Shown: piece by piece, positions 1-64,000 of the stretch
How positions within the stretch are numbered: position 1 is the stretch's first letter
Layout of the letters: every line of letters starts with the position of its first letter
Sequence record: CP132319.1
From: a plasmid
Reading direction: 5' to 3' (one strand)
Length of the DNA stretch: 64,000 nt
Notes under the pieces: model-generated
Told to the model about the DNA's origin: nothing
Database searches by the model: none
Seen by the model: only the letters and a program-made list of their open reading frames with translations
Program-made: the position numbers and the translations under genes

Positions 1-929
1 GGAAGCCCGATAAAGAGCGCCGACCCCAGCGTGCCGAAGGAAACCGGCTTACCCGGCCGCATGGCGACATCAAGCACGCCGAGCGACCCGCCGCTGCGTG
101 TTAGCGCGTCCCGCACATGATCCTCGCCACCCTTGGACATCCCGCCTGACGTCACGACGATATCGTGCTCCGTAGCAGCGCTGTGAATGATATCGGTGGT
201 CGCCTCAATCGTGTCCGGCGTCGCCCCGAGATCGCGGACTTCAAGCCAGGGATGCGACAGCATGGAGGCGAGAAGGTAGCGGTTGGAATTGTAGATCTGG
301 CCAGCTGCCAGGTGCTCACCCGGCTCTTTCAGTTCAGAGCCTGTTGTGATGAACCCGAGTCGGATCTTTCAAACGATGGAAATCCGAGACAAGCCTGCGG
401 CCGCGAGCAGCGCAATCCGGTGTGCTGTCAGAACCGTCCCGGCCTTGAACAGCAGAGAGTTTTGGTCGACGTCTTCGCCCGCCCTGCGGATGTTCTCGCC
501 TGGGCGGGGCCGGTAGGCGGTGGTGAACTCGCGATCGTGCCGCGAGCATTTTTCACGGATGATCACGGCGTCGAAACCGGCCGGGATCATCGCGCCGGTG
601 AAGATTTCCACGGCCTCAGCACTTTCGAAACTGCGGCTGCTGGCCTGATCTCCGGCTGCCACTCTGTCTGCGACCAGAAAGGTCCAGGGACCACTGCCGG
701 AAAAATCTGCCGAGCGGACCGCAAACCCATCCATCGCCGAATGATCAAAGCGCGGCAAGGCACAGGGCGAGCGGATGTCGGCGGCCACAACTCTTCCCGC
801 AGCAGAGAACAGTTCTAGATTTTCGCTGGCGGTCACGGGCCGACAGAGGCTGATGGCGCGGCTCACCGCATCGGCAACCGACAGCATGGGGCGAGCAGCG
901 TAGGCTGGCCCGCAGTCGAGAGAGTCCAA
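1..929 (-). pseudogene. moeA: molybdopterin molybdotransferase MoeA. The 3' end runs off the window start. One in-frame TGA at 369-371, otherwise intact
   Basis: Minus-strand translation gives MLSVADAVSRAIS...FDHSAMDGFAVR (MoeA N-domain). After the TGA the same frame continues KIRLGFITTGSELKEPGEHLAAGQIYNSNR...VVTSGGMSKGGEDH...AMRPGKPVSFG (MoeA C-domain). The stop aligns with a conserved Arg position (CGA to TGA). Confidence 0.6.
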
Positions 930-1110
930 CTGGACCGAGGTAGAGCGTGACGAGGATGAAGCCCCACTTCATCACGGCCGGTTCTGGATTGTTCCTGAAT
1001 TGATCCCAGGCAACATATGCCGTGCTCAAGCCTGAAAGGACGAACCAGATGAAAAGCAGGTAGTCGATGGGCTGAATAAACACAGTGCACTCCATGTCCG
1101 TGAGAATCAT
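930..1110 (-). CDS. small hydrophobic membrane protein (N-terminal part). ORF 745-1110 runs on into the moeA 5' end in another frame
   Basis: MECTVFIQPIDYLLFIWFVLSGLSTAYVAWDQFRNNPEPAVMKWGFILVTLYLGPV shows two predicted TM helices. The distal part overlaps moeA, so the true end is unclear. Confidence 0.3.
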
Positions 1111-1264
1111 GACATGGAGCGCACCGTACCGATTCCTAGTGTTGGAAGGTCAAGGGCGGCGCCCCTATTTTGGACCCTCCATTTCTTGGACATCCCAACC
1201 CCGTCAAGCCAAAAGGAACCATAGGTACGCCGGTGGAGCGGGGGCAATAGCTTACCGAGGGCTA

Positions 1265-2266
1265 TCAAAATGACAGAAACCGCTTCAAGCTCAAACCCGC
1301 CGACAGAATGTAAGGCGGCATAGCGAGTGAATAGTGACCACAGTTCAATTGCAAAATACTTGGTCTAGCGCCTGCGCAGGTCAGCCTCTGTATTAACCTC
1401 TCCGACAGCTCTGGCAACACCACTTTATCTCTCTTCGCCAGCACAACGTGAAGAATGAGATCCGGTCGTGCCAAACGATCCGCGTAATTCTCGATGTTAA
1501 GTGGCGCCCAGGCTCTCCTGAGATCAGTAAGCTCAATATCCGGTTCAAGGCTCTCTCGAATTGATCGCGTGGCACGGCCGGTCCAAACCATATCCGCGAG
1601 GCTTCCTGCCGCCAGAAACAGCGAGGCCTTAGAAACGGTCGCGTCGTGCGCCGCGATGAGGCCTGCGACCCAGGAGCCCAGGCTCATACCGAGAACAGAA
1701 ATCTCTCTGTAGCCTTCACTCTTTAACCAACGAATGAGTTTGCGCCCATCCCATACCCCCTGCCTTATCGATTGGATCGTTCGACCGAGATTCGCGCTAA
1801 GCATGTAGTCGGCGTGCGTGGACCCCGGACGGCTGCGCTCGAGGTGATACGGCATAGCAATTTCCACAACCGTTATGCCTCGCTTGGAAAAGAACCTAGC
1901 AAGCTGATTATTCCGCGCACTTGCATTCCAATGGTGAAAAACCACCATCGCTCGGTCGAGCGATCCACTCTCGGTGATCCTCGCCCAAACGACATTATTC
2001 TCGTCGATGTCGGTCAGGGTGTCCGATGGAAACTTGAGCCATCCATCTCGCCGTTTAAAACCTTGATCGCTCCTAGTCGGCTCATCGAAGAAAGTCTGAT
2101 CAGCCACGGCTTGGTCGGCGAGAAGACAAAACTCCTCGATACTCCCGATCTTCGCAGCGCCTGAAAAGGCCCGTTCCGCGTCGAGCGCGAAAACCGTTGC
2201 TTTCTTGCCTTCCTCACCGCGCTTTGCCCGCCGCTCATCCCAACGATCAAGCCAATTATGAAACAT
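1265..2266 (-). CDS. alpha/beta-fold hydrolase
   Basis: 333-aa ORF with GMSLGS nucleophile elbow (GxSxG) and downstream acid/His-type residues. Confidence 0.7.
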   Translation of the reverse strand: MFHNWLDRWDERRAKRGEEGKKATVFALDAERAFSGAAKIGSIEEFCLLADQAVADQTFFDEPTRSDQGFKRRDGWLKFPSDTLTDIDENNVVWARITESGSLDRAMVVFHHWNASARNNQLARFFSKRGITVVEIAMPYHLERSRPGSTHADYMLSANLGRTIQSIRQGVWDGRKLIRWLKSEGYREISVLGMSLGSWVAGLIAAHDATVSKASLFLAAGSLADMVWTGRATRSIRESLEPDIELTDLRRAWAPLNIENYADRLARPDLILHVVLAKRDKVVLPELSERLIQRLTCAGARPSILQLNCGHYSLAMPPYILSAGLSLKRFLSF

Positions 2267-3968
2267 TCAGATTGGTCCCTACTTCACTCGCCCGCCAACG
2301 GCCGAACGCCGGATCAAACAGGCCGTAAAGCGCAAGAAGCACTCCAAGGCCCAAAAGGATCGAAAAACCAGAAAAAGCACCGATCAACAAGTAGCCTGCA
2401 ACGAGCAACGCTACGACCGTCGACATCTTCCACAAAGGTACACGAAACCGGTTTCCGGTACCCAAACCGATGGCGCCAAACAAAAAAACGATGCAGGTGG
2501 AAATAACGACAAGAAGGCTGCTGTAGTGCGTCGGCATTCTATAGCCGATCGTGCCGCTCAGATTGTCGAGCCCAAAAATAGCCGCTGACATATCTCTGAT
2601 CAACCAAGCCGCAATATTCTCGCCGGCCGACGTCAGGTACGAGCTTTGGCCCTTCATGCATATGGCGACCAAAATCCCCAAAACAGTACACCTGAAAATT
2701 CCCCGGATCAGGGTCAGTCCGACTTCGTTGAGCTGGGATCGGCAATCCACCTCAGGTCGCGTTTCCAGTTTCTTTCTGATTTTGCAAAAATCATAAGCGA
2801 TCGTGTAAAGCAAAATGAGGCCTGCAAAGAAAATATAGAAAGAGATCGCCATGTACAAATATGCAATCCCTGTGAATAGCATCGCCTCCGGCACTGATAT
2901 GACATCAGGGCGCACGATCGCTAATTTTCCCCAGTCCATGGCATATTCGCCGCCGCCTTTCATTAGCGGGATCAAACACACTTCGATCCACTGAACAATC
3001 CCAGCGAATACAAAGCAAACCAGAAAAACCGCCCAATAGGTAGAGGAAGAGCTTTCTACGTTGCGCGCCCAAGCATCGTGGGAGTCCGTCCCGTCGGCCT
3101 GCGCGACAAGCTTCAGACGCCCCTCGAATTTCCAGAAGGCCAGAAGCTCTATCACGAACACGAAGAATAGTGGCAGGAACACCATGAAGACGAATGTCCA
3201 ATTTGGCGCCCAGAGAAACCCGACCTGCTTAACGACCCCGTCCATTCGGTCGTAACTCGCGCTGTGAACCCCCGTAACATAGGACAAAAACCCAAGAGCG
3301 GTGGCGCCCGCAAACACCGCCGCTGGCAAATTCAAGGGAGAGCCGGAGCTAAAAAGCGCCTCTGATCTCATCGCCAAACCCAAACGCCGAACTGGCGTCT
3401 TGGCGTCCGCATCCCCTGCCAACCCTACCGAGGGCATCGTCTCATCAGGGGCGGTCGCATTTTGTGCTATATCTGGGGCTTCCGGTGCAACGCTGCTTCC
3501 GGCTTTCCTCCCGTCTCGCCTCTTGGCCGTTAATCGAGATTGGGCCTCACTCAACTCCATCTGCCATTCGCTGGTTGCGACCGGATCATCGCACCCAAAA
3601 ATCCTTGCCAGCCAACGAATGTTGGCGGTGCTGATTCCCTTGTCGTTCTCTTGAAACCAAAGTTGCACCGTGCGCAGGTCGATCCCAATCCGGTTGGCAT
3701 TAATCTGTGAAATCGCCTCTGCAAGTAGCTCCGGCGTCCATGGTCCTGCTGGAAATCCATCGCTGCCAAGCGGCCGTCCCGCTCCGGCCGCGGCCGTTCG
3801 TTTGAATAGTTCTTTGAAATCACTCCCGTCCTTCGGCGGAGGGAGAAAAAACTTTCCGTTGTTCAACAAAGACTTAGTGGCTCGCGTTTCGTTTCGTTTC
3901 GCTAGATTTCGTATCTTGTCGTGCCTTCGTTCCCAAATAGAGGCCTGTTCCCCCCGCAACAGACCCAC
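2256..3968 (-). CDS. hypothetical protein: N-terminal HTH-like cytoplasmic domain fused to a multipass membrane domain (about 8 TM)
   Basis: 570-aa ORF. The N-terminal 120 aa is hydrophilic with an HTH-like stretch IGIDLRTVQLWFQENDKGISTANIRWLARIFG. A long Ala/Pro/Asp linker follows, then several hydrophobic helices. Confidence 0.5.
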   Translation of the reverse strand: MGLLRGEQASIWERRHDKIRNLAKRNETRATKSLLNNGKFFLPPPKDGSDFKELFKRTAAAGAGRPLGSDGFPAGPWTPELLAEAISQINANRIGIDLRTVQLWFQENDKGISTANIRWLARIFGCDDPVATSEWQMELSEAQSRLTAKRRDGRKAGSSVAPEAPDIAQNATAPDETMPSVGLAGDADAKTPVRRLGLAMRSEALFSSGSPLNLPAAVFAGATALGFLSYVTGVHSASYDRMDGVVKQVGFLWAPNWTFVFMVFLPLFFVFVIELLAFWKFEGRLKLVAQADGTDSHDAWARNVESSSSTYWAVFLVCFVFAGIVQWIEVCLIPLMKGGGEYAMDWGKLAIVRPDVISVPEAMLFTGIAYLYMAISFYIFFAGLILLYTIAYDFCKIRKKLETRPEVDCRSQLNEVGLTLIRGIFRCTVLGILVAICMKGQSSYLTSAGENIAAWLIRDMSAAIFGLDNLSGTIGYRMPTHYSSLLVVISTCIVFLFGAIGLGTGNRFRVPLWKMSTVVALLVAGYLLIGAFSGFSILLGLGVLLALYGLFDPAFGRWRASEVGTNLNVS

Positions 3969-4114
3969 GATTACGCAGGCTGTTTTCGGTCGACGGTCAT
4001 TTGTTTCGATGAACCCCCCTCAACCGATCATGCGGCGCGCCGCGGTACTTGGCAGCCGATTGTGTTTTCTCGTGGTCCAACGCGTGTGTGGAAATTCGAG
4101 ACGGTGTCATTATT

Positions 4115-4885
4115 ATGGAACGAAATATGGGCAAGCCTTTGCGTGGTCAGACAGTCCTGGTCACCGGCGCGTCGGGCGGCATAGGGGCGGCAATCGTGGA
4201 GCGCCTCGCCTCGGAGGGTGCGCGGCCAATCATCCACTATTGCCAGGACGAGGATGCGGCGGAGACACTATTGGCCCGTATTGGTGGCGACGGCTTGATG
4301 GTGCAAGCCGATCTTTCGACTTCGGAGGGGCCATGCACATTGTGGCGGAAAGCGGTTGCTTTCGCGGGACGTATTCACGGTGTCATTAACAATGCGGGTA
4401 TCCGTACCGAAATTCCGATAGAGAATTCAGCCGCGGCCTGGAAGGCCGCATGGCAAATGGAGTTTCAACTCAATCTCTTTGCTGCGGCCGATCTCTGTAG
4501 GGAGGCGATCAGGCATTTTCGAACCGAGGGTGGTGGGCGCATCATTAACATGGCAGGCCAAGCCGGTCAGCGTGGCTCCGCCGCCGACATACTGCCTCAT
4601 GGCGCGACCAAGGCCGCGCTCATCAATCTCACCAAATCCATCGCCTCAAGCTTCGCTCGTGAGGGGGTGATAGCGGTGTCTATCGCACCTGGCCTCGTCC
4701 GAACGGAGATGGCAGAGAAATACATCGCCGCCCATGACAAGGGAGAAGCTGTAGGGGACATTCCAATAGGGGATATGGCCGAAGCATCCGAAATAGCTGA
4801 ACTTGTCGCGTTTTTGTTGCGTCACTCTCAGGAGTCGCTCAACGGTGCCACCCTCGATGTCAATGGCGGCAGCTATATTCGCTAA
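4115..4885 (+). CDS. short-chain dehydrogenase/reductase (SDR) family oxidoreductase
   Basis: TGASGGIGAAIV Rossmann motif, NAG motif and a ...ATKAAL.. active-site region. Start chosen at MERNMGKPL within ORF 4049-4885. Confidence 0.8.
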   Translation: MERNMGKPLRGQTVLVTGASGGIGAAIVERLASEGARPIIHYCQDEDAAETLLARIGGDGLMVQADLSTSEGPCTLWRKAVAFAGRIHGVINNAGIRTEIPIENSAAAWKAAWQMEFQLNLFAAADLCREAIRHFRTEGGGRIINMAGQAGQRGSAADILPHGATKAALINLTKSIASSFAREGVIAVSIAPGLVRTEMAEKYIAAHDKGEAVGDIPIGDMAEASEIAELVAFLLRHSQESLNGATLDVNGGSYIR

Positions 4886-4935
4886 CCCGGGATAGCAACC
4901 AGAAGCAGTTTCAGCAAATCCGCGTGAAGCCGAAA

Positions 4936-7059
4936 TCATTCATCGGCAAGCGCGAGCGTGACCTCTTTCCGGACCTTTTTCGCCGCCCGCTTCTTCGCGG
5001 GAGAGCTTTTGAATATGGTCAAGATCTTCTCGATAGATTGGTCTGCCCCGGCCTTTCGTAGAGCGCTTGCGTCCAACGCCGATTTAAAGTCTGGAGCTGG
5101 ACTTGTGCAGGACGGGTCGCTGTTCTGGCCGGGGCGCGGGGTCTCATTGGCACCCTCGGGCAGTTCATGAAATTGCTCGGGTTGCAATTGACTCGGCGGC
5201 TTCCTGAGAACCGCCGAGCTATTCGCAGCAAATTTTGCTCCGGGTATCGATATGATCTGCGAAGCGCTGACAGGAGACGGCCCAGCCTCTGGTACTTCGA
5301 ACTCGAAATTGCCAACGCCTTCAACCGACGTTTCCTTTGATGGCGCTCGCATCTGCAGCCATGCGCGCTTCGTAAGCTCCTTATCAGCATAATAGAAATT
5401 CCGTACGCCCAATATCGGCTGCTGATTTCGGAGCTTGATGATGCATCGTGTCTCGTTCATCGAACCCAATTCATCGGGGCGCATCAGGGGCCGCATCGCA
5501 GTCTTGTGGGACATCGTGGCACCCTTGCGATCGAACAGAGTCACGCCGGTCGAAACGGCCTTATCGACCGTAACTTCCTTCCGCTCGCCGAGCAGCTGGG
5601 ACACGTAGCGCTGATCCTCCGGGTCTTGCGCGCCGAGGAAGATCTGAGCGCGCGCCGAATTGACGAGGGCCTGCCGTCCCTCGCGGGTATAGACGTTGTC
5701 GATCGACCGCAGGGACTGGACGAAGAACCAGCAGGGAATGCCATAGCCACCGAGAACGGTAGCAACAGTGAGGGCATTTTCCAGCTTGCCCAGGTTTTGG
5801 AATTCATCGAGCAGGACCAGCACGCGCCGCTCGCCGCGCTTCATCATGTTGCGCGACATGTAGTCCATGAACTGGACCATGAGCACATTAAAGATCGGCC
5901 CGATCGAGGCGATCTGCTGGATGCGGAAATCCAGATAGAGGCTCATATTCTCGCGGCGCATCGCGCGGATGTCGAAGGTCGACCGCGCCGTCGCGCGCAG
6001 GATGCGATTGTTCTTGAACGGCCGCACCGCTGCGGCCAGCGACCCGTAGATACCATCGAACTGCTTGCTGGCCATGACGGCGAAGCGGGCGAGGGTGGTA
6101 TAGGTGAAGGAACTGATCCAAGTTTCGCGAAGCTCCGGATTGGCGACTTCCTCAAGCCATTCGCGGAGTGGCTGATCGCCACCCTCCACGACATTGAGGA
6201 CCGTGCCGAGATTCTTGTCCTTGTCGAGAATATCGGGGTTTTCCAATACCCAGGACGTGACGCCGGCGAACAGCGCACGGGCGTCGGAGATCCAATAGGC
6301 ATCGCCCTTGGGCGTCGGCAACAGCGCCATCGCGATCGAGTTGATGTCGATATCGCGTTGATCAGGATCGATGGCGACGAAGTCGAGCGGATTATAGCAT
6401 TCGGTATCGCCATTCTCGTCGGCTGGCGAGAAACGCAGGACGCGGGAGAATTTCGAGCGGAAGCCGGCCGTCGCCTCATAGGTCTCGCCGCGCATGTCGA
6501 GCACGACGATGCTGTCCGGCCATAGCAGGCAATTCGGCACGATGAGCGACGCGCCCTTGCCTGACCGGGGCGGGCCGATGACGAAGCCGCCTACGTCGTC
6601 GCCGTCGATCCAGAGCTTCTTGCCGCCGAACAGCATCGGTTTCAAGAACCGTCGCCGGCCAGAGCCGCGCTGGGTGAAGCCGCCCGGCACCTTGATCAGG
6701 CTGCCGCCGATCCGGCCGACGAACACACCGCCGGTGCGCGTCAGGCCGAGGGCGCGGGCTTCCAGCGGGCCGAGGAACCGGGCATCCGTCGATTTCTTCT
6801 TGCCGGTCATCGCGGTGACGAGCATGGCGCCGCCGGCGAGGAGGCCTGCCGCCGTCGCTATCGCCGGCCGATGCCAGTCGCCGGCGGCGATATCGAGCCG
6901 CGCGGCCCGATAGGACGCCAGCATATCGTCCTGCAGCGCCTGGAACATCCATGTCGAATCGTCGAAGGCATAGCAGAGGCCGGCATAGGCGAGCGAGGCA
7001 ACGAACGCCGCCGCCGCTGCGGCGATGATCAGCCCGAACAGCAGGATCGCTGGGTTCAT
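4936..7059 (-). CDS. virD4: type IV secretion coupling protein VirD4/TraG
   Basis: 707 aa, N-terminal TM segments, Walker A GPPRSGKGASLIVPN, TraG/VirD4 core. Overlaps the virB11 stop by 4 nt. Confidence 0.9.
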   Translation of the reverse strand: MNPAILLFGLIIAAAAAAFVASLAYAGLCYAFDDSTWMFQALQDDMLASYRAARLDIAAGDWHRPAIATAAGLLAGGAMLVTAMTGKKKSTDARFLGPLEARALGLTRTGGVFVGRIGGSLIKVPGGFTQRGSGRRRFLKPMLFGGKKLWIDGDDVGGFVIGPPRSGKGASLIVPNCLLWPDSIVVLDMRGETYEATAGFRSKFSRVLRFSPADENGDTECYNPLDFVAIDPDQRDIDINSIAMALLPTPKGDAYWISDARALFAGVTSWVLENPDILDKDKNLGTVLNVVEGGDQPLREWLEEVANPELRETWISSFTYTTLARFAVMASKQFDGIYGSLAAAVRPFKNNRILRATARSTFDIRAMRRENMSLYLDFRIQQIASIGPIFNVLMVQFMDYMSRNMMKRGERRVLVLLDEFQNLGKLENALTVATVLGGYGIPCWFFVQSLRSIDNVYTREGRQALVNSARAQIFLGAQDPEDQRYVSQLLGERKEVTVDKAVSTGVTLFDRKGATMSHKTAMRPLMRPDELGSMNETRCIIKLRNQQPILGVRNFYYADKELTKRAWLQMRAPSKETSVEGVGNFEFEVPEAGPSPVSASQIISIPGAKFAANSSAVLRKPPSQLQPEQFHELPEGANETPRPGQNSDPSCTSPAPDFKSALDASALRKAGADQSIEKILTIFKSSPAKKRAAKKVRKEVTLALADE

Positions 7060-8054
7060 AACGTGTCCGCCTTGGTGAAGACGATTTCCGAGACGACGCG
7101 GCGACCGTCCGTTAGTCGCTCGAGCTGAACGACAATGGGAATGACTTCTTTCAGGTAGTCGATGATCTCCTGCTTTCTTAGCGTGACGCCGCTCTGTAGC
7201 ACCATCAGCGCCAGGCGGTCGTATGCATCTCGCGCGCTGTTTGCGTGGACCGTCGTGAGGGAACCGGGATGACCTGTATTGATCGCCTGCAGGAAGGAGA
7301 ATGCCTCTTCACCCCGAAGCTCTCCCAACATTACGCGGTCCGGACGCATGCGCAACGAAGCTTCCAGCAACTCCTGCGGCGTGACTTTGGCGCGCCCCTG
7401 ATCGCCCTTTGACGCAATCAGGGCAACCGTGTTCGGGGTGATCGGCCTGAGCTCTCGTGTATCTTCTATCGTCACGATGCGTTCCTCCTCCGGCACTTCT
7501 TTCAGCAGTGCATTGAGGAATGTGGATTTGCCCGTTGAGGTGCCACCGGACACCGCGATCGAAACGCGCGAGCGCACGGCCGTCCGAAGAAACTGCAGGA
7601 CGTCGACATCCCCCTTCATCATGGCAGCAAGCTGTTCCTCTGCTGCTGAGAGCGTGAGTTGCCGACCGACCTTAGTGTCATCGAAGGCACCACGGCTCTT
7701 ATAGATATCCAGGCCGATATCGTGGATCACCTGCTTGCGGATCGAGATCGCGCCTCCATCGGGCGCGGCCGGCGGCAGCACGCACTGGAAGCGTTCGCCT
7801 GTCGGCAGGGACGCAGACAACATGGGCCGTTCATCGTTTACGACCTGATTGGTGGAGCCGGCGACGCGTTCGCTCAGCGTCCGTATCCATTCGGCAGAGA
7901 ACTGCGTGTCGACGACACGCTCCATGCCAGCGACGCCAAGGCGTTCGACGAACAGTTCGCCGGGGCGGTTCACCGAGATTTCCGAGACGCGCTCATCCGA
8001 AAGAAACGGCTTCAGCCGCTCCAGTGCTTTGTCGAGGAACGGAAACTGCTTCAT
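7056..8054 (-). CDS. virB11: T4SS ATPase VirB11
   Basis: 332 aa, Walker A GGTSTGKSTFLNAL, VirB11/TrbB hexameric ATPase signature. Confidence 0.9.
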   Translation of the reverse strand: MKQFPFLDKALERLKPFLSDERVSEISVNRPGELFVERLGVAGMERVVDTQFSAEWIRTLSERVAGSTNQVVNDERPMLSASLPTGERFQCVLPPAAPDGGAISIRKQVIHDIGLDIYKSRGAFDDTKVGRQLTLSAAEEQLAAMMKGDVDVLQFLRTAVRSRVSIAVSGGTSTGKSTFLNALLKEVPEEERIVTIEDTRELRPITPNTVALIASKGDQGRAKVTPQELLEASLRMRPDRVMLGELRGEEAFSFLQAINTGHPGSLTTVHANSARDAYDRLALMVLQSGVTLRKQEIIDYLKEVIPIVVQLERLTDGRRVVSEIVFTKADTL

Positions 8055-9472
8055 TTGTAGACCGGCGCGACTGGATAGTAGGGCGTCGGATCGACGTTGC
8101 GCCGGATTTGTCCACCGCGCTTCAGCCGCATCATCTCCTGCCGGACCGGATCAGCGTAGAAGGCGGAGAAATCGAGATCGCGTCGCAGATAGACGATGAT
8201 CGACTCGCCCTGGGCGACATAGATCGTCGGCGGGATTTTCGAACTTTCCTTGAACGCCTCGTTGGCGATGTCCTGCAGGATGGCCGATGATTTCTCGGCG
8301 GCAATCGAACGGGCTTCGGCGGCGGTGCGGCTCGGCTCGGTGGTGATCGTCGTCACCACGCCGGTGATCGGATCGACGGTCGAGATCGAGCGGGCGCTTT
8401 CCGTGGCGGTGTCGCCGAGCGCCGAGACATATTCCGCCGCGCCGCCTATCACCGACAGCATGATCGCGGAACCGAAGCGCTCCCAGAAATGCGTGTCGAT
8501 CTCGCCGGTCAGCCCGGCGCGGCCGAGACGGTCGGCGCCGGGCGAGGCGATCTCGGCGGAAAGGCCGTCGGAGCGAATGACACGCGACCAGACGACGAAG
8601 ATGCGCTTCTGCCCCCGCGCCGGGCCGGACTTGTATTCCCCTATCAGGCGGGAGCCCTTCGGAATGAGGATGCGAGCGCCATCGAGCGAACGGACGTCCT
8701 CGCGCACGACGGCGCGCACCATGCCCGGCAGGTCCGTGTTGATCGCTGTCTCCAGGAACCCTCGAATCATCGTGCCCTGGGCGACGAGCGCGTCGGTCCG
8801 GTCGAAGCGTGTTGCCTTGACGATGCCGGCGGTCTGCTTTTCCGACTGCGCGAGGAACGCCTTGTTGGCGTCGCTCTCCGCGCCGGGAACCGCGACAAGC
8901 TGACCCTCATCGGCGATCGTCACCGACTGGTCTCCGGCCGACAGGCTTTCGCGGCCGGAACCGTCGACGATGATCTGTTCAGAGCGCAGCCGTTCCCAGC
9001 GCGCCTTCTCTTCATCTTCCAGGCGTTTGGCCTCCAGCGCGGCAAGCCTCGCATCCTCTTCGGCACGCCGGCGCGCTTCTTCCGCCCGAAGCCGCTCCTC
9101 CTCGGCGCGACGACGCGCCTCTTCGATCTGGTGCAACTTTTCGAGATCGTCACCCTGATTGACGGTGACGTCGACAGTAGCGGAGTCCACCGGCTTCTTC
9201 TCTTCGACCGGAATCTGCACCAGGTTCGGATCGGCCGCCTGTTTCACCGGCTCGTCGGGGAAATCGCGGATGCTGGAGTTCGACGTCTCGAAGGTCTCGC
9301 CGGTGCCCTCAGTCAGATTGGAGGTCTGCGGGCCGGTCGGCCAGTTAACATAGGCGAGGATGCCGGCGCCGACGACAAGCAGGAGAGGGAGGGCGAGCTT
9401 GCCCAAGCGACCGTTGCGGTCGCTCGCCACGCTGCTTTGCCCGTCGAGGTGGTCGAAATCGATCTTGCTCAT
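8051..9472 (-). CDS. virB10: T4SS protein VirB10
   Basis: 473 aa: N-terminal TM helix, Pro-rich stretch, Glu/Arg-rich coiled coil ([23 protein letters not shown]), C-terminal TrbI/VirB10 beta-barrel domain. Confidence 0.9.
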
Positions 9473-10251
9473 CGCTGGCGCTCCTCTTTGCTGCCGAGGC
9501 GCTTCGGCCCGTAGGCGTCTTCGATGAGATCGAAGGATTGGCGATTGGCCTGCCGATTATAGAGGCACAGCCACTTGTCGCCGGCGCGCAGCGTGAACTG
9601 CGCCGCGATCTTGTCGACCACCACGTATTTGCCCTGGGTGCGCAGGTTGACGAGCGATTCCTGACGCTTGCCCTCGACGACGAAAATGGCGGGGATTTCG
9701 TCGGGGAATTCCAGATACATATGCGTGCCGTCGTCGAAAGCGACACGCGGCTTCAGGCTGGTATCGCCCTTGAACACATAGTCGTAGTTCAGACGGCCTG
9801 GATCGAGATCCTTGAGCAGCGGATCCTTGGCGCTTTCCTGTGCGGCGGCCAGCAGCCGCGCGTTGACGTCCTCGTCCGGATATTTGAACCGCACCTGGAA
9901 TGCCGCGCGCAGGTCGGCCGCCGCCGAGCCTTTCAGCAGCAAGGCATAAACGCGCTGGTTGGTGACGATGTTGACGTTCGTTTCGGCATTCTCGCGCAAC
10001 GGCTTCACGAACAGGATGCCGGAGCCCTTCTTGGGGACGATCGACCAGCTGGCCGTGTCGCCGGCCGAGATCGTCTCGATCACCTCGGAGCTGCCGAGCT
10101 GGATCATCGTCGAGACGCCAAGCCCCGCCGGCACGGTCACGACGGAATTATTGTTGAAGGTGATGTAGCGGATGCGAGGATCGGCCGCCGTGGATGTGAT
10201 CGCTGTGACGAGCAGCGCGAGCGTTGCGAGAGCAAGGAAGGATTTCCGCAT
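9469..10251 (-). CDS. virB9: T4SS protein VirB9
   Basis: 260 aa from internal ATG ([14 protein letters not shown] signal peptide). ATGA overlap with the virB8 stop. CagX/VirB9-like domain. Confidence 0.85.
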
Positions 10252-10985
10252 CAGCGTGCCGCCTTGTCCGCCGGCAGGACTTCGGGCAGCGATTCCTGGT
10301 CGCGCCTGTATTCGACGACCTGAAAGCCGAGAGGATTGTCGAAGCGATATTCGTTCTTCAGCGGCGCCGTCGTATAGCGGAAGCGGACCACCGAGACCCA
10401 GTGCTCGCGGCGAAGGGTGTTGTCGCGCCGCGTCTCCGTCGAAAAGCGCACGGTCGCCGTGGAGGCGTTGAGGAACGAGACCGACTTGATGGTGACAGCG
10501 ATGCGCGTGTCGCGGCCGAGCACCTTGTCCTTCGACTGCGGGTTCGACGGCTCGAACTCGTGTCGCAAGTCCGCCGAGGCCTGACCCGTCGAATAGAGTT
10601 GGGCGAGATCGTAATTGTCCTTCAGTGCCCGAGGATCGTAGGTCTCGCGCGCGCGGATGTAGCGCACGATGTTCGCCGTCTTGATCGCGTCGTTTTCGGA
10701 AAGCTTGCTCTCGTTCAGGGACCGGGCGACCTCGACGAAGCCGGTGGTCTTGTCGGCGATCACCACCACGGCCTCGAATTGCTTCAGAGGAACGAGAAGG
10801 TTGAGGGCCGAGAGGCTGAGCATCGTGGAGATGCCGGCGACTGTCGCAACCGTCCAGGCAATTTTCCGTGAGCGGCGCTCCTTGCGATAAAGCTCCGCCT
10901 CCCAAGAGGCGCCGGCTTTCCAGTAGGCGGTCAGGTCGATCGGCGGAGTTTCGGGTGTGTGTTCGGTTGGATCTGCGTTGCTCAT
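10251..10985 (-). CDS. virB8: T4SS protein VirB8
   Basis: 244 aa, single N-terminal TM helix and NTF2-like periplasmic domain typical of VirB8. Confidence 0.85.
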
Positions 10986-11020
10986 TTGGGCTTCCGATAA
11001 ACCGCCAAGTACGACGGAAT

Positions 11021-11033
11021 TAAATATAGTTTA
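11021..11033. promoter_or_regulatory. degenerate copy of the TAAACTATAGTTTA palindrome (TAAATATAGTTTA) in the virB8-upstream intergenic region
   Basis: Direct sequence comparison with the perfect palindrome at 51276-51289. Confidence 0.35.
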
Positions 11034-11143
11034 TTCGTCAGGCCGAGCGATCACCTCTACCGGCCAAATCGGTGCTGAGGTGAGGGCTGGTTTGCCTGGA
11101 TTACTGGAGCGCGTTCAGCTCCGTGGCGCAGTCGTCCGAAGAG

Positions 11144-11515
11144 CTAGCTGCACCACTTCATCAGCGTTTTCTTCGACGCCGTATTGGAGAAGTAGAAAGA
11201 GCGATCATCCTTCACCTCGATGCGGACCGTGTCGGGGTCACCGTCTGATTCATCAGAGCCAGCCTCGACCCATAGGACATCGAGAACATAGGAATTTCCC
11301 TCGTTTTTGACGGATAGAACCTTCCCGGCGGTCTTGTTGGCGCCAATCCCCTTGTCCTCGATATAGATAAACGCGGCGGCCGCGGCTTCGCAGCCACCTT
11401 CGACCGGTGCATATGCGCCGGTCAGCACAGGCAGGATCGAGCTTGGCGATTGGGACCATGCCGTTCCGGGGAGCAGCAGGCCGACCGCAGTCATGGTCGA
11501 GGCGATTTTCTTCAT
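11144..11515 (-). CDS. secreted T4SS-associated protein (signal peptide, 123 aa)
   Basis: MKKIASTMTAVGLLLPGTAWSQ signal peptide. Embedded between virB6 and virB8, so possibly an entry-exclusion or outer-membrane accessory protein. Confidence 0.5.
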   Translation of the reverse strand: MKKIASTMTAVGLLLPGTAWSQSPSSILPVLTGAYAPVEGGCEAAAAAFIYIEDKGIGANKTAGKVLSVKNEGNSYVLDVLWVEAGSDESDGDPDTVRIEVKDDRSFYFSNTASKKTLMKWCS

Positions 11516-11530
11516 GGAGAAGTTTCCCGC

Positions 11531-11767
11531 TCAGAATCCGAACATGCTGCCGACGCTTTGTGCATATCCGGCCAGCGTGTTGTAGAGGTCGATGCAATAT
11601 TCGGCGAACGGTTTGAAGAAGATGACGGCGCCGATGAAAAGCAGGACGCCGAGACCTCCGCCCTTCTTGGCCTCGGCGCGATCGTTGTCTGCCATCTCTT
11701 CGTTGAGACGGTTTTGCGCGTCCATGGCGGCGAAGCGCCGACGGTCATCTTGCCAAGGGTGATCCAC
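11531..11767 (-). CDS. small single-TM T4SS-associated protein (78 aa)
   Basis: Charged N-terminus then GGGLGVLLFIGAVIFF TM segment. Located immediately downstream of virB6. Confidence 0.45.
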   Translation of the reverse strand: MDHPWQDDRRRFAAMDAQNRLNEEMADNDRAEAKKGGGLGVLLFIGAVIFFKPFAEYCIDLYNTLAGYAQSVGSMFGF

Positions 11768-11784
11768 GGCTATTCTCCTTCGGA

Positions 11785-11797
11785 TAAATTATAGTTA
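11785..11797. promoter_or_regulatory. degenerate copy of the TAAACTATAGTTTA palindrome (TAAATTATAGTTA) between virB6 and the 78-aa gene
   Basis: Sequence comparison. Confidence 0.3.
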
Positions 11798-11822
11798 CCA
11801 AGAATGCGCATAAGAGACTACC

Positions 11823-12842
11823 CTAAAGTTGCCCATTCTTTTCGGTTTCTCGCTGGATTGCGCGGGCTCGAGCTGCCTGAACATCCGTCGATGTGCGGCG
11901 ACGACCAAGGCCGGCACGCAGGAGCCGAGCGCGTCCGCTGACCTGGCGTTCAGCATAGGCGACCGAACGCCGGCCGCCGATAAAGGCGGAATCGCCTTGC
12001 CCCAAAACACTGCCTCCAACGATGGATGCGGCGAAGGAGGGGATGAAGCGAAAAACGACGATCCCGAGCAGGCAGACGATCACGAACGGAGCGACATAGG
12101 AGAGCTTGCTTTCCGTAGCGGTATTGTTGGCCGTGTTGATCGCCAGTTCGATGAGTTGGTAGAGGAAGGCGAGGAACGCCATCATCAAGGTCTGCGTCAC
12201 CATCAGGTTGACCATCAACAAGAGCCAGCCGTCGGTAAAGCGGAAGGTCCAGCGGTAGAGCGCCAGGATGATGAACACCGGCGCCAGTGCCAGGGTGATG
12301 AACAGCATCAGCTTGGCGGCGAGAATCGCGGCCGCTGCGACGGCGATGAAGATCATCGCGACGACAAAGACGATCGCACCGATCAGAGCGCCGACATATT
12401 CGAAGGTGCCGGTCGCCACCTGCTCGTAAATCTTACCTGCGGTCTCAAAGACGGCGTCTAGGATCTTCACCACGCCCGTCGTGTCGCCCGTGCCGCCATC
12501 GAGCGCCCCACCCGAGCCAGCGATCGACTCGATGATCGTGTCGGAAATCAGATTGGGGACCTCCTGGACGAGCTTGTAGAGCGTGGCGGAAAATGCCCCC
12601 CAGTTCGTCGCCATATAGTAGATGAAGAATGCGCGGCCGAGCCGCCAGGCCGCCTCCGGCACGGAGAAACCGTCGCGGCCGGCGAGGATCATATAGCCCC
12701 ACCAGAGAACGTAAAGCGTCAGCATCGACCCGAACAGGACATTCACCTGTAGCGCGAGACCGTCATAGGCGTTCTTGATAAACGTCTCGCCGATGGCGTC
12801 GAGCTTGGAAAAAATGTCCGAGATGATCGTGGTCGCCGCCAT
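11823..12842 (-). CDS. virB6: T4SS inner-membrane protein VirB6/TrbL
   Basis: 339 aa polytopic membrane protein with VirB6-like hydrophobic core and a Gly/Arg-rich C-terminal tail. Confidence 0.8.
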   Translation of the reverse strand: MAATTIISDIFSKLDAIGETFIKNAYDGLALQVNVLFGSMLTLYVLWWGYMILAGRDGFSVPEAAWRLGRAFFIYYMATNWGAFSATLYKLVQEVPNLISDTIIESIAGSGGALDGGTGDTTGVVKILDAVFETAGKIYEQVATGTFEYVGALIGAIVFVVAMIFIAVAAAAILAAKLMLFITLALAPVFIILALYRWTFRFTDGWLLLMVNLMVTQTLMMAFLAFLYQLIELAINTANNTATESKLSYVAPFVIVCLLGIVVFRFIPSFAASIVGGSVLGQGDSAFIGGRRSVAYAERQVSGRARLLRAGLGRRRTSTDVQAARARAIQRETEKNGQL

Positions 12843-12846
12843 TCGC

Positions 12847-13020
12847 CTATTCCTTCAGGACGGGGGCGAAGACGTCGTTGACCGGCATGGCCGGACCGCA
12901 CAGGTCATCGGCCTCGGCATATCCCGAGATCGGCGGGCAGGGGGCCTTCTTCTCACCTTTCGTCTGGCAACCGACGAGCAGGGCGAGACCGGAAAGCATG
13001 ATGGCAACGGGCATTCTCAT
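12847..13020 (-). CDS. virB7: VirB7-like lipoprotein (57 aa)
   Basis: Not in the ORF track (<60 aa). Minus-strand ATG at 13018-13020 gives MRMPVAIMLSGLALLVGCQTKGEKKAPCPP... with lipobox LLVGC. Lies between virB5 and virB6. Confidence 0.6.
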   Translation of the reverse strand: MRMPVAIMLSGLALLVGCQTKGEKKAPCPPISGYAEADDLCGPAMPVNDVFAPVLKE

Positions 13021-13026
13021 GCGGCC

Positions 13027-13743
13027 TCACTTGAACGGGTTGACGTCTTTGTATTGCAGCATCTTGGCTGTCTCCGACTGCTGGGTCAGCCGCATCTGCA
13101 TTTCGGTGTTCAGAGCCGAGACCGCGCCGTTCGAGACGCCGATCAACTCGTTGATGGTGCGCGCCGTCTCCAGCTGCATGCGGGTGTTGGCGTCGACCGA
13201 ACCCTTCACATCTTCGGCCGAGCCGATCTGGCCGGTGGCCGACTGCAACGACTGCTCGCGCTGCGACACGCCTTTGGTTGCCTGCTGCGTCAGCGCCGAG
13301 AGCAGCGCCACCGTATTGACGGCGCCGGAAAAGGCATTGTTCATCGCCCCGGCATCCTCGCCTTCGACGATCGCCTTGACCTGTTTCACCAGCTGCAGGC
13401 CGTTGATCAGCGTCGCCGCGATATTCTGCGCGCCTGAGCCAAGTCCACCGAACGACAGCGTGCCGCCGTTCATAATCGAGCTGAATGACGGTGCGGCCGA
13501 GACCGACATGTTGCCGCCGAGGCCGGTCGAGGAAATCCCCATCGAGCCGTCGCGACTACCGGAGAGCGCGCCGAGGATCTCCTTGGTCTTTTCGAGGATG
13601 TTGGTGTTGGTCTTCATGATCTCGCCGGTGTTTTCCGCGTTCTTCCTGGCGATCGCGAGATTGGTGTTATCGATCACCGGTATGTCGGCGAGCGCCGGCG
13701 TCGAGAAGGCGAGGGCGGCGGAGACGATGAGCAGCTTGTTCAT
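13027..13743 (-). CDS. virB5: T4SS minor pilin/adhesin VirB5
   Basis: 238 aa, signal peptide ...ALADIPVIDNTN, alpha-helical VirB5/TraC-like body, C-terminal ...SETAKMLQYKDVNPFK. Confidence 0.75.
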   Translation of the reverse strand: MNKLLIVSAALAFSTPALADIPVIDNTNLAIARKNAENTGEIMKTNTNILEKTKEILGALSGSRDGSMGISSTGLGGNMSVSAAPSFSSIMNGGTLSFGGLGSGAQNIAATLINGLQLVKQVKAIVEGEDAGAMNNAFSGAVNTVALLSALTQQATKGVSQREQSLQSATGQIGSAEDVKGSVDANTRMQLETARTINELIGVSNGAVSALNTEMQMRLTQQSETAKMLQYKDVNPFK

Positions 13744-13753
13744 GGGAACCCCC

Positions 13754-14917
13754 TTAATCGGCCGCGTTGGCGGCGTTCTGGATGGATAGAAGATTGTTGC
13801 CGATCGAGCGGTCCGTACCGCCGGACGAGAGAATTTCTGTATCGGCGTCGGCGGCCGCGACCACCGCGCAGCGCGGCCAGTCCTCGCGCGGCACCTTCAT
13901 CTCTTCGAGGATGACCCGGTCGCAGCTGTAGGGATTGACCTTGGCGTCGGATTTGAGGGTCTTGGCCGTCTCGGACGTTTTCGACAGATTCATCTGCATG
14001 CGCGCCTGCAGCAGTTCGTTGAACAGGTTGCGGGCGGTGATCAAGTTGTTGAGCAGCTCGGCATTGACGGCGCGAGCCTGCGTGTTGTCGTCCCAGGCAT
14101 CCTGGTAGATCTCCGACGCGCCGACCGAGGCCGACAGCGCATCGATGCGACGGCCCGCCTCCTGGACGCGTGCGGTGCTTGCGTCGATCCCCGAAACGGC
14201 ACGGTCGACCGCGCCGGCCGCCGCTCTGTTGGAACTGCGGGTCGCTCCGGAACCGTAATCGACATAGGATTTATAGGACGGCGAGGAGATGTCCTCGATG
14301 TTCGAGCCGCCGGCGAATGAATTAAACCAGCCATGGTTCCGGCCGACCTTGCCGGCCCAATTCTTCTGCTCCGCCGCCGTCGAGCCGTTATACCAGGACG
14401 CGAGGCAGGCATAGTCGGTGCTGCCGCACTTGTTGACGCCCATGCCGAGGTATTTGACGCCGCCCTCGATATTCTCCTCGTTGATGTCTCGGTCGAAGCC
14501 CATGCCTTTGCCGGTCCGCTTCGTCAGCTGCATCACGCCCTTCACGCCGGTCGGCGAGCCCGAGCAGGTCGAGATGCCGGATTCCGCATGCGCAACGGCC
14601 AAAGCAAGGCCAACCGGAACATTGTACTTTTCCGCATAATGCTTGATCAATTCAACGTTCTTGGCATCCTCCTTCACCGCCTGCGCCGGCGAACGGTAGA
14701 GACGGCGGTTCTTTTCCTTCTGGGAGATGTTGCAGTTCGTCACCGTTTGCTCTTCGAGCTGGTCGGATTGTGTTTCGGTGTCCTGCTTGGAATGTCCTTC
14801 ATCCTCCGCCCGCTTTTCCTTCACATCGTCGTCGATGACCGGAATGTCGGCGAATGCCGCTGGCGCCGGTGCGGTGACGAGCGCGGCAGAAAGCAGGAGC
14901 AGGATCGTTCTACGCAT
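13754..14917 (-). CDS. VirB5-like protein with an embedded SLT lytic-transglycosylase domain
   Basis: Start at the internal ATG (MRRTILLLLSAALVTAPAPAAFADIPVIDDD, same post-signal ADIPVID motif as VirB5). The middle carries ...AHAESGISTCSGSPTGVKGVMQL (SLT catalytic Glu/ES motif). The C-terminus ARMQMNLSKTSETAKTLKSDAKVNPY parallels the VirB5 C-terminus EMQMRLTQQSETAKMLQYKDVNPF. Confidence 0.7.
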   Translation of the reverse strand: MRRTILLLLSAALVTAPAPAAFADIPVIDDDVKEKRAEDEGHSKQDTETQSDQLEEQTVTNCNISQKEKNRRLYRSPAQAVKEDAKNVELIKHYAEKYNVPVGLALAVAHAESGISTCSGSPTGVKGVMQLTKRTGKGMGFDRDINEENIEGGVKYLGMGVNKCGSTDYACLASWYNGSTAAEQKNWAGKVGRNHGWFNSFAGGSNIEDISSPSYKSYVDYGSGATRSSNRAAAGAVDRAVSGIDASTARVQEAGRRIDALSASVGASEIYQDAWDDNTQARAVNAELLNNLITARNLFNELLQARMQMNLSKTSETAKTLKSDAKVNPYSCDRVILEEMKVPREDWPRCAVVAAADADTEILSSGGTDRSIGNNLLSIQNAANAAD

Positions 14918-17321
14918 CGGCCGCCTCCGGAATGGTCCAGCCACAGAAATGAGGGAGCCACGCGGCCGGCTCGTCGCCATAGGTCTCGCGCAGCGTCTGG
15001 CACTCGCGCACCGTCTCCGGCCGCCCGGACAAGACCTTCACCAGGTCGGGCATCGCCGATAGATCGAGCCGCGCGATCACCGAGTCCTGGGCGTGCTTGA
15101 TGAGGAAGGTGCGGCTCGTCTTGTCTGCCTGCTTCACGAAGCGGAATTCCTTTTCCGACAGGCCGAACGCCTTGCGGTAGCTCTCCTCGTCGGCCGACGC
15201 ATTCGGGAAGAAGATGTTGGTCATCGTCTGTTCGATGATCGTGTTGCGCAGGTCGGAACGCACCACGTCGGCGGCCGACTGTGTGCCGAAGCCGACTATG
15301 CCGTTCATCTTGCGGATCGTCTTCAGCCAATCCTTGATGAAGCCGGAGAAGACCTCGTCATCGAGCAGGCGCCAGCCTTCGTCGAGGAAGATCATCGAGG
15401 GGCGGCCGTCGAGGATCTCCTGAATACGATGGAACATATAGAGGAGCGCCGCCGAGCGCGTGCGCTTGTCGGACAGGATCTCAGTCATGTCGAAGCCGAT
15501 CACCGAGCCGGCAAAATCCAGCCTGTCGGTCGGGTTGTTGAACAGCCAGCCCTTGTCGCCCGTCGTCCATTCCTTCAGCCGGTCGGCGAGATCGCCAATG
15601 CCGGATCGCATCCTGCCGCGAAGCGCTTCCGCCAGCATGTCGAGACGCCGCTGTGGTCGTTCGAAATCGGTGTAGATGCTGTCGACCGCATCGGAGATGA
15701 CCGCCATCTCCTCGGCATTCAGCACCCGGTCCGACGGTGTGACAAGATAAGAGACCAGCGTCTTGCCGAAGCTGCGGTTGGCGGGCGTGTCTTCAAGCTG
15801 CAGCGGCGCAAAGCCGGTCGGCTCGCCCGGCGAAAGTCGCTCATAACGCCCGCCCATAGCGCGCACGAAGATCTCGCCACCGCGATCCTTGTCGATGAAG
15901 ACGCAGCGCGGCCGCGGGTTAACGCGCATGCCCTGGGCGAGAAGGAAGGAAAGCGCCACCGTCTTGCCCGAGCCGGTCGGGCCGATGACGGTGAAGTTGC
16001 CGACATCTGCCTCATGGAAATTGAAGAAATAGGCGGTCTGGCTGGTAGTCTCCAGCAGCGAGATCGGCAGGCCCCAATGGACCTTTTGCGTCTGCCCGGA
16101 CGGAAAATTGTGCGCGGAGAAGAGGCCGGCGAAGTTGACCGACGAGATTAACCCCTGCCGGGCAATGTAGGAAAAGTTGGTCGGCAGTTGCGCCCACCAG
16201 GCCGCTTCCTGATTGAGGTCTTCGCGCACGGCGACCACACCCATGCGCGCCAGCTCCGCCGTGACGTCTGCGACGGCGCGGTTGAGCCGCGGCAGGTCGC
16301 GCTCAAGCACCGCCACCGTCATGTGATGTTTGCCGAACACCACTTCGCCCGAGGCCAGCCGGTCGCGCGCCGTTTCGATATCGTCTTCGACCGCCGTGCC
16401 GCCATCGTCGGAATTCGAAATTTGCCGGCTGATGGTGGCGATCGCCTCCGTGACCGTCGTCCGGTCCTCCGGGGCGAAGGAATGGGTGACGATGAACTCG
16501 TAGGGCAGGCGCAGCAGCCCATCGAGCTGGCCGGGCGTCGTCATCGGCGGATATTCCTTGATCGACACCATGGCGGCGACCTTGGAGGTCGCGCCATCCG
16601 CCGACCAGATTTCCGTGGCCTTGCGACCAAACATGATCCGGCCGGTCCCGACATAATCGGCGAGCGACATGCGGGGCAGGGGCATCGTCCGCTCGTCGCC
16701 GGCGGCGAGGATCTTGGCGAAGAACTCGGCCGGCTCGGAATAGAGGCCGCCATCGCGGCTGACGCAGGAAAGGATTTCCGGGCGGTAGGAGCGGAAATCG
16801 CCGACAATGCCCGAGACCATGTCCTTCAGGTCGCGCAGCGCCTCGCCGCGGGCTTCGACCTCGTTGTCGGCCATGCGGAAGACATCGAACATCCGGTCGA
16901 CCTTGCCGGCGCGGCCAGTCATCGGCCGGCGGATGACCGTCAGGTATAGTTCGTTGACGAACATCGTCCGGTGCTGCAGCCCATCCATGTAGCGGGCGTT
17001 CAGCTCATCTGCGAAGGGATTGTCGAATTCACCGTCAATTGCCGGCTTGATCTGCCGGCGGATGATCGTGGCATAGAGCGCAAAGCGTGACGATCCGAGG
17101 GAGCGGACCGTCATGTTGCGGTTGGCGAGGCGAGCATTGATCTCCGCCTGATCCATCGTTTGATAGGGCAGGCCAGAGAGACGGATGACCTGTAGCAGCA
17201 GGCCGGACTTGGTGACGATCGTCTCCTCGTCGACATGGCGCAGATAGGGGACGTGCGTGCCGATCCCCAGGTCGCGAGCGCGTTCCCGGCCGAACTTCAG
17301 GTCGTGATTGACGATGTTCAT
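14910..17321 (-). CDS. virB4: T4SS ATPase VirB4
   Basis: Start at internal ATG MNIVNHDLKF (ATGA overlap with the virB3 stop). CagE/TrbE/VirB4 domain with Walker A GPTGSGKT. Confidence 0.9.
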   Translation of the reverse strand: MNIVNHDLKFGRERARDLGIGTHVPYLRHVDEETIVTKSGLLLQVIRLSGLPYQTMDQAEINARLANRNMTVRSLGSSRFALYATIIRRQIKPAIDGEFDNPFADELNARYMDGLQHRTMFVNELYLTVIRRPMTGRAGKVDRMFDVFRMADNEVEARGEALRDLKDMVSGIVGDFRSYRPEILSCVSRDGGLYSEPAEFFAKILAAGDERTMPLPRMSLADYVGTGRIMFGRKATEIWSADGATSKVAAMVSIKEYPPMTTPGQLDGLLRLPYEFIVTHSFAPEDRTTVTEAIATISRQISNSDDGGTAVEDDIETARDRLASGEVVFGKHHMTVAVLERDLPRLNRAVADVTAELARMGVVAVREDLNQEAAWWAQLPTNFSYIARQGLISSVNFAGLFSAHNFPSGQTQKVHWGLPISLLETTSQTAYFFNFHEADVGNFTVIGPTGSGKTVALSFLLAQGMRVNPRPRCVFIDKDRGGEIFVRAMGGRYERLSPGEPTGFAPLQLEDTPANRSFGKTLVSYLVTPSDRVLNAEEMAVISDAVDSIYTDFERPQRRLDMLAEALRGRMRSGIGDLADRLKEWTTGDKGWLFNNPTDRLDFAGSVIGFDMTEILSDKRTRSAALLYMFHRIQEILDGRPSMIFLDEGWRLLDDEVFSGFIKDWLKTIRKMNGIVGFGTQSAADVVRSDLRNTIIEQTMTNIFFPNASADEESYRKAFGLSEKEFRFVKQADKTSRTFLIKHAQDSVIARLDLSAMPDLVKVLSGRPETVRECQTLRETYGDEPAAWLPHFCGWTIPEAADA

Positions 17322-17617
17322 GGGGCGTAGCTCCCCGCTTTCCAGAAGCGCCGGTTGCGGATCGCCCGCCGCATCGACAGGAACACCTGCGCCACGCGGA
17401 CGATGTGGATGTCCCGCTGGCACAGGTACAGGGCGATGAAATGGACGGGCAGGACGATCAGCGGCGCCAGGAAATTCGACGACGCGATGAAGACGACGAT
17501 CCCGAAAATGCCGTTCACCACGAACACGATGATGTCGACCCCGAAATACATCGGCGGCTTGGTCAGCGGCTGGATGAGAGGTTCGACATCGGGAGCGTCG
17601 TCACGCATGTCAGACAC
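17318..17617 (-). CDS. virB3: T4SS protein VirB3
   Basis: 99 aa, two TM helices, VirB3-like. Confidence 0.8.
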   Translation of the reverse strand: MSDMRDDAPDVEPLIQPLTKPPMYFGVDIIVFVVNGIFGIVVFIASSNFLAPLIVLPVHFIALYLCQRDIHIVRVAQVFLSMRRAIRNRRFWKAGSYAP

Positions 17618-17933
17618 CCCCGGCCGCCTTCATGGCGTCGACCAGTTCGGCGGCGCCGAAGATGATCGCGATGCCGATGACGATGGAGATCGCGCCCTGC
17701 CAGGCCATGCGTCCGGTCAGGAACAGGAAGCCGAGGAAGCAGACGGCGATGATCGCGAGCGACCGGGCGACGCTGCCCTGCAGGACGCCGGTGAACCATT
17801 CGAGGATGCCTTCGACCGGCGCGGCCGATTGCGCATAGGCCAATTCCGGGACCAGCGCGATGGAAGTCGCAAGGACCGCCAGCGACAGGAGGGCCTTGCC
17901 GGGGAGGCGCGGCGTCATCGTGGAAATGCTCAT
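17610..17933 (-). CDS. virB2: T4SS pilin VirB2
   Basis: 107 aa, long signal peptide then two hydrophobic helices (TrbC/VirB2 pilin architecture). Confidence 0.75.
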   Translation of the reverse strand: MSISTMTPRLPGKALLSLAVLATSIALVPELAYAQSAAPVEGILEWFTGVLQGSVARSLAIIAVCFLGFLFLTGRMAWQGAISIVIGIAIIFGAAELVDAMKAAGGV

Positions 17934-17981
17934 TCGAAAGTCCTTCTGATCTTGGGAGGTTGAGGTTGGAGGGAACCAGCG

Positions 17982-18542
17982 CTAGTCGGCGGTCCAGACG
18001 TGTTGGTCGCGCCAGGGGGAGGGCGCGAGCGCAACCGTCTCCGTGCGGGCGTCGTTATTCCCGCGGCGCTTTTCCTCGGCCGCCGACGCCTTGGCGTTCA
18101 GCGTCCAGCGGTTCATCACCTTGACGATGTACTGGGCTGTCTCGTTGAACTCAGGGATGCCGCCCTTCTGGTAGACGCGCTCCGGTCCGGCGTTGTAGGC
18201 GGCCAGCATCAGCAGGGGATCGTCGAACTCGCCGTAGAGCTTCTTGAGGTAGCGAACGCCGGCGCGGATGTTCGATTCCGGATCGCAGCGGTCGGTCACG
18301 CCATAGTCGGAGGCGGTCTCGGGCATCAGCTGCATGATGCCGATGGCGCCGGCATCGGAGACCTGGTGCCTGCCGCCGGCGCTCTCGACATCAACCACCG
18401 CGAGCGCCAGATCGGGGTCCAGTTCTTCCTCGGTGGCGATGGTCCGAACCAGTTCCATTACGCGCTCGCTATCGACAGATTCGCACGCTTGCGCGGTCAT
18501 AGCCGACGTCGAGAGGAGGAGAAAAATCAGGGTGGTTTTCAA
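17982..18542 (-). CDS. virB1: lytic transglycosylase VirB1
   Basis: 186 aa, signal peptide, SLT motif ...VESAGG...AIGIMQLMPETA... Confidence 0.8.
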   Translation of the reverse strand: MKTTLIFLLLSTSAMTAQACESVDSERVMELVRTIATEEELDPDLALAVVDVESAGGRHQVSDAGAIGIMQLMPETASDYGVTDRCDPESNIRAGVRYLKKLYGEFDDPLLMLAAYNAGPERVYQKGGIPEFNETAQYIVKVMNRWTLNAKASAAEEKRRGNNDARTETVALAPSPWRDQHVWTAD

Positions 18543-18572
18543 ATCGTTTATCCGGGTTGTCGCATCGAGTAA

Positions 18573-18586
18573 TAAACTATAGTTAA
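18573..18586. promoter_or_regulatory. TAAACTATAGTTAA palindromic operator-like motif in the virB1 promoter region
   Basis: 13/14 match to the perfect palindrome TAAACTATAGTTTA found at 51276-51289. Lies 30-45 bp upstream of the virB1 start. Confidence 0.45.
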
Positions 18587-18630
18587 TTCCTATGGGATTC
18601 CCCTGTCAATTCGGAAATGGCATGGCTGCT

Positions 18631-19251
18631 ATGCGACAACAACTCAAAGTAATCGGGTTCGCCCTCATATCCCTGGCGGGAGACGCCACCGCAGTCACCA
18701 TGGCGCAGGGCGAAAATCCCTACGGCGAGCCGCCTCCGGGATACCTCCGCCAATTTGTGGAGCAGGGGGCGAAGGCATTCGTGCTGGAGCGTTTCGACGC
18801 CGAGGGAAACCTGGTGGCCAGGTCGGTTGAGAAGCTGAATGAGAGCGTCGAGATCGACGGCCCGGTCGAGCGAAGTATCGCGGGGCAAAGAATCAGTTTG
18901 CGTGGGCTGACCGCCTGCCCAACCGAAAACGTCGTTTATAATCGCGTACAGACATGGCGTTGCACCGACGCGGCGCGCGACTACGCCGAGACGGTCTATA
19001 ACAGGCGTGCCAAGGTCATTCTCTGCAAGACCCTGGTGCTGACCCCGGCTGAAAACGAGGCGATCCCTGCGTCATGCTTCGTCCTCGTTGGTGGCGACGG
19101 GGAGCCCTTCAAGACGGTCAATGACGACGACAGCATGGTGTTTCTCGGACTGGCGTCCATTGGACGAACACAGGATGGGCGCAGCCGTAGGCCTGACCTC
19201 GAAGCGTCGCAATCTCTCTCACGATCGATGGGGTTCCAGAATGCGGACTGA
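18631..19251 (+). CDS. secreted thermonuclease-like (SNase-fold) protein, paralogue 1
   Basis: Signal peptide MRQQLKVIGFALISLAGDATA. Cys pattern and segment order parallel to the downstream paralogue. Start position uncertain (18622/18631). Confidence 0.5.
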   Translation: MRQQLKVIGFALISLAGDATAVTMAQGENPYGEPPPGYLRQFVEQGAKAFVLERFDAEGNLVARSVEKLNESVEIDGPVERSIAGQRISLRGLTACPTENVVYNRVQTWRCTDAARDYAETVYNRRAKVILCKTLVLTPAENEAIPASCFVLVGGDGEPFKTVNDDDSMVFLGLASIGRTQDGRSRRPDLEASQSLSRSMGFQNAD

Positions 19252-19750
19252 GTTTTCGATGGCCATCGCCATGCTGGTCGCGTTCGCAGCCGTTGCGCAG
19301 GACAAGACCATCTCATTTCCGTCTAACGTAAGCTTTGAGACGGGCGATACCTGGGCTTACGAAGGCCGGAAATACAGGGTTTTCGGGGTTCAGTCATGTC
19401 TGCGCGGCACGACTTTTCGTTCCTCTGATGGTGACGAGGTCGACTGCGGGATGCGTTCGATCGCATCGATAGCAGCGCTGTTCTCGACGGGTTCGATCGG
19501 TTGTCAGCCTGTCGGCAACGCCAAGGATGGCGCCACGTTCGTCGTCTGCGCAGCCGAGATCGATGAGATGACGGTCGATGTCGGAACGGCGCTCATATCG
19601 TCGGGCGGGGCATTTGCGGCCGTGTTCCCTTCTGGCGCGCCGGTATCGGCATCCTACGCGATCGCGGAGAAAGCCGCCAAAGACAGCCGCGCCGGCCTAT
19701 GGGCGGGGCGCTTCGTTCATCCCGTCTCCCTGCTTCTGGGCGAGCAATGA
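19241..19750 (+). CDS. nuc: secreted thermonuclease/SNase-like nuclease (plasmid nuc-type)
   Basis: Signal peptide MRTEFSMAIAMLVAFAAVAQ. C-terminal ...YAIAEKAAKDSRAGLWAG typical of staphylococcal-nuclease homologues. Confidence 0.65.
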   Translation: MRTEFSMAIAMLVAFAAVAQDKTISFPSNVSFETGDTWAYEGRKYRVFGVQSCLRGTTFRSSDGDEVDCGMRSIASIAALFSTGSIGCQPVGNAKDGATFVVCAAEIDEMTVDVGTALISSGGAFAAVFPSGAPVSASYAIAEKAAKDSRAGLWAGRFVHPVSLLLGEQ

Positions 19751-19957
19751 CCAGACCTCCGAAAGATCGATGTGAAGGCATTCCGTAATCATGGCGACTT
19801 CCCGCAGGGTCATGAGCTGCCATGCGCCTTCCTGCAGAAGCTCCAATCGCTCTTCAGCAATGCCGGTCAGTTCGGCAAATTCATGAGGTTTGGTGTCGCG
19901 GCGCCTTAATTCGTCTGCGAGGAATTGCACAAGCTCTACAGCACTTTCACTGGCCAT
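19697..19957 (-). CDS. XRE-family HTH transcriptional regulator (86 aa)
   Basis: HTH segment ...HEFAELTGIAEERLELLQEG.... Confidence 0.55.
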   Translation of the reverse strand: MASESAVELVQFLADELRRRDTKPHEFAELTGIAEERLELLQEGAWQLMTLREVAMITECLHIDLSEVWSLLAQKQGDGMNEAPRP

Positions 19958-20170
19958 TTGCGGTCATCCTTTCCGGTCACCGGCACGACGGTTTCGCGTC
20001 GTTGTGGTGCGGGTTTGCTTTGCCTGCATGCGCGCTCGCCAGTGCGAAGTCGGGCAAGGCGATGTCGGAACGGACGGGTGTGATTCCCCCGGCCGAATGT
20101 CTCGCTCAACCTTTCCACGAGTGAAAAGCGGCGTTTTCGCGGCAGCCGCTGATTATGTTTGTCCGGCGAG

Positions 20171-20185
20171 TAAATTATAATTAAC
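20171..20185. promoter_or_regulatory. degenerate copy (TAAATTATAATTAAC) of the TAAACTATAGTTTA motif
   Basis: Sequence comparison. Lies in the 450-bp intergenic region 19958-20412. Confidence 0.3.
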
Positions 20186-20244
20186 TTGGTGACTCGCCTT
20201 GTGGGCGAATGAGCCAGGGAGGTTTCATGCCGTAGACAAAATAA

Positions 20245-20267
20245 AACCCGCCTCGGAGAGACGGGTT
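20245..20267 (-). terminator. hairpin (10-bp stem, 1 mismatch, loop GGA) followed on the minus strand by a T-rich tail (TTTTATTTTGT)
   Basis: AACCCGCCTC-GGA-GAGACGGGTT. No annotated minus-strand gene ends here. Confidence 0.4.
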
Positions 20268-20412
20268 CAGTGACACACGGAGATGTGCGCAAAAGTCTTA
20301 TAGCCAATGATTTTTTCGCACATTGATGAGGCCGCTGCAAGTTAATTCTTGCCACGAATACGTGCGTCCTGCGTCCTGGATTTCTCTCCGCTGACCACAA
20401 CGAGGAGAGAAA

Positions 20413-21219
20413 ATGCTTGTTGCATCACCAGCGGCCTACGGGCCGAACCTATTGTCGCGCCTACTCGCCGCGCGCACCCTCCAGCAGATTGACGACTGCG
20501 CGAAATCCGCCTGGATACTGAATGGGGAGGGGCTCGTAGACGACCGCGAGATGGCATATCTAGCCCCGGTCATCGAGCATCAGCGGCGCGCGATCCGCGC
20601 GCAACCTTGGCGTCTGGGCGATCCGATTGGTCATCTAAGACCGACGACGGCCAAGCCGGTTCACCGACGCCCGTCAATTCCCGCAGACAGGCGAGCTGCA
20701 TCCTGGGTGCGCCGCCGCTCGCTCGCCAAAAACTGCATCATCCCGACTTGCATCGCCGGAAGGTTGACAATCAGCAAGCTTGCCGTGCTTTCGGTCATTG
20801 CCCGAGCGGTGATGGACCGTGGAAGATCGAATATGTCTCTCCCTGAGATCGCCGCACGCGCTGGCGTCGGATGCACAACAGCGCGGTATGCCATTCGGGA
20901 TGCCTTGCGAATGGGGCTGATCAGCGTGTCCGAGAACCGGATCAACGGATTTTGGAGCCGCCCCAACACGATCAGGATCGTCTGTGGTCGTTGGCTTCGA
21001 TGGCTGAAGGAGCATGCAGGGTTTTCGCCACGGAGAAAATCGGACGACGGAATTGCTGTCGATTGCGTCGGCACCCCCCTCAGAAATCTGATCCCCACGA
21101 TTGAAATTATTTCATTCTCGCTGCGAGGCGCGGTTCATCATCGATGGGGAGCGCGTGCAAATGTGCCTTACTGGCGCGGGGATACATGCCTTGATAGGGG
21201 AGTGAGGGCTTTGGAATAG
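20413..21219 (+). CDS. winged-helix DNA-binding protein (plasmid replication/regulator-like)
   Basis: 268 aa. HTH-like ...MSLPEIAARAGVGCTTARYAIRDALRMGLISVSENR.... No confident family assignment. Confidence 0.45.
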   Translation: MLVASPAAYGPNLLSRLLAARTLQQIDDCAKSAWILNGEGLVDDREMAYLAPVIEHQRRAIRAQPWRLGDPIGHLRPTTAKPVHRRPSIPADRRAASWVRRRSLAKNCIIPTCIAGRLTISKLAVLSVIARAVMDRGRSNMSLPEIAARAGVGCTTARYAIRDALRMGLISVSENRINGFWSRPNTIRIVCGRWLRWLKEHAGFSPRRKSDDGIAVDCVGTPLRNLIPTIEIISFSLRGAVHHRWGARANVPYWRGDTCLDRGVRALE

Positions 21220-21229
21220 CATTGCGCTG

Positions 21230-21573
21230 GTTTCACGGAACCTCTGGTCATCGAACTTCCGGCTAGTGGAAGTGGAGCACCGCTCGCAATACATGATGCT
21301 GAAGCCCACCTTGCCGAAGCCGTCCGCGATGATCATTCCGTTCCGTCATGTCGAGACTCCATTCGAGTTCAGCTGGGAAGAATGGTCCTCGGTGTAGTGC
21401 TCGTTGAGGCGAAACGCCGGCTTGATCAGTTCCAGCCCGTCGGCTTTACGATCGGATGGAATGTCGGAGCCACCGGCGGCCAGCACATCTTCCATGCCCA
21501 TATGCATGTGGTGTGTCGCTACGAAAGAGACGCCAAGGCTGGTCTCGGCATCCGCGACTTTCTGCGATCCTAG
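21230..21573 (+). pseudogene. HIT-family hydrolase remnant: frameshifted near 21375-21395, N-terminus missing
   Basis: Frame 3 gives ...AMIIPFRHVETPFEFSWEEW (HIT middle). Frame 1 (ORF 21382-21573) gives ...GATGGQHIFHAHMHVV (histidine triad HxHxHxx). Confidence 0.5.
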
Positions 21574-21585
21574 AAGGCGCGACCG

Positions 21586-22104
21586 TCAGGCGCAGCACTT
21601 TGAGCCGCCCGTTGCCGGCGCGCAGCAAGAGTTCGTTGCGGTCGCCTGCTCCGCCAGCCATCGGTCGCGCGGCTTGCAGCTCGACGGCCGCGCCGCCAGC
21701 GCCACCTCTAACCTGCCGTCTGCCAAGCGCGGCGACGATGCGCAATAGAGCGCCATCGGCCGCTTCCCATCGCTGACCTCAAAGGTGAGCTTGGCCGCCG
21801 GATCGAGCCGAACGTGATCAGAAACCTTGCGGATGATCGCGGAGAACTTTCCTGCAGGCATGTGGCTCCTGCCGTCCTCGTAGATATCCCAGAGCTGGAC
21901 GAACATCTCCGACCAGGCTTCCGGATTGGCACCGCAGTCGAGCGCCGAGAATGCACCCGCCTTGACCTCGGTGACATGATAGCCTGCCTTCACCGGCTGA
22001 CCATCGTAGAGAAACACCAGCGACGCCTCGGGCGCAGCCGCAAGGCCGTCAAGAAGCTGGCCAAGCGTGATATCGGACGAAACAGCCTTGTCGATCGCAT
22101 TCAT
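21586..22104 (-). CDS. hypothetical protein divergent from arsR, with C-terminal vicinal Cys pairs (CC...CC)
   Basis: 172-aa ORF starting 43 bp from the divergently transcribed arsR. Ends ...NSCCAPATGGSKCCA. No confident family. Confidence 0.4.
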   Translation of the reverse strand: MNAIDKAVSSDITLGQLLDGLAAAPEASLVFLYDGQPVKAGYHVTEVKAGAFSALDCGANPEAWSEMFVQLWDIYEDGRSHMPAGKFSAIIRKVSDHVRLDPAAKLTFEVSDGKRPMALYCASSPRLADGRLEVALAARPSSCKPRDRWLAEQATATNSCCAPATGGSKCCA

Positions 22105-22147
22105 GTGCGATACTCCTATTGTTCAATGATTCAAGGATTATTGAAAT

Positions 22148-22516
22148 ATGAATGAGTGTCAAGCCCTCACATCATTCGCGGCCCTGTCGCAGGAAACCCG
22201 CCTCGCCATCGTCCGCACGCTGGTCGTCGCCGGACCGGATGGGTTGGCCGCCGGGCTGATCGCCGAGCGCATGGGCGTCTCGCCCTCAAATGTGTCGTTC
22301 CATCTGAAAGAGCTGGAGCGATCGGGCCTTATCGCGCAGCGGCGAGAATCTCGCTCGATCGTCTATAGCGCCAGCTACGATGCGCTGGCCGATCTCGTAA
22401 AATTCCTGATGGAGGACTGCTGCGCTGGCCATCCGATGGTCCGAGAGGGTGTCGAGCGATCCGATGGCTGCTGCAAGACGGATGTTGCCCGGAGCGAGGG
22501 CGACGTCATTGCGTGA
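22148..22516 (+). CDS. arsR: ArsR/SmtB-family arsenic-responsive repressor
   Basis: HTH ...LAAGLIAERMGVSPSNVSFHLKELERSGLI.... C-terminal Cys pairs DCCAGH...GCC. Confidence 0.8.
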   Translation: MNECQALTSFAALSQETRLAIVRTLVVAGPDGLAAGLIAERMGVSPSNVSFHLKELERSGLIAQRRESRSIVYSASYDALADLVKFLMEDCCAGHPMVREGVERSDGCCKTDVARSEGDVIA

Positions 22517-23726
22517 TCGGAAGGTACCTGTCGGCATTGTTGCCGCACTCGGCCTGACCCAGATCATCGGCTACGGCACCCTCTACTACAGCTTCAGCAT
22601 CCTGGCGCCTGGCATGGCCGCGGATCTCGGCATCACCGTCGCGCAGGTTTTTGCGGTCTTCTCGACCTCGCTGTTCGTTGGCGGCCTGTCAGCGCCCTAT
22701 ATCGGCCGGCAGATGGATCGCATCGGCGCCGCGACGGTCATGGCGATCGGCTCGGCATTGTCCGCACTGACCTTGATCTTGTGCGCCTGGTCGCCATCGG
22801 TGGCAGTCTTCGCGCTGGCCATCGTCCTGTTGGAGATATCGTCCGGCATGGTCCAGTACCAAGCCGCTTTCGCGGCACTGGTCGAGGCCGATCCCCGGTC
22901 AGCGTCACGCAGCATCACTTATCTCACCCTGATCGCGGGATTTGCCTCGACGATCTTCTGGCCGATTGCCACGGCGCTGCTCGGCTATCTCTCGTGGCGG
23001 GAAATCTACCTCGTCTATGCCGTGCTCAATCTTGCTGTCTGTATGCCGTTCCATGTCTGGATCATGCGGAAGGGAAAGGTAGCGGCAGCCGGCGGGCAAA
23101 GACCTATGCGCGAGCCTGTCGTCGGAGCTGTTCCGCGCGAGCGTCGGCGCGGTACGGTGGTCGTCGTGTCGGCTGCATTCGCGCTGCTGAGCTTCACCCT
23201 TGGCGCGATGCTGGCGCATATGGTGCCGATGCTCGGGTCGCTTGGCTTCGGAAGTGCCGCCGTCGGCATCGGCTCCCTGTTCGGTCCGGCGCAGGTTCTT
23301 AGCCGCCTGATCAACATGATCTTTGGAACGCGCCTCGCGCCGCCGGGCCTCGCGGTTCTCTCCGCAGTCTTCATGGTGCTGAGCGTCGTTATTCTGGCGC
23401 TGTCCGGCAACTGGCTCCCCGGCGCGGTCGCCTTCTCGATCTGCCTCGGCCTCGGATCGGGCATCAACAGCATCGCGCAGGGAAGCTTACCGCTCTACCT
23501 GTTCGGCTCGGATGGCTATGGTGCGCTCACCGGCAAGATGGCCGCCTCGCGGCTGGCTGCCGGCGCAGCAGCGCCGTTTGCCTTCGCGGCGACGATGGAG
23601 CAGTTCGGCATAGGCGCATCGCTCGTCCTGAGCGCCGCGCTTGGCTCGATCGGTATTGCGGCGTTTGTCGCGGTAGCGATGGCGACGAAGCGGAGCCTCG
23701 TCACCTCGCCAAGCCCGTCAAATTGA
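22482..23726 (+). CDS. MFS transporter (ArsK-like arsenite/antimonite efflux candidate)
   Basis: 12-TM MFS topology. Directly downstream of, and overlapping, arsR. Start uncertain (22464/22482). Confidence 0.7.
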
Positions 23727-24461
23727 CCGCAGCGATACCCGCTTCTCAAGCTCGGCCGCCTGTTCCTTGCGCTCGCTGTAGCGGTCGGTGAGATAGGCCG
23801 AAGCATCGCGCGTGAGAATGGTGAACTTCACCAGTTCTTCGCAGACGTCCACGACCCGGTCGTAATAGGACGAGGGCTTCATCCGGCCGTCGGCGTCGAA
23901 TTCCTGATAGGCCTTGGCGACGGAGGACTGGTTGGGGATGGTGATCATCCGCATCCAGCGGCCGAGAATGCGCATCTGGTTCACTGCATTGAAGGACTGG
24001 CTACCGCCCGACACCTCCATAACGGCAAGCGTTTTGCCCTGCGTCGGCCGGACCGATCCGACCGAGAGCGGAATCCAGTCGATCTGGGACTTCATTATCC
24101 CGGTCATCGCGCCGTGGCGTTCCGGGCTCACCCAGACCTGCCCTTCCGACCATTGCGAAAGATCGCGCAATTCTTGCACCTTCGGATGGCTCGCCGGCGC
24201 TTCGTCAGGGAGCGGCAGGCCCTTCGGGTCAAAGATACGAACCTCGCATCCAAGGCGTTCGAGCAGCCGGCGGACCTCGAATGCGAGCAGGCGGCTATAC
24301 GACACCTCACGCAGCGAGCCGTAGAGGATCAGGATGCGCGGCTTATGCGTTGAGAACGCCGGACGCAGGGCATCGAGATCTGTCGAATATAGGTGATCGC
24401 CCTGCAGTGCTGGGAAAGTGTCAGGCAATGCGCTTTCCTTCCTGGTCGAGGATCTGTTCAC
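23718..24461 (-). CDS. arsH: NADPH-dependent FMN reductase ArsH
   Basis: 247 aa, flavodoxin-like ...[20 protein letters not shown]... ArsH signature, in the ars cluster. Confidence 0.85.
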
Positions 24462-24846
24462 CGTCCTCCTTGAAGAACGGTCCCCTGAAGGTGTCGGGCA
24501 GGATGTCGAGCACCGCCTCGGACGGACGGGCGAGCCGGGTGCCGAGCGGTGTCACGACGAAGGGGCGATTGATCAGGATCGGCGTTGCGATCATCGCGTC
24601 GAGCAACTGCTCGTCAGTCAGGTCTGGGTTGTCCAGACCGAGTTCGGCATAAGGCGTGCCTTTCTCGCGAATGGCTTCCCGAACGTTCAAGCCAGCGTCC
24701 GCGATCATCGTCGCAAGCTGCTCGCGCGTCGGCGGGTGCTGCAAATACTCGATGACAACAGGTTTGATCCCGGCAGCGCGGATCAGCGCCAGCGTGTTGC
24801 GGGACGTCCCGCAGGCGGGGTTGTGATAGATGGTCGCGTCCATGGT
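24421..24846 (-). CDS. arsC: arsenate reductase ArsC (glutaredoxin-dependent family)
   Basis: [25 protein letters not shown] matches the E. coli ArsC N-terminal catalytic Cys motif. Start taken at the internal ATG of ORF 24421-25077. Confidence 0.85.
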
Positions 24847-25904
24847 CAGTGCCTTTCGGTGGCGGTGGTTCTGGAAACAGCGGGGGCGGCCTCGTACCAA
24901 TCTTTCGAGCGGTTCACGATCCACACGACCGAGAGCATGACCGGAACCTCGATGAGAACGCCAACGACGGTGGCGAGTGCTGCGCCGGACTGGAAGCCGA
25001 ACAGGCTGATGGCTGCGGCAACTGCAAGCTCGAAGAAATTGCTGGCGCCGATCAGGGCTGACGGGCCGGCAATGCAATGCCGCTCACCGGTCATCCGGTT
25101 GAGTAGATAAGCCAGCCCGGAGTTCAGATAGACTTGGATCAGGATCGGCACGGCGAGCAAGCCGATGACGGCTGGCTGGGCGATGATCTGTTCACCCTGA
25201 AAGGCGAAGAGCAGAACCAGCGTCGCAAGTAGCGCCACCAGTGAGATCGGCTGCAACCTTGCCAGCACGCCATCCAGTGCCCGGGCCTTACCGCCAACCG
25301 TGAGGCGGCGGCGGATGACCTGCGCGATAATGACGGGCACGACGATATAGAGGGCGACGGAAAGAACGAGCGTATCCCAAGGCACGGTGATCGCGGAGAG
25401 GCCGAGCAGCAAGCCAACGATCGGAGCAAATGCGACGACCATGATGGCATCGTTCAACGCGACCTGAGACAGCGTGAACAATGGCTCCCCGCGCGTCAGG
25501 TTGCTCCAGACGAACACCATAGCGGTGCAGGGAGCCGCGGCGAGAATGATCAGTCCGGCGATATAGGAGTCGATCTGGTCGGCAGGCAGGTATGGGCGGA
25601 ACAGCCAACCGATGAACAGCCAACCGAGGACGGCCATGGAGAACGGCTTGACGGCCCAGTTGATGAACAAGGTCACGCCGATACCGCGCCAGTAGGTGCC
25701 GACCTGCGCCAGAGACCGGAAATCGATCTTAAGCAGCATCGGAATGATCATCAGCCAGATCAGGATCGCGACGGGAATGTTCACCTTGGCGACCTCGGCC
25801 GCGCCGATGATCTGAAAGAGACCGGGCATGAGATGGCCGAGGGCGACACCGGCGATGATGCACAGGAACACCCAGATGGTCAGATAACGCTCGAACGTGG
25901 ACAT
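24846..25904 (-). CDS. acr3: arsenite efflux permease ACR3
   Basis: 352 aa, 10-TM, ACR3/ArsB-type N-terminus MSTFERYLTIWVFLCIIAGVALG. Confidence 0.9.
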   Translation of the reverse strand: MSTFERYLTIWVFLCIIAGVALGHLMPGLFQIIGAAEVAKVNIPVAILIWLMIIPMLLKIDFRSLAQVGTYWRGIGVTLFINWAVKPFSMAVLGWLFIGWLFRPYLPADQIDSYIAGLIILAAAPCTAMVFVWSNLTRGEPLFTLSQVALNDAIMVVAFAPIVGLLLGLSAITVPWDTLVLSVALYIVVPVIIAQVIRRRLTVGGKARALDGVLARLQPISLVALLATLVLLFAFQGEQIIAQPAVIGLLAVPILIQVYLNSGLAYLLNRMTGERHCIAGPSALIGASNFFELAVAAAISLFGFQSGAALATVVGVLIEVPVMLSVVWIVNRSKDWYEAAPAVSRTTATERH

Positions 25905-26431
25905 CAGGCGGACTTTCCTTGCGGCGACGTCGAACCTTCCATCGCACCGATCTGGCGAAGCTTGGTCTCAAGCGCCATGTGATCGAAGGATGCCAGCGGC
26001 AGGCTGACGAACGCCGCGATCCGGTTCTTGAGGAAACGCGCGGCCTGAGCGAAGGCGCGCTGGATCTCGATGTCCGAGCCAGCGACGGCGGCGGGGTCTT
26101 CGACACCCCAATGGGCGGTCATCGGATGGCCGATCCAGACCGGGCAGGCTTCGCCGGCGGCGCTGTCGCAGACGGTGAAGATGAAATCCATCTGCGGCGC
26201 GCCGGGCTCCGCGAACACATCCCAGCTCTTCGACGAGAAGCCCGTCGATGGATAGCCCAGCGCTTCCAGCTCCTTCAGGGCATGCGGATTGACTTCGCCC
26301 TTCGGCTGGCTGCCGGCGGAGAAGGCTTTGAATCGTCCGCCGCCCTCCTTGTTGAGAATGGATTCGGCGAGAATAGAACGAGCGGAATTGCCCGTGCAGA
26401 GGAACAGCACGTTGTAGGTCTTGTCGGTCAT
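25904..26431 (-). CDS. arsC2: arsenate reductase, LMW-PTP family (thioredoxin-coupled ArsC)
   Basis: CTGNSARS P-loop at the N-terminus, 175 aa. Confidence 0.85.
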   Translation of the reverse strand: MTDKTYNVLFLCTGNSARSILAESILNKEGGGRFKAFSAGSQPKGEVNPHALKELEALGYPSTGFSSKSWDVFAEPGAPQMDFIFTVCDSAAGEACPVWIGHPMTAHWGVEDPAAVAGSDIEIQRAFAQAARFLKNRIAAFVSLPLASFDHMALETKLRQIGAMEGSTSPQGKSA

Positions 26432-26446
26432 GGTCGTGGTCCGTGG

Positions 26447-26887
26447 TTAGGCCGGCGGCCGGGTGAGCCTCATGATGGTCGCCGACGATGGGCAGATGGA
26501 GGAAAGCTGACGGGTCGCCAACACGGCTGCGGGAACGCTGTCCCGCTGGAATTCAGAAAATCCGATGCGCGTGAAGAACGGCGCTGCACTCGTCGTGGCA
26601 AGGAAGACGTCGCCGGCCTGATCGAGACCCGCCACCGCCCGCTCGACCAAAACGCTTCCCAGTCCTTGCCCCCGATGATCGGGAAGCACGACGACCGAAC
26701 GGAGGAGAAAATCGTCGCCGCAGCGCTCAACACCGATGAAACCGACAGCCCTGCCGTCCGATGACTGCGCCCTGAAGAAGGTGCGACCATGATCCTCGAT
26801 GTCGTCGGTGGGCAGATGCGCTTCCGTCAAGGCTGCCTTGAGGCCAGCGTCGTTGCCCTCAATCTGCTCCAACCTGATCGCGCTCAT
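26447..26887 (-). CDS. GNAT N-acetyltransferase (ArsN-like, ars-cluster associated)
   Basis: Start at internal ATG MSAIRLEQIEG. Acetyl-CoA motif ...RGQGLGSVLVERAV.... Confidence 0.65.
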   Translation of the reverse strand: MSAIRLEQIEGNDAGLKAALTEAHLPTDDIEDHGRTFFRAQSSDGRAVGFIGVERCGDDFLLRSVVVLPDHRGQGLGSVLVERAVAGLDQAGDVFLATTSAAPFFTRIGFSEFQRDSVPAAVLATRQLSSICPSSATIMRLTRPPA

Positions 26888-27237
26888 AACACCTTCGCCT
26901 CCGGGGCGCAGCACGGCGTCAACTCGGCGATGAGCGGAGCGCAAAGCTCCGTCGATCCGCCGCAGCAGTCTTTGAGGAGGAACAGCGTCAGCTCGCGCAA
27001 GCCATTGAGGTCGGCCCGGTAGATGATCGATCTGCTCTGCCGCTCGCTCGTCACCAAGCCTGCCCGCGAAAGCGTTGCGAGATGCGCCGACATGGTGTTT
27101 TGCGGTACATCGATAAGGCGGGCGAGTTCGCCGGCCGGGATGCCATCGGGTTCGTGCCGCACCAGAAGCCGGAAGGTCTCCAGTCGCGTGGTCTGTGCCA
27201 AGGCGCCGAGCGCTGCGATTGCTGTGATATTATCCAT
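26884..27237 (-). CDS. arsR: ArsR/SmtB-family repressor
   Basis: 117 aa, HTH ...IPAGELARLIDVPQNTMSAHLATLSRAGLV..., C-terminal CC motifs. Confidence 0.8.
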   Translation of the reverse strand: MDNITAIAALGALAQTTRLETFRLLVRHEPDGIPAGELARLIDVPQNTMSAHLATLSRAGLVTSERQSRSIIYRADLNGLRELTLFLLKDCCGGSTELCAPLIAELTPCCAPEAKVL

Positions 27238-27416
27238 ATATCCAGAATATCGGATATGTTTTCGATGTCAAGACGAATCCGGGCCTCGACGTCCGGCGGA
27301 TAAAGGTCGAGAACGGCTGCTACGAGGTCTATGCGATCGATGCCAAGGGCGCCAAGGTCGAGACGATCTTCAATCCGCAGACCGGTGAACCGGTCGGCTC
27401 GGAAGGAGCGGAATGA
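27228..27416 (+). pseudogene. 5'-truncated PepSY-like small periplasmic protein fragment
   Basis: Open frame with no start codon: ...DVKTNPGLDVRRIKVENGCYEVYAIDAKGAKVETIFNPQTGEPV*. Begins exactly where arsR (start 27237) abuts. Confidence 0.3.
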
Positions 27417-27967
27417 TGGCGCCACTCTCCCGAACCAGCGGGGCGGGGGAAAGCGTCAAGGTGTGGGACCCGCTCGTGCGGGTCTTTCACTGGTCGCTTG
27501 TCTGCCTCTTCGTTTTTTCCTTCGTTACCGGCGACGAATGGAAGAAGGCTCATATCCTCTCCGGCTATGCCATCGCAGGGCTGATCGCCCTGCGCCTGGT
27601 CTGGGGGCTGCTCGGGCCGCATCACGCCCGCTTCGCCAACTTCCTCTATTCTCCTCCGACGATCCTAGCGTTCCTCCGTGACAGCCTCGCCTTCCGCGCC
27701 AAGCGGTATCTCGGCCACAATCCGGCGGGGGGCGCGATGGTCGTCCTGCTGCTCGTTGCGGTGTCCGGTATCGTGACCACCGGCTACATGATGACCACGG
27801 ATGCCTATTGGGGTGTCGGCTGCGTGGAGGATACGCATAAGCTCCTGGTCTATTCGACCATCGGGCTGATTGCCCTGCACATCGCCGGCGTCGTCTTCGC
27901 CAGCGTCGAGCACCGGGAAAACCTCGTGCGCGCCATGGTGACGGGAAGGAAGCGCCGCGAAGGTTGA
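27413..27967 (+). CDS. cytochrome b561 family protein
   Basis: 184 aa, 4 TM helices with conserved His (FHWSL... HILSGY... IALH). Confidence 0.7.
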   Translation: MMAPLSRTSGAGESVKVWDPLVRVFHWSLVCLFVFSFVTGDEWKKAHILSGYAIAGLIALRLVWGLLGPHHARFANFLYSPPTILAFLRDSLAFRAKRYLGHNPAGGAMVVLLLVAVSGIVTTGYMMTTDAYWGVGCVEDTHKLLVYSTIGLIALHIAGVVFASVEHRENLVRAMVTGRKRREG

Positions 27968-27985
27968 TGTGCGGCTGTCTATATG

Positions 27986-28016
27986 GCATGTATTTAGAAT
28001 TATTCTAAATACATGC
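27986..28016. promoter_or_regulatory. perfect 15-1-15 palindrome containing an Irr ICE-box (TTTAGAA-TTA-TTCTAAA)
   Basis: GCATGTATTTAGAATTATTCTAAATACATGC lies 49 bp upstream of the VIT-family gene. The core matches the Irr iron-control-element consensus TTTAGAA-N3-TTCTAAA. Confidence 0.6.
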
Positions 28017-28064
28017 CTGACGTCATAATGCAACCACAGTAGATCTGCTGAAATCGGAGATGTT

Positions 28065-28760
28065 ATGCGCGCCGTTCACAAGGAAAGCCACCTCATCGAA
28101 CGTATCGGCTGGCTCCGCGCGGCGGTGCTGGGCGCCAATGACGGGCTGATCTCGACGTCGAGCCTCATCGTCGGTGTCGCGGCGGCGACCGCGGCATCGC
28201 AGGAAATCCTCGTCGCCGGTGTCGCCGGTTTGGTGGCCGGCGCGATGTCGATGGCGGCGGGGGAATATGTCTCCGTCAGCTCGCAAGCCGATACGGAACA
28301 GGCCGACATGGCGCGCGAGCGCCACGAGCTGGCCACCCAGCCGGAGGCGGAGCTGGCCGAGCTTACCGCGATCTACGAGCAGCGTGGCGTCTCACCGGAT
28401 CTTGCCCGCCAGGTTGCCGAACAAATGATGGTGAAGGACGCCTTCGAAGCCCATGCACGGGACGAACTCGGCCTGTCGAGCCACGTAATGGCGCGGCCTG
28501 TCCAGGCGGCGCTGACATCGGCGGTGACCTTCGCGACGGGCGCGGCCCTGCCGCTGGCGGTCGCCCTGCTGGCGCCGTCGGGAACGGTCGTCTGGGCTGT
28601 GTCCGTTGCCTGTCTCATCGGGCTTGCCGTCCTCGGCGCGATCGGCGCGCGTGCCGGTGGTGCTGGCATCTGGAAGCCGACCGTCCGGGTCGTCTTCTGG
28701 GGCGCGGTCGCCATGGCGTCGACCGCAGCCATCGGCGCGCTTGTCGGCCGGGCGGTCTGA
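28065..28760 (+). CDS. VIT1/CCC1-family iron/manganese exporter
   Basis: 231 aa. GANDGLISTSSLIVG motif and C-terminal TM bundle typical of the VIT family. Confidence 0.8.
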   Translation: MRAVHKESHLIERIGWLRAAVLGANDGLISTSSLIVGVAAATAASQEILVAGVAGLVAGAMSMAAGEYVSVSSQADTEQADMARERHELATQPEAELAELTAIYEQRGVSPDLARQVAEQMMVKDAFEAHARDELGLSSHVMARPVQAALTSAVTFATGAALPLAVALLAPSGTVVWAVSVACLIGLAVLGAIGARAGGAGIWKPTVRVVFWGAVAMASTAAIGALVGRAV

Positions 28761-28762
28761 TC

Positions 28763-30742
28763 ATGAAACGCCTGTCGTTCGATACGCCCACGGTGATGTC
28801 GCTGCTGACGGTGCTGGGCATGGTCCTCGCCACGGCTGGAACCTGGCCGCCGGCCGAGGGGCTTGCCGTCCTGCGCTGGCCGGGGCTGGCGCTCGTCTAT
28901 CTCGCCGGCGGACTGCCGGCGACGGGGAGCGCGCTTCTGGCCCTGTGGCGGCAGCATGTCCTCGATATCGACCTCCTGATGGTGGTTGCCGCGGTTGCCG
29001 CGGCCGTCGTCGGAGCGCCGTTCGAAGGTGCGGTGCTACTGACGCTGTTCAGCGTGTCGAAAACGCTCGAGCATCAGGCGCTCGGCCGCGCGCGCCGCGC
29101 CGTCGAGGCGCTAATGGCGCTTCGTCCCGAAACGGCGTTCCGCAGGCAGGCCGATGGCTCGGTGCTGGAGGTTCCCGCAGCGGAGCTTGCCGTCGGGGAT
29201 GTCGTGATCCTGCGGCCCGGCGCCCGCGTGCCGGCCGATGGCGTCATCCTGCTGGGACGTGGTGGCATCGACGAGGCCAATATCACCGGCGAATCCATGC
29301 CCGTTTCCAAGGAGCCGGGCCAGCAGGTGTTCGAGGCCACCGTCAATCTGGACGGCATTCTGGAGGTGGAGGTCGCAAGAACGATCGGCGATAGCACGAT
29401 CGCCCGCATGATCCGGCTGGTCACGGAGGCCCAGGAGGCCAAGGCCCCCTCCGAGCGTTTCAGCGCCTGGTTCGGACAGCGTTATACCGTCGCGGTTCTC
29501 CTCGGCGCCGCTCTCGCCTTCGCCGTTTTCTATGGGGTCGGGCGCGATTGGGAGCAGGCGCTTTATCGGGCCGCGACGCTGCTGGTCGCCGCCAGCCCCT
29601 GCGCGATCGTCATATCGGTACCGGCGGCGATCCTGTCGGCGCTTTCGGCGGCCGCGCGCGGCGGCGTTCTGTTCAAGGGCGGCGGCGCGCTCGAAACGCT
29701 GGCCGCCGTCAATATCTTCGCCTTCGACAAGACCGGCACCCTCACCAACGGCCGGGCGGCCGTGACGCGGATCGTCGCGCTGGACGCGGACGAATGCGGC
29801 TTCCTGTCGTTGCTCGCCGGGCTCGAAGCCCATTCCGAGCATCATGTCGCGGCGGCCATCCGCCGGGAGGCGGCTGCACGTGGCATCGCGCCGGCGCATG
29901 TCGTGGATGTCAGCGCGCGCCCAAGCGCAGGGATCGTCGGGTCGGATGCGCTTGGTGTCCTCTGGGCCGGCAATCTTCATCTCGTTCGGGACATGGGGGC
30001 GTCGGTTGATCACGCCCGGCTTCGGGAACTGACCGACAGCGCCGAGACCGTCGTCTATCTGGGACGAGGACCGGCTGTCCTCGGCGCCGTCGGAGTGGCG
30101 GACGAGGCGAGGGCGAGCTCGGCCCCGGCGCTCGCCGCGCTGCGGGCCGGCGGCGTGCGCCGCATCGTCATGATGACCGGAGACCGCCGGCCGGTGGCCC
30201 TGCGGATTGGCGGGCAGCTCGGCCTTGCTCCCGACGAGATCCACGCCGAAATGCTGCCGCAAGACAAGGTGCGCCATGTGGGGGACCTGGCGAGCGGCGG
30301 CACGGTGGCCTTCGTCGGCGACGGCGTCAATGACGCGGCCGCTCTTGCCCGCGCCGATGTCGGCATCGCCATGGGCGCGGCCGGCTCGGATGTCGCCCTT
30401 CAGGCCGCCGATGTCGCCCTATTGTCGGAAGACATGAAGAAGCTGGCCGATGCGCAGCGTCTGGCACGACGGACCGCCGCGATCATCCGGCAGAACCTCG
30501 TCGTCGCGATCGGCGCCATGCTGGTGCTGGTAACGGGCGGGTTGTTCTTCGATCTGCCGCTGCCGCTGGCGGTGGTCGGACATGAAGGCGGGACCGTGCT
30601 CGTGGTCCTCAACGGCTTGCGGCTGTTGTCGGATCCGATCCGGCGGCCAGTGGACAGGGCCGCATCCGTCCGTGCGCTGGAGGACGGGTTGGCGACGTCG
30701 CCACCGGTTGCGGCCACGTCGCCGGCCGACACGCCGGTATAG
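28763..30742 (+). CDS. P1B-4-type heavy-metal P-type ATPase (Co/Fe/Ni exporter class), no N-terminal metal-binding domain
   Basis: 659 aa. SPC motif in TM6 (AASPCAIVIS), DKTGTLT phosphorylation site, GDGVNDAAAL, HEGGT in the last TM (P1B-4 signature). Confidence 0.85.
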   Translation: MKRLSFDTPTVMSLLTVLGMVLATAGTWPPAEGLAVLRWPGLALVYLAGGLPATGSALLALWRQHVLDIDLLMVVAAVAAAVVGAPFEGAVLLTLFSVSKTLEHQALGRARRAVEALMALRPETAFRRQADGSVLEVPAAELAVGDVVILRPGARVPADGVILLGRGGIDEANITGESMPVSKEPGQQVFEATVNLDGILEVEVARTIGDSTIARMIRLVTEAQEAKAPSERFSAWFGQRYTVAVLLGAALAFAVFYGVGRDWEQALYRAATLLVAASPCAIVISVPAAILSALSAAARGGVLFKGGGALETLAAVNIFAFDKTGTLTNGRAAVTRIVALDADECGFLSLLAGLEAHSEHHVAAAIRREAAARGIAPAHVVDVSARPSAGIVGSDALGVLWAGNLHLVRDMGASVDHARLRELTDSAETVVYLGRGPAVLGAVGVADEARASSAPALAALRAGGVRRIVMMTGDRRPVALRIGGQLGLAPDEIHAEMLPQDKVRHVGDLASGGTVAFVGDGVNDAAALARADVGIAMGAAGSDVALQAADVALLSEDMKKLADAQRLARRTAAIIRQNLVVAIGAMLVLVTGGLFFDLPLPLAVVGHEGGTVLVVLNGLRLLSDPIRRPVDRAASVRALEDGLATSPPVAATSPADTPV

Positions 30743-30763
30743 GCGCCGGCCGCGTTCTGCGGA

Positions 30764-31489
30764 TCAACAGGACAGGAAGCGGGTGCGCGTGTTCTCTTCG
30801 AGAAGCAGACCCGTGATTCCGCCGAACACCCATTCCCGCAGGCGGCTGTGACCATAGGCGCCGGTGACGACGATATCGGCGTCGCTTTCGTCGACGAATT
30901 GCAGAAAGCCGATCGTTTCGTCGGCGCTTTTGATCATCTGCGGCCTGGCTTTTACATTGTGCCGGGCGAGATAGGAAACGATATCGGCGAGGCTCTGCCT
31001 CTCGGCCGGTGCGGGCTCCGGGGAAACGGAAACGACGGCGACGTCATAGGCGACCGATAGCAGGGGAATTGCATCGGCAATCGCGCGGCGGGCCTCACGG
31101 GTGTCCTTCCAGCCGATGACGATCTTTCTTGTCGCAATCGCGTCCCGGTCCCTCCCGACCACCAGCAGCGGCCGGCCGGCGCGCAGGACGATGGCCGCCG
31201 GGTCCGCGCGCTCTTCGGCCGCCATCAATACGAGATCGGCGATACGGGCGGCGGCCACGACCGCCTCGGTCGGCGCCATTGTTTCGCCGCGCCATTCCGC
31301 CTCGATCCTGTTTGCCGCCAGATGGAGGAACGCGGCGCGGGCCTCCTCCATGCGCTCTGCGAGCGTTTCGGCGGCGCAAAGCCCGACGAGCCGCGCGCCC
31401 GAGCGGGATGCCAAATCGATGGCGGCCTCCGTTATCGGCTCGAACGGCCGGTCGATATCGAGATTGACGAGAATGGATCGATAAACCAC
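30764..31489 (-). CDS. universal stress protein UspA (tandem USP domains)
   Basis: 241 aa with two USP repeats (..VVGRDRD.., ..VVTGAYGHSRLREWVFGGIT..). Confidence 0.8.
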   Translation of the reverse strand: MVYRSILVNLDIDRPFEPITEAAIDLASRSGARLVGLCAAETLAERMEEARAAFLHLAANRIEAEWRGETMAPTEAVVAAARIADLVLMAAEERADPAAIVLRAGRPLLVVGRDRDAIATRKIVIGWKDTREARRAIADAIPLLSVAYDVAVVSVSPEPAPAERQSLADIVSYLARHNVKARPQMIKSADETIGFLQFVDESDADIVVTGAYGHSRLREWVFGGITGLLLEENTRTRFLSC

Positions 31490-31833
31490 GCGTAGATTCC
31501 TTCCGGTCCAGGTAAGCGGTCGGAAGCATAGCGCCGATAGCGCGGTAGATATTGATCCTGGTCAAGTATCGCGTAGGGCCTGCCAAAGGGCCGGGTCAGC
31601 CGCCCCGTTCCGCCTCCGGAGGCCTTACCTTGGATTGCGAGCATGCGCTCCACGTTCGCCGAGAGGATCGGGGGCAGGAACGGCCGCAGAAGTTCCAGCC
31701 GGGCGACGATTGCACCGTGAGCGGGTCCAGCAATTTCCCCGACGCCCCGGTGAAGACGGACACGTTTTAACGGGCCATTGCAAAGATTTTGGGCGCTCCT
31801 ATCTCTTGCTAGAGATCGTTGGAGACACCCGCG

Positions 31834-32076
31834 ATGAAGACCATCCCTATCGAAACTCTCATTTCCGACGCGGCTGAAATTATGTTGCCGCGGCGGTGCG
31901 CCAAGGCAACCCGACCGGCTGTGGCCTGTATCTGCTGCGGAAACGCTGATCGGGCAATGGACGACGACGGGTGCGGCATCTGCGATGCTTGCCTCGATGC
32001 GCCGCTGCAGGCGATTTGTAATCTGGAAGGATTTGATTTGCCGGAAGTCTTTCCTCATTTATCGCGGCGACGGTAG
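31834..32076 (+). CDS. small Cys-rich hypothetical protein
   Basis: MKTIPIETLI...CICCGNADRAMDDDGCGICDAC.... GGAGACA upstream. Confidence 0.3.
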   Translation: MKTIPIETLISDAAEIMLPRRCAKATRPAVACICCGNADRAMDDDGCGICDACLDAPLQAICNLEGFDLPEVFPHLSRRR

Positions 32077-32229
32077 CCGTCGCGCGTTCGCAACCATACG
32101 GTTCGGAAGGGCGCTCTCCGAATGGGTCGAGCGCCCTTCGGCATTACTGGAAGGTGCGCCCGGCGGATCATGCGGGTCGCCGCGAGCGTTCCATCTGATT
32201 ACCTCTCGCCTATCATTTCGATACCGCCG

Positions 32230-32480
32230 CGAAGCTCCACCACGAATATGTCCGGCGGCTCGGTGTCTTCGACGCGGACCTCGCGGGCGGGATAGGCATG
32301 GCTAAGCGGGAAGGACAGGCACATCAGCCGACGTGCTGCACGGACAGGGCACGGGCGGAAGCGGCCTGATCAGCGATTTTGCGGAGACGGAAGGGTCGAG
32401 CCAGTCCGCCCAGGTGTTTCGCTCAAGGATCACGATTTGCCGATCGTGGTAGGGAGCGATATCGGGGCCGGGCGGCATGG
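32230..32480 (-). pseudogene. degraded SOS-response-associated peptidase (SRAP/YedK, DUF159) fragment
   Basis: Minus-strand frame reads ...MPPGPDIAPYHDRQIVILERNTWADWLDP... (the SRAP C-terminal HDRMPVIL-type motif) with stops on both sides. Confidence 0.35.
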
Positions 32481-32737
32481 TGAAGGCCTCACCGACCTAA
32501 TCGGTGGCCCGCCAGATGCCGACAATAGCAAAGATCAGCTCCGCGATCTTGCGAAATAGCCACTAATCCTTGCGTTTTTTTTGCCTTTCTCGGCCGGTTC
32601 GGTGAACTCAGTTATGCGGACCCCCTTTGTTTTTCCCGCGGCGTTTTTGGCGAGGTCCGCCTTGCGAAGCCTTCAATTCTACCTCAGCGCGGCGGACCTC
32701 GATAGCAAACCATCGCAATTTTGGCGCCCGCGAGCCA

Positions 32738-33487
32738 CTAATGCCGCCACACCTTCACTGCGGAGATCAGCAAGATGATCGCTAGGGCTGGCAGCAGTAC
32801 CGCGTTCGGAACGATCCCGAGAAGCAAGCCGCCGACAAAGGTGCCGACAATCGAACCGGCAGCCATGATCAAGAGAAAGGCCTTGTTGCGGCTGATAACA
32901 GAGAAGCTCCGATCACGGCTATAGCGAGTGAACCCGACCAGCATGGTTGGCAGGCTTATGGCAAGCGAAAGGCTGCCACCGAGCTTGATGTCCGCTCCAA
33001 AGAGGAGAACCAGTGTCGGGATCAGTAGTTCGCCGCCCGCTACTCCCAGCAGTGATGCGACGATGCCTATGATGAAGCCGGCGAAAACACCCGCGATGAG
33101 CTGGCTGACGCCGGTCAACATCGGTTGGCCGGCTGTCGCGTCGTGCCCGAACACCAGGACGATCGCGATTGCCACGAGCATGATGGCGATAACCTTGTAG
33201 AGCGTCTCCGACCGCAGCTTTGTCGCCCAGCCTGCGCCGAACCAGGCGCCGATCAGGCTTCCGGCGAGAAGATTGAGGACGATCGGCCAATTGTCGGCGA
33301 CGGCGCTGAACGGAACGGTTCCTGCCCGAAAAGGAAGCGCGGTCGCAACGACCACGAGGCTCATCGCTTTGTTGAGGATGACAGCCTCAAGCGCTGCAAA
33401 GTTGAAGAGCCCGATCAGGATTGGGAGGCGGAACTCCGCGCCGCCGAGCCCGATGAGTCCTCCAAGAGCGCCAATAATCGCGCCAAT
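32738..33487 (-). CDS. TauE/SafE (DUF81) family sulfite/sulfonate exporter; no recognisable start codon (TAA immediately upstream)
   Basis: Frame is open from 33487 (..FTIGAIIGALGGLIGLGGAEFRLPIL..), which matches the TauE N-terminus, but is preceded directly by TAA. The annotated ATG at 33364 would remove the first TM helix. Confidence 0.6.
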   Translation of the reverse strand: MGAIIGALGGLIGLGGAEFRLPILIGLFNFAALEAVILNKAMSLVVVATALPFRAGTVPFSAVADNWPIVLNLLAGSLIGAWFGAGWATKLRSETLYKVIAIMLVAIAIVLVFGHDATAGQPMLTGVSQLIAGVFAGFIIGIVASLLGVAGGELLIPTLVLLFGADIKLGGSLSLAISLPTMLVGFTRYSRDRSFSVISRNKAFLLIMAAGSIVGTFVGGLLLGIVPNAVLLPALAIILLISAVKVWRH

Positions 33488-33690
33488 TGTGAATTAGCCC
33501 CGAAAGGCTCTCGTGTCGCCCCCCAATTTGAACGGACAGTTGGCATAAGCAGAAAGGCATAGCGTCTGAACGCTGCAACCTGCGTATGTCGGAGCGTTGG
33601 ACCCAAGGTAGCACCTTGTCTGTAGCGCCCATTATTCCCGGCGTCGTGAGTGGAACGCCACGCACAGAGGCACCGTGGCGGACATTGTGA

Positions 33691-34485
33691 TCAAGCCATC
33701 GTCGGCCCCCAGCTTCGGTAGAAGATGTAGCCAGCGACGACGAAGATGAGCGCCGCGAACAGACGGTTGAGTGTGTTCTTGTAGCCACTCAGTCGAGTTG
33801 CCAGCCTCATTCCGAGGATGCCGCCTGCGATGCCTCCACCGATGAACTCCGTTGCAAGCCACCAGTCCACCAGCCCGGATGCCGCATAGTTCAGCGCGGT
33901 CGCCAGTCCGAAGGCGCCGACGGACAGAAGCGACGTGCCGATCGCATTGATCATCGGCATGCCGGTTGCCAGCATCAGACCTGGCACAATCAGGAACCCC
34001 CCGCCGATCCCGAAGAAGCCTGACGCCGCTCCGGCGGCCAGCGCCACGGCTGCTGTGACAAAGCACATCTTAAGGTCGATCGGCCGGCTTTCGACCGACG
34101 GCGGCTTCCTGGGCTTAAGCATCAGGGCGCCGACGACGACCATCAGAATGCCGAACAGGAGAATCAGTCGGTCTCCGTCCATCGCCTTTCCGAGGCTGGA
34201 GCCTGCTAGCGCGCCGAGGACGCCGAGCGCTGCAAACACCGCGGCGCACCGCCACCAGACGTGTCCCTTGATTGCGTGGCTCGTAAAGTTCGCGAAAGCG
34301 TTGACCGAAACTGCAAGCGCACCGGTTCCAATCGCGACATGAGGCTGCGCGACTCCGACGACGTAGAGGAGGAGCGGGGTCGCCAGGATCGAGCCGCCGC
34401 CGCCGAGAAGGCCGAGCATGAAGCCGACGATCCCGCCGGAGCCGACAGCCGCTAGAACGGAACCAATCATGTTCTTCTGCTCCAC
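33691..34485 (-). CDS. TauE/SafE family membrane transporter
   Basis: 264 aa, two DUF81 repeats with GxGGG motifs. Confidence 0.75.
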   Translation of the reverse strand: MEQKNMIGSVLAAVGSGGIVGFMLGLLGGGGSILATPLLLYVVGVAQPHVAIGTGALAVSVNAFANFTSHAIKGHVWWRCAAVFAALGVLGALAGSSLGKAMDGDRLILLFGILMVVVGALMLKPRKPPSVESRPIDLKMCFVTAAVALAAGAASGFFGIGGGFLIVPGLMLATGMPMINAIGTSLLSVGAFGLATALNYAASGLVDWWLATEFIGGGIAGGILGMRLATRLSGYKNTLNRLFAALIFVVAGYIFYRSWGPTMA

Positions 34486-34898
34486 GCTCTGTCGTAGACT
34501 GCCATACCGATTAACATGGCGGCGACGAACAACACCGTTTGTGGGATGCCAACCGATAGGGAGGCGACTGCAGGGCCGGGACAGAAGCCGCCGATCCCCC
34601 AGCCAATTCCGAACAAGGCCGATCCGATGAGCAGCGGCGCGTCGATCTTCCGGGTCGTGGGCACATGGAAACTGTCGTCGAAGGTGGGATGGCGCATCTT
34701 CTTCATCACCTGAACGCCGATGAAGGCGACAGCGACGGCGCCGCCGAGGACGAAGGCAAGACTTGGATCCCAGTTGCCGAAGACGTCAAGGAAGCCTCGG
34801 ACGCGAACCGGATTGAGCATGCCCGAAAGCGACAGGCCGAAGCCGAAGACGATGCCGGATAAGAGGGCGGCGCCGAACTGATAGATGGTCCTGTTCAT
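34467..34898 (-). CDS. YeeE/YedE-family sulfur-compound transporter half-protein
   Basis: 143 aa, 4 [15 protein letters not shown] motif. Confidence 0.75.
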
Positions 34899-35305
34899 AG
34901 TCCGAAACCTCGTAGAATGGCGACCGCGACCACGCCCGCGGACAGGAATGTGGCAACGGCCACCATCGATCGCGGCGACAGGCGGGCAAGCCCGAGCACG
35001 CCGTGTCCGCTGGTGCAGCCGGATCCCATCCGCGAGCCGAAGCCGACCAGCAGTCCGGCCACGATGATCAGCGGCCAGGCTGTGATGATCTCAACAGTCG
35101 GCCAGCCACCAATGACCAGCAGGTAGACGAGCGGCCCGAGCAGGAGGCCAAGAACGAACGCAAGATTGGTGGTCAGGCCGACGCCTTGAGCCAGACGCCC
35201 GACAATGCCGCTGATGCCGGCAATCCGGCCGTTCAAGAGCAGGAGCATGACCGCGGAGGCGCCGATCAACATGCCGCCGCTCAGCGACTGGAAATAGATG
35301 CTCAT
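34895..35305 (-). CDS. YeeE/YedE-family sulfur-compound transporter half-protein
   Basis: 136 aa, GSGCTSGHG motif. Confidence 0.75.
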
Positions 35306-35649
35306 GTCTCTTCCTTTACGCAGAAGATGTCATAGAGGGCGGAGACCAGCTGTGCGGCTTTCTCCTCGGTCAGGCGGTAGAAGATCTGCTTTCCCTCCCG
35401 CCGGGTTTCGACGATGCCAGAGCTCCGCAGCACGGTCAGATGCTGCGAAAGATGCGGCTGATGGACGTCAAGCTTTTCCTCGAGTTCGCCGACCGAGAAC
35501 TCGCCCTCGACCAGCGTGCATACGATCATCAGACGCGCCTGGTGGGACAACGTCTTCAGAAGATCGGCGACGGCTCCGGCTCGGCCCGCCATCTCGGCGG
35601 GAGAGAGCCGCGCCTTCATCATTTTCTCTGAGTCGGTGCTCATTCCCAT
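35302..35649 (-). CDS. bigR: ArsR/SmtB-family persulfide-sensing repressor BigR
   Basis: 115 aa, HTH ...HQARLMIVCTLVEGEFSVGELEEKLDVHQPHLSQHL.... Sits between blh and the YeeE/YedE/TauE genes, as in the Xylella/Agrobacterium BigR operon. Confidence 0.7.
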   Translation of the reverse strand: MGMSTDSEKMMKARLSPAEMAGRAGAVADLLKTLSHQARLMIVCTLVEGEFSVGELEEKLDVHQPHLSQHLTVLRSSGIVETRREGKQIFYRLTEEKAAQLVSALYDIFCVKEET

Positions 35650-36938
35650 GCGGCTCCCTGCAATGCGTCGAGCGGAAACTTCAGGTAGCGCTTGCCGTTC
35701 GCTTCCGGCTCCGGCAGTCGCCCACCGCGGATGTTCACCTGCAGGGCATGCAGGATGAGCTTCGGCATGGGCAGCGTCTTGTCACGCTTCGTCCGGAGCG
35801 TCACGAACTGTTCTTCTGTCACGCCAGCAAGATGCTCGTTGAATTTCTTCTGCTCGGCCACGGTGCTTTCCCAGCGCGGAGCACGGCCGTCCGGCTGGTA
35901 GTCGTGTCCGGTGAAGATGCGTGTCTCGTCCGGGAGAGCGAGGATATCCTGAATCGACTTCCATAGGATGCGGACATCACCGCCGGGGAAGTCGGCGCGC
36001 GCCGTGCCGCTGTCGGGCATAAACAGCGTGTCATGAACGAAGGCCGCGTCGCCGACCACATAGGTGATCGAGGCAAGTGTATGCCCTGGCGAGAACATCA
36101 CCTTGGTGTCGATGGAGCCGACCTTGAACGTCTCACCATGTGCGAAAAGCCGGTCCCATTGCGAGCCGTCGATCGCTAGCTCAGGCCAGTTGTAGATCTC
36201 CTTCCAGAGCTTCTGAACATCGACAACGCGTTCGCCGATCGCGGTTCTGCCACCGGTCTTCTCCTTCAAATACTGGGCCGCGGAGAAATGGTCGGCATGT
36301 GGGTGGGTATCGAGGATCCACTCCACCGTCAGGCCATTCTCCCGGACATAGTCGAGGATCGCGTCGGCGTTTATGGTGCCAGTGGCTCCGGCCTTCTCGT
36401 CGAAATCGAGCACTGGATCGATGATGGCGCACTTGCCCGTCGCTGGATCGGACACAACATACTGGACGCTCCAGGTGCGCCTGTCGAAGAAGCCCATCAC
36501 CTTCGGGCGACGCGTTGCGTTCTGCTCGAGCCATGCCGCAGCTGCACTAGTGTCGAAGCCGTTGGCTCGTCCGAATTCGACGACGTCCTCAGCAGCCATC
36601 CGGCCGTCGAGGACCTCCCCGATCAGGTACAGGCTGAGAGATCTCGTGCCGGACTTGCAGTGTGCGAAAACCGGTCCGCCGGAGTCGTCGAGCGCCTTCT
36701 GGAACGACCGCACGTCCGCTTCGGTGATCGTGCCGAGCGTGACAGGAACGAAAGAGTAGGACAGGCCGCAATGCTCGGCCGCCTGTTTTTCGGCGTCCGT
36801 TCCCGGCTGGAGAGCGTCTTCGGCGTCCGGTCGGTTGTTGATCAGCGTCGTGAACCCCAAGCTGCGCAGGGACCGAATGACGTCGACGCTCGGCTGCGGC
36901 GAGACCGATAGCTTCTCAGAAATCTTGATGGCAGACAT
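35640..36938 (-). CDS. blh: Blh: DUF442 phosphatase-like domain fused to an MBL-fold persulfide dioxygenase
   Basis: N-terminal ...FAHCKSGTRS... (DUF442 CX5R-like). C-terminal ...LDTHPHADHFSAA... metallo-beta-lactamase/ETHE1 motif. Start set at MSAIKI, preceded by GGAG. Confidence 0.8.
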   Translation of the reverse strand: MSAIKISEKLSVSPQPSVDVIRSLRSLGFTTLINNRPDAEDALQPGTDAEKQAAEHCGLSYSFVPVTLGTITEADVRSFQKALDDSGGPVFAHCKSGTRSLSLYLIGEVLDGRMAAEDVVEFGRANGFDTSAAAAWLEQNATRRPKVMGFFDRRTWSVQYVVSDPATGKCAIIDPVLDFDEKAGATGTINADAILDYVRENGLTVEWILDTHPHADHFSAAQYLKEKTGGRTAIGERVVDVQKLWKEIYNWPELAIDGSQWDRLFAHGETFKVGSIDTKVMFSPGHTLASITYVVGDAAFVHDTLFMPDSGTARADFPGGDVRILWKSIQDILALPDETRIFTGHDYQPDGRAPRWESTVAEQKKFNEHLAGVTEEQFVTLRTKRDKTLPMPKLILHALQVNIRGGRLPEPEANGKRYLKFPLDALQGAAWE

Positions 36939-36962
36939 GCCTGACTCCATGTTTCGATACAT

Positions 36963-36987
36963 TATACAATATAATATAATATATAAT
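36963..36987. promoter_or_regulatory. AT-rich repeat (ATATAAT x3) promoter/operator of the blh-bigR operon
   Basis: TATACAATATAATATAATATATAAT immediately upstream of blh. BigR operators are AT-rich palindromes overlapping the -10 region. Confidence 0.4.
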
Positions 36988-37252
36988 GAACAAATTACAA
37001 CGGGGTTCGATGACCAGATTGTCGCAGCGGGTTGTCGAGAATGTGCACCGGCCTACACCTGACGGCGTTGTGAGTTGCTCCGACTACTATGAGGCCTGCA
37101 GCACGCTGAAAATGCTGTCATTGTTTCGCGAGCGATATAAGCCGCGGTTCCATAATAGAACTTATGCGATATGTTATAACATAACAAGGTGCAGATAGTG
37201 ATAAAGTGCAGCTTGCAGTGGGCAAGAGCTAATTGTCAGTCGAAGGGGTGAC

Positions 37253-37948
37253 TCATGAGAGAGACCGCGGGACCATCATTTCAATTAGTTCGCGCCCCGC
37301 AGGCACTACTGTGATATAGACGGCGGTAAATGGCATAGGTGCTTTATCGGCCCAGAAGATTCCGGCGATTTTCGTTCGCCGGAGGGCCGAAAAGGCGATG
37401 GCGCCATTCGCCTCAAGATCCGCCAGCATAGTGCCCATTTCGTGGTTATACGAGAGTTTATCGGAGAAAGAGATGTCGTCCCGAATATCCTGCATGTCCT
37501 GCAGGTAGTCGAAGAGGGCCGCGGCGATCTCCTTTGCATCAGTGCTCAAGCCGTCATCCATATGGAGGACCAGGCCGGTGGAGACGTCCGTGAGGCGGCC
37601 GAGAGCGTCGCCATTCGCGACACGTTCCGCAGGAAGCTTCATATGGTCCGGGAACTGCTTTTCCATGGCTTCCTGGCTTGTGCCATTCAGATCGCCAAGG
37701 ATCTTGTAGACCGAAGAGACAAACTCCGGGCTGTCGAATATGTCGGAGTTGTCGTAGCCGAGACCGCGTGCCAACGCCCTGCGGGTAGTAATGCTGGCCG
37801 GCTTTCCAGCTTCAACTCGCTGGATGGTGCGCACATCGATCCCGGAACTCGCCGCAAGGGCTTCCTGTGACCAGTTAGATGTTTCTCGGATGCACTTGAC
37901 CCAGAATCCGAGCACTTTGGGCTCGAGCAGGGGTTGGGCGGTGTTCAT
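37253..37948 (-). CDS. XRE-HTH domain protein with 170-aa uncharacterised C-terminal domain
   Basis: Start at MNTAQPLL. HTH_XRE ...WSQEALAASSGIDVRTIQRVEAG.... The C-domain has no recognised family. Confidence 0.55.
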   Translation of the reverse strand: MNTAQPLLEPKVLGFWVKCIRETSNWSQEALAASSGIDVRTIQRVEAGKPASITTRRALARGLGYDNSDIFDSPEFVSSVYKILGDLNGTSQEAMEKQFPDHMKLPAERVANGDALGRLTDVSTGLVLHMDDGLSTDAKEIAAALFDYLQDMQDIRDDISFSDKLSYNHEMGTMLADLEANGAIAFSALRRTKIAGIFWADKAPMPFTAVYITVVPAGRELIEMMVPRSLS

Positions 37949-38048
37949 GAGCAATGCCTTTCGCTGTTGATATGACACCACCATATCGTCGTGCAGCCAA
38001 GTCCGACACGACAGCATCCCGACACTTTGCCGACAGATCGCCGCCTGG

Positions 38049-38630
38049 TCAGCTGTTGGCTGTTGGCGGGCCAGCGGTTACGACAACCGCCGCCGGCGTC
38101 GCGTAGAACTCCTCCACCAGGGCTTCCCAGAAGTGAAACACCGCGGTGGCGATAGGCTCGAGCTGAACCTCGCGTCCGCCCTCATCCATCTTCACTTCCG
38201 GACCGCCGCCATAGGGACCCTCGCCGTAACCACCCTCACCGTAGCCGGTGGTCTGGATAAAGGTGTTGGCAGAGTGGTGCATGGCCGTCGACGGCCCGCC
38301 TTTCTTTGTAGGGAATGTGAGCTTGGCGTGTTTGGCCGCGTTGTTGAGATCACGGATAAAGCCGGCGTCGGGCACGTGCTTTTCGACGACCTGGTGCCAG
38401 AGATCTGCCGACTTGACGATACCCGCTCCGAATTTGGCCTGCACCTTGGCAAGGTCATGAACGCACATCCATTCACCGATGTGGTAGAGGCCTGTGGCCA
38501 GGGAATAGACGGCGAGGAAGGTTACTTCGCCAGCCATGAACTGCCGATAGGCGGCTTTGGTGATATTCTCGAAGTAATCGCGGGTGTTTTCCAGCCGGTC
38601 CTTGTTCATGGTGTCTCTCGGTTTCAGCAT
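38049..38630 (-). CDS. hypothetical protein (possible HEPN-like R..NxxxH motif IRDLNNAAKH; Gly/Tyr/Glu-rich low-complexity insert)
   Basis: 193-aa ORF co-oriented with, and directly upstream of, the XRE-domain gene. No confident family. Confidence 0.45.
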   Translation of the reverse strand: MLKPRDTMNKDRLENTRDYFENITKAAYRQFMAGEVTFLAVYSLATGLYHIGEWMCVHDLAKVQAKFGAGIVKSADLWHQVVEKHVPDAGFIRDLNNAAKHAKLTFPTKKGGPSTAMHHSANTFIQTTGYGEGGYGEGPYGGGPEVKMDEGGREVQLEPIATAVFHFWEALVEEFYATPAAVVVTAGPPTANS

Positions 38631-38820
38631 ATACGGTTGACCTTATAGCAGGTCGACAGGGGACCAGATCAAGATTCTAAGGAGCTCCGCCCCTTGCGCC
38701 GGTAAGAGGGCCGAGCCTCGCTGCGCTGCGGCCGCACCAACCCAATTGCCCTTGCTACCCCCGGACCTCGCCGGTCAGGCAGGGTTGCAGGGGACCTGCA
38801 CCTGCCTCTCCATTCAGGAA

Positions 38821-38846
38821 GAGAAAAGGCGCTCATGTGCGCCTTT
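38821..38846. terminator. bidirectional rho-independent terminator hairpin (AAAAGGCGC-TCATGT-GCGCCTTTT)
   Basis: GC stem flanked by an A-run and a T-run. Lies just 3' of the small minus-strand gene at 38833-38958. Confidence 0.5.
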
Positions 38847-38958
38847 TCCACGCAAGGAGGCCGATTACGACAAGAAACGCCAGTGCGGCGAGTGTCTGGC
38901 CGTAGATGCCGGCGCCCTTGATGCCGATATCAAAAATGGTGACTTCGAATGTACCCAT
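38833..38958 (-). CDS. small membrane protein (41 aa), paralogue of the 46-aa protein at 58193-58330
   Basis: MGTFEVTIFDIGIKGAGIYGQTLAALAFLVVIGLLAWKRRT. GGAG 9 nt upstream, terminator downstream. Shares the pattern EV..I..G..G.Y...A.L.F...G.LA.RK with the 58193 product. Confidence 0.4.
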   Translation of the reverse strand: MGTFEVTIFDIGIKGAGIYGQTLAALAFLVVIGLLAWKRRT

Positions 38959-39162
38959 AGCGGTGCTCCGTTGCAGCGATGCGGACAGGCTGCACGGGAC
39001 GGGATCGCCACGCAAAGCACAGGCCTGCACGCAACATTGTGAGGCCACCGGGAGACCGTTAAGTGCGGAACACGTGTAATATTATCCAATAAAAACAATG
39101 GGAGAGTTTATGCGCCGGCTAATAAAATCGGCGAACAGGTTGGATGAAGCTGAGTGATTCGG

Positions 39163-39507
39163 CTACGAATCATCGCGGGAGCGGAGGATCTCATTGGCCT
39201 CGGCGAGCGGAATGCCAGGCTCACTGCCTACGGCGGTCATGACCCCACGACTGCGCTTGCCCTGGCCCTTTTTGATCCGCGCCATCGCGTCCAGCACCGC
39301 TTCCATATCATTGGAATTGTCCGGAAACGACGGGGACTTCCGGCCGGCTACGACGCCATCGTAGACCATCTGGATCTTGTAGACGTACTGCGGCTCGCCG
39401 TCGCCCCAGTGCTCCACGCCCCGCGAGACGCGATAATAGGTTTCTGGCGGATGGGGAGCGCTGGCTTTCACATCTTCATAGAACTGCGGAAAATAGACTC
39501 TCGACAT
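39163..39507 (-). CDS. hypothetical protein (114 aa)
   Basis: ORF only. No recognisable motifs. Confidence 0.35.
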   Translation of the reverse strand: MSRVYFPQFYEDVKASAPHPPETYYRVSRGVEHWGDGEPQYVYKIQMVYDGVVAGRKSPSFPDNSNDMEAVLDAMARIKKGQGKRSRGVMTAVGSEPGIPLAEANEILRSRDDS

Positions 39508-39516
39508 GGAAAACTC

Positions 39517-39550
39517 CTATAGGACCTATGGAATCTATAGGACCTATAAG
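39517..39550. repeat. tandem direct repeats CTATAGGACCTAT (x2, 4-bp spacer), candidate res/accessory site upstream of the resolvase gene
   Basis: CTATAGGACCTATGGAATCTATAGGACCTATAAG. Confidence 0.3.
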
Positions 39551-39711
39551 CTTAAAAGTCAATTTGCTTCCACTGCCGCATTCGGGGTGATGATAGAGTG
39601 TTCAGAAAACGGTCGTTTGCTGGACAGCCGCAACACGATCTGATTTCCATAGGCAGGCGAAACAGAATCTGTTAGCTTTCCCGTCATGAAATCAACGTCA
39701 CGGAATTGTTC

Positions 39712-40311
39712 ATGAATCAACGCATTGGTTATGCGCGGGTTTCGACAGATGATCAGCACCTTGATCTGCAGCGCGATGCCCTTCGCAAGGCCGGATGCCA
39801 GGTGATTTATGAAGAAGCTGTCAGCGGCAAGAGCGCCAATCGTCCGGAGCTCGAGCAATGCCGTAAGGCGCTCCGCGCCGGAGACACCCTTGTTGTCTGG
39901 CGACTTGACCGCCTCGGCCGTAGCCTCCCGGACCTTGTCCATATTGTGGGCGAGCTTGAGGGCGCCGGCGTCGGCTTCGAAAGCCTGACTGAAAAAATTG
40001 AAACCTCGAGCGCGGCCGGCCGGCTCGTATTCCATGTCTTCGCGGCGCTGTCAGAGTTCGAACGGAACTTGATCCGCGAGCGTACGCAAGCTGGCCTTGC
40101 TGCTGCCCGAGCCCGTGGCCGCTCCGGAGGTCGTAAGCCGAAACTTGACGCCACGCAGGTGCGCGAGATCAAAGCCCTTCTGCGAGATCCGTCGATCCCG
40201 GTGGGTGCTGTTGCCAAGCGCTATAACGTATCCCGCACCACTCTATATAAGCACATAGGCGTGGTTCAGCCGCGCCAGGCTGAAAGATCTTCCCATGCCG
40301 CGGCACGCTAG
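39712..40311 (+). CDS. serine recombinase (resolvase/invertase family)
   Basis: MNQRIGYARVSTDDQHLDLQRDAL... catalytic Ser10 region and a C-terminal HTH. Confidence 0.85.
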   Translation: MNQRIGYARVSTDDQHLDLQRDALRKAGCQVIYEEAVSGKSANRPELEQCRKALRAGDTLVVWRLDRLGRSLPDLVHIVGELEGAGVGFESLTEKIETSSAAGRLVFHVFAALSEFERNLIRERTQAGLAAARARGRSGGRKPKLDATQVREIKALLRDPSIPVGAVAKRYNVSRTTLYKHIGVVQPRQAERSSHAAAR

Positions 40312-42073
40312 AGCTTCCCGGCTCCCGCCCATCGATGTCGGCGCCACGCGGATTGAACTCGGCCGCGCCCGTTACCTGGCCCGCAGCCTCGCTCAGACGA
40401 TCGCCGATGATGACCGGGCGGCATTTGCGGCCCTGGTCACGCGCGAAGCCCTGCGGGTCTTCGGCGAACAGCATGTTGCAGATTTCAAACTGCGGCCGGC
40501 GCTTACCGACCTCGCCGGAGACCTTGATGCAACGACGTGCCAGCTGGCCGAGAACATTGGCCGCACGGCGGCAGTCCTTTCTTTCGAGGAAGGTGCCCAC
40601 GCGATAACTAGCCTCTACACCACGTTGATCGCCAGCAAAGACCGCAGCAGCCTTGGAGCTTTCTATACGCCACCGGCGCTGACCCAACGACTGGTCGATC
40701 TCGCCGAAGAGGGCGGTGCGGATTGGGCCACGGCGCGCGTGCTGGATCCGGCCAGCGGCGGAGGCACATTCCTACTCGCCGTGCTCGAGCGCATGCGCGG
40801 AGCCATGTCGGGCAGTGACCCGGCGTTTGTGCTGGCGCAACTTGGCACACGCCTCGCCGGCTTGGAAATCGATCCTCACGCTGCGGCCTTGTCGCAAGCC
40901 CTGCTGGATATCTCGCTCTGGCCGTTGGCTGCAGCCAGCGGGCGCGAAATCCCCACGTTCGTTCGGGTTTGTGACACGCTGGAGGAGGAGGCCGCGCCCC
41001 TTTATGACGTTGTCATTGGGAACCCGCCATATGGACGGGTAGGCCTGACACCTATCCAGCGCGAACGGTTTGGCAGGAGCCTGTATGGTCATGCCAACCT
41101 CTATGGTGTGTTCACGGATATTGCGTTGCGCTGGACGAAGCCGGGCGGGGTCATCGCGTATCTGACGCCCACGAGCGCCTTGGGCGGGCAATATTTCGTG
41201 GCCTTGCGCAAGCTCCTCGCCCAGGAAGCTCCGCCGGTCGCGATCGACTTCGTCCATGCGCGCAAGGGCGTCTTTGAGGACGTGCTGCAGGAAACCCTGC
41301 TGGCCCTCTATAAGCGAGGTGCCAAACCTTCCCGCTTCCAGGTCCACTATCTGGACGTGGACAGCGAGTTGGAGGCAAAGCTCACCAAGAATGGCAAAGT
41401 AGCCCTGCCAGCGGATCCTGCGGCGCCCTGGTTAGCTCCCCGCAATCCGGAACATGTCGCGCTTATTGCGGCCAGTGAAGGCATGAAACACCGGTTGTCC
41501 GATTGGGGCTATGAGGTCTCAACCGGTCCGCTGGTTTGGAATCGGTTTAAGCCTCAGCTGCGAAGCCGACCTGGCCCCGGCACCCTGCCCCTGGTTTGGG
41601 CTGAATCCGTGACGGCGGATGGGCGCTTCGTCTTCAAGGCTGAAAAGCGCAACCATGCCCCGCATTTCAAGGTCGAGGCTACCGATGCCTGGCTGATAGC
41701 GGATAAGGGGTGCGTGCTCCTGCAGCGGACAACGTCGAAGGAGCAGTCGCGCCGCCTGATCGCGGCCGAGCTGCCGGCAAGCTTTGTTGAGGCTCACGGG
41801 GGGGTCATTATCGAAAACCACCTCAACATGATCCGAGCAAAGGGCAAACCCAAGGTATCGGCCAGCGTTGTCGCAGCGGTTATGAACAGTGAGATTGCCG
41901 ACCAGGTATTCCGCTGCATCAGCGGTTCTGTCGCAGTCTCCGCGTTTGAACTGCGGTCACTGCCACTCCCGCCTGCCAAAGCCATGGGCGCGATCGAAAA
42001 ACTCGTTGCCGCTCAAGCTCCTCGCCGGGACATCGAGCGCGCGTTGTGTCAACTTTACGGAATAGCCACTTAA
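40295..42073 (+). CDS. N6-adenine DNA methyltransferase (Type II, M.PstI/M.BsuBI-like)
   Basis: Motif I LDPASGGGTFL, motif IV VIGNPPYGRV. 592 aa. Start may be slightly downstream. Confidence 0.75.
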   Translation: MPRHARASRLPPIDVGATRIELGRARYLARSLAQTIADDDRAAFAALVTREALRVFGEQHVADFKLRPALTDLAGDLDATTCQLAENIGRTAAVLSFEEGAHAITSLYTTLIASKDRSSLGAFYTPPALTQRLVDLAEEGGADWATARVLDPASGGGTFLLAVLERMRGAMSGSDPAFVLAQLGTRLAGLEIDPHAAALSQALLDISLWPLAAASGREIPTFVRVCDTLEEEAAPLYDVVIGNPPYGRVGLTPIQRERFGRSLYGHANLYGVFTDIALRWTKPGGVIAYLTPTSALGGQYFVALRKLLAQEAPPVAIDFVHARKGVFEDVLQETLLALYKRGAKPSRFQVHYLDVDSELEAKLTKNGKVALPADPAAPWLAPRNPEHVALIAASEGMKHRLSDWGYEVSTGPLVWNRFKPQLRSRPGPGTLPLVWAESVTADGRFVFKAEKRNHAPHFKVEATDAWLIADKGCVLLQRTTSKEQSRRLIAAELPASFVEAHGGVIIENHLNMIRAKGKPKVSASVVAAVMNSEIADQVFRCISGSVAVSAFELRSLPLPPAKAMGAIEKLVAAQAPRRDIERALCQLYGIAT

Positions 42074-43137
42074 TGACATTGCCCGCCCTCCTGCCCTGGT
42101 CTGACATTCACAGCCGGCTCGCCGAAATCTTCCCGCCCGGGATGCAGAATCGTGAGCACTCGATATGGGAGATCTCCGCAAAGACCATTTTCGTCATGCT
42201 CTATACCGGCGCCATCGAGGGACGGGATGCATGGATGCGTCCCGACCAGGTGACGAAGATGACTGACGCGCAGGCCTCTAGGACTGCTGACGCCGATCGC
42301 CGCGATTGGATCGCGCTGTCGCTGAAACCCGGCCGCGACGATGTGCCCGGCCGCTGGTATGCGGTCAATTCGCGCGAATCCATCCGAGATGATACCATCC
42401 GCTATAGCCTGATCGAGAATGGGGCCGTTATCGAACGCGCCGGCCTGAAAACGACGTCACCCTCGCCGCGGTACGCGCTGCAGGCGGAGTTCGCTGCGCT
42501 TCTGGATCCTGGGTTGGACGAGGCAACTTTCAAAGCTAAGGCGGATGCGTGGCGGGTGAAGCACCTTAATCCCGGTGCTCTGGCACGTATCACGCTGAAT
42601 CGCTCCGGAACCGTTTCGTCAGGGACGAACGTCCTGGTTAAATTCCCTAATGGCGAAACCCGCCAGATGGTACCAGGAGAGAGTTCCGATATATCCAAGG
42701 CCGTGATTGAAGTTTTCGCGATCAACTTCCTCAAGGTGCCGGGTGTCATCGCATTGAGCGAAAGCGGCAACAAGGTCGTGGCCCGGGATGACAAACTGGC
42801 GAAGGCCATCGGCCTGAAGATCCCGGCCGACCGCAGCTTGCCGGATATTGTCCTGGTCGATTTGGGCCCTGCACATCCCCTGCTGGTTTTCGTCGAGGTT
42901 GTATGGACAGACGGGCCGGTCAACGAAGCGCGCAAACGGACCCTGCTCCAGATTGCGAAGGGTGCGGGATTCGAGCCTGAAAATGTGGCTTTCGTGACAG
43001 CGTTTCTCGATCGTAGTTCGGCGCCGTTCAAGAAGACCGTCAACAGTCTGGCATGGGGCAGCTATGCTTGGTTCGCCTCCGAGCCCGATAAGCTGATCAG
43101 GTTCAGCGACAAGCCGATTCAAATCGAAGGAAGCTAG
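42074..43137 (+). CDS. restriction endonuclease, BsuBI/PstI-family-like (cognate of the upstream MTase)
   Basis: Starts at the ATGA overlap with the MTase stop. C-terminal region ...PDIVLVDLGPAHPLLVFVEVVWTD... resembles the BsuBI/PstI REase C-domain. The gene order M-R is classical. Confidence 0.5.
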
Positions 43138-43158
43138 CCAATTGCTTTGTACGCTGCG

Positions 43159-44111
43159 CTAGCGTTCCTCGCCATTTGCCGCCGTCGGCCGGCTGGCATG
43201 GTTGAGTACGAAATTCGCACGTTCGTATAGCTCGTCGTATGTCAGGATCTCGATATTGCGCGAGTCCCGGCGGAACAGTTCAAACGTCTTGAGCTTGACG
43301 TCCCGCACCTGCGCCGGACCGTGGAAGGCGTTTTCCGAGCCGATAAGCAGGATGCATTTCGGATCAACAGTTTTCTGCCGGATCAGGACCCCGTTTCGGT
43401 CGTAGTTTTTATTGGCGTTGGTCTCGGCTTTGAGTTGCCAGGCTGCCTTTTGCTCAAGGATCTGCGAGACGGCGTCGACGAGGTCACCGGACAACGACCA
43501 CGCGCCCGCGCGGTTCTTCCGATTGTCGAAAATGGGTGTAGACGGCTTTTTCACCTCGACGAGCACGGTGAAATGGCTGCTGTTGAGGAGGAAATCACTG
43601 ATCGCCGCATCGCGGCCGGCCAAGTCCGTTGCGGCAATATGAGCTTCGTCCTGCAGGATCCCAAGGAACTGATAGTCGAGGCCGAACCCAAATATCCATT
43701 CGTTGCGTGCCAGGAAGTGCTGCCACACCTTTTCCACCTGCTGCGATCGGATCCCATGCTCCTGGCGGTAGGAATCCACATAGCCTTCCTCGGCCATAAG
43801 GCGCCGGAAAACCTCCAGCTGGCACTTGCGGTAGCCGAGGTTGACGATGTCATGGGAGGTGACCAGGCCGTTAGCGAGCAAATCGTCAATGATCTGGCCA
43901 CCACCTTGCTGGGTGAGGAGGCGTTTCAGCTTGTCCGCCGTCTCCGAATCTATCCCGCTTCCACCTTCTTGCAACCCGATCCGTCGTTCACGAAGGTTGA
44001 TCAGGTCGAGTTCCGAGAGTAGCTGCAGGAAGGCCGTCAGCTTTTCGAAGGTGAAGTGGGAGAACTTCATCGGCTCGCCCGCCCCCCATGGAAGCTCCTG
44101 CCAGCCTTCAT
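43159..44111 (-). pseudogene. sduA: Shedu-like defence nuclease (DUF4263/PD-(D/E)xK), 3' portion, separated from its 5' portion by the transposon
   Basis: ...DFLLNSSHFTVLVEVKKPSTPIF... PD-(D/E)xK core typical of the SduA C-domain. The reading frame is open upstream of the annotated ATG as far as the transposon IR. Confidence 0.5.
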
Positions 44112-44156
44112 GGCGTCACGACACGAAAGTGGTGAATCTGTCCGACATTTGAGAAC
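44112..44156. repeat. left terminal inverted repeat (IR-L) of the Tn3-family element
   Basis: GGCGTCACGACACGAAAGTGGTGAATCTGTCCGACATTTGAGAAC. Confidence 0.8.
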
Positions 44157-44165
44157 ATATGGTGA

Positions 44166-47132
44166 TCACGCAGCGAGGAAGGAGGTTTCCCGCCGCAGCG
44201 GCCTGAGATCGGGGCTGTCCGTCGGGGTCCAGATGTAATCTCCGGTCAGACTGATATGCTGCCAACCGAGCGGGGTGATATGTTTGATCACATCAGGAGG
44301 CGTGGCGATGCCTTCACGATTGAGCTGGGCGAAAGTCGGTTCGAGATAGAGCGTATTCCAGTAGACGATGGCATTGATGAGTAGGTTCAGTCCGGACGCC
44401 CGGTAGAACTGGCTCTCGAAGGTCCTGTCCCGCAGTTCTCCCAGGCGATTGAAGAACAGCGCGCGGGCCAGGGTGTTCTGCGCTTCGCTCTTGTTGAGGC
44501 CGGCGGTAGCGTTCCGGCGCATTTCTGGGTTCTGCCACCATTGCGGCAGGAAGATGGATCTGTTGATGCGTCCGATATCGCGAAGTGCGAGCGCCAGTCC
44601 GTTTTGACGCGGAAAGGCGGACAGCTTCGCCAGCAAGGTCGAAGGCCGGACCTGGCCGGAACGGATCGTCGTGACGAGGCGGAGGATATCGTTCCAATTT
44701 GCCTTGATCCGCTCGATGTTGATGGGCTCGCCAACGAGCGATGCAAGATTTTCGGGCGGCGTATCGCCCGGGAAGAGATAAAGCTTGCGATCCTTGAGGC
44801 CGCGCAGCCGAGGTACAAGCTGGAAACCAACAAGGTGGCAAAGCGCAAAACTTATGTCGCTGACCCCGCCGGTATCGACATAGTGCGTTTCGATGGCGAG
44901 ATCGCTGCCGTGATAGAGCAGTCCGTCGAGAACATAGATGGCCTCGCTCGCATTGGCGTTCATGGCGATGATGTGGAAAGCGCCGTACTGGTCAGACGTA
45001 AAGCGGTAAAATTTGGCGCCGGGGTTGGGGCCGTACCGCGCGTTGAGATCGCCAATCGCCTCGGCATGGCCTCCCGCCGGAAAATATTGTCCGTCTGAGG
45101 ATGATGTTGTTCCATCGCCCCACAGCTTCGTGAGAGGCAATTGCTTCTGGGCGTTGACGAGGATGGCGTGAGCGGCGTTGTAGCCTTCCTCGCGAATGTG
45201 CCAGTCATGCGCCCAGGCGAGCTGACGCATCGTCAACCCGGGTGAAACATCGGCCATTCTCGTCAGGCCAAGATTGATACCGTCCGCCAGGATTGCGGTG
45301 AGCAAAGCGAGCTTGTCGTCGGCCCACCGACCGGTGCGTAGATGTGTGAAAGCGTTGGAAAATCCCGTGCGAGCATCCACCTCGAGCAAAAGATCGGTGA
45401 TGCGGATTGCGGGCAAACGGCTTTCCACTTGTCGCTTCAGCGACTTGGCGATGTCTGGAAACATCGCCTTGTGCGGCGTGACGCTGAATCCAGCCTCGGT
45501 CAGTTCGACATCATCGAGTTCGCCGACGGCTGCAAGACGGGAGAGGTCAGCCAATCCCTCATTCAGAATCTTGCGCTGCTGGCTGAGATAGGTTTCCACG
45601 TCGGTATCGACGGCGACCGGAAGTGGACCTTCCTCGCGCATCAGCTCAAATGTCGGCGTGGGAATGAGAAAGCTTTCGAATGACTGGAAGCGCTTCGCCC
45701 CCTCCACCCAGACATCGCCCGCATCAAGCCGGCGCTTCAACTCGCTAAACAGGCAGAGTTCGTAAGCCCGGCGATCAATCTTGCCATCCTGAAGGAGGAG
45801 CGGCATCCAGCCTTTCGGTGCGAAGGATGTGGGAGCGTTGTCCGGTATTGCCCGTTTCCCTGTGCGGTAGAGATCGGCAATCACGGAGAGCGCGCGCAAG
45901 AGATTCGCCGCCACGGCGTGACCGCGGAACACGAGGGTCGACAGGAATTGCGGCGCCAGTTTCCGGATCGTCGGATAGCGCTGGAGCATTTCGATTTTAC
46001 CGTCGATGACATCCGGCTCGATCAGCGTATCGACCGCCTGGACACTGGTCGCGAAGACCGGCCATTGAACGGCCTGTTCGAGCGCCTTGGCAACATCCTG
46101 GCCTTTCTCCTTGGCGTCAATGATCGCGTGGCAAACTCTCGAAACGTCCCTCAGCTGTTTCTGAACCTCCCGCACGGAACGAGTGATGCGGGCGGTTGCC
46201 TGATTGTCGGCCCGTCGCGTCAGGACGCCCATGAGTTTCTTAAACATGTCGATGGCGCCGTCGGTCAGATGGCGGGAAAGGTGCAGTACCGTCGCGGCCA
46301 ACACGGCATGCCGGCGTTCGGGGTTGAGATCGCGTAGATGCTGCGCGCTCATTCGCATCCCCTCTGCGGCCAATTCATCAAAGACCTTGGCCGGAATGCG
46401 CTCCATCAACGTCGCCGGTAGGTTCAGGGACCGAAGAAAGCGAATGCGCTCGGCTATCCTGTCGAGGTTGACGGCGGCTGGCGACAATGCCGGTGTCCTG
46501 GCCCAAGCGAGGACGGTGACGCTTGTCCCGTCACGCGCGTCGAGAAGTTTGTCCAAATCGAGCTTGTGAGCCTCCGACAAGCCGCTCGCCAGCGCCCGAT
46601 GGGCTATGCGAATCCCGCGCCGGATTGCCAAATGAAGGATGGCTTCGAGCGCCGCGCGCGCCGGAAGAAGAATTCGCCGGCGCCGCAATTCCTCCACCAC
46701 CATATCCGCTAGAGCATCGGCCTGGCGCAGCGTTTGCGCGGCAGGCGTCAGCCAGCCGGTAAGCGCTTTCACGTCCGCGGGCACAAAAGGACGCATCTTC
46801 ATCCTGTCGAAAAGCAGGGCGAGATGCTCACGCCGGGTCTGCGGGCGCTCGAAATAAGGATCGATCTCGCGGTGATCGACGCCAATCTGCCCTGCCAGAA
46901 ACCGCAAAACGCCAAACGGCAAGACCTCGCCATCCGCAAGCGGCCGGCCGGGATATCGCAGCAAGGCTATGACACAGGCAAGGCCCAACCTGTTCGAGGC
47001 CTTGTTCTGCCGCATGATCAGGTCGAGATCCGGCCGGTCCAGCGTGTAATGTTTGGCGATCTCTCTTTCGTCCTGCGGGATGGTTGTCGCCTGTTGCCAC
47101 CATATCTCGCTCAGCAATGCTCTTCTGGCCAT
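44166..47132 (-). CDS. tnpA: Tn3-family transposase TnpA
   Basis: 988 aa from the internal ATG (MARRALLSEIWW...). N-terminal DUF4158-like region and C-terminal DDE_Tnp_Tn3 domain (...HYVDTGGVSDISFALCHLVGFQLVPRLRGL...). Confidence 0.85.
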   Translation of the reverse strand: MARRALLSEIWWQQATTIPQDEREIAKHYTLDRPDLDLIMRQNKASNRLGLACVIALLRYPGRPLADGEVLPFGVLRFLAGQIGVDHREIDPYFERPQTRREHLALLFDRMKMRPFVPADVKALTGWLTPAAQTLRQADALADMVVEELRRRRILLPARAALEAILHLAIRRGIRIAHRALASGLSEAHKLDLDKLLDARDGTSVTVLAWARTPALSPAAVNLDRIAERIRFLRSLNLPATLMERIPAKVFDELAAEGMRMSAQHLRDLNPERRHAVLAATVLHLSRHLTDGAIDMFKKLMGVLTRRADNQATARITRSVREVQKQLRDVSRVCHAIIDAKEKGQDVAKALEQAVQWPVFATSVQAVDTLIEPDVIDGKIEMLQRYPTIRKLAPQFLSTLVFRGHAVAANLLRALSVIADLYRTGKRAIPDNAPTSFAPKGWMPLLLQDGKIDRRAYELCLFSELKRRLDAGDVWVEGAKRFQSFESFLIPTPTFELMREEGPLPVAVDTDVETYLSQQRKILNEGLADLSRLAAVGELDDVELTEAGFSVTPHKAMFPDIAKSLKRQVESRLPAIRITDLLLEVDARTGFSNAFTHLRTGRWADDKLALLTAILADGINLGLTRMADVSPGLTMRQLAWAHDWHIREEGYNAAHAILVNAQKQLPLTKLWGDGTTSSSDGQYFPAGGHAEAIGDLNARYGPNPGAKFYRFTSDQYGAFHIIAMNANASEAIYVLDGLLYHGSDLAIETHYVDTGGVSDISFALCHLVGFQLVPRLRGLKDRKLYLFPGDTPPENLASLVGEPINIERIKANWNDILRLVTTIRSGQVRPSTLLAKLSAFPRQNGLALALRDIGRINRSIFLPQWWQNPEMRRNATAGLNKSEAQNTLARALFFNRLGELRDRTFESQFYRASGLNLLINAIVYWNTLYLEPTFAQLNREGIATPPDVIKHITPLGWQHISLTGDYIWTPTDSPDLRPLRRETSFLAA

Positions 47133-47297
47133 TGTCTCGGCTTCCAGTTTCGTTGCGGAAACCGCAGCGAACTGGAAAACACATGTCCGACAAACGACCG
47201 TTTCGCGGCATCCACAGTTTTTGTCCGCAAACCTTGTGCTTGAACGGCAAATCGGACATTGTCCGAGTTCAACGAGAAAACGGACAAACCACGTCTC

Positions 47298-47879
47298 ATG
47301 ACCTCTATCGGCTATGCAAGGGTCTCCACCGGCGACCAGGACACCGCCCTGCAACTCGACGCTTTGCGCAACGCGGGCTGTGAAAGACTGTTCGAGGATA
47401 AGGCATCCGGCGTGAAGACTGACCGGCCCGGACTGGCGGAGGCGATCCGCTACGTTCGCGACGGCGACACGCTCACAGTCTGGAAGCTCGACCGCCTCGG
47501 TAGGTCGATGAAGCACCTCATTGAGATCATCACCGAACTGGAGGCCAAAGGCGTCGGCTTCCGATCCATCACCGAAAACATCGACACGACGACATCGGGC
47601 GGTCGACTGGTATTCCACCTGTTCGGCGCGCTGGCACAGTTCGAGCGCGATCTGATCAGGGAACGAACACGTGCCGGTCTACAAGCCGCAGAAGAACGCG
47701 GCCGACGCGGTGGCCGACAAGTCGTCGTAACCCCGGAGAAACTAGCCAAAGCCCGCCAGCATCTGGCGGCCGGTTTGAACGTCCGGGAGGCCGCGGCCCG
47801 CGTCAAAATAGGCAAAACCGCCCTTTACGAAGCTCTCAGGGCTGAAAAAGCAACGACATCTGCGGTTAAACCAACTTGA
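47298..47879 (+). CDS. tnpR: Tn3-family resolvase TnpR (serine recombinase)
   Basis: MTSIGYARVSTGDQDTALQLDAL.... Divergent from tnpA, with a 165-bp res region between them. Confidence 0.85.
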   Translation: MTSIGYARVSTGDQDTALQLDALRNAGCERLFEDKASGVKTDRPGLAEAIRYVRDGDTLTVWKLDRLGRSMKHLIEIITELEAKGVGFRSITENIDTTTSGGRLVFHLFGALAQFERDLIRERTRAGLQAAEERGRRGGRQVVVTPEKLAKARQHLAAGLNVREAAARVKIGKTALYEALRAEKATTSAVKPT

Positions 47880-47890
47880 GTTCTGGATAC

Positions 47891-47935
47891 GTTCTCAAAA
47901 GTCGGACAGATTCACCACTTCCGTGTCGTGACGCC
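47891..47935. repeat. right terminal inverted repeat (IR-R) of the Tn3-family element
   Basis: Reverse complement GGCGTCACGACACGGAAGTGGTGAATCTGTCCGACTTTTGAGAAC. Confidence 0.8.
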
Positions 47936-48181
47936 TTCATTCTTGTAGTGACGGAATTTCTTCAGCGTCACCTCTTTGATGTCGTTCTTGTCCTTGAGGA
48001 AGGTGACCGTCAGCTTGACGCGGTTTTTTGTCTGAGGGAACGGCTGAACATATTCAACTTCCGTGCTGTCGTCATCGTGCGTGACGACATGGAAGAACTT
48101 CCCTTTGCCGTCCCGGAACTCGTTGCCGTAAATATGGTCGAGCCGGTAACCGCCAATGTACTCCTCGTCTGTTGCCATCAC
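47936..48181 (-). pseudogene. sduA: Shedu-like gene, 5' portion (N-terminal 81 codons), in frame with 43159-44111 once the transposon is removed
   Basis: MMATDEEYIGGYRLDHIYGNEFRDGKGKFFHVVTHDDDST.... Conceptual excision (keeping one TTCAT) restores one 397-aa ORF. Confidence 0.5.
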
Positions 48182-48594
48182 TGCCCTTTCTGTTGCACAG
48201 CGAGCTTACAACAAGGAGCTGCATGTTCCTACCGCCGTAGAGATAGGCCGGCGCCAATTCCTGTGGGGCGAAAGCTGCCGCCGGAAAGAGGGCAGAATGG
48301 CGTTTGCCGCTGTTGAAGGCGTCAACTTGCCCTTTTTTCGCCCTATCCGGGTGAACCGTGAGCCAGACCCCTTCTAAGTCCTATTGCTCTACTGCCGCTT
48401 CGCCCTTTTCAGGAATGTCCTGATTGACGATTCATGATTCTTTGGGTGATCCACGCTTCACCGGCTCCCCGAACGGCGGGACGGGCCAGGGGCGAACTTA
48501 AAGCCACCCCGGAGCGAAGCTGAGTTCGCCCCTACCAACCTTGCAAGTCGCGCCTAACCACCGGATATATAGGACATACACGAACGCAAGGAGC

Positions 48595-49095
48595 ATGCAG
48601 ATGGAAGAAACCGTAAAGGCTAAGTCGCCGGATGTCCAGGCGCTGAAGCAGAATGAAAAGAAGTGGACGCCGACGATGATGAAGGCCGGCTGGAGCGCCT
48701 TCCCGAACATCATCATCGAGAAGCAGCGGGCTCTGGGCTTGGATGCCATGGACATGAACATCCTGCTGCACCTGGTCCAGTATTGGTGGCTTGAGGAAAA
48801 CGTGCCGCATCCTTCCGTGGCGACCATTGCCGATGCGATCGGCGTGACCCCGCGCGCAATCCAGAAGCGCATCACCGCGCTGCAGGCAGCGGGGCTGATC
48901 ACGCGCGAAGAGCGCCGGCACAGCAAGTTCGGAAGCCAGACGAACCTTTATCGCTTCGATGGCCTGATCAAGGCCTGCCTGCCGTTTGCAGAGGAGAAAA
49001 TCGCCGCAGCGAAGAAGAAGGCGGAAGACGAGAAGGATCGCGTCAAGCGCAAGAAGCCGAAGCTGGTGGTGAACAACGACGCGCCGAGCGTCTAG
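48595..49095 (+). CDS. winged-helix DNA-binding protein with Lys-rich C-terminal tail
   Basis: ...NILLHLVQYWWLEENVPHPSVATIADAIGVTPRAIQKRITALQAAGLITRE... then ...AAKKKAEDEKDRVKRKKPKL. Confidence 0.5.
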   Translation: MQMEETVKAKSPDVQALKQNEKKWTPTMMKAGWSAFPNIIIEKQRALGLDAMDMNILLHLVQYWWLEENVPHPSVATIADAIGVTPRAIQKRITALQAAGLITREERRHSKFGSQTNLYRFDGLIKACLPFAEEKIAAAKKKAEDEKDRVKRKKPKLVVNNDAPSV

Positions 49096-49140
49096 GCGGG
49101 CAGGCCCGCGATCGCAGGAACATGATCAGCCGTCTGCCCC

Positions 49141-49902
49141 ATGGGACAGGCGGTACAGATTGTGTCAGTTTGGAAAAGCAATGCCCCGGGCGCTTGCATG
49201 CAGAGGCGCTACCGGGGCTCACGAGAACAACATGGAATAGATAAGAGAGATTTTCAAGTGGTTTTTCCCTATACGCCCGCAAATATTGCGAACCTGGAGT
49301 CATCCCACTCCCCTGAACGGCTGGCACCGTACTATGCGCTCGCCGGCGGTGACAAGGAGCTGGGGCTCAAGCTGTACGCATGGAACAGTGCCCTGTCGCA
49401 AGCTTTGTACACGCCCTTGCAGGCGCTCGAGGTGACGCTGCGCAACGGCATTGGGAGCCGGCTGCAGGCGACCTATGGCGCGCAGTGGTTTGACCTTAAC
49501 CCAGGCCCCGCCCTGCACTACCCCCTGCCCGACATGCTGTTGAAGGCGCGCACCGAACTCGGCAAGCGCGGCATCATGGCCGAGCATGGACGCATCGTGG
49601 CGGAGTTGACCTGGGGGTTCTGGACCGGCATTCTTGCCAAGCGTTACGAACCCTTATGGCGCTCGGATTTGCGCCATGTATTCCAGTCTGCCGGCCCCCT
49701 CACCCGTAATGCAGTGTTCATGCCGCTGGACGACCTGCGCCGGCTGCGCAACCGCATCGCCCACCACGAGCCGATCTTGAACCGGAACATTGCGGCCGAC
49801 CATGCCGCGATTCTTGACCTGATCCGGCTGATCTCGCCGACGTCGGCCGCCTGGGTCGATGATCAGAGCCAGGTCATGGCCGCGCTGGCAAACCGGCCGT
49901 AG
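49141..49902 (+). CDS. Abi-like (Abi_2 family, AbiD/AbiF-type) abortive-infection protein
   Basis: Conserved ...LRRLRNRIAHHEPI... (R-N-x3-H-H-E, hallmark of Abi_2). The start may be the internal ATG at 49198. Confidence 0.6.
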   Translation: MGQAVQIVSVWKSNAPGACMQRRYRGSREQHGIDKRDFQVVFPYTPANIANLESSHSPERLAPYYALAGGDKELGLKLYAWNSALSQALYTPLQALEVTLRNGIGSRLQATYGAQWFDLNPGPALHYPLPDMLLKARTELGKRGIMAEHGRIVAELTWGFWTGILAKRYEPLWRSDLRHVFQSAGPLTRNAVFMPLDDLRRLRNRIAHHEPILNRNIAADHAAILDLIRLISPTSAAWVDDQSQVMAALANRP

Positions 49903-49972
49903 GTACCTCGTAGGATTTGCAACCTGCGCATTTCAGTGGCAACGGTAGAGTAATCTGGCGCAGGAGGAATGC

Positions 49973-50329
49973 ATGGCGACCGTGGAAGACCTTGAAGAAG
50001 CCCGCCGCGAGCTGGCCAGGTGGAACGAGCGTTTCGACAATTACTCTGGCAACAATCCCAACAAGTACCGATCGGACATAAATGCGGCGCGGCAGCGCGT
50101 GCGGGATCTGGAAGACTACCTAAAGGCGGCGGGCGCCCTCCCCCGCTCCGATCACGAGCAGTTGGAAGCCGAGCTAGACCGCGCCTTTCCGAATGCGAAG
50201 AGCAAGCAAGTCGTCGAACACGAAGGGCGCAAATACATGCGCCGGTTCTGGCCGCTCGGGCGCAGCAACTCCGGGAAGACCGTGACCGGTTGGGGCAAGG
50301 GCTGGGAATTGCTCATGGAAAACGCCTGA
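49973..50329 (+). CDS. hypothetical protein (118 aa)
   Basis: ORF with charged N-terminal helix. No family recognised. Confidence 0.35.
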   Translation: MATVEDLEEARRELARWNERFDNYSGNNPNKYRSDINAARQRVRDLEDYLKAAGALPRSDHEQLEAELDRAFPNAKSKQVVEHEGRKYMRRFWPLGRSNSGKTVTGWGKGWELLMENA

Positions 50330-50448
50330 ATGTCCCCCTAGTGCATATAGTTTTTCGCGGTACTGCATTTCCTATCAGCGCAGGAGCGTCTAGTTCACGA
50401 TGAAGGAAGTGGAGCGCTCGCCATTCTAGCAGCCGCCCTTAGATTGCG

Positions 50449-50892
50449 CTATTTCTGCGGAGTGCAAATTAGAGGTCTTAACTCTTGCAGGGTGACTCCC
50501 GACTTCGGTGAGGACAATACACCAATCCAGTTGTCGGAAAATGTGCCCGCCGCATCGGCCGGTGAAAGCCAGATGACCTCATTGGTGTCGAGTTCGATTT
50601 TCACCTCGCTGCCGATAGGGCTGCCAGCGACGGTCTGCACATAGTGGCGCCTGATCGACTGGGTCTTTCCTTCTGGATCGACCACCTGGTTCTCGCGATA
50701 GGCTATCTGGATCTTGCCGCCCTGCCCGCTCGACACGCAATCGGTCGACCGCTCGCAGCGAATGACCGAGGAAAATGTGCAGGACCAGGTGAAGCCGCTT
50801 CGCCACATGGGATTATCAGCAGCCCATGCGGAAGGCGCCGTCAGCAGCAGCGCCGAGATCAGCCGATACTTCAAAATTCGCCATCCCCTCAA
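50449..50892 (-). CDS. secreted hypothetical protein (signal peptide, 147 aa)
   Basis: LISALLLTAPSAWAADN signal peptide. Confidence 0.45.
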   Translation of the reverse strand: MRGWRILKYRLISALLLTAPSAWAADNPMWRSGFTWSCTFSSVIRCERSTDCVSSGQGGKIQIAYRENQVVDPEGKTQSIRRHYVQTVAGSPIGSEVKIELDTNEVIWLSPADAAGTFSDNWIGVLSSPKSGVTLQELRPLICTPQK

Positions 50893-51004
50893 TTGGCTCG
50901 AACGTCAGGTTCGGCCGTGAACATGCAGGGATGACGATAAAATATAATTTTCGTTATGCGCAACGGAATCGTCGCGATGTCCGAAGTGAACGTATCCACA
51001 AAAC

Positions 51005-51271
51005 TCAACTGTCGTCCGATTTCATACCAAGCATTAGGTCTTGCAGAGGCACCTTCAGATTGGTGCTGATCCGCGTAATGACCTGAAGGGACGGGTTCGC
51101 CGTGGCGTCGAGAATCCTGAAATAGTAAGGCGTGGTAATCTCGCAAAGCTTCACCAGCTCCTTTTTCGTCAGGCCGCGCTTCTCCCGCTCACGCTCCATG
51201 ACGATCGCCATGTTTCGCAGGATCATCGTCCCAAGGTCTGTATCGGCCTTCTTGCGTTTACTCGGTGCCAT
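51005..51271 (-). CDS. XRE-family HTH repressor
   Basis: ...LTKKELVKLCEITTPYYFRILDATANPSLQVITRIS... HTH. A perfect palindrome lies 5 bp upstream of the start. Confidence 0.65.
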   Translation of the reverse strand: MAPSKRKKADTDLGTMILRNMAIVMEREREKRGLTKKELVKLCEITTPYYFRILDATANPSLQVITRISTNLKVPLQDLMLGMKSDDS

Positions 51272-51275
51272 AGGA

Positions 51276-51289
51276 TAAACTATAGTTTA
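51276..51289. promoter_or_regulatory. perfect 14-bp palindrome TAAACTATAGTTTA (candidate operator) between divergent genes
   Basis: Seen directly. Related copies at 18573, 11021, 11785 and 20171. Confidence 0.55.
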
Positions 51290-51296
51290 CTCGTTC

Positions 51297-51830
51297 GTGT
51301 TTTTGATGAGAGAGTTGCCAATGTCAGCCAAAGCCCCGCCTGCCAACGTCATCGCCGGAATCCTGCTGGCGGCCGTCGTGCTGCCCACGCCCGCTACAGC
51401 GAGCGAATGGGGCTGTGAGGTTCTGTTGTGTGCTTCGTCTTCCAACCCGTCCTGGAGGGGTGTACCGGCTTGCCATCCGCCGATGAACCGGCTGATCTCC
51501 GCGATGAAGAAACCGGGCTTCGACTGGCCGACCTGCCCGGAAGGCGGAACGGGAGAGCCGGGCTATCAGAGATATGCGGAGTGCCCGGAGGGCTATCAGG
51601 TCGGGAGCAGCAGGGACCGCAACGGCTTCGCCAGGGAAGGCGATCTGTGCGTCAAGACAGTCAACGTTTGCCAGGGCAATACGCACGGTCTCTATAACTC
51701 TGATCGGCAGCGGAGCTGCATACAAACGGTCTCCACGTCTCGACCGCTCAGGTCGGAGCCTTACTTCTTCGACATCAAGAATGACACTTCTGGCCAAACC
51801 GAGCGGCATTGGTTCGAGTTGCACAAATAA
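51297..51830 (+). CDS. secreted Cys-rich hypothetical protein
   Basis: Signal peptide ...VIAGILLAAVVLPTPATASE, then 10 Cys. Confidence 0.45.
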   Translation: MFLMRELPMSAKAPPANVIAGILLAAVVLPTPATASEWGCEVLLCASSSNPSWRGVPACHPPMNRLISAMKKPGFDWPTCPEGGTGEPGYQRYAECPEGYQVGSSRDRNGFAREGDLCVKTVNVCQGNTHGLYNSDRQRSCIQTVSTSRPLRSEPYFFDIKNDTSGQTERHWFELHK

Positions 51831-51863
51831 CCGGATTTCAGCGGTTAAGGAAGGTTTAAATCC

Positions 51864-52181
51864 ATGCGGACTGTCAACCGTCACACCCTGCTCGGCCACG
51901 TCGGAAACATCATAAAGCTCAAGAATGTGCTAAAGGTGAACATCGCCACCAATCGCGAATGGCAGGCCGACGGCGATCGGAAAACCGCCACCGACTGGGC
52001 ACAGGTGACGATCCTCGACAAGAAGCAGGCCGAGTGGATCGAAGAAAATGTCGGGCCGGGCGATCTCGTCTATGTCGAGTCCCGGATCTCGAATTCCAGC
52101 TACGAACGCGATGGGGAACAGATTTATGCCTCCGACGTCATCGCGCAGCTCTTCAATCTCGTCTCGAAGAAGCCATCCTGA
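51864..52181 (+). CDS. ssb: single-stranded DNA-binding protein (plasmid SSB)
   Basis: 105 aa OB-fold: NRHTLLGHVGN...REWQADGDRKTATDWAQVTILD.... Confidence 0.75.
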   Translation: MRTVNRHTLLGHVGNIIKLKNVLKVNIATNREWQADGDRKTATDWAQVTILDKKQAEWIEENVGPGDLVYVESRISNSSYERDGEQIYASDVIAQLFNLVSKKPS

Positions 52182-52193
52182 CAAAAGGCCATT

Positions 52194-52611
52194 GGCCACC
52201 GCCCGTTCCGGTCGGCCGCGCTCTATGCGAAGCACGAAGCCAGCCTTCGGCCGTCTCCGCCGATCCCGGTGACGATCGCTTGTCCAGTCGGTGGCTATGC
52301 CCCCGGCACTGGGGCCCGACCGGGCCGCATCTCTGTTTCCGCCCCATGACAGCGCCGGCCGTTCGGATCAAGGGGCAGGCGCGGCACAGCCGCTTGTCGC
52401 GCCGGCAAAAAAACGGCTTTCCGCCTGCGGCCGAACCTTCCGTTTTTTCCCGTCACGACCCCTTGACCCGCCCGGCCGTCGCCGCAGGGCGGGCTTTCGC
52501 CCTCCCCGCTCCGTCCGGGGGAATGTCAGAGGCCATTCCCCCGGAAAGACCGGGGAGGCTTCGCCCAAGGGGGCTTCCCCTTCGGGAAACGGGAAACCAA
52601 GGAGACAGACA
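52194..52611 (+). repeat. copy A of a ~420-bp structured non-coding repeat ending at the start codon of the DUF932 gene
   Basis: About 95% identical to 55625-56049 and 59492-59912. The three copies differ by 1-bp and 7-bp indels. Contains hairpins (e.g. GGGGGAATG-N8-CATTCCCCC) and the SD AAGGAG. Confidence 0.85.
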
Positions 52612-53460
52612 ATGAGCATCTACACCGAGACCGCCCGTTTCGACACCGGCCGCGCCCTGACCGAAACCGAAATGCGCCGCATCGCGCCGTCGATCTTTGC
52701 CGTGACCGCCCATGAGAGCCGGTCCGAGCGTTTCAAACCCATCCCGACCATCGAGGTGTTGCGCGGCCTCATGAACGAGGGTTTCATGCCGGTCGGCGCC
52801 AAGCAGTCCCGCAGCCGCACTGAAGGCAAGGCCGATTTCACCAAGCACCTCATTCGCATGCGCCGCGTCGATGACCGCAAGGTCTATAATGTCGGCGATA
52901 CCGTCTGCGAAATCCTCCTCAAAAACGCCAATGACGGAACCAGCGCCTACGAACTGATGGCCGGGCTCTTCCGCGTCCGCTGCCTCAATTCCTTGGTGAC
53001 GCAGACCGGCACCATCGACGCCATCAAGGTCCGCCATTCGGGCGACGTACAGCACAAGGTCATCGAGGGAACCTATCGCGTTCTCGGCGAGGCCGAACGC
53101 ACCCTTGCCGCTCCGCAGGATTGGTCGACCATGCGCATGAACCCCGAGGAAGCGAGAATTCTGGCGGATGCCGCCTATGTTCTCCGCTTCGGAGATAGCG
53201 AAGGCGAGACGGCCACGCCGATCAAGCCGGAGCAGTTGCTAATCCCGCGTCGCCATGACGACCGCGCAAACGATCTCTGGACGACGTGGAACGTGGTTCA
53301 GGAAAACGCCATCAAGGGCGGTTTGCGTGGCGTCGGCCGCGACGATCTCGGCAGGCCGCGCCGCGTCAAGTCCCGCGCTGTCAATGGTATCGATCAGGAT
53401 ATCAAGCTCAACAAGGCCCTGTGGCTGCTGGGAGAAAGGATGGCTGCGCTGAAGTCGTGA
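52612..53460 (+). CDS. DUF932 domain protein (plasmid leading-region family)
   Basis: MSIYTETARFDTGRALTETEMRRIAPSIFAVTAHESRSERFKPIPTIEVL.... Confidence 0.6.
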   Translation: MSIYTETARFDTGRALTETEMRRIAPSIFAVTAHESRSERFKPIPTIEVLRGLMNEGFMPVGAKQSRSRTEGKADFTKHLIRMRRVDDRKVYNVGDTVCEILLKNANDGTSAYELMAGLFRVRCLNSLVTQTGTIDAIKVRHSGDVQHKVIEGTYRVLGEAERTLAAPQDWSTMRMNPEEARILADAAYVLRFGDSEGETATPIKPEQLLIPRRHDDRANDLWTTWNVVQENAIKGGLRGVGRDDLGRPRRVKSRAVNGIDQDIKLNKALWLLGERMAALKS

Positions 53461-53560
53461 GCATCACATTTATTGTTCCCGCAGGGACGCCTGGCCGTAA
53501 GGTCGGACGTCCCTTTGCATTTGCGGAACCGCGAGCTCGACCAGATCCGGTGGCCGTGTG

Positions 53561-53645
53561 CCTGCCCCTCACCGCATCGAGCGGCGCGGTCCAGGTCGAG
53601 GGGCGCCCCAAAGCCCCGCCCCTCGAACTCCCTTCCCGCCCATAG
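53561..53645. repeat. GC-rich ~85-bp repeat (second copy at 58652-58736) with a GGGGCGCCCC self-complementary core
   Basis: Shared ...CCGCATCGAGCGGCGCGG...GAGGGG(C/T)GCCCC.AAGCCCC.CCCCTCGAAC.CCC..CCCGCCCA. Confidence 0.6.
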
Positions 53646-53648
53646 CTA

Positions 53649-54644
53649 TTAGGATTTCGAGGACAAACCGTCCTGATCGCCCGCCTTGTCGAGCTGGTCG
53701 CGAATATAGGCGTCGATGTAGTCGAAGACTTCGACCGCGCCAGCATCCGTCTCAATCAGGTCGATCGGCCGCCGACCGCCGAGATGGGCGTTAGCTTGGC
53801 GCGCCCATTTCAGGATTTCGCCATCGGTGCGCAGCACCGGGCGGGCCATGTCCAGCATTGTCGCGAGATGGTGCGGCTTCGCATACCATGAATGCGGCTT
53901 TATGCTCGCACGGCGTCGGCCAGGGACGACATCCGGCAGTTGCGACGCGCGCAGTTCGTCCTCCGTGATATGCCGCCGGACCCAATGGGCCAGCTTTGCC
54001 AGCGAGACATTGGCTTCCCGCTCGAGGTCGCCACCAGCGCCAACCTTGCGGGTCGGTATAACCAGGCCGCGGACAATTTGCGGGCAACGCGCCTCCAGCA
54101 TTTCCAGGGCCGGCGCAAGGTCCGTATCGTTGGTGACGAGCACCACCTGGTCGATCTCTCCGCTCAGGGCGTCATCATAAAGCTGGAGCGCCAGATTCAC
54201 ATCCGACTGCTTCTCCTCCAGCTTCCAGACCTGGATCTTGTCGCAATCGCGCGGCCACCGTTTCGGGTCGTCGGCTGGAACAATATGCTGGTTGGCCTTG
54301 TAGAGGGAATAGTGACCCATCACGAAAGAAAGCCGGCCGCCGCAATGCGACGTCAGCGCATTGTGATAGTGGGCCTGCGACGAGACCGAATCCTCGCCCT
54401 TGGAAGCACTCTCGATGATCTTGGCGGTGAAATACTTGATCGCGCAGTCCGGATGCAGGGCCATTGTTGCCGGATCGGCTTCCGGCGCCGCGCGATAGAG
54501 GATTGTCGGCAGAATTTGCGTCTCGAACAGGCCCAGGACGTCAAGCCATTTGAACGCCGTCTTGCGCAGGCAGCCGTAATAAAGATTGTAGCCGTCGATA
54601 TAGACGCGTGTTCTTAACGCCGGCACTCCTTGCCCCCAAGACAT
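53649..54644 (-). CDS. NYN/PIN-like nuclease domain protein
   Basis: ...RVYIDGYNLYYG..., ...SDVNLALQLYDDA..., ...VVLVTNDTDLAPALE... (NYN acidic residues). 331 aa with an uncharacterised C-terminal half. Confidence 0.6.
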   Translation of the reverse strand: MSWGQGVPALRTRVYIDGYNLYYGCLRKTAFKWLDVLGLFETQILPTILYRAAPEADPATMALHPDCAIKYFTAKIIESASKGEDSVSSQAHYHNALTSHCGGRLSFVMGHYSLYKANQHIVPADDPKRWPRDCDKIQVWKLEEKQSDVNLALQLYDDALSGEIDQVVLVTNDTDLAPALEMLEARCPQIVRGLVIPTRKVGAGGDLEREANVSLAKLAHWVRRHITEDELRASQLPDVVPGRRRASIKPHSWYAKPHHLATMLDMARPVLRTDGEILKWARQANAHLGGRRPIDLIETDAGAVEVFDYIDAYIRDQLDKAGDQDGLSSKS

Positions 54645-54671
54645 AAAAAAACCGGCTTGCGCCGGCTTTTT
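54645..54671. terminator. bidirectional intrinsic terminator-like hairpin (A7-CCGGC-TTGC-GCCGG-CT5)
   Basis: Seen in sequence immediately upstream of the NYN gene start. Confidence 0.45.
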
Positions 54672-55237
54672 CCCCCAACCGCCCGGAGCCCATGTCTCTC
54701 AGGATGCTGGGTTAGTTGTTAGCTCTCAACATAGTGTCATGGGCCTCGCTCGTCAACCGGTTCTGACCGTCGCCCATGCGTTTGAACCAGCGATTTCGCC
54801 GTAATTTCTCGTAAAATAGGCATTTTACAATCAATCTGCAAGCAGTCACCAACTGCCCTGGTCACGGTCGAGAGCCGGAGAATAGGTCAGCGGCGGTTGC
54901 GGTCCGTCCGGATGCCGTTGAGCGGGCGTAATCTTACGCTCTATCTTTTGGAGCCTCGACCATGCGTCTTGAAGTGCTCGTAGCCGGCCTGATCATGGCC
55001 TTGATCGCCCACAACTGCAAATGCCGAAATCGCGGCGTCTTGTTCAAACGCGGCGAGACATCCTGCCTTCGTGTCGACGGCGGCTCCTATCTCGCGCGCT
55101 GCGAGATGAAGCTGAACGTCTCGTCCTGGACCAGGATTCAGGATGGTTGCCCATTGACCAAACGGGTGCTGCCGAGAACGACGCTCGTCAACTAATCGCT
55201 GCACCAGGCGGCGTCGGATGCGTTGTGTAGGGCGAAA

Positions 55238-55540
55238 CTAGCCCTCACCGATCGTCTCGATGACCGCGTGGTCCTTGACGATGGCGGCAAAACCATCGTT
55301 CAGCAAAGCCATGACCGCCGCGGCCGTCATCGGGACGGTTTCGATCCTTTCCAGGCAAAGCGGGCTATCGTTGGGATCGCGACCGGCGAGCAGATCAGCA
55401 CGCAATTCCAGCAACGCCTGTTTCGCCATGTCCCTGTCATCGTAGAAATAGGGCGGTACGGAAGGGTCGTCCCAGCAATGTTCACCAGGGCGCGATTTGC
55501 CGGTCACGGTATAGAGGATAAGGGTTGGCGCGGTCTCCAT
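55238..55540 (-). CDS. hypothetical protein (100 aa)
   Basis: ORF only. Confidence 0.35.
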   Translation of the reverse strand: METAPTLILYTVTGKSRPGEHCWDDPSVPPYFYDDRDMAKQALLELRADLLAGRDPNDSPLCLERIETVPMTAAAVMALLNDGFAAIVKDHAVIETIGEG

Positions 55541-55624
55541 TGCAGTCCTCCTTCAGGGTGAATCCCTGTCGTATCGGAGCCTAGCTGCAGGATCGTCGCC
55601 GGCAACTCGCAGAAATGCTAGTTG

Positions 55625-56049
55625 GGCCACCGCCCGTTCCGGTCGGCCGCGCTCTATGCGAAGCACGGAGCCAGCCTGCGGCCGTCTCCGCCGATCCCGG
55701 TGACGATCGCTTGTCCGGTCGGTGGCTATGCCCCCGGCACTGAGGCCCGTCGCCGGGCCGCATTTCTGTTTCCGCCCCATGACAGCGCCGGCCGTTCGGA
55801 TCAAGGGGCAGGCGCGGCACAGCCGCTTGCCGCTTGTCGCGCCGGCAAAAAAACGGCTTTCCGCCTGCGGCCGAACCTTCCGTTTTTTCCCCGTCACGAC
55901 CCCTTGACCCGACCGGCCGTCGCCGCAGGGCGGGCTTTCGCCCTCCCGCTCCGTCCGGGGGAATGTCAGAGGCCATTCCCCCGGAAAGACCGGGGAGGCT
56001 TCGCCCAAGGGGGCTCCCCTTCGGGAAACGTAAACTCAGGAGACAGACC
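55625..56049 (+). repeat. copy B of the ~420-bp structured repeat, ending at the DUF736 start codon
   Basis: See copy A. Has a 7-bp insertion (CCGCTTG) relative to A and C. Confidence 0.85.
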
Positions 56050-56370
56050 ATGACCGAACTCGCAAACTTCATCCGCATCAACGAAGACAACACGATCAGC
56101 GGCAACATTGCCTCGATCTCTTACGACCTCGATATCACCGGCGAGGCCTTCACCAGCACCAACGCAAAAGCGCCGGTCTACCGCCTTTTTGCCAAGTCCC
56201 CGCGTGGTCGGCGCATCGAAGTCGGCGGCATCTGGCAGAAGAAGAACCAGACCGGCGGCGACTATCTCAGCCTCTCCGTGAACACCGGCCATGGGCGGCT
56301 CAATGCAAATCTTGGCCGCTTTCCCGGTCAGGACGACGAAGACCTGATGGCGGTGATTCCGTGGGACTGA
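56050..56370 (+). CDS. DUF736 domain protein
   Basis: 106 aa: MTELANFIRINEDNTISGNIASISYDLDITGEAF...GGIWQKKNQTGGDYLSLSVN.... Confidence 0.55.
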   Translation: MTELANFIRINEDNTISGNIASISYDLDITGEAFTSTNAKAPVYRLFAKSPRGRRIEVGGIWQKKNQTGGDYLSLSVNTGHGRLNANLGRFPGQDDEDLMAVIPWD

Positions 56371-56458
56371 TGGCGCGACCGAAACACCTGATGACCGAGG
56401 GGGATCGTTCCCTTCGGCGTACTCGGAAACCTTCGACGACGATTTCAAGGATATCATC

Positions 56459-57248
56459 ATGGATGCCCCCAACATCGACACGCTCGGCGTTGCGCTGGTG
56501 GAGAAGGGCTTCGCGCCCAACCTCGCCCTTCTCGACATCAACAATTCCCTGTCGGTCCCGCAAAGTTTCGACATGCCAGCGCCGTGGAGCCTGCCGTCGC
56601 GCATGTTCCGCTTTCCAATCGAGGTTTGCCGCCCCGATGACGATCAGCCGCGCACCCTCGGCCTTCGCCATCCCCTCTTGGCCGATCATCCCTACGTTCG
56701 GCATGTTGAGACCCGGCTGGGTTTCGAGATCGCGCGCAGCGGCGCGCCGAACCGTCACGGCTATTCCACTGCGCCGACCGCCCGCTGGTGGCATGCAGTC
56801 GATCTGGTCATGGCGGGGAAATGGCGCGAATTGCTGGAAACGCGAGAATTTACCGAGCGGGACTGCATCATGCGGGCCGTCGCCTTCGGATGCCGCTATT
56901 CCCATCACGAGGACAAGAAGGCATCCGACTATCTCTCCGTCCCAGACGCCCGAAAGGTCATGGATGCAGTCGGTTCGAAAGAACCCGGCGAACGCAGCGC
57001 GACGATCCGCACCTTCTCGGCCCCGAGCCTTTGCCGTCAGGAAAAGCGCGGAGCATTGGCCGATCAATACCGGCCGCCTGTCGGCCGAGGCCGTGGCATG
57101 GGGAATGATTTTCGGCATTGAGGATGGCTGGTTTCGCCATGACCGCGCCGGTTTCCTTCAATGGTCCGAGCTGGGGCGCGAGCGCTATGCAGCAGGCGAT
57201 AGCGCCTCATATGTGCAGGCAAGCGGTCAAGCCGCCTTCGCCTTCTAG
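56459..57248 (+). pseudogene. hypothetical protein with an apparent frameshift (frame of 56459-57121 switching to the frame ending at 57248 near 57040-57120)
   Basis: Frame 2 codes a plausible protein to 57121. The distal part of ORF 56361-57248 (..MIFGIEDGWFRHDRAGFLQWSELGRERYAAG..) also looks coding, while its proximal part is R/S/P-rich nonsense. Confidence 0.35.
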
Positions 57249-57279
57249 GCACTGGTCCAAGCGAGAAAGGAAAACCCCC

Positions 57280-57465
57280 ATGGGTAAGCAGACCGTTACC
57301 ATTATCCAGACATTCCGCACCGAACGCCGGATCACCGTGGAGGTCAATGCGGAAGATCACGAAAGCGTCATCGAGAAATTCGAGAGTGGCAGCGCCGAGG
57401 TTCCTGTCTTTGACGATCCGAGGTGGAAAACCGAATGGAATTTGCAAAGCGAGGATTACGAATGA
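57280..57465 (+). CDS. small hypothetical protein (61 aa)
   Basis: MGKQTVTIIQTFRTERRITVEVNAEDHESVIEKFESG.... ATGA-coupled to the next ORF. Confidence 0.4.
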   Translation: MGKQTVTIIQTFRTERRITVEVNAEDHESVIEKFESGSAEVPVFDDPRWKTEWNLQSEDYE

Positions 57466-57770
57466 GCCGCTATACGATCACCCTCCTGAAAGGCGAGAGA
57501 ACGGACGACGAGGCTGTCATCGGATTCGACCCGCCGTTGCGCACCTTTTTCCTTCAGGGCTTCGACACGGACGACGATTTCGGCTCGCCGGAAATCTGGC
57601 TCGGCACGCTCTTGGAGGAATTCCCGACCTTGGAAGGGGTCATCGAGGCGGCGCGCCGGCAAGGCTACGTGGTTCGCGGCCTTGAGCGCGCCGACATGAT
57701 TGCGCTTTTGGCGGAGGCGGGTCACGACTATGAGCCTTCCATCGCCGAGAAACTTGGTTTCATCCTGTAG
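57462..57770 (+). CDS. hypothetical protein (102 aa)
   Basis: MSRYTITLLKGERTDDEAVIGFDPPLRTFFLQGFDTDDDFGSPEIWLG.... Confidence 0.4.
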   Translation: MSRYTITLLKGERTDDEAVIGFDPPLRTFFLQGFDTDDDFGSPEIWLGTLLEEFPTLEGVIEAARRQGYVVRGLERADMIALLAEAGHDYEPSIAEKLGFIL

Positions 57771-58192
57771 TTCCCCTCTGCCCCGCCATCATCTCGGAGG
57801 GGCAGGACCGCTTTTGACCGATGGCGCCCGCATCGAGCGGGCGCGCATCGGTTGGGGGAGCCCTCGCCCCTCCCCTCGCTCTCCCCTTCCCGCCCAAGCC
57901 TCGCAAATCGGCCATGCCTGGCTAGATGCGGGGGTTCCGGATTCTGGTACAGGGCTAGCTAGAGTCGATTGCGCCTCTCGGCGGACCGCGCAGCTACATG
58001 AGTTTAAGCGGACGGGCCGAATCTTAAAAATAGATTCGTTTTGACCCAAAGACTTACGCTATCCGGTCTAGACCGATTTGCGGCGCCGAGCGCGCACACC
58101 CCCTTGGCGAGCCTCTGTGGTGTGATATTTTGCGCAGCAAGCAGTCCGGTTCTTTCACGTTTTCTTTTGGTGAAAGGACCAACACGATGAAG

Positions 58193-58330
58193 CCCCTCAA
58201 CAAGCTCAATCTCGAAGTCGTCGGCATCAGCGTTGGTGCTGAGGGCTACTTCGCCATCTCCGCCGTTCTCTTGACCTTTCTTTTGGCAGCGGCGGGCTTT
58301 TTGGCGGGCCGTAAGCTTGGCTGGTGGTGA
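58193..58330 (+). CDS. small membrane protein (46 aa), paralogue of the 38833-38958 product; possible type-I-toxin-like peptide
   Basis: MKPLNKLNLEVVGISVGAEGYFAISAVLLTFLLAAAGFLAGRKLGWW with AAAGGA 8 nt upstream. Confidence 0.35.
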   Translation, partial: PLNKLNLEVVGISVGAEGYFAISAVLLTFLLAAAGFLAGRKLGWW

Positions 58331-58581
58331 TGGTTTCCCGCTACCGGAAATCAAAGAGCAGCTTGTCCGCGCTCTTTTCTTTCTGCCTGTTTCCCGATGA
58401 TGATGCCCGTTTTCCAGCCGCAGCGCCGTGAGGACGGCGCGGCCGCGGCCGCAGCGAGCCGCAGGCGAGCGGAGCAGGCGGAGGAAACCCGCGCTCCCCA
58501 ATAGCGCCGTAGGGTTTTCCGGAGCCTCGTGGGAAACGGGCGGTTTTCCATGATGGTGATTTTCTTCGGTATCCTGGTGGA

Positions 58582-58630
58582 CCACTGCCCGTTCCGGTTG
58601 GGCGCGCTCTATGCGAAGCACCGAGCCAGA
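58582..58630 (+). repeat. partial (5' 50 bp) copy of the ~420-bp repeat, fused to the GC-rich 85-bp repeat (58652-58736)
   Basis: CCACTGCCCGTTCCGGTTGGGCGCGCTCTATGCGAAGCACCGAGCCAG matches the start of copies A-C. Confidence 0.6.
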
Positions 58631-58946
58631 CTTCTACAGTCTCCGCCGTTTGCCTGTCCCTTGCCGCATCGAGCGGCGCGGGACAGGCGAGGGGTGCCCC
58701 GAAGCCCCACCCCTCGAACACCCCTGCCCGCCCAAGAAAAAGCGGAGCGCTGCGAGCGGGCGCAGTCGGTCCCGGCTCGCCCTGCGGGCCGCTATGCTGA
58801 GCCTCCTGCGGCTGCGCTCCGTCCGCTCTCGCGCGACGAGAATTCCCGAAATCCCGCCCAAGGGCGGCGCGATGCCACCTCCGATGCTCTTCATCGTCAG
58901 AGGACAGCGCCTGCTCGTTTCACATCACGGCGGCGCGTCCCGCGCG

Positions 58947-59306
58947 CTACGCGCCCCCTCCCCCGGCGCGGCGTCGCTGCGCTACGCCCGCCCGCCCGCC
59001 CACAAAGCCACTCGATTTGCGCCATGGAAAGCGTCTGGCCGTAGCAGCCGCGTTCTTGTAGGTTGCCTTTGCCGCGATCTCGTCGTGATACAGTTGCGAC
59101 AGGTCCAGCTTTTGCGGCACGACGCTTCGGTCGGGACAAATCTGCTTGACCTCATGGATCGACACTACGTTCTTGACGCCGGCGGCTTTGGCGTCCCTCG
59201 GACAGACCATGACGGCTATGCGGCCGGTTCTCGCAAACGGCACAACACCGAACGGGCGACCGCGCTCCCCCTTGTTGCTCCACCGAGGTAAAACCAACGA
59301 AATCAA
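58947..59306 (-). CDS. hypothetical protein (119 aa; distal part may be non-coding)
   Basis: MISLVLPRWSNKGERGRPFGVVPFARTGRIAVMVCPRDAKAAGVKNVVSIHEV.... Confidence 0.3.
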   Translation of the reverse strand: MISLVLPRWSNKGERGRPFGVVPFARTGRIAVMVCPRDAKAAGVKNVVSIHEVKQICPDRSVVPQKLDLSQLYHDEIAAKATYKNAAATARRFPWRKSSGFVGGRAGVAQRRRAGGGGA

Positions 59307-59491
59307 GATGATTTGTTCGATATCGTCAAGTTATCGCAGGGTCGGCTCCGCCGGAAATATGGGCGAGCAAAGTCTACCCATGCACAGTGAGGCATATAGG
59401 AATAATTGCTCGGAATGAGTTTATGTTCCTTATTTGTTCTTATTCCGATTTGGAGTCAATCTGTCTCGTATCGAGCATTGTGGATGGGAGG

Positions 59492-59912
59492 GGCCACCGC
59501 CCGTTCCGGTCGGCCGCGCTCTATGCGAAGCACGGAGCCAGCCTGCGGCCGTCTCCGCCGATCCCGGTAACGATCGCTTGTCCAGTCGGTGGCTATGCCC
59601 CCGGCACTGAGGCCCGCCGCCGGGCCGCATTTCTGTTTCCGCCCCATGACAGCGCCGGCCGTTCGGATCAAGGGGCAGGCGCGGCACAGCCGCTTGTCGC
59701 GCCGGCAAAAAAACGGCTTTCCGCCTGCGGCCGAACCTTCCGTTTTTTCCCCGTCACGACCCCTTGACCCGACCGGCCGTCGCCGCAGGGCGGGCTTTCG
59801 CCCTCCCCGCTCCGTCCGGGGGAATGTCAGAGGCCATTCCCCTGGAAAGACCGGGGAGGCTTCGCCCAAGGGGGCTTCCCCTTCGGGAAACGGGAAACCA
59901 AGGAGACCGACA
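59492..59912 (+). repeat. copy C of the ~420-bp structured repeat, ending at the ParB-like gene start codon
   Basis: See copy A. Confidence 0.85.
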
Positions 59913-61948
59913 ATGACCGATATCAATGCAGGAACCGAAACCATCATGGTGGCGCTGAACAAGCTCGACCGCGACCCCCTGAACGTGCGCAAGAGCTATA
60001 GCAAGGAAGGCATCGAGGAGTTGGCCGCGACCATTCGCGGTGACGGCTACCGCATTCTGCAGAACCTCATCGTCCGCAAAGGTGACAAACGGGGTCGCTT
60101 CTTTGTGACAGCCGGCGGTCGGCGCCATGCCGCGCTCGACCTTCTGGCGGAGTTGGGCGAGATTGCGAAGGATTTCGCGGTCGAATGCAAGGAGCGCAGC
60201 GCCGCCGAGGCGACCGAAATCAGCCTCATCGAAAACATGCAGCGGGAAGCCATGCACCCGGTCGATGAATACGAGGCGTTCCGCGTCATGGCCGACGCCG
60301 GGAAGTCCGTCGAGGATATCGCCGCCCGTTTCGGCACCACCGAGGTCATGGTGCGCAAGCGCCTCGCCCTGGGCCGTGTCGCCCCTGCCCTGCTCGATCT
60401 TTACCGCAACGAGAATATCAGCTTCCAGCAGCTTTCGGCCTTCACCGTGTCCGACGATCACGAAAGGCAGGTGGAAGTCTGGAATAGTTTGCCATCGTGG
60501 AATTGCGATCACCGCGCCATTCGTACTGCCCTGCAAGGCGAAGCCGTAAAGGCCACGGACAAGCGCATGAAATTCATCGGCGGGATCGACGCCTATGAAG
60601 CCGCTGGTGGAGCCGTCAAGCGCGATCTCTTCGATGAGCAGAACGGCGGCTATGCGCTCGACGTCGCTCTTGTCGAAAAGCTTGTCGGCGACCGGCTTGA
60701 AGCCGAGGCCGGAACAGTTCGCGGGGAAGGCTGGAAATGGGTGGAGGTCGTGCCGGTCATCCCGGACGAAGCCCATCGCATGCACCGGGTTTATCCCACC
60801 GACGTTCCGTTGACGGACGAGGAACAGGCCGAGGAGGAACGGCTGGAACACGAACATGACGAGCTGGCGGAGCAGATCGAGGCAGGGGTGGCCGACGGCG
60901 GGGCCGAGCCGCGCATCGAAGCCATTCGGGCGAGGCTGGCGGTTCTATCGACGGCGCAGGAAGCCTACGCCCCGGAGGACATCGCCAAGGCCGGTTGCTA
61001 TGTCACGATGGACTATTACGGCAATGTCGAAATCGAGCGCGGTCTTGTCCGGCCCGATGATGAAGTCGAGGCCGGAGACGAGGGGGAAGACGGCGACGAA
61101 AGCGCCGAAGGCGATAACGAGGAGACGGAAGCAGGTGAGATGACGGTTGCGCAGCAGCCCGAACAGCGCCCCGAACCGACGTTCAAAATTCCCGCCCTGC
61201 TTGTGCAGGAGCTTACGGCGCAGAAGACCGCCGCCATCCGGGCCGAGCTTGCGCATAATCCGGACGTCGCCCTCGCCGTCGTGGTGCATGCCATGCTGGT
61301 GAACCTCTTCGGCAACTACGGCGGCAATGAGTACACGTCCCTTGAGGTAACGGTGAAAAGCGAAAGGCTGGAAAACAGCATTGCCAATCCAGCGGAGGCA
61401 AGGGCATCGTGGCGATGGACGAACTCAAGGAAAACTACGGGCATACCATTCCGGGCAAGCCGAGCGATCTTCTGGAATGGTGCCTTGAGCAGCCGACGTC
61501 AACGCTTCTCGACCTCCTGGCCTATGCGGCGGCAAAGTCCGTCAATGCCGTGCAACACCCGCACTATGAGCGGAAGTCGCAGCGCGCCCATGCCGAACGG
61601 CTGGCACAGGCCCTTAAGATCGACATGACGCAGTGGTACGAACCGACCGGCGAAAACTACTTCGGCCGGATCAGCAAGGCGGGGATCAAGCAGGCGGTCA
61701 CCGAAGCCGCTGGCGAGGATTTCGCGCTCGGCGTTCCCGGCATGGAGAAGGCGAAAGCCGTGGAATATGCCGAACGGAAGATCACCGGAACCGGATGGCT
61801 GCCCGCGCCGATGCGGATTGCTCTCTCCGCCGAGCAGGAGCGCGAGCGGATGGCGGAGGCCGATGGCGAAGATGACGGCGTTTGCCCGTTCGACATCGAG
61901 GACAAGCCGAACGCCGAACACCAGCAGTTCCCCGAAGCAGCCGAGTAA
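59913..61948 (+). CDS. ParB-like nuclease domain protein (large leading-region ParB homologue), apparent frameshift near 61385-61410
   Basis: N-terminal ParB/Srx domain (..LNKLDRDPLNVRKSY.. ..VTAGGRRHAALDL..). The frame of ORF 59589-61628 becomes nonsense after ..ENSIANPAEARAS, while the frame of ORF 61409-61948 continues with plausible sequence (..VAMDELKENYGHTIPG..). Confidence 0.6.
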
Positions 61949-62085
61949 TCGGTTGCGGCAGGTCGCGCCAGTCTCCGGCGCGGCCTGCTCCCCTCGCTGA
62001 ATTTCCCAAAACCAGCCGCGATGAGACGCCGGGCATCGCCCCGGCGATTGGCGACGTGCGCCCTGCGGCCCGGATAGGTGATCCC

Positions 62086-62907
62086 ATGACCTCCCCCCGT
62101 CTCAATTCCATCGTCAAGCTGTTTGAAACCTGCCGCTACAAGCATGACCTCTACACCGTCTTTGGCGACTGGTGCGAATGCTCCGCCATATCCATGAGCA
62201 ATGCCGTTGATCAGGCAAACTTCGAGAAGCGCGAGGCTCGCTATGTCGAAATCGCTCGAAAATACGGGAGCGAAACCATGGCGATATTCTCGAAAATATT
62301 CGGTGAAGTGGTCATGGCGCTGGAGGAAAAGCCGCAGGACATCCTGGGCATGACGTTCCATGCGCTCGAATTGCACAACAAGGCGAGGGGGCAATTCTTC
62401 ACGCCGTATCCCATCTGCCAATTGATGGCCCGCATCATCGCCGGGAGCGCCGAGGACATGCAGCAGGCGATTGCCAAGCGCGGCTTCATGCTTGCGCAGG
62501 AACCCGCCGTAGGGAGCGGCGCAATGATCGTCGCTCTGGCCGAAGCCATCCTTGAAGCGGGCTTCAATTACCAGCAGCTTCTTCATGTGACCGCCGTGGA
62601 CATCGACCCGCGCGCCGTCCACATGGCCTATATCCAATTCTCGCTCCTGCACATTCCGGCGACCGTCATCGTGGGCGACAGCCTGGCAATGCGGTTTCGG
62701 GAGGAATGGCACACGATGGCCCATGTCATGGGCGGATGGTCGGCCAAGCTTCGGCACGCAAGAGAAAACGCCGGGGGGCAACCGGAGGCGGCTCCTTCTG
62801 TTGCCGTACCGCACCGGGCTGCGGTGGTCGCCGGTGGCCCCGCCGCGCCGAAGCAAGCGACATCCGCGCCGGTTATTGAGAGGAATGGGCAACTGCGTCT
62901 GTTGTGA
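62086..62907 (+). CDS. SAM-dependent methyltransferase-like protein (gamma-class N6-adenine MTase motifs X and I, no NPPY)
   Basis: ..GQFFTPYPICQLMARI.. (motif X) and ..LAQEPAVGSGAMIVAL.. (motif I). No D/NPPY/F tetrapeptide found. Confidence 0.45.
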   Translation: MTSPRLNSIVKLFETCRYKHDLYTVFGDWCECSAISMSNAVDQANFEKREARYVEIARKYGSETMAIFSKIFGEVVMALEEKPQDILGMTFHALELHNKARGQFFTPYPICQLMARIIAGSAEDMQQAIAKRGFMLAQEPAVGSGAMIVALAEAILEAGFNYQQLLHVTAVDIDPRAVHMAYIQFSLLHIPATVIVGDSLAMRFREEWHTMAHVMGGWSAKLRHARENAGGQPEAAPSVAVPHRAAVVAGGPAAPKQATSAPVIERNGQLRLL

Positions 62908-62924
62908 ATTGCAGGGTACAGGCT

Positions 62925-63110
62925 AGAAGCCCCGACCGGATTGACCGGCCGGAACTTCTTTGAGAGGGGGCTGGCCGGCCCCTCTCAATCTCTCCCCCAT
63001 GAGGGGGCAGGGCAGAGCCCCGCCCCCTTCAAACCCCCTACCCATGGAGGGGGTGGACCACCCCCTCCAAACCTCCCCGGCCCATACGGACACGGCCCCT
63101 GACCGCGGCC
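62925..63110. repeat. cluster of poly-G/poly-C hairpins (e.g. GAGAGGGG-N9-CCCCTCTC, GGAGGGGGTGG-A-CCACCCCCTCC)
   Basis: Seen directly. A related cluster lies at 63775-63960. Confidence 0.6.
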
Positions 63111-63116
63111 GTGGGC

Positions 63117-63155
<39 letters not shown>

Positions 63156-63322
63156 TTCCTAGTGTCGCATTCGCCCCTGCGCCGTAAAGGACGGGCGGTT
63201 CCCCCAAAATGCTGACGCATTTCGGCTCCCCCATCCACCGCCTTCGGCGGTCGCTTCGCGTTCCTTGACTGCTTGGGTCGCCAATGCGGGCTCCTTTTCG
63301 TCAGAGCGAAAAGGAGGCTTAT

Positions 63323-63697
63323 ATGACAGACCGGAAAATCACCGTTATCGACGGCGGTAGCGCGCAATACTGGAGGCAGCGGAAAGAAGGCTTCCGGCTT
63401 ATCCACGAGGCGGAGCGCGCTGCGGAGCGGCTGGCCGATGCACCGATGTATCTTCACGGCGGCTACGACGAGGATGGCGACGTGATCGCGATCGAAAACC
63501 TCCGCTCTCATGACGATATGGAGGATGCGATCCGGGCGATCGAGGCGAACGAGACGGCCGTGAGTATCCTCGTAGCGCAGGGACGCACAAGGATAGGAGG
63601 CTGCGAGATCAGGGCGGTGATCAAGGCGATGGCGCCCGACTATGAAGGCATCGAGGATCCGGAACGCAATGCGCTCTGGGGACCGGGCACCGACTGA
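63323..63697 (+). CDS. hypothetical protein (124 aa)
   Basis: MTDRKITVIDGGSAQYWRQRKEGFRL.... AAAAGGAGG SD 6 nt upstream. Confidence 0.45.
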   Translation: MTDRKITVIDGGSAQYWRQRKEGFRLIHEAERAAERLADAPMYLHGGYDEDGDVIAIENLRSHDDMEDAIRAIEANETAVSILVAQGRTRIGGCEIRAVIKAMAPDYEGIEDPERNALWGPGTD

Positions 63698-63774
63698 GAT
63701 GCAGGCGAAAAGCGGCTACGGCCGCCTTTCGCCTTTACCTCGACGAGTGAGCCCGGTCAGCCGGTTCGACCGGC

Positions 63775-63960
63775 CGACCAAGCTGATGAAAGAGGGGCAA
63801 GCCCCCTCTCAACACTCACCCCAATGGAGGAAGGGGCAAGCCCCCTCCTCCAAACCGCCTCCCCAAGGGAAGGGCCGGCCCCTCCCTTGAACCCACCCCT
63901 GGGGAAAGGGGACGGTTCCCTCCTCCCTTTCCCCAAGCCCCTATCCCTCTCCCTGGGGCG
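63775..63960. repeat. second cluster of poly-G/poly-C hairpin repeats
   Basis: GAGGGGCAAGCCCCCTC-type units repeated. Related to 62925-63110. Confidence 0.55.
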
Positions 63961-64000
63961 AGAGACCTGGCATCTGTGGTATATCGGGCGGGTTAGCTTC

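Follow-up and report, generated by a model that had tools for sequence, protein, structure and literature searches.

Repeats before leading-region genes of a rhizobial-type plasmid are probably counterparts of the F plasmid single-strand promoters

A 64,000-nt stretch of a plasmid (sequence record CP132319.1; hereafter, the window) carries a repeat element of about 425 bp (69% GC) in three full copies, A to C, which lie 3.4–3.9 kb apart. A direct-repeat search and alignment recovered the three near-identical, similarly oriented copies described in an earlier sequence-only reading, with boundaries that agree to within 3–4 nt. The repeats and the genes around them are:

51864–52181, plus strand: ssb, directly 5′ of copy A, with no repeat before it
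52191–52611, plus strand: repeat copy A, ending at the SD/ATG of the DUF932 gene
52612–53460, plus strand: DUF932 gene, 43% identical (E 2e-75) to the F DUF932 gene behind Frpo1
55622–56049, plus strand: repeat copy B, ending at the SD/ATG of the DUF736 gene
56050–56370, plus strand: DUF736 gene, heading a plus-strand run of ORFs to about 57770
58578–58680, minus strand: degenerate 5′ block, a fourth, partial copy (covariance model, 33.3 bits)
59489–59912, plus strand: repeat copy C, ending at the SD/ATG of the ParB-like gene
59913–61948, plus strand: ParB-like gene, 32% identical over ~500 aa (E 4e-51) to the F ParB-family gene behind Frpo2
61882–62907, plus strand: N6 DNA methylase ORF, downstream of the ParB-like gene

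Pairwise identity among the full copies was 96.9–97.4% at aligned positions and 94.0–96.7% with indel columns counted, in line with the earlier estimate of about 95%. Copy B has a 7-bp tandem duplication (GCCGCTT, 55822–55835), and the other indels comprise one of 2 bp and several of 1 bp; with these indels and no reading frame common to the three copies, the repeats are non-coding, as had been claimed. Each terminates in AGGAGAC-N4-ATG and thus runs, as also claimed, to the start codon of a different gene, i.e., 52612 (DUF932), 56050 (DUF736) and 59913 (ParB_N; Pfam assignments), and their 5′ flanks are unrelated to one another. The partial copy, previously put at about 50 bp (58582–58630), does exist but is larger, spanning 58578–58650 by sequence (86% identity) and 58578–58680 by the covariance model. 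It comprises the 5′ block, after which the sequence departs from the element into other GC-rich DNA, with no convincing gene 3′ of it. Although ssb adjoins the repeats as reported, it lies upstream of copy A with no repeat preceding it, and the repeats therefore cannot drive ssb here. The ParB-like gene is frameshifted in the window (59913–61628, with the C-terminus in another frame at 61409–61948), and the true start of the methylase is probably internal, since the gene of its relatives is 822 nt long. An Xre-type HTH gene is conserved beside the cluster.

The element is modular, with a four-hairpin block of ~105 nt, a hairpin of ~155 nt (HP1) and a leader with two further hairpins:

52192–52299, minus strand: 5′ block of copy A (covariance model R1, 110.8 bits; covariation)
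55623–55730, minus strand: 5′ block of copy B (R1, 111.5 bits; a top window match of the enterobacterial model R2)
59490–59597, minus strand: 5′ block of copy C (R1, 113.6 bits; a top match of R2)
52339–52493, minus strand: HP1 of copy A, the ~155-nt hairpin
55772–55934, minus strand: HP1 of copy B
59639–59794, minus strand: HP1 of copy C
52500–52558 (A), 55941–55998 (B) and 59801–59859 (C), no strand assigned: HP2, with little strand bias
52557–52614 (A), 55997–56052 (B) and 59858–59915 (C), plus strand: HP3 with the SD (AGGAGAC) and ATG, without strand bias

Read on the minus strand, the 5′ block forms four hairpins (Ha–Hd) with the conserved linkers GGACAAGCGATCGTNAC and ATAGAGCGCG; its sequence is strongly conserved, includes a CGATCG palindrome and has no promoter-like boxes. 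The 9-bp stem GGGGGAATG/CATTCCCCC noticed earlier was found within HP2. We propose that the HP3/SD/ATG segment would serve as a transcribed leader.

Members of the repeat family were detected at 169 places in about 100 PLSDB plasmids (Rhizobiales), with up to seven copies per plasmid, so that in related plasmids the repeat is conserved and multi-copy rather than absent or single. All copies are gene-sense without exception, and in all 59 that extend to the 3′ end, the element adjoins a start codon (53 via a GGAG-type SD, and six, from one subfamily, directly), which indicates that the repeated unit includes the translation start. Genes 3′ of other members encode ArdC, DUF3846 and a methylase. 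Family statistics were calculated on a non-redundant set of 42 full copies.

The window itself does not contain oriT. In three related plasmids the minus strand bears an IR and TATCCTG/CC (the slash marking the nick) just upstream of mobC/relaxase, and in one Ti-type plasmid an IR and TATAATTGCG/CCCT between traC and traA. These nick motifs in four relatives indicate that the minus strand of the window is probably the transferred strand (T-strand). The relaxase gene has the orientation of the cassette genes, and the cassettes lie 9–20 kb from the nick with parA-repCBA intervening. A degraded copy in the IS-rich pSmeRU11b points opposite to traA.

The minus-strand consensus structure contains 76 pairs, 21 of them with compensatory changes, and the conserved secondary structure that was to be looked for is thus present. 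In an unfitted MAFFT alignment the HP1 lower stem was 95.2% paired, with 9 of 20 pairs compensatory (slid controls, 26–60%), while the 5′ block was 92.5% paired, with compensatory changes at 18 of 25 pairs, a result equalled in none of 500 shuffles. With DNA parameters, the minus strand was the more stable in 42 of 42 non-redundant copies, by about 20 kcal/mol. The z-scores had the same direction in all ten copies scored (−5.2 to −9.0 for the minus strand versus −2.2 to −5.7 for the plus strand, the latter also significant), and folding each strand, as the first reading had suggested, therefore places the stronger structure on the strand marked as transferred by the nick-site motifs. HP1 has the strongest T-strand bias of the modules (−53.3 minus versus −40.4 plus), and the 5′ block scored −24.8 versus −19.6. 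Wobble pairs follow the same strand, with G.T in 223 cells versus A.C in 26 for the minus-strand 5′ block, and about 132 to 3 for the HP1 stem. The minus-strand stability and wobble bias sit in HP1 and the 5′ block, not in HP3. In a scan of 44–64 kb with a sliding 300-nt window, the repeats, together with their 3′ edges, accounted for all of the 12 windows with the most stable minus strand and all of the 20 with the greatest asymmetry. G exceeds C on the minus strand (160 versus 130), a richness in G that alone promotes folding, and shuffles explained about a third of the difference between strands. RNAalifold yields a separate, G-U-containing consensus for the plus strand, which makes a consensus-based wobble test circular.

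These asymmetries bear on the alternative raised before, a structured mRNA 5′ leader, i.e., a cis-regulatory RNA controlling translation, stability or termination from a promoter located upstream of the repeat or at its 5′ edge. A leader of this kind would fit the precise extension of the repeat to the SD-ATG, the plus-strand RNA fold (z −4.8), the terminator-like hairpins of that strand (GGCCCG..CGGGCC with a T-rich stretch; A7...T6 around the HP1 apex) and the little or no strand bias of HP2 and HP3. However, for HP1 and the 5′ block the antisense strand is the more stable one in 42/42 copies, and the non-Watson-Crick positions of these modules are antisense G.T pairs, which would be A.C mismatches in the mRNA; a riboregulatory leader is therefore disfavoured for the two modules, and might still apply to the last ~135 nt. 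The unrelated upstream flanks argue against a common upstream promoter, one subfamily lacks the A/T tracts, and Rfam gave no match, so that we consider a leader quite unlikely as the explanation of the whole element. A trans-acting antisense RNA encoded by the minus strand of the repeats would agree with the better folding of that strand, which is antisense to the genes; its promoter, lying outside the repeat, would then have to be present in three coding sequences unrelated to one another, and no T-tract terminator follows the minus-strand end, making this highly improbable.

Inspection of HP1 revealed two promoter-like motifs on its T-strand:

52366–52371 (A), 55799–55804 (B) and 59666–59671 (C), minus strand: −35-like TTGATC on the HP1 3′ arm
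52343–52348 (A), 55776–55781 (B) and 59643–59648 (C), minus strand: CATGGG at the −10 position, 17 nt after TTGATC

The first 2–3 nt of CATGGG are bulged in the predicted hairpin, and the TCA/TGA pairs at the −35-like site are invariant while adjoining pairs covary. The pattern TTGNNN-17-(C/T)A occurs on this arm in 41 of 42 copies (spacer exactly 17 in 40), and the TTG and its spacing are kept in three subfamilies that differ in spacer and apex sequences. At the −10 position CATGGG (23 copies), CAGGGG (14) and TACGAG/TATGAG (3) are all far from TATAAT or CTATAT. Of the −35/−10-like boxes expected in a long hairpin, the TTG box with its 17-nt spacer was thus found, but the −10 is non-canonical. 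The plus strand of copy A holds a comparable TTGACC-16-CAGGGC.

The duplex plus strand also carries CTTGAC, the alphaproteobacterial −35 consensus. This motif, the strongly conserved 5′ block with its palindrome and the conserved Xre-type gene would suit duplex-DNA promoter/operator cassettes, in which an ordinary alphaproteobacterial non-consensus promoter is combined with operators for a plasmid repressor, and expression would be transiently zygotic because the recipient lacks the repressor. The CUP elements of the IncN plasmids pKM101/R46 (Delver & Belogurov 1997, as recounted in PMC6289460 and PMC6294495) have the same gross architecture, being ~0.4-kb repeats that end at leading-gene ATGs and are oriented as the relaxase gene. 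A CUP, however, has a canonical duplex promoter (TTGACT-17-GATAAT in R46) and ArdK operators, and neither of its strands folds significantly (z −1.4 and −0.7, versus −5 to −9 for the repeats). No sigma-70 consensus promoter was found inside the duplex repeats, and no conserved −10 follows CTTGAC on the plus strand in 28/42 copies. The likely HTH operator TAAACTATAGTTTA occurs at seven sites in the window, none in a repeat, and the covariation and strand-biased wobble pairs are left unaccounted for. We therefore regard duplex cassettes as unlikely.

Single-strand promoters are multi-copy and strand-specific, precede ssb, ParB, methylase and anti-defence genes, and include classes without mutual homology; those of pESBL give poor expression in S. 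meliloti (PMC9849209, PMC11541004, PMC12672017, PMC7736820). Like F Frpo1/Frpo2 and ssi1–3 of ColIb-P9/pESBL (class 1), the window repeats are multi-copy elements of one orientation in a leading region. In F the two copies, separated by 5 kb, share 92% identity (PMC9849209); they too extend to within about 20 nt of the start codon, and their T-strand likewise folds better (Frpo2, z −7.1 versus −5.1 for the complement). The cargo is homologous (DUF932, ParB-like, methylase), and both kinds of element have a multi-hairpin block of ~100 nt at the gene-distal end. No overall sequence similarity to the F Frpo was found by nhmmer; the block alone was detectable. R1, built from alphaproteobacterial copies only, scored best in F on the T-strand at the gene-distal end of Frpo2 (E 6e-5) and next best at that of Frpo1 (E 2e-3). 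The model also matched intergenic sites, again on the T-strand, in four further leading regions from enterobacteria, and its scores ran continuously from 121 to 16 bits via metagenomic intermediates; metagenomic sites resembling the four-hairpin block lie upstream of ArdC, ParB, DUF932 and DUF736 genes. One match at E 0.004 looked like a false positive. The reciprocal model R2 reached only E 0.08, with the right sites, in copies B and C, as its top two matches in the whole window. This modest evidence suggests that a block of ~100 nt is detectably common to the repeats and both F Frpo. Judged from these comparisons, the common block and the cargo homology would go beyond analogy.

Differences from F are also clear. 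Each F Frpo forms one hairpin of ~350 nt, whereas the window repeats have the 155-nt hairpin and several small ones, are 69% GC with a non-canonical −10, and reside in Alphaproteobacteria; cassettes of the window type lie beyond repABC, 9–20 kb from the nick, and ssb is not under a repeat.

Since the best fold is on the T-strand and a block appears to be shared with the F promoters, the repeats are probably their rhizobial counterpart. We somewhat favour, as the explanation of the whole, modular Frpo-like promoter/priming cassettes acting on the transferred minus strand. On conjugative entry the T-strand would fold into the four-hairpin block and HP1, whose 3′ arm would expose TTGAYC and, after a 17-nt spacer, a bulged (C/T)A(T). 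Initiation by host RNA polymerase would take place at the HP1 base with the T-strand as template, and transcription would cross the ~135-nt leader (HP2, HP3 and SD) into three units, namely the DUF932 gene and the operons of DUF736 and of ParB-like/methylase, until complementary-strand synthesis removed the hairpins and switched expression off. We infer polymerase initiation, the start site, zygotic expression and the role of the four-hairpin block; given this, the non-canonical −10 and an ssb without a repeat, the original Frpo/ssi-like proposal is partly supported, with its computational tests all favourable.

Frpo transcripts serve as primers for DNA synthesis in F, where conversion also stalls at the ssp2 hairpin (PMC7736820; bioRxiv 10.64898/2026.01.09.698686), and the hairpins here may likewise prime or stall complementary-strand synthesis. 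They could even be T-strand DNA-processing signals only (ssi/primosome priming or roadblocks), with no promoter and an incidental position before genes. The T-strand bias and covariation would fit equally, as would a 5′ block lacking promoter-like boxes; but the abutment of 59/59 3′-complete copies on a start codon, the conserved TTG-17-(C/T)A geometry and downstream genes that are those under ssDNA promoters in F make a processing-only role decidedly unlikely.

Promoter cassettes of the kind we favour also resemble, by description, the class 2/3 ssDNA promoters of pESBL/F, which a scan of folding energies had revealed (Wen et al. 2025, PMC12672017) and which are large T-strand hairpins before leading operons without Frpo homology. 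Their start sites are mapped and their consensus boxes reconstituted, whereas the window repeats have a proposed start site and a non-canonical −10; a scan of the same kind singles out the window repeats too. The repeats share with Rfam families a structured, covarying, non-coding character, and Rfam gave no gathering-score match in the window or over the F Frpo region, the sub-threshold matches being to irrelevant families. No sequence similarity was found between the IncN CUP and the window repeats; R1 does match weakly (13.4 bits, E 0.07) at a site immediately upstream of one CUP, on the strand presumed to be the T-strand.

Repeat search and alignment identified three direct copies of the repeat in the leading region, plus a partial one, as follows (coordinates on the plus strand).

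52191-52611, plus strand: repeat A, before the DUF932 gene
55622-56049, plus strand: repeat B, before the DUF736 gene
58578-58680: partial copy
59489-59912, plus strand: repeat C, before the ParB-like gene

The copies were 96.9-97.4% identical to each other at aligned positions (94-97% with indels counted). Their left edge is abrupt (GGCCACCGCCC...) after unrelated flanks, and each ends in AGGAGAC-N4-ATG, which opens a gene assigned by Pfam to DUF932, DUF736 or ParB_N. Indels of 1, 2 and 7 bp break every frame, so no reading frame is shared and the copies are non-coding, as the sequence-only reading had claimed. It had also placed them next to ssb and reported a partial copy of 50 bp. Pfam located ssb directly upstream of copy A (and an N6 methylase gene after the ParB_N gene); the partial copy exists, but its extent is revised: only the first ~100 nt are represented, in diverged form, and different sequence follows.

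The region from 50.5 to 64 kb is 98% identical to the Shinella repABC plasmid pShin-07 and the 'Roseateles' XES5 plasmid. The gene order in these relatives is HTH (minus strand), hypothetical gene, ssb, repeat, DUF932, further genes, repeat, DUF736 operon, partial copy, repeat, ParB-like, methylase, hypothetical gene, repABC, parA (minus strand), mobC and relaxase. The XES5 record (L002, NZ_CP084755) is labelled Roseateles sp. (Betaproteobacteria, UNVERIFIED_ORG) and shares 98% identity with Shinella repABC plasmids across 13.5 kb; it looks as if the organism label is wrong or the plasmid was recently transferred. In the window, the ParB-like gene (59913-61948) appears frameshifted, with a first ORF of 571 aa (59913-61628) and the last 179 aa of its 678-aa relatives in another frame (61409-61948, 98% identical), which points to a pseudogene or to an error in sequencing. 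In two relatives (L001 20155-22458; L002 24132-26435), RefSeq places the start of the ParB N-terminal-domain protein ~270 nt within the repeat, ahead of the conserved SD-ATG; the additional N-terminal stretch is probably spurious. No convincing gene was detected after the partial copy (58578-58680). GC-rich repeats of families D5 and D6 follow it (58578-59480) and also occur at 53553-53645 and 57866-57898, for example GCCCC.CCCCTCG..C.CCC..CCCGCCCAAG(AAAAAGCGG). They look like the downstream portion of the element in its Mesorhizobium and Agrobacterium larrymoorei versions, and the 58578-59480 region is possibly a decayed cassette of another subtype. At 44113-47940, the sequence matches a Tn3-family transposase/recombinase segment on a Shinella sumterensis plasmid with 100% identity, suggesting a recently moved transposon beside the leading region.

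The repeat belongs to a conserved, multi-copy family. BLASTN against PLSDB detected it at 169 places in ~100 plasmids (up to seven per plasmid) from Rhizobium, Agrobacterium, Shinella, Sinorhizobium, Neorhizobium, Martelella, Nitratireductor and other genera. A set of 42 copies with mutual identity <96% was compiled by a pattern scan of one genome per species together with nhmmer. Every copy in the family is oriented like the gene it precedes, and the genes at the 3' end encode DUF932 (n = 20), ParB-like (n = 13), DUF736 (n = 13), DUF3846 (n = 6) or a 337-aa protein without a Pfam match. Several homologous copies, three in the window, stand before establishment/anti-defence operons, whose cargo includes DUF932, ParB-like plus methylase, DUF736, DUF3846 and ArdC. 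Copies from one plasmid tend to resemble each other more closely than those from different plasmids (94-97% identity in the window versus an inter-plasmid median of 76%); Frpo1 and Frpo2 of F are likewise 92% identical to each other (PMC9849209). A MITE or other transposable element was rejected, given the fixed orientation, the lack of terminal inverted repeats and the ATG that is always abutted. The family shares a modular build.

Modules of the repeat, in gene-sense order
5' block: ~105 nt, four hairpins
Small hairpin: GGCCCG..CGGGCC
HP1: hairpin of ~155 nt
HP2: hairpin of 58 nt
HP3: hairpin, followed by the SD

The 5' block also occurs without the rest of the element and with other downstream sequence in Bosea, Mesorhizobium, Martelella, A. 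larrymoorei and Rhizomicrobium, where it precedes ArdC or DUF3846 genes.

The conserved secondary structure expected for the repeats was recovered from the minus-strand alignment, which gave 76 pairs, 21 of them with compensatory double changes (RNAalifold). In an unfitted MAFFT alignment, the 20 fixed pairs of the HP1 lower stem were 95.2% paired, with double changes at nine; sliding the partners by 1-3 columns reduced pairing to 26-60%, and almost no shuffle was as good. The apical sequences are unrelated among the three HP1 subfamilies, yet all lengthen the helix. A/T tracts at the apex were considered as an UP element or bidirectional terminator and rejected, as one subfamily lacks them. 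For the 5' block, 86 distinct sequences aligned to R1 (a covariance model with four hairpins, Ha-Hd, built from alphaproteobacterial sequences only) had 92.5% of cells paired, 18 of 25 pairs with double changes and 0 of 500 shuffles as good, in an alignment fitted to the model, which favours the structure.

Folding differed between the strands. With DNA parameters the minus strand was more stable in all 42 copies, by ~20 kcal/mol. The minus strand is G-rich, so the comparison was made against dinucleotide shuffles, which attributed roughly a third of the difference to composition; z-scores of the minus strand lay between -5.2 and -9.0 and those of the plus strand between -2.2 and -5.7 (10 of 10 copies). 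The bias resides in HP1 (-53.3 versus -40.4 kcal/mol) and the 5' block (-24.8 versus -19.6 kcal/mol), each favouring the minus strand in 42 of 42 copies, and is small in HP2 and absent in HP3. Non-Watson-Crick cells read on the minus strand were mostly G.T rather than A.C, both in the 5' block (223 versus 26) and in the HP1 stem (~132 versus 3). A G.T on the minus strand is an A.C on the plus strand, and several wobble positions are invariant. Two other counts were discarded: a mismatch census with G-T pairing forbidden altered the fold and was dominated by purine-purine mismatches, making it uninformative, and a G.U versus A.C count on the RNAalifold consensus was circular, as each strand picks its own wobbles and only six pairs are common. 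The per-module energies, the shuffles, the fixed HP1 helix on the unfitted alignment and the covariance-model alignments replaced the latter. In a homology-free scan of 44-64 kb in 300-nt windows, the 12 most stable minus-strand windows were all in the three repeats (-88 to -106 kcal/mol; mean -57.7, sd 12), and the 20 most strand-asymmetric were in the repeats or at their 3' edge. The minus strand at 63600-63950, which precedes the position of repA in relatives, is also unusually stable (-84 kcal/mol for 300 nt, with a residual of -15 once GC content is corrected for).

These results bear on the alternative of a riboregulatory mRNA leader, in which the gene-sense strand would carry the structure. 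Stability and wobble pairs of the 5' block and HP1 favour the antisense strand, so their structure is not specific to the sense strand; a leader is disfavoured for these two modules, and is possible for HP2 and HP3.

The strand transferred in conjugation (T-strand) was assigned from four related plasmids; the window ends before oriT. In three of them, the minus strand directly upstream of mobC-relaxase reads GTCGAGTTTGT-ACC-ACAAACTTGAC-T-ATCCTG|CC; in the fourth, a Ti-type relative, it carries an inverted repeat and then ACGTATAATTGCG|CCCT (TTGCG|CCCT) between traC and traA. By sequence, these motifs are nick regions of the RP4 type and the RSF1010/Ti type. In RP4 and RSF1010, the inverted repeat lies 5' of the nick on the nicked strand, which is the T-strand. 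The nick motifs were on the minus strand in 4 of 4 plasmids with the inverted repeat 5' of the nick, so the minus strand is assigned as the T-strand; transfer would then run leftwards, with the T-strand as template of the plus-strand genes. The relaxase gene and the cassette genes are co-oriented, as in F and R46, and parA-repCBA separates the cassettes from the nick, which is 9-20 kb away. A single context was found that breaks the T-strand rule: an isolated, degraded 5' block in pSmeRU11b (L099, 20001-20078), which lies in an IS-rich region with no gene downstream and points opposite to traA.

On the T-strand, the 3' arm of HP1, which would serve as non-template strand for rightward transcription, contains TTGNNN, 17 nt and (C/T)A.. 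in 41 of 42 copies, with a spacer of exactly 17 nt in 40.

Hexamers at the promoter-like positions of HP1 (number of copies)
-35 position: TTGATC (20), TTGACC (13), TTGGCC (3), others (5)
-10 position: CATGGG (23), CAGGGG (14), TACGAG/TATGAG (3), CAGCGG (1)

The TCA/TGA pairs do not vary, although the pairs next to them covary. In the predicted fold, a bulge at the hairpin base, just before a 6-bp GGGGCG/CGCCCC stem, holds the first 2-3 nt of the '-10'. The plus strand of the duplex contains CTTGAC, but 28 of 42 copies lack an A-containing hexamer at the right distance, and a consensus scan found no consensus duplex sigma-70 promoter inside the repeats. The -10 is weak by any consensus, so the T-strand geometry of HP1 is compatible with a single-stranded DNA promoter and is not proof of one. 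A sigma-54 reading of GGCACG-N4-CAGC in the 5' block was rejected by eye, as the window copies have AGCACG, the -24 GG is unconserved and the -12 element is CAGC, not TTGC.

To our knowledge, the only plasmids in which single-stranded DNA promoters have been demonstrated are those of the enterobacterial IncF and IncI groups. These promoters include non-homologous classes (PMC12672017), and pESBL promoters were poorly expressed in Sinorhizobium (PMC12672017). The likeness to Frpo of F and ssi of ColIb-P9 that was first proposed for the repeats stands for the T-strand fold, the multi-copy layout and the homologous cargo; full-length similarity is lacking, and the -10 is non-canonical. The Frpo repeats are ~600 nt long and stop ~20 nt short of the ssb and ygeA start codons; homology of the whole element was rejected, the match being confined to the 5' block. 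Among F proteins, the DUF932 protein from the operon behind Frpo1 shares 43% identity (E 2e-75) with its counterpart in the window, and the product of the ParB-family gene behind Frpo2 shares 32% identity with the window ParB-like protein across ~500 aa (E 4e-51). In F, both operons are expressed from the single strand that enters the recipient (PMC9849209; PMC12672017).

A second precedent is the conserved upstream repeat (CUP) of IncN plasmids, on which model the repeats would be duplex promoter/operators. The layout fits, as CUP elements and window repeats are both ~0.4 kb and reach the ATG of a leading-region gene, whereas folding and strand bias do not. The CUP of R46 (L096, 23212-23655) showed no significant single-strand folding (z -1.4 and -0.7). 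Frpo2 gave -7.1 on the T-strand and -5.1 on the complement, compared with -5.2 to -9.0 and -2.2 to -5.7 for the repeats, whose predicted folding thus behaves like that of Frpo and not CUP. The R46 CUP also carries a canonical TTGACT-17-GATAAT promoter and ArdK sites, while the repeats have no duplex consensus, and homology was rejected, with no similarity to R46 by nhmmer or blastn. CUP is a different kind of element despite the similar layout. A probable local operator is likewise missing: the 14-bp palindrome TAAACTATAGTTTA, located at 51276-51289 in the divergent promoter region between the HTH gene and hyp-ssb, has further sites at 11020, 11785, 18573, 20171, 37447 and 50938 (seven in the window with up to three mismatches versus 0.13 expected), none of them in the repeats. 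Regulation of the repeats by the neighbouring HTH protein was accordingly rejected, the sole shared 10-mer (TGACGATCGC) being compatible with chance. Sequences similar to the palindrome occur in the parA-mobC intergenic region of L002, and a repressor acting plasmid-wide probably uses it as operator.

The duplex reading is therefore less favoured than an Frpo-like one, as is a signal for DNA processing only, which would leave unexplained why every copy abuts a start codon. The best-supported reading is that the repeats are candidate Frpo-like T-strand cassettes, in which the T-strand repeat would act as a single-stranded DNA promoter and might double as a priming site or roadblock; some of the rivals could coexist with it. 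Such promoters explain how anti-defence and establishment genes of plasmids are expressed before the incoming strand is copied, and a distinct Rhizobiales family supported by covariation would give a test system for early expression in alphaproteobacterial conjugation, including that of symbiosis and Ti-type plasmids. No earlier description of an alphaproteobacterial family of this kind, or of the block shared with Frpo, was found in the literature searched.

This shared block was detected when, after a short blastn match, the 16-kb leading region of F (L097, NC_002483) was searched with R1. The best two matches were at 6091-6187 (Frpo2; 21.9 bits, E 6e-5) and 11479-11575 (Frpo1; 15.8 bits, E 2e-3), with E-values that are rough, one coding-region match having scored E 0.004. 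Both are T-strand matches at the end of the Frpo repeats farthest from the gene, which is also where the block sits in the rhizobial element; in NC_002483 numbering they fall at about 58090-58186 (Frpo2) and 63478-63574 (Frpo1). The blocks align as ACGGAGCC, a small hairpin, GTCTCCGCC, a CCC/GGG hairpin and ..ATC.C.., with differing hairpin sequences (in gene sense, ACGGAGCC-hairpin-GTCTCCGCC-hairpin-TNAC(G/C)ATC(C/G)C). R1 also matched intergenic T-strand sites in F-like leading regions of Serratia, Citrobacter, Klebsiella and 'Kacie_13', and compensatory differences among the enterobacterial blocks include GGAGAC/GGCTCC versus AGAGAC/GGCTCT. With a reciprocal model of eight enterobacterial blocks, the top-ranking matches across the window were copies B and C (E 0.08, non-significant alone). 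By BLAST, the F block recurs in at least 5000 plasmids of enterobacteria.

When metagenomes were scanned for the exact pattern, at least 120 loci matched; among the matches listed, about half are F-type. The others span 34-71% GC, and their inner hairpins are unrelated in sequence yet self-complementary. R1 scores across the loci are continuous from 121 to 16 bits. In the fitted alignment, 91% of cells were paired, with 268 double-change cells versus 88 in shuffles and 115 G.T versus 15 A.C wobbles. Genes downstream include ArdC, ParB-like, DUF932, DUF736, DUF3846, coupling protein, methyltransferase and YAcAr. No Rfam family covers the block or Frpo; Rfam searches of the window and the F-like leading regions yielded no match at gathering score and nothing relevant at permissive thresholds. 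A literature search with the sequence strings of the block (alphaproteobacterial and F versions) found no paper.

The block is probably homologous across the rhizobial, F and metagenomic elements, which suggests that it is a conserved component of them and offers a practical marker for leading regions and the transferred strand. A more novel possibility is that it is a general, unrecognised T-strand signal. In its fullest form, the four-hairpin block would be an ancient signal marking the upstream edge of early-expression cassettes from Enterobacteria (Frpo1/2 of F) to Rhizobiales and metagenomic elements of 34-71% GC, with the adjacent promoter hairpin re-invented in each host lineage; we regard this as a tentative proposal that may well prove wrong. 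If true, the block would be the conserved core of single-stranded DNA promoter/ssi elements, read by a conserved host factor (e.g., RNA polymerase, a primosome component or SSB), and could serve as a sequence tag for leading regions and T-strands in any genome.

Two further occurrences were recorded. In metagenome contigs L158 and L167, a TrwB-type coupling protein gene, in place of an establishment gene, lies ~720-760 nt downstream of the block. R46 has a weak R1 match (23777-23879; 13.4 bits, E 0.07) on the presumed T-strand just upstream of a CUP, and a divergent form of the block may exist in IncN; the match sits inside another repeat family (22066-22164, 23759-23882 and 26264-26387).
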